Shown: positions 1-33,593, counted from the stretch's first letter. The stretch: DNA of 33,593 bases from an uncultured Anaerolineae bacterium (GCA_965370895.1 CBDUWJ010000001.1:1-33593); one strand, 5' to 3'. The notes: generated from the sequence alone by a model not told the origin. Program-made: numbers and translations.

Positions 1-1610
1 ACGCGGGCGATGGCCAGCCGCTGCTTCTCGCCACCGCTGAGCCGGTAGCCCCGCTCACCGACCATGGTGTTATAGCCGTCGGGCAGCTCGGCGATGAAGT
101 CGTGGATGTTTGCCGCCTGGCAGGCTGTTTCCAGTTCGTCCTGGGTGGCGTCGGGGCGGGCATATAGAAGGTTGGCCCGCACGGTATCGTGGAACAGGTA
201 GGTCTCCTGGGTGACCATGCCGATTTGGCCAGCCAGCGACTCCTGGGTCACGGCGCGAAGGTCATCGCCGTCCAGGGTGATACGGCCCTCGGTGGGATCG
301 TATAGACGGGGCAGCAGGTAGGTGATCGTCGTCTTGCCCGCGCCGCTGGGCCCCACCAGGGCCGCGAGTTGCCCTGGCTGGATGTCAAAGGCCAGATGGC
401 GCAGCGCCCATCGCCGGCAAGCGGCGGGCCCGATCACCTTTTCCAGCTCATCGCCGTCCTCGCCTGGATCGCGGCTATCTCTGTCCTGCAGCTCGTCCTC
501 GGTTAGATAGCAGAAGGAGACATCTTCAAACTGCACGTGACCCGCCACAGTGTCCAACTCGAGGGCCCCAGGCCGGTCCTGGATCTCCACAGGCAGGTCC
601 AGGTACTCAAAGACCCGCTCAAAGCTGACCATCGAAGTGGCGAACTGCACCTGGACGTTGGACAGGGCCGAGATGGGCCCGTAGAGCCGGGCCAGGTAGG
701 CGGCAAAGGCCACGATGGTGCCCACGGTGATGGAGCCTCCCAGCACCATATAGCCGCCCGCCCAGTAGATCAGGGCCGTGCCGACGGCGGTGGCAGCGCC
801 CAGGGCCATGAAGAACCAGCGGCCGACCATGGCGCTGCGCACACCAACGTCGCGCACCTGCCGGTTCGACTCGCGGAAGCGATCCACCTCCTGGCGCTGG
901 CGGCCAAAGGTCTTGACCAGCAGGGCGCCATTAATGCCCAGCGTCTCGCTGATGATGCTACTCATGTCAGCATTGTATTCCATCGAGGCGCGGCGAAGGC
1001 GGCGCAGCGTGCGGCCCACCCGGCGTGCGGGTAGCAGAAACAGGGGCAGAACCGCCACCGCCAGTAGGGTCAGCCGCCATTCGATGGAGATCATCACCGC
1101 CAGCGTCGTGGCCAAGGTGACTATGCTGGTTACGATGCTGGGCAGCATCCCGGTGACGGCATTCTGGGCACCGACGACATCGTTGCTGAAGCGCGAGATG
1201 ATCTCCCCTGACCTGGTGTGGGTGAAGAAACGCAGGGACATGCGCTGCAGGTGGGTGTACAGTTCCTGCCGCAGGTCAAAGATGATGCCCTCGCCCATCC
1301 GCGCGCTAAAGTAGCGCTGAGCCACGCTGACCAGACCGCTGACAATCGGGATGGCGATCATGGCCAGGGCCAGAAGATTCAGGCGCGCGTAATCGCCGTT
1401 GGGCAGCGCGTTGTCAATCAGATCGCGAATCAGGAGGGGCGGGATCAATCCCAAGAGGGAGATGATAACAATTGTCACCAGCACCAGGCTCATGGAGCCC
1501 CAGTAGGGTCGGGCTCGGGCCAGCACCTGGTGTAGCAACCGCCGATCGACGCGCGGCCGTCCCTGCGACTCGTCATAGCGCAAGTAGCTGCGCCACATTC
1601 CTCCATGCAT
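1..1610 (-). CDS. ABC exporter, fused transmembrane + ATP-binding protein (MsbA/ABCB-like); C-terminus runs off the left edge
   Basis: Absent from the ORF track because no stop lies in the window. Manual reverse translation from ATG at 1610 gives MHGGMWRSYLRYDE..., then a hydrophobic TMD. Walker A LVGPSGAGKTT is at about 327-359. ABC signature LSGGEKQRLAIAR is at 3-41. The frame is consistent at both ends. Confidence 0.9.
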   Translation of the reverse strand, partial: MHGGMWRSYLRYDESQGRPRVDRRLLHQVLARARPYWGSMSLVLVTIVIISLLGLIPPLLIRDLIDNALPNGDYARLNLLALAMIAIPIVSGLVSVAQRYFSARMGEGIIFDLRQELYTHLQRMSLRFFTHTRSGEIISRFSNDVVGAQNAVTGMLPSIVTSIVTLATTLAVMISIEWRLTLLAVAVLPLFLLPARRVGRTLRRLRRASMEYNADMSSIISETLGINGALLVKTFGRQRQEVDRFRESNRQVRDVGVRSAMVGRWFFMALGAATAVGTALIYWAGGYMVLGGSITVGTIVAFAAYLARLYGPISALSNVQVQFATSMVSFERVFEYLDLPVEIQDRPGALELDTVAGHVQFEDVSFCYLTEDELQDRDSRDPGEDGDELEKVIGPAACRRWALRHLAFDIQPGQLAALVGPSGAGKTTITYLLPRLYDPTEGRITLDGDDLRAVTQESLAGQIGMVTQETYLFHDTVRANLLYARPDATQDELETACQAANIHDFIAELPDGYNTMVGERGYRLSGGEKQRLAIAR

Positions 1611-1888
1611 AGTCAAGAACCCTTCGGACGCGGTCGTCCCGCTAGCACGTGGGCATTTCCCATCCGTGTCCTGGTTGTATCACCCCGGCTTCAACTGACC
1701 ATTCCCATCACTGTCAGACAGGCCATGAAGGAGATCATGTGGGATTGCCTCGGCCAACGCGGGTAGGCCAGGCCATGACCTGTCACGTGGGCTGGGAGCT
1801 ACCTACTCGAGACTGCCCACAATCTTGTCGACCTGCTTCAGTATCTCGCAGGATTCGAACAATGGTCGTTGTCCTCCCCCTCGTCGCG

Positions 1889-2392
1889 TTACTTATACTG
1901 TACCAGTTCCGAGCCTTCCTTGCGCACTTTCGGTCCAGGTTTGTCCGCCGGGTAGCCCAACGGTGTGAAGGCAATCGGTTCTACACCATCAGGCAGGCAC
2001 AGCACCTCGCGGGCAGCCGCTGGGTCAAAAGCCGCGATCCAGCAGGTACCCAGCCCCAGGTCGGTGGCGGCCAAGATCAGGTGATCCATGACGATGGCCA
2101 CGTCCACGTCGACGTAGGGCTTGCCATCCATGCGCACCCAGCCTTGTGCCGGAATCCCACAAGCGCAGATGATCAGCGGCGCTTGAACGAACCACTCCCG
2201 GTCGTAGATGCGCCGCAGATCCGCCTCCCGGCCCTCTGTGGGGATGACGAGAAGTTGAAAGGGCTGCCGGTTGGCGGCAGTGGGCGCCAGGCGCGCTGCC
2301 TCCAGAACCTTCTCTAGGTTCCCTGCCTCCACCAGGTCGGGCTCGTAGGCCCGGACGCTGTACCGCTTTCTGATCAGTTCCAAGAAGTCCAT
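1889..2392 (-). CDS. nitroreductase family protein
   Basis: 167-aa ORF. The N-terminus MDFLELIRKRYSVRAY...LEAARLAPTAANRQPF is the typical nitroreductase-fold signature. GGAGGGG SD lies upstream. Confidence 0.85.
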   Translation of the reverse strand: MDFLELIRKRYSVRAYEPDLVEAGNLEKVLEAARLAPTAANRQPFQLLVIPTEGREADLRRIYDREWFVQAPLIICACGIPAQGWVRMDGKPYVDVDVAIVMDHLILAATDLGLGTCWIAAFDPAAAREVLCLPDGVEPIAFTPLGYPADKPGPKVRKEGSELVQYK

Positions 2393-2478
2393 GATACCCC
2401 TCCATGATTTGGTTATCAGCCTTTAGCTATTGGCGTACAGGTCTGGCCTGACCGGTGTTCGCCGGCAACTGCCTGCTT

Positions 2479-3648
2479 CTACCTTCCGCTGGGTCCTCGT
2501 CGCAGAAGGCGCAACGCTGCCTCGGCCAGGATCGCCGCACCGATGGGCAGACACCGTTCGTCGACGTCAAAGCGCGGGCCGTGAGCCTTTCGCTCATCGC
2601 CGTCGATACGGCAGCCCAATCGGAACATCGCGCCCGGGGCCAGCCTGGTCAAGACCGCAAAGTCCTCCGCCCCCATCCCTTTTTCCCTGGGCTTGACCTG
2701 CTCCGGCCCCAGGAGCTCACCTGCGACCTCCCGTAGCAGATCCACGATCTTTGCGTTGTTGATCACCGGTGGGGAGCCGGTCCGGATCCTGAGTGCATAG
2801 CCCCCGCCCAATGCCCGTGCCACCGCCAGCGCCCGCTCGATCTCTGCGTGGAGCAGCGTCTGGACCTCCGGATCCTCGTAGCGGATGGTACCCGCTATCT
2901 TGACCTCCTCCGGGATCACGTTGTTTGCCCGCCCACCATGGATGGAGCCCACCGTGATCACTGCCGGGTCGAAGGGATCCAGGCGGCGGGAGACGATGCC
3001 GTGCAGGGCCAGGATCACGTGCCCGGCAATGTGGATGGGATCCACACCCTTGTGGGGATATGCCCCGTGTCCGCCCCGGCCCGTTATGGTCGCCCAGAAG
3101 CTATCCACTCCGGCGGAGGAAGGCCCGGCATCCAGCGTGATCGTTCCGACAGGGGTGCCGCCGTGCACGTGGAGAGCCAGCACCGCATCCACACCCTCCA
3201 TGGCGCCATCCTCCACCATCCGTGGCGCGCCGCTAACGCCTTCCTCGTCTGATTTCTCCTCCGATGGCTGGAAGAGAAAACGGATCGTCCCGGGGAACGT
3301 CTCCTGCGCCAGTAGCGTCGCCACGCCCAGGGCGATAGCCGTGTGGGCGTCGTGGCCGCAGGCGTGCATCACGCCGGGGACCTGTGAGGCGTAGGGTGCC
3401 TCATTGGTCTCCTGGAGGGGGAGGGCGTCCATGTCGGCGCGGATGGCGACAATGGGAGGTCCCTGTCCCCTTTCGCCCACCACTCCGGTGCGGCCCACAC
3501 CGGTCTGGACCCGATACCCGAGGGATTCCAGCACCTCCGCAACCAGGGCCGCGGTGCGGGTCTCCTCAAAGCCCAGTTCGGGATGCGTGTGAATATCCCG
3601 TCGCCAGTGGCTCAGTTGGTCCTGCAACGCATCTGCTCGTTCCAGCAT
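2479..3648 (-). CDS. M20 family amidohydrolase (N-acyl-L-amino-acid amidohydrolase / hippurate hydrolase-like)
   Basis: Motifs HTHPELGFEE, MHACGHDAHTA and EEGxxGA are present. The start is placed at internal ATG 3648 (MLERADAL...), which follows a GGGAGAG SD just after the SDR stop (TAG 3665-3667). The ORF-track start at 3687 would overlap the SDR gene. Confidence 0.85.
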   Translation of the reverse strand: MLERADALQDQLSHWRRDIHTHPELGFEETRTAALVAEVLESLGYRVQTGVGRTGVVGERGQGPPIVAIRADMDALPLQETNEAPYASQVPGVMHACGHDAHTAIALGVATLLAQETFPGTIRFLFQPSEEKSDEEGVSGAPRMVEDGAMEGVDAVLALHVHGGTPVGTITLDAGPSSAGVDSFWATITGRGGHGAYPHKGVDPIHIAGHVILALHGIVSRRLDPFDPAVITVGSIHGGRANNVIPEEVKIAGTIRYEDPEVQTLLHAEIERALAVARALGGGYALRIRTGSPPVINNAKIVDLLREVAGELLGPEQVKPREKGMGAEDFAVLTRLAPGAMFRLGCRIDGDERKAHGPRFDVDERCLPIGAAILAEAALRLLRRGPSGR

Positions 3649-3664
3649 TCTGACTCTCCCAGTT

Positions 3665-4453
3665 CTAGTTTCCGGTTGAGCAGGCATACCGTCTCACCAG
3701 GGATTGGACTTGCTCGCTGTTCCGGGCGAGAAAGGCCCCACTCCACTCATGGGGGGCGTGACAGGCCAGGACGGCCAGGGCGCAGCCGGGCACCTCGGGC
3801 GGGAGCAACTCGTGTTCCTCGTGGTAGCGCACAAAGCGTGAGTATACCTCCTCTGGCATGCCGGTGGCTCCCTCACGGCGGATGGTGGCCTGCATGGCCG
3901 TGTCCACCACCCCGGGGCGAAAGGCAATGGCCGTGATGGCTGGCTCCTCCTCGGCCAACGCCCAGGTGAACTGGTTCAGGGCGGCCTTGGCAACGCAGTA
4001 GGCGGCCCAGCCTGGCAGCACCTTGACCGCCGCCCCGCTGGAAACGTTGATCACACGCCCGCTACGCTGGCGCAGGTAGGGCAGGGCTGCCTGGGCGAGC
4101 ATGAACGGGCCGTGCACGTTGATCGCCCAGCTCACCTTCCACGCGTCTGCGTCTCCGTCGGCAATCGGCGCGATGGGGGCCAGCACGCCGGCGTTGTTCA
4201 CCAGGGCATCCACCTGGCCGAACGCCTTGACCGCCTCGGCGACCACCCGCTGGCAATCCGCCGCCTGGCTGATGTCCCCGACCACGGCCAGAGCCCGCCC
4301 GCCCGCGGCCTCGATTTCCTGTGCCACTGTCCTAAGGTCATCCTCGGTGCGTGCCGTGAGGACCACATTCGCGTCCATTTGGGCGGCGATCCGTGCCGTG
4401 GCTGCTCCCAGCCCGCGGGAGGCACCGGTGATGATTATGGTTTGGCTCGTCAT
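3665..4453 (-). CDS. short-chain dehydrogenase/reductase (SDR) family oxidoreductase
   Basis: TGASRGLG Rossmann motif, NNAG, and a YxxxK catalytic motif (YCVAK). GGAGGA SD lies upstream of ATG 4453. Confidence 0.85.
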   Translation of the reverse strand: MTSQTIIITGASRGLGAATARIAAQMDANVVLTARTEDDLRTVAQEIEAAGGRALAVVGDISQAADCQRVVAEAVKAFGQVDALVNNAGVLAPIAPIADGDADAWKVSWAINVHGPFMLAQAALPYLRQRSGRVINVSSGAAVKVLPGWAAYCVAKAALNQFTWALAEEEPAITAIAFRPGVVDTAMQATIRREGATGMPEEVYSRFVRYHEEHELLPPEVPGCALAVLACHAPHEWSGAFLARNSEQVQSLVRRYACSTGN

Positions 4454-4562
4454 GACATTCCTCCACAGTCAGTATGCGCCCAGATGAGGCGTTGTGCCAC
4501 AAGCCAGGGGTAGTCACGACAACAGATCGACGTAAAAGGTGACCAGCCTGGCTGACCTATAG

Positions 4563-6326
4563 CTATGTCGTTGGGACCTGAGCCCCGTTGGTTTCTTCCT
4601 GCGACTCGTCCTTTACCCAGGCGAATTTATGCCTGAGCGCCTTGGGATAGTAGCGCTCCAGGACGTCGTAATCGACCTCCTGCCCCCACTCATAGTAGAC
4701 CCGGGGATCGATGTACGATTTGAGGCTGGTGCCCAGGTTCCACGTGCGCTTCTTGGCAGCAATGGAGGCTTGGGCTTTAATCTTGCCCAGGGCCAGTCGG
4801 GCTTTCCCCAACTGCACTTTGGTCCTCTCCACCCGGCGCTCGGCTACCTCGATCCTTTTGCGGTACCGGGCTCTTGTTTTCCCGCGGCTTGCCGGAGAGG
4901 CAGCTTTCTTCTTCTCGCGGGCTTCCACGCGCAGTGAGCTCAGGGCATCCCGGTAGGTACTGACTCGTTCGCGATAGGTTTTCACCCGGTCTTCCGCCTT
5001 CTGTCGCCGCTCTTTGTACCGCTGGCGGCTGCGGGGCCAGCTAGCGGGGGCTTTTTTGGTGTGGTTGCAGAGTACGGCCGCCTCCAGGTTTGCCAGGTTG
5101 GCGGTCTGCCACTTTTTGTGTTCGGGATCGCTGGCCTGGATTACCGATGCCTTCAGTCTATCTCGCGCGGCGATGGTGGCGTGATGAGTGCGGAACACCT
5201 TGGCCGTCAGCCCGGGTAGGACGTCCGACAGGTAAGCGTTGACGTCGCGGCTGCTAATGTCGGGGAAGATCTGGGGCTTGTCGCGCGCGGGACGAGCCCT
5301 GCCCCCACTTCCCCGCGTGTTGGAGGAACGGGCAGAAGCGAGCAACTCCTCCAGATTTCCCTGGACGGCGTGGGGCAGGCGCAGTTTCTTGTGCCACAGC
5401 ACAGAGTCCTTGCCCAGAAACCGGAACTCGGCGATGCCATCGGGACGCAGTGTGACATGCTCCGGACGCAAGGTAGTGGCCCCCACAGTGTCAGCTTCGT
5501 CGGGGTCTTTTTCGTCGCCAACTCGCAGGCAGAGTCGATCAATCAGGTAGCAGGCTGTGGCAATCTTTTTCTGCTTGGAGTCGGGATCGCATAGATCGCG
5601 CTCGATCTGCGACCGGACCGTGCCTATCTGGGCGTGTAGTTCGTGAGCTCTATCGAACTTACGGGCCTCTCGTTTCTGCTTGATGGGCGCGGTATCGCTC
5701 AACCAGACATACTTGAGCTTGCCCGACAGCTTGTCCTTCCAACGCGCCACCCACAATGACTCGGGTTGCCAGACGATCTGACCCCATGCGCCGGGAGGTC
5801 GAGGGGCGTCGGGACTGAGGTTGAGCGTGATATCCTCCTGCCGGGCACCCTCTTTCCATCGCCCGCGGAGGGGATGCTTGCCTCGCCCCATAAAGATGCC
5901 GCTCGGCTCGACCACATAGTTGGCCACCCCGGTTGGTTGTCCGTTCACGGCGGCAGAGCCATGCTGTTCACGAAGCGCTTCGCGCTGGGCTTTGCGCTCG
6001 GCCGCCAATGCCTTGCGCTCCTCCTTGGTCATCTGCGCCTTCGTCTCCCGTTCCGCCTCGACGATCCGGATGACAGGTCGAAAGTCTACCTCATCCGCTG
6101 TCAGCCTCGAGTCAAGGTCCAGCGCCTGGCCAAAATCGGCCATAAAGTTCCTAACAAAGGTCCGGTCTTGGACATAGGGAGTGCCCTGTTTTTTGGCCCA
6201 GGCCAGGGCCATTTCCTCCTGCTTGGGCGTCAGCACCACTGCCCGCCCCTTGATCGTAATCACCAGGCTCAGGGGGGGCGGCGGATTGGGCACTACAACC
6301 CCGTTGTGGACAAGTTGTTGCAACAT
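4563..6326 (-). CDS. eukaryote-type (long) DNA topoisomerase IB with N-terminal DNA-binding core, coiled-coil linker and C-terminal Tyr domain
   Basis: 587 aa, collinear with human Topo I motifs: GIFMGRGKHPLRGRWK, ADTVGATTLRPEHV, FLGKDS, KVFRTHHAT, LCNHTKKAP, LGTSLKSYIDPRV and KFAWV. The Arg/Lys/Arg/His/Tyr pentad is present. Confidence 0.85.
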   Translation of the reverse strand: MLQQLVHNGVVVPNPPPPLSLVITIKGRAVVLTPKQEEMALAWAKKQGTPYVQDRTFVRNFMADFGQALDLDSRLTADEVDFRPVIRIVEAERETKAQMTKEERKALAAERKAQREALREQHGSAAVNGQPTGVANYVVEPSGIFMGRGKHPLRGRWKEGARQEDITLNLSPDAPRPPGAWGQIVWQPESLWVARWKDKLSGKLKYVWLSDTAPIKQKREARKFDRAHELHAQIGTVRSQIERDLCDPDSKQKKIATACYLIDRLCLRVGDEKDPDEADTVGATTLRPEHVTLRPDGIAEFRFLGKDSVLWHKKLRLPHAVQGNLEELLASARSSNTRGSGGRARPARDKPQIFPDISSRDVNAYLSDVLPGLTAKVFRTHHATIAARDRLKASVIQASDPEHKKWQTANLANLEAAVLCNHTKKAPASWPRSRQRYKERRQKAEDRVKTYRERVSTYRDALSSLRVEAREKKKAASPASRGKTRARYRKRIEVAERRVERTKVQLGKARLALGKIKAQASIAAKKRTWNLGTSLKSYIDPRVYYEWGQEVDYDVLERYYPKALRHKFAWVKDESQEETNGAQVPTT

Positions 6327-6390
6327 CTAGGTACAGGTTCCCTTTCGCGATCTTACCAGGCTGAGTGCTTGCCAGGCCAGGTGCCTGGCC

Positions 6391-7776
6391 TCACCAAGCG
6401 GAACGCTTGGCCATGTCCCGCAGGCTGTGAAAAGCGCCGCGCGGCAGCACCGGGTTGTGACCCGGATCGTGGGGATTCTCCCGGTAGGTAATGGAGTACC
6501 AGCGCACAGGGTCGCACCTGGCATACCAAAATACGGTGCCAAAGTCGAGACTAAAGAGGAACATGGGCCCCATCCACGGCCAGTGCTTGTGGGCGTAGGT
6601 GTAGGCGGCGGTCAGGTAGTCGGCCTGTTGCACCTCGCTGACCTCCATCCACTCGTGTTCGCCCAAATGACAGTTGGTCTCCAACACCCAGCCAAACTCG
6701 GTGGCCCAGATGGGCGACTCGTCGCCATGCTCAAGCATGACCTGGCGCTGTTCCTCCACGCGCCGGAAGTAGATGGGTCCGGCAGCCGCGCCAGGAGCCG
6801 TGCCCGGCGCGTCAGGTCCGCCGTAGGGATGACTACCCAGGGCGTCGAAATTACCCTTTGCACCATGGCGATACATATCGCCCAGGAAAGTCAAGTCGGG
6901 TATGACCCGGCTGGCATGGTAAAGCCGTCGGGTCAGGGCCAGGTCCGCCGCCGAGCCGCCAGTCGTGGCCAGCCCAGCGCTGACGACGATGGCCTGTGGA
7001 TCGCCGGCTTTGATACCCCTGTAGCCCGCCTGGAGAAGAGCCGTATACTGGGCCGCGCTGGGCCTCCCACCCCACTCGTAATCGAGGTTCGGCTCGTTCC
7101 AGATCTCATAGGCCGCCGTCTCGAGCCCCTGGGCGCGCCAGGTATCGGCGACGTGGCTGGCAAGAGCCTGGGAGAAGTCGTGAAAGACTGTCAGGTCGGC
7201 CGCCAACACGGGCGGGTTGCCGATACCGGTTGGGGGCGGACCGTTCAGCCGCAACAGGACGTGGCGCACCCCTGGCACCAACTCTCCGAGCTGATTGTCG
7301 ACGGCGGTCCAGTCATAGGCTGGCCCGGCGCCGGCACCTTCCCAGGTGACAAAGCCCTTGGCCCAATCAAAGCCCATCACCGTCAGGCTAAGGACATGGT
7401 TGGCCGAGGCGATGTTGGCCCCGTAGCCCAAGTGGGCAGCGGTGGGCGGCTCGAAGCCGCGCACGACCAGTGGCATAAAGGATCGCGTTGCATTGAATCT
7501 CTGCCTTGCCTCCGGCACTGGAGCCGCCACGATTCTGCTGGCGGGCGACGTCCCCTCGCCCAGGGTCCACTTGCGGGCGATGACCTCGGCCGTCGGTTGG
7601 CGGGGAATCGCCGATGTAGCTTGGACCGACGAAACGGCGGCGCCTTCGACCAGCAGAAGGCCCGCTACCAGCAGGAGAAGCAGTACCAGCCCCGACAACC
7701 CGGATGCCTTCACCCGCGAGTCTGCCGCACCCTGGGGCTGGCTAGCAACGCCTGGACTCGTCCTGCACCCCGGCAT
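6391..7776 (-). CDS. secreted clan GH-A (GH5/GH39-like TIM-barrel) glycoside hydrolase family protein
   Basis: N-terminal hydrophobic signal/anchor (LVLLLLLVAGLLLV). EIWNEPN acid/base-type motif and ATEFGW nucleophile-type motif. Clear paralog of the ORF at 17155-18612. Confidence 0.7.
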   Translation of the reverse strand: MPGCRTSPGVASQPQGAADSRVKASGLSGLVLLLLLVAGLLLVEGAAVSSVQATSAIPRQPTAEVIARKWTLGEGTSPASRIVAAPVPEARQRFNATRSFMPLVVRGFEPPTAAHLGYGANIASANHVLSLTVMGFDWAKGFVTWEGAGAGPAYDWTAVDNQLGELVPGVRHVLLRLNGPPPTGIGNPPVLAADLTVFHDFSQALASHVADTWRAQGLETAAYEIWNEPNLDYEWGGRPSAAQYTALLQAGYRGIKAGDPQAIVVSAGLATTGGSAADLALTRRLYHASRVIPDLTFLGDMYRHGAKGNFDALGSHPYGGPDAPGTAPGAAAGPIYFRRVEEQRQVMLEHGDESPIWATEFGWVLETNCHLGEHEWMEVSEVQQADYLTAAYTYAHKHWPWMGPMFLFSLDFGTVFWYARCDPVRWYSITYRENPHDPGHNPVLPRGAFHSLRDMAKRSAW

Positions 7777-7815
7777 TCTGAACAGGAATGCTGACGGCTC
7801 TGCCGGGGGCGCGGA

Positions 7816-8196
7816 TCACCTACGGCCAAAGATCGCCCTCAGCGTCATGGCGAGCTGGAGGATAAAGAATCCGCCAACCGCAAAAGCGGCCATGGCGATC
7901 TTGCCCGCGTCTACCGTCTCTTCAAAGTAGACGCACTCTGGCGTAACCACGATGGCTCCCAACGGTTTCGCCGAACTTCCACCGCCTCCGCCACCGCCTT
8001 CGCCCTCGGAAGGGGGCTGCTCTTCTTCCTCGGACGGTGCCGTGCCTCGACCGAACCCCAGGCCAAAGCCATAGCTAACCCGGGCAACAGGGATGATCGT
8101 CTTGTCTTCGACCACCTGTGGCTCGCCAAAGGCAGCCCGCCAGTTGGCCGTTGCCCTGGCCTCTTCAATGGTATCGAATAGCTTGTTCAGGGTCAT
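7816..8196 (-). CDS. GerW/YtfJ family (sporulation protein YtfJ-like) protein
   Basis: GEPQVVEDKTIIPVARVSYGFGLGFG, followed by a poly-Gly run and PLGAIVVTP, is the typical Spore_YtfJ layout. C-terminal hydrophobic helix. GAGGAG SD. Confidence 0.75.
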   Translation of the reverse strand: MTLNKLFDTIEEARATANWRAAFGEPQVVEDKTIIPVARVSYGFGLGFGRGTAPSEEEEQPPSEGEGGGGGGGSSAKPLGAIVVTPECVYFEETVDAGKIAMAAFAVGGFFILQLAMTLRAIFGRR

Positions 8197-8302
8197 GATC
8201 TACTCCTCAAATTGTCTGACATTGAAACGGCCGGTGTCGCCGCCCAGTGGAGGCCGAATGGCGGCAATAGCATGCCGGCCTGTCTTCCTGTGGATGCTGG
8301 AA

Positions 8303-8659
8303 TCAAGGGTTGACGCCCGCCCCGCGCCGGCGGCGCGCCAAACAGCGGATGGCGGTGAACAGAAGCGTGATGGCTGTGGCTGCAGCGAACAGACCCCACA
8401 GGGCCGCAGCCGTTGCATCCCGTATGGCCAAACGACGCTCACCCTCATCGGTTACTTCCACAATGGCCACGGGGATGACTTTGGTAAATCCGCCGGCCCA
8501 GCCGCCGATCCGATCAGAACCTATGGTCGCGCTGGCCTTGCCAAAGGAGACCAGCCGGGCCTCCGGAATCAGCACTCGACCGCCTACGTGGTATGGCTCT
8601 CCACGTACCTCCTGGACGCGAAGCGCTCCCTGCCCGGTGCCCTTACCATCGCATCCCAT
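8303..8659 (-). CDS. GerW/YtfJ-like domain protein with C-terminal TM anchor
   Basis: Only the C-terminal 118 aa of the 487-aa track ORF look real. They read MGCDGKG...GEPYHVGGRVLIPEARLVSFG...KVIPVAIVEV..., followed by the hydrophobic helix ALWGLFAAATAITLLFTAI. ATG 8659 is preceded by GGAGGGAGAG. Confidence 0.55.
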   Translation of the reverse strand: MGCDGKGTGQGALRVQEVRGEPYHVGGRVLIPEARLVSFGKASATIGSDRIGGWAGGFTKVIPVAIVEVTDEGERRLAIRDATAAALWGLFAAATAITLLFTAIRCLARRRRGAGVNP

Positions 8660-8691
8660 TGCTCTCCCTCCAGCCGGTCTATGATTTGCCC

Positions 8692-8720
8692 AGTATAGCA
8701 CAAAACCAGGCCGCCAACAA
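8692..8720 (-). promoter_or_regulatory. putative extended -10 promoter for the GerW-like operon
   Basis: On the minus strand: TTGTTG - 17 nt - TATACT, with TGc immediately upstream of the -10 element. Confidence 0.4.
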
Positions 8721-8744
8721 TCCCCGTGGCCGGTCGCGCTGTGA

Positions 8745-8773
8745 TTGACATAGCGGAGCTCATGGGCTACAAT
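8745..8773 (+). promoter_or_regulatory. sigma70-type promoter for the tandem 4-TM genes
   Basis: TTGACA (8745-8750) - 17 nt - TACAAT (8768-8773). It lies downstream of the track ORF start at 8726, which argues for the ATG at 8813. Confidence 0.6.
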
Positions 8774-8812
8774 AGAAGCGATGTTGCGGAGAAAGACGCA
8801 AGGGGGGGATCG

Positions 8813-9259
8813 ATGCCGCCGATAGCCCGGAGCTTTATCAAAGCCGCGTTTGTCTACTTTGTCGCCGCTTTCCTGCTGGGCGCGCTGATGATGCTCGATC
8901 GCTGGCTGAGTTTCAGCCGGTGGCTCAGGGTTATGTACCTCAGCCAGATGCATCTGTTGGTGGTGGGCTGGATCACTCAGTTGGCCATTGGCGTCGCCTA
9001 CTGGATGTTCCCCCGATTGCGCAAGGAGCAGGATTCCCAGCCCCGGGGATCCGACACCCTGGCCTGGACCACATTCATCTGCCTGAACGCCGGCCTCCTG
9101 TTGCGTTTTGTTTTTGAGCCGTTCTACCTGATGGGGGCCCAGCCCTGGCTGGCGGCGCTGATGGCCCTGTCGGGCGTCTTGCAGGCGATGGCGGCCGTTG
9201 CCTTTGGTCTGCTCATATGGGCCCGTATCCGCCCCATGGAGCTCAAGAGGGAGTCCTAG
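8813..9259 (+). CDS. 4-TM membrane protein of unknown function (paralog A)
   Basis: Start placed at ATG 8813 after an AGGGGGGG SD. MPPIARSFIKAAFVYF aligns with the start of paralog B. Four hydrophobic helices. Conserved block SQMHLLVVGWITQLAIGVAYWMFP. Confidence 0.7.
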   Translation: MPPIARSFIKAAFVYFVAAFLLGALMMLDRWLSFSRWLRVMYLSQMHLLVVGWITQLAIGVAYWMFPRLRKEQDSQPRGSDTLAWTTFICLNAGLLLRFVFEPFYLMGAQPWLAALMALSGVLQAMAAVAFGLLIWARIRPMELKRES

Positions 9260-9268
9260 AGGAATACG

Positions 9269-9739
9269 ATGCCCGTTACGTCGCGGACGTTGATCAAGGC
9301 TTCTATCCTCTATCTCTGTCTGGGCACGATTATGGGTGCCCTCATGTTGGTCGATCGCTGGATTGAGCTGGGACCAGCCATCGCCTACTTGCGGGTCAGC
9401 CACATGCAGGTCCTCATCGTCGGCTGGCTGACCCAGCTTATCCTGGGGGTGGCCTGGTGGCTGTTTCCTACTCTCAAGACTGGCCGGCGCTCCGCTGAGC
9501 CCTTGCCTGCCCGCCGCGGTCAGCTCCAGCGGGGCAACGAACCCCTCTTTTGGGCGACCTTTGTCTGCCTCAACGCCGGCATCCTGTTGCGGGCCATCTT
9601 TGACCCACTCTATAGCTGGAGCAAGGTCGACGCTTTCGGCTTTCTGACCGGCATTTCGGGCTTGTTTCTGCTCCTGGCGGCGGTTGCCTTGGTGGCGAAC
9701 ATGTGGACCAGGGTGCGGGTGCTTGGCCGCGGTAAGTAG
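9269..9739 (+). CDS. 4-TM membrane protein of unknown function (paralog B)
   Basis: 156 aa, starting 9 nt after the paralog A stop, with a GAGGAA SD. Conserved block SHMQVLIVGWLTQLILGVAWWLFP and FVCLNAGILLR (compare FICLNAGLLLR in A). Confidence 0.7.
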   Translation: MPVTSRTLIKASILYLCLGTIMGALMLVDRWIELGPAIAYLRVSHMQVLIVGWLTQLILGVAWWLFPTLKTGRRSAEPLPARRGQLQRGNEPLFWATFVCLNAGILLRAIFDPLYSWSKVDAFGFLTGISGLFLLLAAVALVANMWTRVRVLGRGK

Positions 9740-9796
9740 AACCCGGTCGTCAACGCGCGTGCTCATCCGGATAGGTACGGAGACGAGGAATGCATA

Positions 9797-10750
9797 CTAC
9801 TGGGTCTTGGGTTTTGTCGCACCAAGTTCCGCGCGCGAGGCGATGTAGATGCCGGTCAGAACCACGGCCCCGCCGATGGCTGTAGCCTTGGTGAGCATCT
9901 CGTCAAGGAGGAGGTAGGCGAGGATGCCGGAGCCGATGGGCTCGGCCAGGGTGATGATGGAGACGTAGGTAGCCGACAGATAACGCAAGGCCCAATTGAG
10001 CGTCGAGTGTCCGATGAGCTGCGGCACCAGCCCTAGAGCCAGCAGATAGCCATATGCCACGGGAGTGAATCCAAACATCGGCGTGCCTGTCACGATCACC
10101 AGGAGCACAAGAGTCACCATCGCCACGCCGTACACCAGGGCGATGTAGGTCGTCAGGGAGCGACCGGCGCGCACCTTGCGCCCGATGAGCAGGTAGCCCG
10201 CGACCATGGCAGCGCCAGTCACCGCCAGTAGGTCACCCAGCAATTGGTCCTGGCCCTGGCCCAGGTCGCCCCAACTGACCGTTATGCTGCCGACAGCGGC
10301 CAGGGCGATGCCTGTTGCCAGCAGGAGGGTGGGACGCTCGCGCAAGAAGATCCAGGAGCCCAGACCGACAAAAACGGGACCCATGGACACCAGCACCACA
10401 GAACTGGCGACAGACGTGTAGCCCAACGACGCGATCCAGGTGGCAAAGTGCAGTCCCAGGAACACGCCCGAAGCAACGAGCAGCCTCCATTCGTGCCCGG
10501 TGAGATCCCGGATCTCCGCACGGTGGGTGGTCCAGGCGTAGGGCAGCAATATCATCGAGGCAAAGATCAGCCGCCAGGCGGCAATCGAGAGGCTGGGCAC
10601 CCCTTCGGCCTGGGCAAGACGGATGAGAATGGCGGCGCTGGAGATGGCGACGATGCCGATCCCCAAGGTAACCAAGAGACGGGCACCAGATACCCCTGGA
10701 TGGCTCCCTGGTTCCAAATTCATGACGACCATTATACCAGGATTCAGCAC
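9797..10750 (-). CDS. DMT superfamily (EamA-like) transporter
   Basis: 317 aa with about 10 hydrophobic helices in two EamA-like halves. The start may be an internal Met. Confidence 0.8.
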   Translation of the reverse strand: MLNPGIMVVMNLEPGSHPGVSGARLLVTLGIGIVAISSAAILIRLAQAEGVPSLSIAAWRLIFASMILLPYAWTTHRAEIRDLTGHEWRLLVASGVFLGLHFATWIASLGYTSVASSVVLVSMGPVFVGLGSWIFLRERPTLLLATGIALAAVGSITVSWGDLGQGQDQLLGDLLAVTGAAMVAGYLLIGRKVRAGRSLTTYIALVYGVAMVTLVLLVIVTGTPMFGFTPVAYGYLLALGLVPQLIGHSTLNWALRYLSATYVSIITLAEPIGSGILAYLLLDEMLTKATAIGGAVVLTGIYIASRAELGATKPKTQ

Positions 10751-10770
10751 AGGGGGAAAGAAAGCGAGGG

Positions 10771-11256
10771 ATGATGCAGGCGGATGACATCACAAGGATC
10801 AAAGACAAAGGTATGACGGCACGGGCCAGACTGCTGGCTGCTGTGGATGGCTTTGATGGTGCGGCATGGGAATGGCGCCCGGAGGATGGTCGCTGGTCGG
10901 CGCGGATGACACTGGCTCATGTGGGTTCCGCCCAGTGGAGTCACTTGGAAGTGGCGCGCTGCCTGGTTGCCGGACAGCCACTAGAACTCCCCGGATTTGA
11001 CCTGGATGTCTGGAACGCCGCTCAGGTAGGCAAACGAGCTGACTGGTCGGTGGCTCAGGTCCTGGCCGATCTGGAGGCTGCCCACCGGGAGACACTAGCC
11101 TTTCTGGATGCGCTGGACGCCAAGAATCTGGCGGTCACGGGCTTGCACCCGGCATTGGGCGAGGTGAGCGTGGGCCAGGTGTTGCGGATCATCGCCTTGC
11201 ACGACAACTTGCACCGGCGGGACATCCTGCAACTCCAGCTCGAGATGGGCCGGTAG
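10771..11256 (+). CDS. DinB family (DinB_2-like four-helix bundle) protein
   Basis: 161 aa. LAHVGSAQWSH...HRETLAFL...LHDNLHRRDILQL matches the DinB-type His triad layout. Confidence 0.7.
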   Translation: MMQADDITRIKDKGMTARARLLAAVDGFDGAAWEWRPEDGRWSARMTLAHVGSAQWSHLEVARCLVAGQPLELPGFDLDVWNAAQVGKRADWSVAQVLADLEAAHRETLAFLDALDAKNLAVTGLHPALGEVSVGQVLRIIALHDNLHRRDILQLQLEMGR

Positions 11257-11325
11257 GCCGCAACTCCCCCCATTTTGCCGGCTTTTGTCGCTCCGTAGGT
11301 CCAGCGACGACATTTGGGGGTGGAT

Positions 11326-11353
11326 TTGACATGTTGCAGATGTCTGGTATAAT
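11326..11353 (+). promoter_or_regulatory. sigma70 consensus promoter upstream of the 4xCNB gene
   Basis: TTGACA (11326-11331) - 16 nt - TATAAT (11348-11353). GAGGAGG SD lies further downstream, before GTG 11387. Confidence 0.65.
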
Positions 11354-11386
11354 TGCGGGGTGCTCGCGAGGAGGTAACCGACGAGA

Positions 11387-14062
11387 GTGAAATTACGTTA
11401 CGTTGGGAATGCGCCATTCTTCTCTGCCCTGTCGGAGCAGGAACAGGAATGCATTTCCCAACAGATGCACCTGGAACACCGCCGCAATGGTGAGGTTTTG
11501 TTCCAGCCAGGGGACGACAGTACAACTCTATATCTGATCAAATCCGGATGGGTGCGATTGGTCGCTGACGGCGGAGTAGTGCTCGCCAGTCAGGGGCCCG
11601 GAAGCCTGGTGGGCGAGACGGACCTCTTTTTGGAGAAGCCTCGGTCCGTAGGCGCAACCGTAGCTTCTGACGCTGAGCTCTGGGTTCTGACCAGAGGAGA
11701 CCTGGCTGACCTGATCGCGGAAACACCCCAGATTGGCCTGAAACTTGCCCTGGCATTTGGTGGGCGTATTGCGCTCTTTGAGCGCTATCTCTGCGAACAA
11801 CGCCTGAAGCCACTCCCTTTCCTCACTGGTCTGGACGATGAGGATCTAGCGGCCATCGCTCACCGGTTGGTCCCTGTGGAAAAGAAAGAGGGCGAGTTCA
11901 TCGTCGAAGCAGGCCAGCCCCCAGAGGCGTTGTTCATTGTCGAATCTGGTCAGGTGCGCTTACCGAGTTCTGAAGAAGGGGGAGATTTCTCGGAGCTCGG
12001 TGCGGGGGAGACCTTTGGCGAGCTGGCGCTGCTCACTGGCAAGCCGCACGCGCGGTCTGCTGTGGCAGCGACGGATGTGACCCTGTGGGCTTTGCCCGCT
12101 GCCGAGTTCGAGGCGTTGGCAGAAGAGTGCCCCGACATCCGTCTGGCCTTCAGCGAGGCTTTCCGAGAGCCGTTGTCATCGCAGGACCAGAACCAGGCAA
12201 TGGTTCGACTCTCTACCATGCGCCTGTTTGCCGGTCTGTCGGACGAGGCCTTGTGGGCTGTAGCCCAGCGCCTGCTTCTGCGCCACGTGCCAGCCGGTGA
12301 ACAGATCTATGCCAAGGGAGCACCAGGTGACGCTCTCTATCTGATTGACACCGGCCAGGTTGATTTCGTACCCAGTGGACGCACCATGGAGGGCGACGAG
12401 TTCTTTGGCGAGATGGCGCTGCTGACGGGCAAGCCGCGTACCACGGGTGCCAGGGCGACCCAGAACACCAATCTATGGGTGCTCTACCGTTCCGACTTTG
12501 ACGATCTGGTCAATCGTTATCCGGCCATCAGTGTAGGACTGAGCAAAGTTCTCAGCGAGCGGCTGGTCGAAATGGACCGCCGCTTCACCGAGAATCACCT
12601 GCGCGGCTTGAAGTTGCTGGCGGGGCTTTCCTCCACCCAACTGGAAGATGTAAGCCACCGGCTAAAACCGGTCCGCTTCCGCCGGGGAGAAACCATCATC
12701 CGCGAGAGCGGCCCAGGCGATGAGATGTTCTTCATCGAGTCGGGACAGGTGCAGGTAGCTCGGAGGGACGGGGCAGATGCTCTGATCCTGGCTGAGTTGG
12801 CGGCCGGCGACCTCTTTGGCGAAATGGCCCTGCTCACCGGGAATCCTCGGTCGGCCAGCGTGACAGCGCTCAGCGACGTGAACCTGTGGGCCATGTCCCA
12901 GGTCGACTTTGACGATCTGATGATCACCTACCCCAATCTGGCCCTAGCTCTCAGTCGCCTACTGAGCGAGCGACTGCGCAGCACCGACGAGCGGCTCCTG
13001 ACACGAGGGGCCGTGCCGGCCCCGGTCCAGCCCAGGGCAGAGCGTGCAGTACGGCCGCGCCCAGTGGTCGTGCCTGTGCCAAGGGCCCGACCGGCTCCAA
13101 AGCCGCGTCGAGCCGTTCGGCCAAAGCCCGTTGCTCGACCGGCCCGAGCGAAGCCAGCGCGTAACCTCACTGCCGAGTTAAAGGAATGGTTTGGTGGTAT
13201 TGTCGCCTGGTTTGGCAGCCTAAGCCGTGGCGCCAAGGTGCGGCTAGTGTTGGTCAGCACGCTGTTGGCCTGGCTGGTGTTTATCGTCGCGCCCGCCATG
13301 GTCATCTCGACGCTGGCTGCCGAGCAAGTGACCAATCTACAGGGCGCCATCGCCTTTGTGCAGACCACCACGCCGTTGCCCACAGACACACCATTGCCGA
13401 CCAATACACCGCTCCCGCCCACTCCCATCCCACCCACAGCTACGCTCGTGCCGCCCACAGCGACCCCGGTGCCTCCGACGCCCGTGCCGGCCACACCTAC
13501 GCCTGTGCCGCCCACGGCTACTCCGGTGCCTCCGACGCCCGTGCCGCCTACCGCCACCCCGGTGCCGGCCACAGCAACGCCGGTACCAGCCAAGGCGGCC
13601 GCCAAGCCGGCGCCGAAGGCAGCAGCGGCAGCGCAGAGGCCTCAACCACCACGTGACCTCGATCCTAGATTGGATGGGCTGAACGTCAGGATACAGCCCG
13701 CAAATGTCCAGCCGGGACAGAGCTACTGGCGACTGGTAAAGGCCTATTGGCAGAATAAAGAGGAGTCGGGCAACGATCACACGATCTATGTCGAAGTGTT
13801 GGACGAGAACGGTACCCGGCTCGTGGGCCAGCCACTGGAAATGCGCTGGCAGGATGGCAACTTGCCTCTGCTCACCGAGAACAAGCCCCCGCACGAATAC
13901 CCTGTCAACTTTCCCATGTTCGGCACGTTGGGCTCATATTCGGTGAGTATCAATGGCCTGCCCAGTGATACAGTCGTGGGCATGGGTATGGGCACCATTG
14001 AACAACCGGCCTTTACCATTCATACGAACTTTATGCTGACCTTCCAGCGGGTCAAGCGCTGA
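11387..14062 (+). CDS. four tandem cyclic-nucleotide-binding domains + single TM helix + PT-rich linker + uncharacterised extracytoplasmic C-terminal domain
   Basis: The CNB signature recurs four times: LVGETDLFLEKPRSVGA, FGELALLTGKPHARSA, FGEMALLTGKPRTTGA, FGEMALLTGNPRSASV. An Arg/Pro-rich stretch follows, then the TM helix LVLVSTLLAWLVFIVAPAMVISTLAA, then PT repeats, then about 140 aa of unknown fold. GTG start. Confidence 0.85.
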   Translation: MKLRYVGNAPFFSALSEQEQECISQQMHLEHRRNGEVLFQPGDDSTTLYLIKSGWVRLVADGGVVLASQGPGSLVGETDLFLEKPRSVGATVASDAELWVLTRGDLADLIAETPQIGLKLALAFGGRIALFERYLCEQRLKPLPFLTGLDDEDLAAIAHRLVPVEKKEGEFIVEAGQPPEALFIVESGQVRLPSSEEGGDFSELGAGETFGELALLTGKPHARSAVAATDVTLWALPAAEFEALAEECPDIRLAFSEAFREPLSSQDQNQAMVRLSTMRLFAGLSDEALWAVAQRLLLRHVPAGEQIYAKGAPGDALYLIDTGQVDFVPSGRTMEGDEFFGEMALLTGKPRTTGARATQNTNLWVLYRSDFDDLVNRYPAISVGLSKVLSERLVEMDRRFTENHLRGLKLLAGLSSTQLEDVSHRLKPVRFRRGETIIRESGPGDEMFFIESGQVQVARRDGADALILAELAAGDLFGEMALLTGNPRSASVTALSDVNLWAMSQVDFDDLMITYPNLALALSRLLSERLRSTDERLLTRGAVPAPVQPRAERAVRPRPVVVPVPRARPAPKPRRAVRPKPVARPARAKPARNLTAELKEWFGGIVAWFGSLSRGAKVRLVLVSTLLAWLVFIVAPAMVISTLAAEQVTNLQGAIAFVQTTTPLPTDTPLPTNTPLPPTPIPPTATLVPPTATPVPPTPVPATPTPVPPTATPVPPTPVPPTATPVPATATPVPAKAAAKPAPKAAAAAQRPQPPRDLDPRLDGLNVRIQPANVQPGQSYWRLVKAYWQNKEESGNDHTIYVEVLDENGTRLVGQPLEMRWQDGNLPLLTENKPPHEYPVNFPMFGTLGSYSVSINGLPSDTVVGMGMGTIEQPAFTIHTNFMLTFQRVKR
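13364..13590 (+). repeat. in-frame Pro/Thr-rich tandem repeat (57-nt unit, about 2.5 copies, from 13448) inside the 4xCNB gene
   Basis: gtgccgcccacagcgaccccggtgcctccgacgcccgtgccg at 13448 recurs at 13505 with a few substitutions. It encodes VPPTATPVPPTPVP(A/P)T. Confidence 0.8.
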
Positions 14063-14075
14063 CCTCTTGGTACGA

Positions 14076-14114
14076 TAAAAAGGGGCGGACAGACTGTCCG
14101 CCCCTTTGCCTTTT
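14076..14114. terminator. bidirectional rho-independent terminator between convergent genes
   Basis: ATAAAAA-GGGGCGGACAG-A-CTGTCCGCCCC-TTTGCCTTTT. Perfect 11-nt arms, with an A-run on one side and a T-run on the other. Confidence 0.8.
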
Positions 14115-14193
14115 GCACCGCTTTCGCAGACATGCCAAGCTACCCCACCGCAGACAGAGCATCCGAAGGCAACCACGATGGTCTCCCGCGGCG

Positions 14194-17124
14194 TCAGTGC
14201 ACCAGGCTGATTTTCGTGTCCAGCAGAAGATGGTCCCCCAGCGCCTTACCCATCTCGTCCAGGATGGGCAAACGCTGCCCCGTCGCCCCCTGATACATCC
14301 CGATCTCGACAACGTACTCGCCTGGCGGGGCATCGGCGCTGATCGGGATTTGGTATTGATCCACGATCACTTCCTGCGATACCCAGCCGGTCGTCGGCAG
14401 GGCACCTCCGCCGGGCACGTTGTCCTTCTGCCCCCAGAGACGTGCGTTCCCGTCCAGCAGATGGGTAAAGACGGTGTAAGAAATATCGCCCTCGGTCACG
14501 GCTTGCCAATAGAGGGTCAAGTGCAGAGTCTCACCAGGCCTGACCTGCTCTTCTCCCAGATCGTAGCCCAAGAACCGGATCTCCTCCCCCAGTTGGGCGA
14601 CCTGCGGATGGCTGATAGCCGGCACCTGGAACAAGCGGCCTGGTCCCTGGACCTCTACCCATCCTAGTTTTGCCGGGGCCAGCCTGCCGGATTCGGTCGC
14701 CGCCAGTTGTACCACCAGTTGGTACTTGCCCGCTGACATGTCGGGGGCTAGCCTGAGGTCATGCCGGTCCCGCCAGAGGTCATTGGCCTGCCACTCAGAC
14801 GTGGGGTAGGCGGGCCCTTCAGCCCACTCGGCCGCCACCTCTCCTCCCTCGCCAACCAGTTGCATGATCACGGTATAATCGCGGGCGATTTCTGCCTGGG
14901 CGAGCCAGTAGAGAGCCAGGTACATTGTCTCACCGGGGCCGACCAGCTCCCGATCCAGACTATAGCCCACCAAGTCCAGGTCGGGGGCCAGATGCACCTC
15001 GGCTAACGGCACCTCCGGCTCCACAGCGCCCCGCCGCCACGGCCTGTTGATTTCTACGGGGCCGAGGGCTAGTCTATCCCCGACGGGCACACCCTCCTCG
15101 TCCATGAGCTGGACCTGGGTCAGGGTTTCGGGGTCATAAAGGGCCAAATAGAGCTGATAGGTGCCTGGTACGGTAGCAGGTAGGGTGGGCAGCAGGTGAT
15201 AGCTGGTCACCACCTGGCCTGGCTCCCACCGGCCGGTTGCTTGGTGTTCGTTGGACAACAGCCAGGTGTCAGACTGGCCAGCCAGGTGCCCCTGTTCGTC
15301 GAACAGTCGCAGAGAAGCCTTGTAATCGTGGGCCGGCGCTTGCTGGGTCTGCCAGCGTAGAGCAATCAAAGTCGTTTCGCCCGAGGGGGTACTGGGGTCG
15401 TGGGCCTGGGCCACCAATCTCAGCTCGTGGCCAAAGCTCGCCTGGACTGCGGCAAAATCGAACGGGGCGGCAAAGTCCACGGCAGCAGAGGGAAGCTCGT
15501 ACGTGACGATTCGATAGCCGCGAAAGGCCCTCTCCTCGACTTTCTGGCCGAACTTTTCCAGGAAGAAAGGCAGAACCTGGCGGGGATCGGCATCCACGTG
15601 ATTCCCGTGAGTCCAGACGATCAGGTGCACCCGGCTCTTGCCCGCGCTGATGTCGGTCAGATCGCGGGCCACGGTCGCGTCGTCAACAAAGATGTAGTGG
15701 AATGGCACGCTGCTCCGATGCAGCAGCTCCAGAGGGTATTCACGATAGTCCTCACCCCGGCGGTCGTAATTCACAGGAAAGATATAGACCGCCTCGGGGT
15801 CGGTGTCGCGATTGATCTGCTCAGCCAGGTCGGCCATGTGGCCGTAATAGGCATAGTAGACCTCCTCCCGCTGGCGCCAGTCGTCAAAGTAATCATGCCA
15901 GGTGTTGTAGCCTGCCCACAGCAGGTAGAATGGCAGCACCGCCAAGAGCGCCAGCGGGATGGCGGTCCGAAGACGGCGAGAGCGTAGCGGCAGGGGCGAC
16001 AATAGACCGGCCAGGGCCCGCGCTGAGATGATGCACACAACCGGCAGGGTCCCGATGGCGCGCAAGCTGTGAGGGATCGGGTCGGGTGCCAAGATGCTTG
16101 GCAGCAACATGATTAGCCACCACACCACCAGGAAGAGGTAACGCGGCTGCCTCCAGCGGGTCAGGCACAGGACAAGCCCTAGCCAGAACAGAACGGCCTG
16201 CACGAGGTCCAGGCCCGGCCGGCCAGGGATATTGTACACCCAGTTCTCGTCGCCCGCAAAGCCAAAGAGCCCCAGGTTGCCCAACAGGCTGCGTACGAAC
16301 AGCCCTCCCAGGTCCCCCTGATGAAGGTGCGGGTTGAGGATGGACACCCCCCTGGCCCGCAACATAAAGTCCTCGGAGTGAGACACAAAGTAGGTCAACA
16401 GCGGCGCAAAGACCAGCAGGGCCACGATTCCCAGCAGGACCCAGCTACGCCAACGTGGGATGATCAGCTCCCTTCCCTTTCGGGTCAGCAACAGCACGGA
16501 AAAAAAGACGACTAGAACGATGGGCACAAACCGGGCAGAGGTGTATGTATAGAGGCTTAGGCCGAGGAAGAAACCACTGGCAACGTACGCCCCGGGTCGC
16601 CCGGTCCGTACCGCGCGCCACAGAAAGAGGAAACAGAGAACCTCAGTAAGCGGCAGGTAATTGGCGCGGAAACTGAGGTGATTCAAAGCTAGATGCCAGA
16701 AGGAGATGGCTAAGAACAGGGCCGCCAGCAGGGCTGTCACTTGCGCCTTGCGCTTCTCCTCTTCGTCAAAGAGTTCCCGAGCCAGCAGGTAGGTGGCCAG
16801 GACGGTCAGGGTGCCGACGAGGGCAATCGGCAGGCGAAGCGCCAGCAGTGTGGGTCCGAGCAGGGCCACCAGCGGCGCCGCCACGTAGACAAAGAGCATC
16901 TCCCGGCCGTACGACCGCGGAGAGAAGATCATGTGGCGGCCGTCTAGCACGTCCAGGGCATCAAGGGCGGCTGCGGCTTCGTCGTAGTGGGGGCCAGGCG
17001 GCACGTGGCCGATCTGATACAATCGGAAGCAAGCCGCCAGAGCCAGGATAAGGAGTAGGCACGCTACCTCAGCCCAGCGCGGCAGGGGAAGTCGCCACCA
17101 AGTCAATACGCGGCGGATGGCCAT
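14194..17124 (-). CDS. glycosyltransferase family 39 (ArnT/PMT-like) membrane protein with large repeated extracytoplasmic C-terminal region
   Basis: 976 aa. The N-terminal half is polytopic, with an early DEAAAALDALD-type loop typical of GT-C/GT39 enzymes. The C-terminal roughly 400 aa carry three related modules: GETTLIALRWQ..DYKASL, GETMYLALYWLA..DYTVIM, GETLHLTLYWQA..SYTVFT. GGGGGA SD. The gene starts 30 nt after the upstream GH gene. Confidence 0.8.
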   Translation of the reverse strand: MAIRRVLTWWRLPLPRWAEVACLLLILALAACFRLYQIGHVPPGPHYDEAAAALDALDVLDGRHMIFSPRSYGREMLFVYVAAPLVALLGPTLLALRLPIALVGTLTVLATYLLARELFDEEEKRKAQVTALLAALFLAISFWHLALNHLSFRANYLPLTEVLCFLFLWRAVRTGRPGAYVASGFFLGLSLYTYTSARFVPIVLVVFFSVLLLTRKGRELIIPRWRSWVLLGIVALLVFAPLLTYFVSHSEDFMLRARGVSILNPHLHQGDLGGLFVRSLLGNLGLFGFAGDENWVYNIPGRPGLDLVQAVLFWLGLVLCLTRWRQPRYLFLVVWWLIMLLPSILAPDPIPHSLRAIGTLPVVCIISARALAGLLSPLPLRSRRLRTAIPLALLAVLPFYLLWAGYNTWHDYFDDWRQREEVYYAYYGHMADLAEQINRDTDPEAVYIFPVNYDRRGEDYREYPLELLHRSSVPFHYIFVDDATVARDLTDISAGKSRVHLIVWTHGNHVDADPRQVLPFFLEKFGQKVEERAFRGYRIVTYELPSAAVDFAAPFDFAAVQASFGHELRLVAQAHDPSTPSGETTLIALRWQTQQAPAHDYKASLRLFDEQGHLAGQSDTWLLSNEHQATGRWEPGQVVTSYHLLPTLPATVPGTYQLYLALYDPETLTQVQLMDEEGVPVGDRLALGPVEINRPWRRGAVEPEVPLAEVHLAPDLDLVGYSLDRELVGPGETMYLALYWLAQAEIARDYTVIMQLVGEGGEVAAEWAEGPAYPTSEWQANDLWRDRHDLRLAPDMSAGKYQLVVQLAATESGRLAPAKLGWVEVQGPGRLFQVPAISHPQVAQLGEEIRFLGYDLGEEQVRPGETLHLTLYWQAVTEGDISYTVFTHLLDGNARLWGQKDNVPGGGALPTTGWVSQEVIVDQYQIPISADAPPGEYVVEIGMYQGATGQRLPILDEMGKALGDHLLLDTKISLVH

Positions 17125-17154
17125 GCGTCATCCCCCATTACGCCGGCACCCGGC

Positions 17155-18612
17155 TCATTTGTCCAACGGTGCCAGGTCCCGGTATGCCTTGCGGGGATAA
17201 AACTGGGGGTAGTTGGGCACGGCGATGGACCACCAGTACTGCTCATCGTCCTCCGTCCAATCTACGTTGGGCATATAGATCAGGCTCATGGCGCCGATCC
17301 ATGGCTGCCAGTGCGCTTTGGCGTACTGGTAAGCCCGCACAAAGTAGTCCGCCTGCTGCTCCTCGGTGACTGCGTGCCAGGCATAGGGCGAGTCGGGTCG
17401 TGGGTCCATGGTCCAGCCGAACTCCAGCACCACCACCTGCTTGTCCGCGTCGCCGTTGTCCACCATGATCTGGTGCAGATCCTCGACGTGTCGGAAGCAA
17501 TAGATACGACACGGCGCCCCTGGGCAGTTGGGATCACCCTTGTTGTAGAACTCGGGGTCGTTGGCGACCTCGCCAGGGTCTTTCTCTGGAGGAGCCTTGT
17601 AGCCAGCGCCGTGGACGCCCAGCGCGTCAAAGTAAGGGCGAGCTCCGTCGCCATACATCCGCTGGAGGTATTCGGTATCAGGCATGGCCACGTTGTCCCA
17701 GCGGGTGGTCGGGGCCAGTCCGGCGCTGATGACGATGGCATGTGGGTCTGCCCACTTGATCGCCTGGTGACACGCTTTGAGCAGATCAACGTACCCGGCG
17801 GGATCCGGAGGTTTACCTCCCCATTCACGCTTCAGATTTGGCTCGTTCCAGACTTGATAGGCCGCAATCCGCCCCTTGTAGCGAGACGCAACGGCGTAGC
17901 AAAAGTCAGCGAAATCCTGGTGGTTCCGCGGCGGGCTCATGACAATGTCCTCGGCATTGGGGTAGGTCAGACCACTGGCCCACGCCGGCTCGCTGTCCAG
18001 CCGGGCTATCAGGTGTAGGCCCCCCACACTCTCTACCTGGTCCACGATCCGGTCGGTGACGCTCCAGTCGAACTGACTCTTGCCCATCCCTTCGATCTCG
18101 CGCCAGGGAAATCCCTGCTTGACCCAATTGAACTCAGCATCGCGGATCAACTCCAGGTCACGCTGGGCCACTTCGGCTCGCCACCAGAGGAATGCTTGCA
18201 TGCCATAGTCCGGTGACTGCATCGGCACCGGACCGCTGGGAGCTGCGCTGACCGTGGCCGTGACTTCCGGCGGTGATGTTGTGGGCGCTACCTCGGTCGG
18301 TACTGCGGACGCCGCGGGCGATTCGGCCGTGGGTGAGTAGCTTGGTGCCAGGGTCGCCGTGGGCGTCGTCATGCTGTTCTCGGTAGGCTCTGGCGTGGGA
18401 GTGGTCAATGGAGTGGGGGTGTAGGTAGAAACCAGCGCAGTCGTTGGGGTAGTGGCCGTCACGTCAGCATCAGAGGCTCCGCATGACACCAGGCTTGCCA
18501 CGACAAAAACTGCCGCGATGACGAGCGCTATCCCCGGCACAGGTACAGACAAGGCCAGACCTCTACTGCGCTCCTGTGTATCGGCTGTGGTCTGTTGGTC
18601 TGATTGATTCAT
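17155..18612 (-). CDS. clan GH-A glycoside hydrolase-like protein, probable lipoprotein, with PT-rich linker
   Basis: QVWNEPN and VLEFGW motifs. Paralog of the ORF at 6391-7776. Signal region ends in LVSCG, which fits a lipobox. ATG 18612 with a GGGGAG SD is preferred over the track's TTG at 18639. Confidence 0.7.
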   Translation of the reverse strand: MNQSDQQTTADTQERSRGLALSVPVPGIALVIAAVFVVASLVSCGASDADVTATTPTTALVSTYTPTPLTTPTPEPTENSMTTPTATLAPSYSPTAESPAASAVPTEVAPTTSPPEVTATVSAAPSGPVPMQSPDYGMQAFLWWRAEVAQRDLELIRDAEFNWVKQGFPWREIEGMGKSQFDWSVTDRIVDQVESVGGLHLIARLDSEPAWASGLTYPNAEDIVMSPPRNHQDFADFCYAVASRYKGRIAAYQVWNEPNLKREWGGKPPDPAGYVDLLKACHQAIKWADPHAIVISAGLAPTTRWDNVAMPDTEYLQRMYGDGARPYFDALGVHGAGYKAPPEKDPGEVANDPEFYNKGDPNCPGAPCRIYCFRHVEDLHQIMVDNGDADKQVVVLEFGWTMDPRPDSPYAWHAVTEEQQADYFVRAYQYAKAHWQPWIGAMSLIYMPNVDWTEDDEQYWWSIAVPNYPQFYPRKAYRDLAPLDK

Positions 18613-18818
18613 CGCGCTCCCCAATATTCCCCAGTTCAAGAGATAGGATCCTGGACCAGTAGGTTGCCGGAGGCCCGGAGACCGCCCCAGCGTTTCTCCG
18701 AAGCTACCGCGACTGATGGACCGCTCGCCAGAAGCTGGCTACAGGTTCCATTATAGCTAAGAAGCTGGACCAGGTCAAAAAAGTAAGGCTCTGACATCCG
18801 CCACAGCAATACCCAGAT

Positions 18819-18847
18819 TTGACACTCATGACGCAGCGTGTTATAAT
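18819..18847 (+). promoter_or_regulatory. sigma70 consensus promoter of phasin gene 1
   Basis: TTGACA (18819-18824) - 17 nt - TATAAT (18842-18847). Confidence 0.7.
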
Positions 18848-18872
18848 CTGAACATGATGCAGTGCGTCATGA
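18826..18872. promoter_or_regulatory. candidate operator: three copies of CATGAYGCA (two direct, one inverted) around the -10 element
   Basis: tcatgacgca (18826-18835) is the exact reverse complement of tgcgtcatga (18863-18872). catgatgcag (18853-18862) plus tgcgtcatg forms a near-perfect 19-bp palindrome just downstream of the -10 element. Confidence 0.45.
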
Positions 18873-18919
18873 CAGGGGCAAGCAGTGCCCAACCCAGCTA
18901 GAGGAACGGAGGTGTCGCG

Positions 18920-19318
18920 ATGGCAGAGGTGGAGGTAGTGGTGCAAGAGGCAGAGGAAGGCGCCGAGCGCCAGCCGGTGCAGGAAGAGCCTTGCAAGATG
19001 CAAATGGCATGCATAGGCGCGGTGGCTATGGCTCAGGATGCGGTGGTAGCCTGTGTTGGGCGGTTCGTTGAGCGAGGCGAAGGCCTCGAACGGCAAGGCA
19101 AGAGCTTTGTGCGTGACCGGATGAATCGGCGCAAGCACCAGGTCCGAAAGCTGGTCCGAAAGGGCGAGAAGGACGTTGAGGCTGCCGAAGTTGAACTGGA
19201 GGGAGAGATCGAGGGGCTTTTGCACCGCATGAACGTGCCGACCAAGAGCGACATTGATGCCTTGAGCGCCCAGGTTACTGCATTGACCGCAAAAGTGGAC
19301 GAACTGCGAGAGGCGTAG
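18920..19318 (+). CDS. phasin / PHA granule-associated protein family (paralog 1)
   Basis: 132 aa with an acidic N-terminus and heptad-like helices. The C-terminal MNVPTKSDIDALSAQVTALTAKVDEL is typical of the PHA granule-associated (PhaF N-terminal/phasin) family. GGAGG SD. Confidence 0.7.
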   Translation: MAEVEVVVQEAEEGAERQPVQEEPCKMQMACIGAVAMAQDAVVACVGRFVERGEGLERQGKSFVRDRMNRRKHQVRKLVRKGEKDVEAAEVELEGEIEGLLHRMNVPTKSDIDALSAQVTALTAKVDELREA

Positions 19319-19336
19319 CCAAGACGCGCAAGCGGC

Positions 19337-19364
19337 TTGTACGAAATGTAAGCAGGAACATAAT
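19337..19364 (+). promoter_or_regulatory. possible weaker internal promoter for phasin gene 2
   Basis: TTGTAC - 16 nt - CATAAT, followed by an AGGAGG SD at 19368-19373. Confidence 0.3.
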
Positions 19365-19380
19365 CCTAGGAGGTGTTACA

Positions 19381-19800
19381 ATGGCCAAGAAGGTTGAAGA
19401 GACCGTGGTCGAGGTGGAAGAGCAGGTAGAAGAAGTCACGATAGAGGTAGTCGGAGAGGACCCGACTGAGGAACTGGAGCAGAGTTCTCTTCTGGGCATG
19501 GCGCACAAGGTATTGCTGGCTGCCTTTGGCGCAGCGGCCCTGACCAAGGAAGAGATGGAGAACTTTGTCAACAAGCTCGTCGATCGGGGCGAGATTGCCG
19601 AGAAGGATGGCAAAAAGATGATGCGCGACGTGATGGCCAAGCGCAAGAAAGAAGCCAAAAAGGCCGAAGCAGAGTTGGACAAGCGCACCGAGGACCTCTT
19701 GGGGCGCATGAATGTGCCGACCACGAGCGACATCGACGCCCTCAGCGCCAAGATCACTGAGCTGAGCAAGAAGGTGGACGAACTGAAAGAGGCATCGTAG
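19381..19800 (+). CDS. phasin / PHA granule-associated protein family (paralog 2)
   Basis: 139 aa with the same architecture as paralog 1. C-terminal MNVPTTSDIDALSAKITELSKKVDEL. AGGAGG SD. Confidence 0.7.
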   Translation: MAKKVEETVVEVEEQVEEVTIEVVGEDPTEELEQSSLLGMAHKVLLAAFGAAALTKEEMENFVNKLVDRGEIAEKDGKKMMRDVMAKRKKEAKKAEAELDKRTEDLLGRMNVPTTSDIDALSAKITELSKKVDELKEAS

Positions 19801-19818
19801 GTCCGCCGGATCCACACA

Positions 19819-19860
19819 GGGGGGAGAGGGGACAAGCGTCCCAACTCCCCCTTTGTCTTT
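19819..19860 (+). terminator. rho-independent terminator after phasin gene 2
   Basis: GGGGGGAGAGGGGAC-aagc-GTCCCAACTCCCCC, followed by TTTGTCTTT. Confidence 0.6.
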
Positions 19861-19887
19861 GACAGGTCACCCTGCGCAGGGTATAAT
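19859..19887 (+). promoter_or_regulatory. sigma70 consensus promoter of phaR with a 12-bp perfect palindrome in the spacer
   Basis: TTGACA (19859-19864) - 17 nt - TATAAT (19882-19887). The spacer contains CCCTGCGCAGGG (19870-19881). Confidence 0.7.
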
Positions 19888-19922
19888 CTCCGGGCGACGC
19901 ACAGGTTCGAAGGAGCCAGATC

Positions 19923-20477
19923 ATGCCGCTCATCAAGCGCTATCCCAACCGCAAATTGTACGACACCGAGGCCAAGCGGTACATCACCCTGGACGGGATC
20001 GCCACGCTCATCCGCCAAGGGCAGGAGGTCACCGTCGTAGACTATACCACTGGCGAGGACCTGACGGCCCTGACCCTGACGCAGGTCATCTCTGAGCAAG
20101 AGAGAAAGCGGAGCGGCTTCCTTCCTCAGACGGTGCTAGCGGGCCTGATTCAGGCCGGCGGTGACACCATGGCCACGCTGCAGCGCAGTCTTGCCTCCCC
20201 TCTCAACCTGGCGCGGCAGGTGGACGAGGAGATCGAAGAGCGGGTCCAGGCCCTGATCAGCCGGGGGGAACTGGCAGCAGAGGACGGACGCCGGCTGCGC
20301 GACAAGCTCCTGGCCAGGAGCGACCAGGAGCCCGAGGAGTCGTGGCCCAGTGACGAGGACATGGAGGAGGCCCTTGCCCAGCGCGATGTCCCCACCCGCG
20401 AGGACTATCAACAGATCCTGAAGCAGTTGGAAGTGTTGTCGTCCAAGCTGGACAGCGTATCTGGGATTCCAGAGTAG
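19923..20477 (+). CDS. phaR: polyhydroxyalkanoate synthesis regulator PhaR (PHB/PHA accumulation regulator DNA-binding domain)
   Basis: The N-terminus MPLIKRYPNRKLYDTEAKRYITLDGIATLIRQGQEVTVVDYTTGEDLTALTLTQVI matches the PHB_acc_N signature (IKKYPNRRLYDT...). AGGAG SD. Confidence 0.8.
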   Translation: MPLIKRYPNRKLYDTEAKRYITLDGIATLIRQGQEVTVVDYTTGEDLTALTLTQVISEQERKRSGFLPQTVLAGLIQAGGDTMATLQRSLASPLNLARQVDEEIEERVQALISRGELAAEDGRRLRDKLLARSDQEPEESWPSDEDMEEALAQRDVPTREDYQQILKQLEVLSSKLDSVSGIPE

Positions 20478-20495
20478 GTCTGGCCTGCAGACCCA

Positions 20496-20527
20496 GGAGC
20501 GGCGGATAGCATCGCCGCTCCTTTGCG
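20496..20527. terminator. hairpin terminator between convergent phaR and the receiver stub
   Basis: GGAGCGGCG-gatagcat-CGCCGCTCC, followed by TTTGCG. Confidence 0.55.
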
Positions 20528-20535
20528 ATCCTGGG

Positions 20536-20769
20536 TCAATTGATCTCCCGGATGGCGGTCAGACCAGCGTTGACCGGCATCTGGAGGTCCATGATGCTGA
20601 CGTCGGCCTGTGTCTCCTGTGCCAGCCGCATCGCTTCATCGCCGTTGGTCACCTGGGCCACCAACTCCATGTCCGTTTCCAATGCCAGCACGACCGCCAA
20701 TCCCTCACGCACGATGGGGTGGTCGTCGGCGATCAGGACACGTATCGGGCCAACCCTGTCCGGTGTCAT
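20536..20769 (-). pseudogene. truncated NarL/LuxR-type response regulator (first ~77 aa of the receiver domain only)
   Basis: IRVLIADDHPIVREGL...ADVSIMDLQMP..GLTAIREIN, then a stop. The acidic pocket and phospho-acceptor Asp are present. The conserved Thr/Ser, the Lys and the whole HTH output domain are absent. The start overlaps the HepT stop (ATGA). Confidence 0.7.
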
Positions 20770-21116
20770 TCCTGTCCCTCATAGTCCGCCAGGATCTGCT
20801 GAATCTGAGGTTTGACTGTCGGGATCCGTTGCGTGACGGTATCCCACACGATTCTCAGATTGATGTCCCCATAGCCATGAATCAGGCGGTCCCGCATGCC
20901 CGCCATTTCCTTCCACGGCACTTGGGGATACCCGTCACGGAATGCAGCCGGTAGGAGTTTGGTAGCCTCGCCAATGATTTCGAGTGCCCTGACGACGGCA
21001 AAGTTGATGCCGAAATCGGTCTCGAACTGGTCAAAGGCCACACCCTCCACCAGGATCTCGGCCTTGTCCATGGCATCCAGAATATCTTCAACGTAGTCCA
21101 GGAATTCATGGCTCAT
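20766..21116 (-). CDS. hepT: HepT-like (DUF86) RNase toxin of a type VII toxin-antitoxin pair
   Basis: 116 aa with the Rx4HxY motif RDRLIHGY. The start overlaps the stop of the upstream MNT gene by 4 nt. Confidence 0.8.
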   Translation of the reverse strand: MSHEFLDYVEDILDAMDKAEILVEGVAFDQFETDFGINFAVVRALEIIGEATKLLPAAFRDGYPQVPWKEMAGMRDRLIHGYGDINLRIVWDTVTQRIPTVKPQIQQILADYEGQE

Positions 21117-21412
21117 ACGAGCACCACCTCACTCATGATCCGCTTGCCGATTCTTTTCTTCAGATCGGCCTTGATCGCGACATCAGCTTTGACCCCCAGC
21201 AGATCGCTCAGGTGATACTCGAGGTTCACTAAATCAAAGAGATCGATACGCGGTGGCTCTTCCAGTGCAATCAGAACATCAATGTCACTGTCGGGGTGTT
21301 GTTCGCCCCGCACGTAGGAGCCGAATACGCCAATCTCGGCCACTCCATACTCACCGGCCAGATGGCTTTTCTGCGCTCGCAGAATCTGCTTGATTTCTTC
21401 TAGCGTCTTCAT
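21113..21412 (-). CDS. mntA: MNT-like minimal nucleotidyltransferase antitoxin
   Basis: 99 aa. GVFGSYVRGEQHPDSDIDVLI matches the GSx10DxD nucleotidyltransferase motif. Confidence 0.8.
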   Translation of the reverse strand: MKTLEEIKQILRAQKSHLAGEYGVAEIGVFGSYVRGEQHPDSDIDVLIALEEPPRIDLFDLVNLEYHLSDLLGVKADVAIKADLKKRIGKRIMSEVVLV

Positions 21413-21472
21413 GGTGTACTGCCCTTTCGCGCAAGCTAGAGAGTGCGCGGCAAGAACCCGGCTTGCGCACTA

Positions 21473-22384
21473 TTATACACCCTCATCCGCTCTCAAGGCA
21501 ACTGCGACCTCGGCGATCGTGCCCTGCCCGGGCGCAAGGGCGATCGTCATCCGGCCGCCGATTGCCTCCGTTCTCTCTTGTATAGTCGTCAAGCCCATCC
21601 CAGCCGAATCAGAGTCGAGATCGAAGCCGATGCCGTTGTCCTCCACGGAGAGCAGGACCTCATTTGCTTCGATCTCAATGCGAACGATGACCTCTGTGGC
21701 AGCGGCGTGGCGGAGCGCATTGTTGAGGGCCTCCTGGGCGATGTGGAAAAGTCGTTCCTCTACCTCGTCGGGCAGATCCTCGACGTCGCCCTGCGTAGGC
21801 TGGCGCGCCTCGACGTTTGCCCGCTGCTCCACATCTTCCAGCCGCTGTCGCAGTGCTGCCACCAGCCCTACTTCCTCCATGATGGGCGACCGGAGATGGT
21901 GGAGCAGTAGTCGCATCTCCTGGAGGGCCTACTGGCCGACCCAAGGCAGCCGCCGGAAGGACTTGGCAGGGTCCTCCAGGCGTCCCTGCGCCGCCATTGT
22001 ACCCAAGCCCTTGCTGAGCAGCGTCAGGCTCGTGAGGGACCAGGTGACCGAGGCGTGCAGTTCGCGGGCCAGCCGCTGCCGCTCGGCATCGACCGCCGCC
22101 GCTCCGGCCTGCTCCGAGAACCGGGCGTTTTCGAGAGCCGCAGCAACGTCACCGGCGATCGTCTCTGTCAGCGCGATCTCATCCGGCGTAAAGGTCCGGT
22201 TTTGCTGGTTGGCTCCCACGGTCAGCAGGCCAATGACCGCGCCCCGTGCTGTCAGCGGGACGAGCAGGATAGTGTGAAAGCCCAGAGCGCTTACGGAGGC
22301 GCGCACCGTATCTGCCGGGGGGGGACGCGCATCGCGCAGGCCGACGGACCGGCCTTCGTCAAGCACCCGGCGGGTGATGGGCAA
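21473..22384 (-). pseudogene. GAF-HisKA_3-HATPase histidine kinase, 5'-truncated and interrupted by an in-frame TAG (21929-21931)
   Basis: Two track ORFs (21929-22384 and 21473-21916) share one frame. The upstream ORF has a partial GAF domain and the H-box ERQRLARELHASV. The downstream ORF continues ALQEMRLLLHHLRSP... with N box EALNNALRHA, G1 DNGIGF and G2 GMGLTT. No sensor or TM region lies upstream. Confidence 0.7.
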
Positions 22385-22420
22385 CTGATCCAGCGGGAAG
22401 GTCTGGCCTGTCCCAGCGGC

Positions 22421-22798
22421 AAGTGCCAGATCTACATCGCGGGCAGCGACGGCCGGACGCTGCGACCGCTTCTCTCCGGCCAGGCCAACGATGATTCGCC
22501 CGCCTGGTCCCCCGATGGCCAGCGGATCGCCTTTGCCTCCGACCGCGCCAATCCCGGCAGCCGGACCCAGCCTGGCACAGCCAGCATCTATGTGTACGAT
22601 CTGGCGACCCGTACGCTTGAACAGTTAACAAAGGGCGATCAGGATGCTCAGTATCCTGCCTGGAGACCGCGATCATCGCGCGGTGCGCCACGAGTGCTGA
22701 GGAAGTTAGCTGCTGGACTCTTGCCCCTTTCGCTCGGCCTGGACCGTGGAGTGCTTTGCTCAGTAGAACACCCAGGTCCGATTGTGTGGTCAATATGA
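22421..22798 (+). pseudogene. fragment of a TolB-like PD40 beta-propeller repeat protein
   Basis: QIYIAGSDGRTLRPLLSGQANDDSPAWSPDGQRIAFASDR...IYVYDLATRTLEQLT...QYPAW equals two PD40 repeats. There is no N-terminus or signal peptide. The repeat pattern is lost after about 22669. Confidence 0.6.
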
Positions 22799-23266
22799 TG
22801 GCGCGTTGGACTGGAGAATATCAATCGCGCCAAAGAGCGCTCCGTACCCATGATTTCAAGGGGGGAGACGGCGTTCGCTTACGTCACTGGCCTGGTTCAG
22901 AGTACATCATGTTCCCGACCAGGACGCATAGTTTTTCCCGGTGAATGTACGAAATAACTGTACCCAATCTTGGGGATTGTGTTGAGCTTGGTGATACTCG
23001 TCGGCTATGGCAGCCCCGAGCCAACCTCGAGCTCGAGCCGAGGCAGCGGAAAGAGATCTTGGAACAGTGTGTGATGGACCGTATCGCGCCACGTGTGTTT
23101 CTGCAGATGGGCAGGGAGTTCACCACCAGGGGCACGAACGACGCCAGTTTCCCTCTTCTGTGTCCCTCGTGCCCCCAGGTAATCTTGGTTCCAGTCTGGG
23201 CGACCTGGCATCGCCAGTGGCCCCGTACGGGCAGGCCCACCGGGCCGCCTACCGGGCCGCCTTCTC

Positions 23267-23590
23267 TCAGTCATTGGATTCTGAGAGCACCTCCTCGGAG
23301 ATGAGAAACAGCGGATCATCGATGCGCTCCAGCGCTTTGGCCAGCCCGACTTGATAGTCCGGGTCAAAGAAGGATCTCTCAAAGGTCTCCATATCGGGAA
23401 AGTAGGCCTCTGTCATGTAGCGATAGGGCGCCTCGTCCCTCTTCCAGGCGCTCTCGATGACATAGAAATCGCCCTTGATGACGCCCGGGATGGACATGTT
23501 ACTCTCTTGATGGGTTGTGGTACGCCACTCGATGAACTCCTCGTGATCGGCGCCGGGCGGCAGGTTGTAAAGCACAGTCAACTTGATCAT
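23267..23590 (-). CDS. EthD family (dimeric alpha/beta-barrel) protein
   Basis: 107 aa. MIKLTVLYNLPPGADHEEFIEWRTTTH is typical of the EthD / TIGR02118-like family. The gene starts 11 nt downstream of hyuB. Confidence 0.65.
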   Translation of the reverse strand: MIKLTVLYNLPPGADHEEFIEWRTTTHQESNMSIPGVIKGDFYVIESAWKRDEAPYRYMTEAYFPDMETFERSFFDPDYQVGLAKALERIDDPLFLISEEVLSESND

Positions 23591-23601
23591 GGCGTCCTTT
23601 T

Positions 23602-25290
23602 CTACTCCTTGCTGCGCTTGTCCAGCTCATAGTACCGGTCCGCCTGCTCCTTGGTAATATAGCCATTTCTGAGATCTTCTTGTACCAACTCCAGGGGGCG
23701 CTCCAGCGGGTCGCCCCAGCCCGCACCTGTGCCGGTCATGACCTGGATGACGTCGTCGGTGTTCAGGGTCAGGCCGCTGATCAAGGCGTAGCGCTCCGTC
23801 TCACCGTTGGCGCGCCTGATCAGCACGTGGTTGGGCGAACCGTACTGACCGCCTCTCAAGGGCCACGGCGGGTTCTTGTCGCGCGTGTAGGCCACCGTCA
23901 GCCAGGCGTCGTCGGACTTGATGCGATAATCGATACGCACACCTTTGCCGCCCCGGTGGAGGCCGGCGCCACCATCCTCATCGTGAAAGCTGAGATAGTC
24001 CACCGTCACGCCGTATCGCGCTTCAGCCACCTCGGCCGGGCAGTTGTAGGTCTCGCCATGCAGCGCAGAGAACTGGCCCGGATTGCCGTCTGAGGTCGAC
24101 GACCCACCCCAGCCACCCAGCTCGGGTTCGATCACGGCATAGCTCCGGCCGGTGTCGGGGTGGATGCCGCCAAACAGCGTGCCACAGACCGACGCGAATC
24201 CGCCCGCGGGCAACCGCTCGGGCATGTGGGGTGCCAGGCAGCGCAAGATCAGATCATGCACCCGGATGGTAATCTCATAGTAGATGCCTTGAGCTGCCGG
24301 GTAGATCGGATCGAAAACGCTTCCGTGGCGCGTCAGGACCTTGAGGGGACGGAAGGTGCCGCCATTGGCCAACCTATCTGACGAGACGATTCCCTTGAAG
24401 GCGATCTGGCAGGCCACGATCGCTTCGTCCCGGCTCATGTTAAAGGGTCCCTTGTCCTGGTCCGGATTGTCGCGGAGATCGATGATAAACTCGTCATCCC
24501 GGATCTCGATCGTGACGTGATAGTCCGGTCCGGCATCCTGGGGCTCCACCAGGGTGTACTTGCCCTTGGGCAGGCGTTTCAGCGCGGCCAGGGTGACCTG
24601 CTCACCATAGTCCAGGTACTCTTCCACGGCGTGAAGAAAGACGTCCTTCCCGTACTTGTTCACGATCTCCAGAACGCGGCGCTCGCCGACGCGGGCCGAA
24701 GCCACGCCAGCCCACAGGTCGCCTATCAGGAAATCGGGCATGCGGCAGTTTGAGGTGAGGATGTCAAAGACCGACCGGATGGGCTCGCCCCGAGAAAAGA
24801 GCTTGATGCCAGACAGGATCATGCCCTCCTGGAAGATCTCGGTCGCGTCGGTGGACATGCTGCCCGGCACCATGCCCCCCACGTCGTTCCAGTGCGCGAT
24901 GTTGGCCGTCCAGGCAACGATCGCAGGCTCGCCCTCCGCCTCGTCTCCGGCAAAGACCGGCATGGTCAGGATCACGTCGTTCAGGTGCGTCACACCACCA
25001 GAGTAGGGGTCATTGGTGATAAAGATATCGCCTGGCTCGATGTCGCCCGGCTGGTCAAACTTCTTCATGACTTGCTTGACGGTCTTGTCCAGAACGCCGA
25101 CAAAGGCCGGGATTCCGGCCCCAGAACCGGCCAGCTCACCATTCTTGTCGGTGATGCCGGTGCCCATGTCGAGCACCTCGTAGATGATGGCGCTCATGGC
25201 CGTGCGGCGCAGGGCGGCAAACATCTCGTCGGCGGCCGCCTGCAGCGAGCTCTGGATGATTTCAATCGTAATGGGATCATACTTGTTCAT
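23602..25290 (-). CDS. hyuB: hydantoinase B / oxoprolinase family protein
   Basis: 562 aa. The N-terminus DPITIEIIQSSLQAAADEMFAALRRTAMSAIIYEVLDMGTGITD is the Hydantoinase_B signature. GGAGGA SD. Confidence 0.85.
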   Translation of the reverse strand: MNKYDPITIEIIQSSLQAAADEMFAALRRTAMSAIIYEVLDMGTGITDKNGELAGSGAGIPAFVGVLDKTVKQVMKKFDQPGDIEPGDIFITNDPYSGGVTHLNDVILTMPVFAGDEAEGEPAIVAWTANIAHWNDVGGMVPGSMSTDATEIFQEGMILSGIKLFSRGEPIRSVFDILTSNCRMPDFLIGDLWAGVASARVGERRVLEIVNKYGKDVFLHAVEEYLDYGEQVTLAALKRLPKGKYTLVEPQDAGPDYHVTIEIRDDEFIIDLRDNPDQDKGPFNMSRDEAIVACQIAFKGIVSSDRLANGGTFRPLKVLTRHGSVFDPIYPAAQGIYYEITIRVHDLILRCLAPHMPERLPAGGFASVCGTLFGGIHPDTGRSYAVIEPELGGWGGSSTSDGNPGQFSALHGETYNCPAEVAEARYGVTVDYLSFHDEDGGAGLHRGGKGVRIDYRIKSDDAWLTVAYTRDKNPPWPLRGGQYGSPNHVLIRRANGETERYALISGLTLNTDDVIQVMTGTGAGWGDPLERPLELVQEDLRNGYITKEQADRYYELDKRSKE

Positions 25291-25302
25291 GTGCAGTCCT
25301 CC

Positions 25303-27354
25303 TCACTGTGCGGTGCGGATGTGATAGTTGCCATAGTCATCCACCTGACATGGCAAGTCGGGAGGGATCACCGTCGTGGCGCCCGCCTCCTCGATGATGG
25401 CCGGGCCTACAAAGCGCATGCCTGGCTCCAGGGAGTCGCCGTCGTAGATGGTCGCCCGGTGGATGCCGGCGTCGGCATAGTCCACGCTCCGCTGCTCCTT
25501 GACCGCATCCTCGAGCCTGGCTCCCGTGGTCGGCAGTTTTTCTGGCTCCAGTTTGTCCACCTCGGCAAGGGCCACCAGGTGATAGGCGACCAGTTCCACG
25601 GGGGCATCCAGCGTGTAGGTGTATTCGCGCTCATAGTCCGTGGCAAAGCGCTGGCGGATTGCGTCGAGCTGTACGGCTGTGATCTCGCCGCCGGGAAGGA
25701 TGATCTCGACCGAGTGTTCCTGGTTCTGGTAGCGGCAGCGGCCATAGCGGAGAAAGTGCACCCGCGCCCGGTCGATATCCTCGGCCTCGAACTCGCGGAG
25801 GGCCTTCTCCTCGAGTTGCTGTATGTCCTCGTCGAGCTGCGCAGCCGCTCCTGGAGCCTCCAGTTCGACGATCTGGGTCTGCAGGTAGTCGCGGCGCAGA
25901 TCGCTGAGTAGCATGCCCCACGCAGAGAACACACTGGATTGCTTGGGGATCACCACCTTCTTGATGTTCAGTTCCCGGGCCAGGGCGCAGGCGTGCATGC
26001 CGCCACCGCCGCCAAAGGCGATGAGGGTGAAATCGCGCGGGTCGTGGCCGCGATTGACAGAGATCAGCTTGATAGCGTTGACCATGTTGTTGTTGGCAAT
26101 GCGGACGATGCCGCGCGCCGCCTGCGGAGGGCTGTTCTCGAGGGTAACGGCCAGCTCGTCCAGAGCGCGGTCCACCGCCTCCATGTCGGCCTCTATCGTG
26201 CCGCCGCAGAAATAGTGCGGGTTGATACAGCCCAGCGCCAGGTTGGCGTCGGTAGTCGTCGCTTCTGTGCCGCCGATCCCGTAGGACACCGGGCCGGGCA
26301 CAGCGCCGGCACTGTGCGGTCCGACGTGGAGCCTCTGGAATTCGCCGACCCAGGCAATGGACCCGCCGCCCTGGCCGATCTCCACCAGGTCGACGACGGG
26401 CACCGTCACCGGATAGCCGGCCGAGGTTTCACTGCGCTGAATGACATAGTTGCTGTTGAGCTTGACCTCGCCGCCTGTGATCAGCCCGCATTTGGCCGTC
26501 GTCCCGCCGATGTCGATGGCGATGGCGTCCAACTCATCGATCAAGCGGCCCAACGCCGCAGCGCCCCAGATGCCGCTGGCGGGACCGGACTCGACCATTG
26601 TGATGGGGATCTGGCGCGCGCTCTTGACCGTATCGACGCCACAGTTGGATTGCATGATGTAGGGCGTGCAACGCATGCCGGCATCGTGGAGGGCGCTGGT
26701 CAGGCGGTCCAGGTAGCGGTGGGCGATGGGTTGCACGTAGGCGGACAGCACCGCCGTGTTGGTGCGCTCGTACTCTCGCCATTCGCGCGTGATCTGGTGC
26801 GAGGCCACCGTAGAAACCTCGGGCCAGACCTCCTTGACCCTGACCAGCACTGCCTCTTCGTGAACCGTATTCGCATAGGAATTGATAAAGCAGATAGCGA
26901 TGGCCTCGACGCCTTCGGCGCGGAAATCGTCGAGGATGGCCGGTAACTCGGATAGGTCCAGCGGCGTGGTCTCTATCCCTCTGTAATTAACTCGCCCCTT
27001 GATCTCACGGCGCAGGTAGCGGGGCACAAAGGGCTCGGGCTTGCGGTATTCCAGGTTGAAGAAATCGGGCCGGGTGCCGCGGCCGATTTCCAGGACGTCG
27101 CGGAACCCCTCACTGGTGAGAAGCCCTACCGTGGCACCTTTTCTCTCGGTGATGGCATTGATAACAATCGTCGTCCCGTGCACAAATGACGCAAAGTCGC
27201 TCGGGCTGATGTTGTTGGCCGAGATGACGTCCATCACGCCCTTTTCGAACTGCGCCGGGGTGGTGTGGCTCTTGCCTGTGACGACCTGGCCATCCGGGGT
27301 CACGAACACAAGGTCCGTGAAGGTGCCTCCAATGTCCGTAGCAACTCTCAGCAT
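25303..27354 (-). CDS. hyuA: hydantoinase A / oxoprolinase family protein
   Basis: MLRVATDIGGTFTDLVF is the ASKHA-type N-terminus of the Hydantoinase_A family. ATG 27354 with an AGAGAGGGG SD is preferred over the track's TTG at 27396. Confidence 0.85.
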   Translation of the reverse strand: MLRVATDIGGTFTDLVFVTPDGQVVTGKSHTTPAQFEKGVMDVISANNISPSDFASFVHGTTIVINAITERKGATVGLLTSEGFRDVLEIGRGTRPDFFNLEYRKPEPFVPRYLRREIKGRVNYRGIETTPLDLSELPAILDDFRAEGVEAIAICFINSYANTVHEEAVLVRVKEVWPEVSTVASHQITREWREYERTNTAVLSAYVQPIAHRYLDRLTSALHDAGMRCTPYIMQSNCGVDTVKSARQIPITMVESGPASGIWGAAALGRLIDELDAIAIDIGGTTAKCGLITGGEVKLNSNYVIQRSETSAGYPVTVPVVDLVEIGQGGGSIAWVGEFQRLHVGPHSAGAVPGPVSYGIGGTEATTTDANLALGCINPHYFCGGTIEADMEAVDRALDELAVTLENSPPQAARGIVRIANNNMVNAIKLISVNRGHDPRDFTLIAFGGGGGMHACALARELNIKKVVIPKQSSVFSAWGMLLSDLRRDYLQTQIVELEAPGAAAQLDEDIQQLEEKALREFEAEDIDRARVHFLRYGRCRYQNQEHSVEIILPGGEITAVQLDAIRQRFATDYEREYTYTLDAPVELVAYHLVALAEVDKLEPEKLPTTGARLEDAVKEQRSVDYADAGIHRATIYDGDSLEPGMRFVGPAIIEEAGATTVIPPDLPCQVDDYGNYHIRTAQ

Positions 27355-27392
27355 GTTGAACCCCTCTCTTGATCTTGCTCTCTGTCCATTGC

Positions 27393-28205
27393 TCAATCCT
27401 CTTTCTTTTGCGCAGCCTTGCTCGCTCTCAGTAGCCAGCCTCCCATATCGCGGTAGTCATACTGCCGCTCAAGCCGCCACGGCCCGAACTCGCCTGGCGG
27501 CGGTGACTCGTAGCCCCCAACCTTGCTGTGACTCCATCCGAACCGGTTCTTCAGATCGGCTGCGAACTCGGCCGTCTTGAAGGCGGCGATCATCGAATCG
27601 ATGACCGGCACGCCCAGTTCCTCCTGCAGCACGCGGTAGAAGCCATAGGTTGCCGTGCAGCCCAGGACGAGTACCTCTGCGCCATCGCGATCGATGGCTT
27701 CCCGTCCAACCTGGATGAAGCGACGGGCGGTCTCCTCCTCGTCCTGGTGGAACTCGAGCACGCCCAGATCCACCGCCTTGAACGAGGCCAATCGTTCCTT
27801 CATGCCATAGCGGAGTGTGTTCTCCATCATCTCTGGGATCCACTTGCGCCGGCCCACGATGATAGAGAACTTGTCGCCAAGAGTGGCGGCAATGTGCACC
27901 GATGCCTCACAGGGGGCAACCACCACCATGCGTTCGGCTACCTCCCGGGCCGCTTGCAGCCCCACATCGTAGAAGCAGCCGATGACCACCGCATCAAACC
28001 CCTGCTGCTCGGCTTCCATGACCAGGTGCAGAATGTCGACCAAGACCAGGGCCTCATAGTAGCGGTACTCCAGGTGCTCCGGACCCCGGGGCAGGGTGAC
28101 CATGGTCAGCTCTGTCGACTCCTGCTTCTGCCTCGAGAGGAACTCGTGTCCCTCCGCCACCACTTCAACGCCCACAGGGTCAATGTACAGGATCTTTTGC
28201 ACCAT
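27393..28205 (-). CDS. Asp/Glu/hydantoin racemase family protein
   Basis: About 270 aa. VVIGCFYDVGL and VLVLGCTATYGF are the two Cys-containing half-site motifs of this racemase family. ATG 28205 is preceded by AAGGAGGG. Confidence 0.75.
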   Translation of the reverse strand: MVQKILYIDPVGVEVVAEGHEFLSRQKQESTELTMVTLPRGPEHLEYRYYEALVLVDILHLVMEAEQQGFDAVVIGCFYDVGLQAAREVAERMVVVAPCEASVHIAATLGDKFSIIVGRRKWIPEMMENTLRYGMKERLASFKAVDLGVLEFHQDEEETARRFIQVGREAIDRDGAEVLVLGCTATYGFYRVLQEELGVPVIDSMIAAFKTAEFAADLKNRFGWSHSKVGGYESPPPGEFGPWRLERQYDYRDMGGWLLRASKAAQKKED

Positions 28206-28233
28206 CTCTCCCTCCTTAGCCACCATGCTCCGC

Positions 28234-29232
28234 CTAGTCGGACCCACCAAAGAGGTGGCAGCGGACCGTGTGGTCAGGCTCGACTTCGGTCATGACCGGA
28301 TCCACGCGAGAACAGACATCCATCTTCATCGGGCATCGAAGGTGGAAGCTGCAACCCGTGGGGATATTCACCGGGCTGGGAATCTCGCCGGTCGAGAGGA
28401 TCTTCTCTGGCTTGAGCTTTTCCTCCTCCTCCGAGATGACGGGGATCGCCGACAGCAGCATCCGGGTGTAGGGATGGTATGGCTTGCGGAAGAACTCCCC
28501 CGCCTCGGCAATCTCGCAGATTTTGCCCAGGTACATGATCGCCACCCGCGAGGCGACGTTGCGCATCAGGCTCAGATCGTGGGTGATAAACAGAAAGGAG
28601 AGGTGGAATTCCTTTTGCAGCCGGATGAGCAGGTTGATGATTTTGCCCCGGATCGACACATCCAGCGCCGAAGTCGGCTCGTCGAGGATGACAAAGGAGG
28701 GCTCGCTGGCCAATGCCCGAGCGACAGCCACCATCTGCTTCTCACCGCCGCTCAGCGCCTGGGGGTATTTGTGGGCATAGTCCTGGGGTAGCTCGACCAA
28801 TTCCAGAAGGTTAGCGACCTGTTCCTGCAGGTTCTCGTTCGGCCGGTGGATACGCAGTGGCAACTGCAGGATCTGTCGAATATTCTGCCTCGGGTTCAGG
28901 GAGGAGCCCGGATCCTGGAAAACGATCTGGATCTCCTTCCTGAGGGACAGGGGGCGCTTTTTCTTGCCGGGGAACAGGTCCTGGCCCCGGAAGCGGATCT
29001 CACCTTCTGTGGGCCGGTACATGCCAATGGTCGTGTAGGCGACTGTGCTCTTGCCAGAACCAGATTCGCCCACCAACCCGAAGGTCTCGCCCTGACGAAT
29101 GGCAAAGGCAACGCCATCCACGGCCTTGACCGTGATGGGCTTCCGTCTTATGGTGCCGGTGTGGCCGATGGTAAAGTACTTCTTGAGGTCTGTGAACGTC
29201 ATGATGTCGGAGTGCACGGTGTTTGCGTTCAC
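28234..29232 (-). CDS. ABC transporter ATP-binding protein (DppF/OppF-like)
   Basis: Walker A GESGSGKST, signature LSGGEKQMVAVARAL, Walker B FVILDEPTSALD, and a C-terminal oligopeptide-type extension containing Cys. The GTG start overlaps the upstream stop. Confidence 0.9.
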   Translation of the reverse strand: MNANTVHSDIMTFTDLKKYFTIGHTGTIRRKPITVKAVDGVAFAIRQGETFGLVGESGSGKSTVAYTTIGMYRPTEGEIRFRGQDLFPGKKKRPLSLRKEIQIVFQDPGSSLNPRQNIRQILQLPLRIHRPNENLQEQVANLLELVELPQDYAHKYPQALSGGEKQMVAVARALASEPSFVILDEPTSALDVSIRGKIINLLIRLQKEFHLSFLFITHDLSLMRNVASRVAIMYLGKICEIAEAGEFFRKPYHPYTRMLLSAIPVISEEEEKLKPEKILSTGEIPSPVNIPTGCSFHLRCPMKMDVCSRVDPVMTEVEPDHTVRCHLFGGSD

Positions 29233-30218
29233 CTGGCATCACCCCCGTACAGGAAGCAAGCGACCTCGTGGTCATCGCCGAGTGCATAGAACGCCGGTTT
29301 CTTCTGCCGGCAGATATCCATTGCCTGGGGACAGCGCGGATGAAAGCGGCACCCAGTTGGCGGCTTTATGTACTCGGGAATCCGTCCTGGAATGCCGTCA
29401 GAAACGCCGCCTCCTGTCAGCCTGGGGACAGCCTCCATCAGACCGCGGGTGTATGGGTGCGATGGATTGGCGAACAGCTCTTGTGTGCCCGCGACCTCGA
29501 CCATGTTGCCCGCGTACATGACGTAGACTCGGTCGGCGATTTGCCGCACGACCCCCAGGGTGTGCGTAATGAGAATGACAGAGACGTTCTTTTCCTCCAC
29601 TAACCCGTGGAGGAGCCTCAGGATCTGATCCTCGATGGTCACATCCAGCGAGGTGCCTGGCTCGTCGGCGATGAGCAGCTCGCGACTGGCGACCAGGGCC
29701 ATGGCGATGCAGACCCGCTGGCGCATACCACCGCTGAGCTGGATCGGGTAGCTGTCCAGCATGCGTTCCGGGTCGGGCAAGGACACCTCTCTCAATGGGA
29801 TGAGCGCCTGCTCCCGGATCTGCTTCTTTGACAGTTTCTTACCCCCCGCGGAATACTTGACCACGGCACTCAGTTGCTGGCCTACGGTAAAAACAGGGTT
29901 GAGGGCCGCCGTCGGATCCTGAAAGATCATCGAGATGCCTTCGCCCCTCACTTTCCTAAGTTCATTCTGCCCCATCTTTAGGACATCCTGACCCTTGAAA
30001 AAGATCTCTCCGCCCACGATGCGAGCGGGAGGCATGGGCAAGATGCGCAGGATGGCCTTCATCGTTGTCGTCTTGCCACAGCCGGTTTCCCCGACGAGGC
30101 CGACTTTTTGTCCCTTTTGCACGACAAAGCTAACGCCGTCCAGGACCTTCAGTGTACCGCCATAGACATCAAACTGGACCTGCAGGTCTTTGATCTCCAG
30201 CAAGGGTTCGCTGCTCAT
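29229..30218 (-). CDS. ABC transporter ATP-binding protein (DppD/OppD-like)
   Basis: Walker [10 protein letters not shown], signature [15 protein letters not shown], Walker [16 protein letters not shown] 30218 ([12 protein letters not shown]) follows a GAGGAGG SD and is preferred over the track's GTG at 30260. Confidence 0.9.
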
Positions 30219-30219
30219 C

Positions 30220-31113
30220 TCAGACCTCCTCGGCAGCGAACATGTCGCGCAAGCCATCACCCAGAAGGTTGAACCCGAGGACGATGACTACGATGGCCAG
30301 GGCGGGAAAGGCAGAGATCCACCACTGGTCGGGCAGGTAGGTTGCCCCGTCGGCGACCATGGTGCCCAGTCCGGGCTTGGGTGGTTGTACACCCAGGCCC
30401 ACGAAACTGAGCGCCGAACCGATCAGGATCACCCAGCCCATATCGAGGCTCATCTTGGTAAATATGGGCGAGACGCAGTTGGGGAGGATCTCCCTGAAGA
30501 GGATGTGCGACGTGCTCGCCCCGATCGCTACGGCCGAGTTGACAAAGAACTCACTCCGCAATGTGGATGAGAGTCCGTAAACCAGACGCGTATACCAGGG
30601 CCACCACATCAGGCTGATGGCCAGCATGGCGTTGAACAGGTTGGGCGTAAGGACAGACGTGATGGCCAGCGCCAGGATCAGGGGCGGCACAGCCAAAAAG
30701 ATGTCGGTGACGCGCATAATGCCCGTCTCCAGCGCCGACCCTTGATGGTAACCGGCGACCAGCCCCAAGACGACGCCTGGAGGGACGACCAGGCTCAGAA
30801 CGATCACGCCCATCAGCAGTGAGAAGCGGAAACCGAAAAAGATGCGGCTCATGACATCGCGGCCGATCACGTCGGTGCCAAAGGGATGCTGAACACTTGG
30901 AGGTTGGCTGGCATTGGCAAAGTCGACGTAGGCCCCCGCGTGTTCCGGATAGGGGGCCACCCACGGGGCGAATACCGCCAGGAAGGTGACGAGAAGGACG
31001 GTGGCCAACCCGACGATCGACATCGGATTGCGGGAGAACTTGTACCAGTTGCGGCCCAAGCTTTCTATCCTCCGGTTCCTGGGCCGGACCTGACTCACTA
31101 CCTCTGCCGTCAT
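30220..31113 (-). CDS. ABC transporter permease (DppC/OppC-like)
   Basis: 297 aa with six hydrophobic helices and an N-terminal OppC-type extension. Lies within the binding-protein-dependent transport operon. Confidence 0.85.
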   Translation of the reverse strand: MTAEVVSQVRPRNRRIESLGRNWYKFSRNPMSIVGLATVLLVTFLAVFAPWVAPYPEHAGAYVDFANASQPPSVQHPFGTDVIGRDVMSRIFFGFRFSLLMGVIVLSLVVPPGVVLGLVAGYHQGSALETGIMRVTDIFLAVPPLILALAITSVLTPNLFNAMLAISLMWWPWYTRLVYGLSSTLRSEFFVNSAVAIGASTSHILFREILPNCVSPIFTKMSLDMGWVILIGSALSFVGLGVQPPKPGLGTMVADGATYLPDQWWISAFPALAIVVIVLGFNLLGDGLRDMFAAEEV

Positions 31114-31114
31114 C

Positions 31115-32143
31115 TCACTCCCCCCTTCCCGGCGCCAGCCGGATTCTGGGGTCCAACCGGGCGACGACCAGATCCACGATGATGTTCACCAGGATAAAGA
31201 CGACGCCGAGGACCATGATGACGGCCGCGATAGCGTTAAGGTCCTTGCGCAGCATGGCGTTGATCCCATAGCGGGACAGCCCCGGCCAGATAAAGATCAT
31301 CTCAACCAGAAAGGCGTTGCCCATGGTCGCCGCAAAGTCCAGGCCCAGGATCGAGATCGTCGGGATCAGCGAGGGTTTGAGGAGAAAACTCCCCATCATG
31401 ACGTTTTCGGGGATGCCGAGCGAGCGCCCGGAGGCGACATAGTCCTTGCTCAGATTGTCGGACATCGTCGAGCGGGTGATGCGGGCCTCCTGAGCCAGCC
31501 CACCCATGGCCAGGGCCAGAGCCGGCAGGATCAGGTGCCAGATGGAGTCAAAGAAAGCCCTTGGGTTGCCAGCCAGAAGGGAATCAACCGTCATCAAGCC
31601 GGTGACGCGGGGCGGGCGCGGGATGTCCAGGCTCAACCGCCCCATGGTCGGCATCCACTCCAGCGTCATGCCAAACAGGAGCAGGAAGAGAATGGCAAAC
31701 ACAAAGGATGGGGTCACCACCCCAAGATAGGAGATGACACGTACGACATTGTCAGCCCATTTGTCCTTGTGGCGGGCTGACAATGTCCCCAAGAAGATGC
31801 CGCCTGTACCCATGATAACGCCCGCAAAGAGGGCCAACTCCAAAGTCGCTGGGAAGAACTCTTTGATATCATCAGCCACCGGCCGCCGCGTCACAAGCGA
31901 TATGCCGAAATCTCCTTGCAGGGCATCGGTCAGCCAATAGTAGTACTGGGCGTATAGGGGCTCGTCGAGGTGCATCTGCTCCCGAAGGTTGTCCACCACC
32001 CACTGCGGAGCCCGGGCGCCCACGGCCATGCGCGCCGGATCGCCCGGCATGATCCGGGAGATGACAAAGATCACGATCGAGAGACCGAACAGGACAAAGA
32101 TAGAATGAACAGCACGGCGTCCAAGGAAAGACAGTAGACTCAT
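31115..32143 (-). CDS. ABC transporter permease (DppB/OppB-like)
   Basis: The real start is ATG 32143: MSLLSFLGRRAVHSIFVLFGLSIVIFVISRIMPGDPA is the canonical DppB N-terminus. The 129-aa upstream extension in the track ORF is not protein-like. Confidence 0.85.
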   Translation of the reverse strand: MSLLSFLGRRAVHSIFVLFGLSIVIFVISRIMPGDPARMAVGARAPQWVVDNLREQMHLDEPLYAQYYYWLTDALQGDFGISLVTRRPVADDIKEFFPATLELALFAGVIMGTGGIFLGTLSARHKDKWADNVVRVISYLGVVTPSFVFAILFLLLFGMTLEWMPTMGRLSLDIPRPPRVTGLMTVDSLLAGNPRAFFDSIWHLILPALALAMGGLAQEARITRSTMSDNLSKDYVASGRSLGIPENVMMGSFLLKPSLIPTISILGLDFAATMGNAFLVEMIFIWPGLSRYGINAMLRKDLNAIAAVIMVLGVVFILVNIIVDLVVARLDPRIRLAPGRGE

Positions 32144-32246
32144 GATCGCCCTCGACAGCCAGTCGATCCAGAGCCCCTGGGGGAGCGCCAGTGATCCCCC
32201 AGGGGCTTGGCATTCTGATGCCGCAGCATCAGTACGCGTACGACAC

Positions 32247-33593
32247 CTACGGTCCGGTGACCCCAATCCTGGGCGCAAACATGTTATAGCCCATAACCGG
32301 GATGACGTCACCCCCGGCGGTGGGCCAGTCGACAGAGCCCGACTGGTAAGCGTGCTTCTGGACCTGGTCGTAGAGAAAGATAGTCGGGCTGAGATCCACG
32401 ATTTCGTCCTGTAGATCTCGATATTTGGCGTATCGTTCCTCCTGATCAACCGTGGCCAGGGCATCGTCGATCTTGCCATCCAGCTCCTCGTCCAGCAGCC
32501 ACTCGTTCTGGGACCAGGTGGCAGCGGCATCGGAGTGGTAGCGCACCTTCAGCAGGCTGCCTGCCTCGGGAAAGTCAGCGGAGACATAGATCGTCACGAT
32601 GTGGGGACTGGCCTCCATGTCGGCCGTCTCCTCGACCACCGACATCCAGGGCGTGCCCACGATCTCGACTGGGATGCCGACCTCAGCCATGTTGGCCTGG
32701 AAGAGGAGTGCCCACTTTTCTTCGGCCGGTACCTCAGTGATCCAATGCACCTCGACTGGGTAGTCCTCGAGCTGATCGGCGTAGGCCGACAGCGCCAACT
32801 CCTCCCGGGCTTTGTCCAGGTCCCGCTCAAAGACAAAGACATCGGGGTTGTGGCCCGCGGTAATAGCCGGGACAGGCCCCCGCGACTGTTGGGTCCCGGG
32901 CCACTCCAGGCCCACGGCGGCGTCATAGTCAAAGGCGTAGGCCATCGCCCGGCGGAAGTGGATGTCGTCGGTGGGTGGCTTTTTGGTGTGGATCATATAG
33001 TAGAACTCAGTGAGGACAGGGAAGGCAGCCACGTCAATCCCTTCCATCGCGTCGAGGGCCTCCAGCGCTTCCACGGTCTGCCACTGGTCAGTGATCTGAA
33101 GCTCTCCTCGTGACATCATGGTTCGTATGGTGGCAGGTTCAGTAGTGGCGATGAACCGCACCTCATCGGGCGCGTTCTCGTGGAACGTGCCGAACCAGTC
33201 TTCGTTCTTCTCCATGAGGAGATACTCCTCCAGAGGGAACTCTTTGACCGTGTAGGCTCCAGATCCAGCGTCGTGAGTCAAGAGCCACTCTTTTCCAAAG
33301 TCGCCCTTGTCGCCATACGGCCCCGGTGTGACGATGTTCTCCATCGCCTGGTCCTCATTGGCAACGTACAAGCGTATCAGGCTGGTGAGGAACAGACCAC
33401 TCGGCTGGGCAAGCTTGAACTCGACGGTGTCGTCGTCGACGGCTGTGGCGCTTTCGACGGTGCCCAGGAACACGTAAGCCAGACCCTCACCGATCTCCAG
33501 GAGCCGGTTCATGCTCCAGGCAACGTCGCCGGCGGTCACTTCGTCTCCGTTGTGAAACTTGACTCCCTCCTTGAGTTTGAAGGTCCAGGTTAG
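32247..33593 (-). CDS. ABC transporter substrate-binding protein, family 5 (peptide/nickel/opine type); N-terminus off the right edge
   Basis: The frame stays open to the window end. It reads LTWTFKLKEGVKFHNGDEVTAGDVAWS, the classic SBP_bac_5 motif. Confidence 0.85.
   Translation of the reverse strand, partial: LTWTFKLKEGVKFHNGDEVTAGDVAWSMNRLLEIGEGLAYVFLGTVESATAVDDDTVEFKLAQPSGLFLTSLIRLYVANEDQAMENIVTPGPYGDKGDFGKEWLLTHDAGSGAYTVKEFPLEEYLLMEKNEDWFGTFHENAPDEVRFIATTEPATIRTMMSRGELQITDQWQTVEALEALDAMEGIDVAAFPVLTEFYYMIHTKKPPTDDIHFRRAMAYAFDYDAAVGLEWPGTQQSRGPVPAITAGHNPDVFVFERDLDKAREELALSAYADQLEDYPVEVHWITEVPAEEKWALLFQANMAEVGIPVEIVGTPWMSVVEETADMEASPHIVTIYVSADFPEAGSLLKVRYHSDAAATWSQNEWLLDEELDGKIDDALATVDQEERYAKYRDLQDEIVDLSPTIFLYDQVQKHAYQSGSVDWPTAGGDVIPVMGYNMFAPRIGVTGP

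Follow-up and report, generated by a model that had tools for sequence, protein, structure and literature searches.

PKA-R lacks a catalytic domain and acts through protein binding that is switched by cNMP, and the PKG of Plasmodium mixes competent and degenerate sites among its cNMP-binding (CNB) domains. Single-pass Ser/Thr kinases can be driven by extracellular domains, PASTA among them. Chloroflexota are abundant filamentous bacteria of sludge, sediments, and soils, most of them uncultured, and to our knowledge cyclic-nucleotide signaling in this phylum is essentially unstudied; a literature search covering the architecture described below, four-CNB bacterial proteins, and a link between ECF sigma factors and cNMP in Chloroflexi yielded nothing relevant. 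We analyzed a 33,593-nt stretch of DNA from an uncultured Anaerolineae bacterium (the window; GCA_965370895.1 CBDUWJ010000001.1:1-33593), which encodes a protein with four tandem CNB domains. The closest solved relatives of this CNB array, by sequence (E ~1e-23) and by fold, are PKA-R (RI/RII) and PKG. The best fold match is the four-CNB region of Plasmodium PKG (E = 1.7e-33 over ~514 columns), although the inter-domain geometry of the window model does not superpose on it (TM 0.24).

The gene (CDS, 11387..14062, + strand, from the ORF list) has exactly the coordinates and strand first assigned to it, starts with GTG, and encodes 891 aa arranged as four CNB domains, a spacer, one transmembrane (TM) helix, a PT linker, and a C-terminal domain (CTD). 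The consensus promoter attributed to it by the preliminary description is indeed present: a sigma-70-type element at 11326..11353 (+ strand; TTGACA-16 nt-TATAAT with an extended -10 TG) matches the consensus at 12 of 12 positions, and two TTGACA/TATAAT-type sites were observed in the region versus 0.6 expected from shuffles. A Shine-Dalgarno sequence, GGAGG, was read at 11370..11374 (+ strand), 12 nt 5' of the start codon. The same description had also given the gene its own terminator, which is only partly right because the hairpin, though present, is shared and bidirectional. The terminator-like site (14077..14115, with no strand assigned; hairpin 14082..14104) consists of GC-rich GGGGCGGACAG-A-CTGTCCGCCCC between an A-run and a T-rich tail, lies between the CNB gene and a convergent PMT_2 gene, and is common to both; the terminator scan scored it on the minus strand only, and its plus-strand tail is TTTGCCTTTTG. 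No genes are co-transcribed with the CNB gene in the window, and an Rfam search around it returned no Rfam element and no riboswitch. An exact lookup of the 891-aa protein found no identical record, and ENA holds an 893-aa protein (P0184) that is 98% identical. Public annotation of the family proteins consists of "CRP-like cAMP-binding protein" and nothing more, a label that misleads as to function by implying a transcription factor.

The cytoplasmic part was delimited with Pfam and an AF2 model. Pfam cNMP_binding (PF00027; gathering cut-off, 27.5 bits) matched four stretches of the window protein (267 bits, E = 5.2e-81), and AF2 folded four CNB domains across aa 1-539, in agreement with the number originally described; the inter-domain arrangement in the AF2 model is uncertain (pTM 0.56). 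The domains, all on the + strand, are CNB1 (11387..11761, aa 1-125), CNB2 (11771..12160, aa 129-258), CNB3 (12179..12586, aa 265-400), and CNB4 (12599..13003, aa 405-539). The combination of a ribose-contacting Glu and a phosphate-contacting Arg-(Ser/Thr) in the phosphate-binding cassette (PBC) was found in CNB1 (aa 75-91, VGETDLFLEKPRSVGA; Glu77 and Arg86-Ser87), in CNB3 (aa 340-356, FGEMALLTGKPRTTGA; the canonical FGEMALLTGKPRTT at nt 12404-12454, with E342/R351-T352), and in CNB4 (aa 477-493, FGEMALLTGNPRSASV; the canonical FGEMALLTGNPRSAS, with E479/R488-S489). It is absent from CNB2 (aa 210-226, FGELALLTGKPHARSA), which has Glu212 and in which His221 replaces the phosphate-binding Arg. 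The first copy had been called degenerate, which is not the case at the contact residues; the copy without the Arg is CNB2. A census of PBC residues in 61 family members gave, for CNB3, Glu in 59/61, Arg in 58/61, and Thr/Ser in 42/61, and CNB3 is also the most conserved of the four domains. The CNB1 Arg is kept in nine of the 61, including the window protein. CNB2 has Arg in none and Glu in 11, and the wider clade of the window conserves its His221 at 90% or more. CNB4 retains Glu in all 61 members, with Arg in 11, the window protein among them, and His in 43; Arg488 is at least 90% conserved in the window's clade. On the basis of these patterns, CNB3 is the only predicted cNMP site conserved family-wide, CNB1 and CNB4 look competent for cNMP binding too in the window's clade, and CNB2 is a degenerate copy, more likely with a structural or docking role. 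Judged by these residues, the expectation of four nucleotide sites thus holds for three domains of the window protein, but not for CNB2, and across the family for CNB3 only.

Between the array and the membrane lies an Arg/Pro-rich disordered spacer (13004..13165, + strand, aa 540-593; AF2 pLDDT ~40), which is unconserved across the family (mean top-residue frequency 0.26, 37% gaps). An RRAV motif within it was considered as a PKA-like pseudosubstrate and rejected because the spacer is unconserved. A juxtamembrane helix follows (13166..13225, + strand, aa 594-613; placed by AF2 at aa 594-610) and bears a conserved WF(G)xLSxxxK motif in which W608 and L612 are at least 95% conserved. The single TM helix (13226..13318, + strand, aa 614-644) has a Kyte-Doolittle peak of 2.48, coincides with an AF2 helix at 614-644, and contains Pro636, which is also at least 95% conserved; each of the 61 members examined has one hydrophobic segment. 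Beyond it lie an outer juxtamembrane segment and then a Pro/Thr/Ala-rich repeat linker (together 13319..13642, + strand, aa 645-752), the DNA of which is repetitive (period 21/57 nt at 13433..13584, TRF). Across the family the outer linker measures 113-177 aa with a P/T/A/S fraction of ~0.57, and the segment immediately after the TM helix is conserved. From the conserved WFxxLS motif, Pro636, and post-TM segment it is clear that the membrane region is constrained, which could reflect real transmembrane signaling or contact with another membrane protein. Mean net charge in the 61 members is +4.8 in the 40 residues preceding the TM segment versus -1.3 following it, a bias from which the positive-inside rule predicts an N-in/C-out topology with the CNB array in the cytoplasm. 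AF2, the TRF repeats, and the charge bias together support the layout proposed at the outset, in which the Arg/Pro spacer, one TM helix, PT repeats, and an outer C-terminal domain follow one another.

The CTD (13643..14059, + strand, aa 753-891) is modeled by AF2 as an all-beta sandwich with a pLDDT of 93.7 and belongs to no named family. Searches of this ~140-aa region with Pfam and NCBIfam gave no match, Pfam on 22 CTD members gave nothing consistent below E = 0.01, and comparison with PDB sequences gave nothing significant by phmmer or by profile (nothing below E = 0.5 for the latter). Foldseek, the check suggested in advance for the CTD model, returned no significant match in the PDB (best E = 3.7e-3, TM ≤0.42) and nothing significant among viral structures in BFVD (best E = 0.027), so that the inability to assign the CTD to a family persists. 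A weak, generic beta-sandwich likeness to CnaB, transthyretin, and carboxypeptidase regulatory domains was seen (TM 0.35-0.42). Homologs of the CTD are numerous (1,313 cluster representatives at E ≤1e-3, or ~1,300 clusters at 50% identity), and the CNB module is absent from 127 of the best 150 representatives. The CTD was found fused to Pkinase plus FHA, GSDH, DUF5107, GH5 cellulase, N-acetylmuramidase, and InlB B-repeats, and it also occurs on signal-peptide lipoproteins and sugar dehydrogenases. One Pkinase-FHA Ser/Thr kinase, P0146, carries it at the C-terminus behind a hydrophobic segment and a PT linker. The CTD is thus a widespread, portable extracytoplasmic module. Because it occurs on lipoproteins, glycoside hydrolases, a muramidase, sugar dehydrogenases, and a receptor kinase, guilt by association predicts that it most likely binds glycan or cell wall, and once its ligand is defined, many envelope proteins would gain an annotation in one step, including the receptor kinase, wall hydrolases, and lipoproteins.

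The architecture of four CNB domains, TM helix, and CTD recurs in at least 531 clusters at E ≤1e-60, with lengths of 870-980 aa. Sixty full-length GTDB loci with the same domain order, all from Chloroflexota, encode proteins 36-68% identical to the window protein, and the closest database proteins are 70-98% identical. Among cultured relatives, Caldilinea aerophila and Litorilinea aerophila each encode a member of the family. As judged by these comparisons, the CNB gene is not an isolated oddity and belongs to a large, conserved, Chloroflexota-specific family. It shows vertical conservation phylum-wide and stable synteny of a housekeeping type. In most family loci the gene is next to a divergent pair of ECF sigma and anti-sigma genes and to a lipoprotein gene whose product bears a paralog of the CTD module. 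In 52 of 56 loci, the gene upstream in the operon encodes an envelope lipoprotein with the homologous module (SH3_3 lipoprotein module versus CTD: hhalign, 96%, E = 2.6e-9). The link of the family to the ECF sigma cluster is ancestral; the ECF/lipoprotein linkage has been lost in the window's clade, and no ECF sigma is present in the window. The CNB protein was rejected as the cognate anti-sigma of the ECF sigma because the latter has its own zf-HC2-type anti-sigma (downstream of it in locus L010); Pfam and NCBIfam found no N-terminal anti-sigma domain in the CNB protein, such as the zf-HC2 of class I anti-sigma factors. Conserved p245 and p113 neighbors and a ~494-aa convergent gene have no Pfam or NCBIfam name, and a signal peptidase-like ORF, present in nine loci, is the sole protease seen among the conserved neighbors.

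Cyclase families are absent from the 31 ORFs scanned in the window, as had been stated, and the suggested survey of homologous neighborhoods revealed no cyclase as a conserved neighbor across the 60 related loci. The window contains no kinase genes, and Pfam and NCBIfam detected no kinase, cyclase, channel, or HTH in the CNB protein itself, in accord with the preliminary description of a protein devoid of such outputs. The ORFs that flank the gene in the window are all missing from the 60 GTDB loci of the family, and conservation of the neighbors does not extend beyond the window's own clade. The adjacent convergent PMT_2 glycosyltransferase gene occurs as an insertion in the window only; glycosylation of the PT linker by PMT_2, as a conserved partnership, was dropped for this reason.

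The reading that we favor, at somewhat less than even confidence, is that of a wall- or glycan-anchored, PKA-R-like cNMP receptor or scaffold that acts via protein-protein interaction or localization. Its outer half would be a flexible, PT-rich stalk bearing a novel beta-sandwich module. The TM helix and this module may anchor the protein to a given site in the envelope, where they might also cluster it, and cNMP occupancy of the CNB array would switch the binding of a putative cytoplasmic partner in the manner of PKA-R. The data show the architecture, the topology bias, how far the sites are conserved, how the family is distributed, and which domains accompany the CTD; the ligands on either side, the existence of the partner, and the direction of information flow are what we infer. 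Tethering and clustering are proposed because long disordered linkers join both halves to the TM helix. Rigid conformational transmission across the membrane looks unlikely because of the ~55-aa disordered, unconserved spacer and the 113-177-aa outer linker, and tethering, localization, or clustering is more plausible. The protein would thus serve as a cNMP receptor or scaffold with its anchor built in, and would not transduce signals allosterically across the membrane. The original proposal had a nucleotide controlling something outside the membrane, or the reverse; its topology fits, but the disordered linkers on both sides weaken direct coupling. A bolder elaboration, which we consider doubtful, likens the protein to AKAP-bound PKA-R: a new type of bacterial second-messenger device, wall-anchored and membrane-tethered, with CNB3 as its true site and three degenerate CNBs, would capture or release an effector at envelope sites of filamentous Chloroflexota, maybe with release of the protein by intramembrane proteolysis in an ECF-sigma stress circuit, and the CTD would be a new glycan- or wall-binding family that receptor kinases and wall hydrolases share.

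Two alternatives keep signal transfer across the membrane. An outside-in receptor, in which wall fragments or polysaccharide bind to or cluster the CTD, shift the oligomeric state, and alter the cNMP affinity of the CNB array or its partner binding, is unlikely in our view. The CTD on the Pkinase-FHA protein P0146, the motifs conserved on both sides of a TM helix with an invariant proline, and the ancestral linkage to an ECF sigma/anti-sigma envelope-signaling cluster are all consistent with it, but the protein has no enzymatic output to modulate, both membrane sides carry long disordered linkers, and no dimerization element was found. The opposite direction, which was the first option of the original proposal, follows the logic of LapD: cNMP binding would change what the CTD binds or sequesters, for example the paralogous module of the neighboring SH3 lipoprotein. 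We judge it less probable than the outside-in route. The topology would allow it, and the upstream lipoprotein with its homologous module in 52/56 loci is compatible with heterotypic contact outside the membrane; however, the unconserved spacer and the length of the PT linker make mechanical coupling implausible, Pfam and NCBIfam detected no HAMP or other transmission module, and the lipoprotein partner is gone from the locus in the window's clade.

The remaining alternatives concern the fate or the competence of the CNB array. The protein could be a pseudo-receptor whose CNB folds bind no cNMP, or bind another small molecule as in CooA, NtcA, and CprK, and serve only as a cytoplasmic scaffold. 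Three of the four CNB sites are degenerate in most of the family and no locus links a cyclase to the gene, yet the Gly-Glu...Arg-Thr/Ser signature of CNB3 is kept in ~95% of members and the window protein has three intact signatures, which leaves this reading improbable, slightly more so than the LapD-like one. We give still less weight to a substrate of regulated intramembrane proteolysis, in which envelope stress would cause first the outer part and next the TM helix to be cut, and the soluble four-CNB module, released into the cytoplasm, might act as a cNMP buffer or regulator. This reading is an analogy only. Class I anti-sigma factors have the same single-pass N-in topology, the TM helix contains an invariant Pro that would break a helix, and the ancestral position is beside the ECF sigma/anti-sigma pair; against these stand the lack of a conserved neighboring protease besides the signal peptidase-like ORF and the pairing of the ECF sigma with its own zf-HC2 anti-sigma. 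A Pycsar-type antiphage effector, a CNB plus TM protein activated by cCMP or cUMP, has been effectively refuted and was rejected. The protein does have CNB domains and a TM helix, and PADLOC models of PycTIR and effector match it (E = 8.5e-41), but the matches reach no further than the CNB region of those models (e.g., positions 30-142 of 288), no TIR domain is present, a cyclase is neither adjacent in the window nor a conserved neighbor, the conservation is vertical and phylum-wide with housekeeping-type synteny, and the outer binding module is foreign to Pycsar effectors. The family that we favor as anchored receptors is a phylum-wide conserved candidate cNMP receptor without an output domain, and its partner would therefore reveal a new bacterial cAMP/cGMP effector route.

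Set against known systems, the window protein has the tandem CNB-A/CNB-B arrangement of PKA-R, with CNB domains that fall in the same subfamily; it begins at CNB1 and has no dimerization/docking domain, conserved inhibitor site, or known catalytic-subunit partner. Unlike PKA-R and PKG, it is membrane-anchored with an extracytoplasmic domain and carries no fused kinase. It shares the CNB fold and the Glu/Arg-Ser PBC with CRP/FNR factors but differs in having no HTH, four CNBs instead of one, and a place in the membrane; NCBIfam CRP/FNR models match the CNB part only (111 bits versus a cut-off of 266). The MlotiK1 and SthK channels likewise have a CNB domain on a membrane protein, and their PBCs are near that of CNB4 (E ~1e-12 to 1e-13), whereas they have a six-TM pore and the window protein has one TM helix with the CNBs N-terminal to it, an outer globular domain, and no ion-channel Pfam family. 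LapD, as an analogy only, is also a non-catalytic cytoplasmic nucleotide receptor joined to an outer protein-binding domain, but it responds to c-di-GMP, a different nucleotide, through a different fold, and the window protein has no HAMP or GGDEF/EAL and has disordered linkers. Like CBMs and transthyretin-like/CnaB beta-sandwiches, the CTD is a ~140-aa all-beta sandwich, PT-linked to glycoside hydrolases and a muramidase, but none of the named families matches it significantly in sequence or fold. The overall layout is that of the PknB/PASTA-type kinases, with a cytoplasmic signaling module, one TM helix, and one or more outer binding modules; here the outer module is the CTD rather than PASTA, and the CNB array stands in the place of the kinase.

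The CNB gene lies at 11387..14062 on the forward strand, exactly where the preliminary description had placed it, and encodes an 891-residue protein from a GTG start with a Shine-Dalgarno sequence (GGAGG) 12 nt ahead on the same strand. The claimed consensus promoter was found at 11326-11353 (12/12 match to sigma-70, plus an extended -10 TG). The terminator assigned to the gene is present as a GC-rich hairpin (14082-14104) with an A-run and a T-rich tail on its flanks, but it is not private; because it serves the convergent gene too, it is a bidirectional terminator-like site. Pfam recognized the four tandem CNB domains (cNMP_binding four times, whole-protein E = 5.2e-81, 267 bits versus a 27.5-bit cut-off) and no other notable domain, and the NCBIfam models for Pat, CRP, FNR, and encapsulin 2B aligned with the CNB parts only, at scores far under their cut-offs. 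All four are genuine CNB-superfamily domains, with their phosphate-binding cassettes (PBCs) at residues 75-91, 210-226, 340-356, and 477-493. In an AlphaFold2 model of residues 1-660, for which the input included 40 family members, these domains were well folded (block pLDDT mostly 80-93), residues 540-593 were disordered (pLDDT ∼40), and a helix (594-610) and a long helix (614-644) followed. Hydropathy analysis of 61 aligned family members gave a single hydrophobic segment in each (61/61), in agreement with the one TM helix described; the mean net charge was +4.8 in the 40 residues before this segment and -1.3 after it; under the positive-inside rule, the CNB array is therefore cytoplasmic and the C terminus external. 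The PT repeats are genuine at the DNA level (13433-13584, period 21/57 nt). Long ORFs in other frames also cover the spacer and PT linker (12928..13605 and 13337..13894 on the reverse strand, 13186..13656 on the forward strand); their translations are low-complexity Gly/Arg/Thr-rich strings, and these ORFs arise artefactually from repetitive, GC-rich coding DNA, being seen again in relatives only because the repeat itself recurs.

This protein is no orphan. A word-indexed search with the full protein returned at least 531 family clusters at E ≤ 1e-60, all of 870-980 residues with PF00027 as the sole annotated domain and with database names no fuller than "CRP-like cAMP-binding protein" or "cyclic nucleotide-binding domain-containing protein." A scan of GTDB (one genome per species) with the C-terminal domain (CTD, residues 753-891) gave 138 loci, and all 80 that were retained belong to Chloroflexota, chiefly Anaerolineae and Caldilineaceae; at 60 of the 80, the CTD closes a full-length ORF with the identical order of four CNB domains, TM helix, linker, and CTD. 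Identity to the window protein is 70-98% for its nearest database relatives and 36-68% for the 60 GTDB family members, so that an Anaerolineae origin of the window is all but certain.

Across the 61 aligned members, we counted the ribose-contacting Glu and the phosphate-contacting Arg of each CNB domain. CNB3, which has the highest overall conservation among the four, carries the Glu in 59/61 and the Arg in 58/61, with Thr or Ser next in 42/61. The Glu of CNB4 is invariant (61/61), with Arg in 11/61 and His in its place in 43/61; CNB1 has Glu in 50/61 and Arg in 9/61 (otherwise His, Gln, or Tyr), and CNB2 has Glu in 11/61 and Arg in none (Tyr or His). Judged from these residues, the family would possess one universal site, two clade-specific sites, and one permanently degenerate copy. 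The window protein belongs to a minority clade that retains both residues in CNB1, CNB3, and CNB4, and within this clade His221 (CNB2), Arg351, and Arg488 are each at least 90% conserved. The degenerate copy is therefore CNB2 and not CNB1, as had been stated, since the key contacts of CNB1 are intact; apart from this and the terminator, two small corrections, the earlier observation was confirmed. The position following the Arg is Thr in CNB3 and Ser in both CNB1 and CNB4, which, in our judgment from known PBCs, does not decide between cAMP and cGMP. By sequence, the CNB module is nearest to PKA regulatory subunits and PKG, and its best fold match was the four-CNB regulatory region of Plasmodium PKG (E = 1.7e-33, ∼514 columns), at a global TM-score of 0.24 that reflects agreement of the single-domain folds and a different mutual arrangement.

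The CTD was modeled confidently by AlphaFold2 (mean pLDDT 93.7, pTM 0.89) as an all-beta domain of nine strands. The preliminary description could assign it to no family, and we likewise found no match to a well-known one in Pfam, in PDB sequences (phmmer or profile), in PDB folds, or in BFVD; the closest PDB folds were CnaB, transthyretin, and carboxypeptidase regulatory-type sandwiches (best E = 3.7e-3, TM 0.35-0.42). A full HMMER scan of 1.84 billion representatives with the CTD profile yielded 1,313 proteins at E ≤ 1e-3, of which 794 reached E ≤ 1e-10. Among the best 150 of these 1,313, only 23 contain the CNB module, 19 carry two or three CTD copies, and 112 have the CTD at the extreme C terminus. 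In P0031-P0033, it is preceded by a signal peptide bearing a lipobox Cys and by a PT linker, and in P0028 by DUF11-type repeats; it also occurs with glucose/sorbosone dehydrogenase (P0042, P0153, P0165), DUF5107 (P0036, P0102), a GH5-type cellulase (P0077), N-acetylmuramidase (P0110), InlB B-repeats (P0083), and, in P0146, a Pkinase-FHA protein that continues through a hydrophobic segment and a PT linker to a C-terminal CTD. PT-linked beta-sandwiches on glycoside hydrolases or wall hydrolases are typically substrate-binding modules; from these fusion partners and that precedent, we infer a glycan- or wall-binding role for the CTD by association. Some 7 kb from P0031, a CTD lipoprotein that stands alone, a Candidatus Aquidulcis MAG (L001, 15474..16708) carries the characteristic genes of a diversity-generating retroelement, namely those for bAvd/23S_rRNA_IVP and a reverse transcriptase.

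Across the wider family, the CNB gene occupies the second position in an operon of two genes. A ∼486-residue SH3_3 lipoprotein is encoded directly upstream on the same strand at 52 of the 56 loci with enough upstream sequence (median gap 76 nt), and hhalign detects distant homology between the C-terminal domain of this lipoprotein and the CTD (probability 96.2%, E = 2.6e-9, 93 columns). An ECF sigma factor gene diverges from this operon at 48/51 loci. Most family loci (L003-L082) read zf-HC2 anti-sigma and ECF sigma in one direction and SH3_3 lipoprotein and four-CNB protein in the other, as at L010 (219..3631) and L039 (695..3574); at L010, the upstream gene is exceptional, a small TM protein with a beta-sandwich-like C terminus replacing the lipoprotein. 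Since the ECF sigma factor of L010 is followed by its own zf-HC2-type anti-sigma, we ruled out the CNB protein as the cognate anti-sigma. About half of the loci, mostly of Caldilineaceae, additionally carry two nameless genes downstream in the opposite orientation, p245 (∼245 residues; L050 7339..8076, reverse strand) and p113 (∼113 residues; L062 7183..7524, reverse strand); neither has a Pfam or NCBIfam match. No cyclase was found among the conserved neighbors of family loci, nor, as had been noted, in the window (31 ORFs scanned).

These conserved neighbors are absent from the window (tblastn, four queries, none at E ≤ 0.1), where the gene order is EamA (reverse), DinB_2 (forward), CNB gene (forward), a PMT_2 glycosyltransferase (reverse), and a ∼494-residue protein (reverse), with a PhaR-type gene farther along. 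Relatives at 70-77% identity (P0188, P0189, P0191, P0196) share this context with two exceptions: P0196 lacks DinB_2, and the PMT_2 gene was inserted in the window. In a neighbor-joining tree, the members with this context form one clade nested within the ECF-linked members, which indicates that the ECF/lipoprotein linkage is ancestral and was lost in the window clade; the CNB gene of this clade now has its own strong sigma-70-type promoter. The convergent PMT_2 gene (14194..17124, reverse) encodes a 976-residue GT-C type membrane glycosyltransferase with three repeat modules at its C terminus; a weak tblastn echo of the CTD motif inside it (14842-14943, E = 0.08) is probably due to chance. 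The ∼494-residue protein (17155..18639, reverse), with a faint GH42 match and no family name in Pfam or NCBIfam, is encoded by the sole gene consistently convergent with the CNB gene across the clade.

Elsewhere in the window, 4563..6326 (reverse) encodes a 587-residue long-form, eukaryote-type topoisomerase IB (Topoisom_I_N, E = 1.3e-49; Topoisom_I core, E = 1.8e-60; Topo_C_assoc, E = 8e-14) in bacterial DNA, and the gene recurs in the related contigs L084 and L086. One report (PMC2621148) credited bacteria only with the shorter enzyme and described the eukaryote-like long form from Thaumarchaeota. Two adjacent small ORFs with weak, sub-threshold COX1 similarity (8726..9259 and 9269..9739, forward) are kept as separate genes in the same two contigs and so are probably small membrane proteins rather than a broken oxidase gene; a 487-residue ORF opposite them (8303..9766, reverse) looks spurious. 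The reverse-strand run at 23602..33539 encodes hydantoinases B and A, an Asp/Glu/hydantoin racemase, and an ABC transporter of the Opp/Dpp type specified by five genes; it has the look of a routine metabolic cluster with no connection to the CNB gene.

The CNB protein thus combines a cytoplasmic PKA-R/PKG-type array having at least one conserved canonical site with one TM helix in N-in/C-out orientation and a portable beta-sandwich on the outside, and it has no catalytic or DNA-binding domain. Beyond this architecture, we infer its function. The spacer between array and membrane (∼55 residues) is modeled as disordered and lacks conservation (top-residue frequency 0.26, 37% gaps), and the outer module is carried on a PT/A-rich linker of 113-177 residues; with two such floppy linkers, rigid piston or scissor transmission from nucleotide site to outer domain is unlikely. 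By analogy with PKA regulatory subunits, we tentatively propose, at somewhat under even chances, an anchored cNMP receptor with a partner-binding switch. The protein would be anchored at a wall or glycan site, and perhaps clustered, by its TM helix and outer module; occupancy by cNMP, mainly of CNB3, would switch the binding of a putative cytoplasmic partner, and the degenerate copies could act as docking surfaces. The alternative that the protein is a pseudo-receptor is weakened by the conservation of CNB3, and we regard it as very unlikely.

Counting against the anchored receptor is the constraint on the membrane region, namely a juxtamembrane WFxxLSxxxK motif, Pro636 in the TM helix (at least 95% conserved), and a conserved post-TM segment, which leaves three other readings open. 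Outside-in clustering, which is favored by the fusion of the CTD to a kinase in P0146, is unlikely; inside-out control, whether the target is the outer module or the paralogous lipoprotein, is quite unlikely; and intramembrane proteolysis is even less probable than a pseudo-receptor. A Pycsar effector is effectively excluded, because the PADLOC matches are confined to the CNB part of the models and both a cyclase and a TIR domain are absent.

The cNMP receptor fold is familiar, but literature searches found no description of four CNB domains joined through a TM helix to an outer module; their combination with a single helix, a novel outer module, and no output domain is undescribed, as is the CTD as a family. 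The four-CNB membrane protein is real and more than a curiosity: its family offers a tractable entry point to cNMP signaling in Chloroflexota, and the CTD defines a sizeable nameless family of extracytoplasmic domains. Among known systems, the protein differs from CRP/FNR regulators in having no HTH and from CNG channels in having one TM helix, and its identification as an anti-sigma factor or a Pycsar effector was rejected. It resembles single-pass receptor kinases in layout and LapD only in abstract logic. Although it is not an orthologue of PKA-R, having no docking domain, inhibitor site, or kinase partner, it is like PKA-R in its tandem CNB domains, its lack of catalytic output, and its proposed partner-binding logic.
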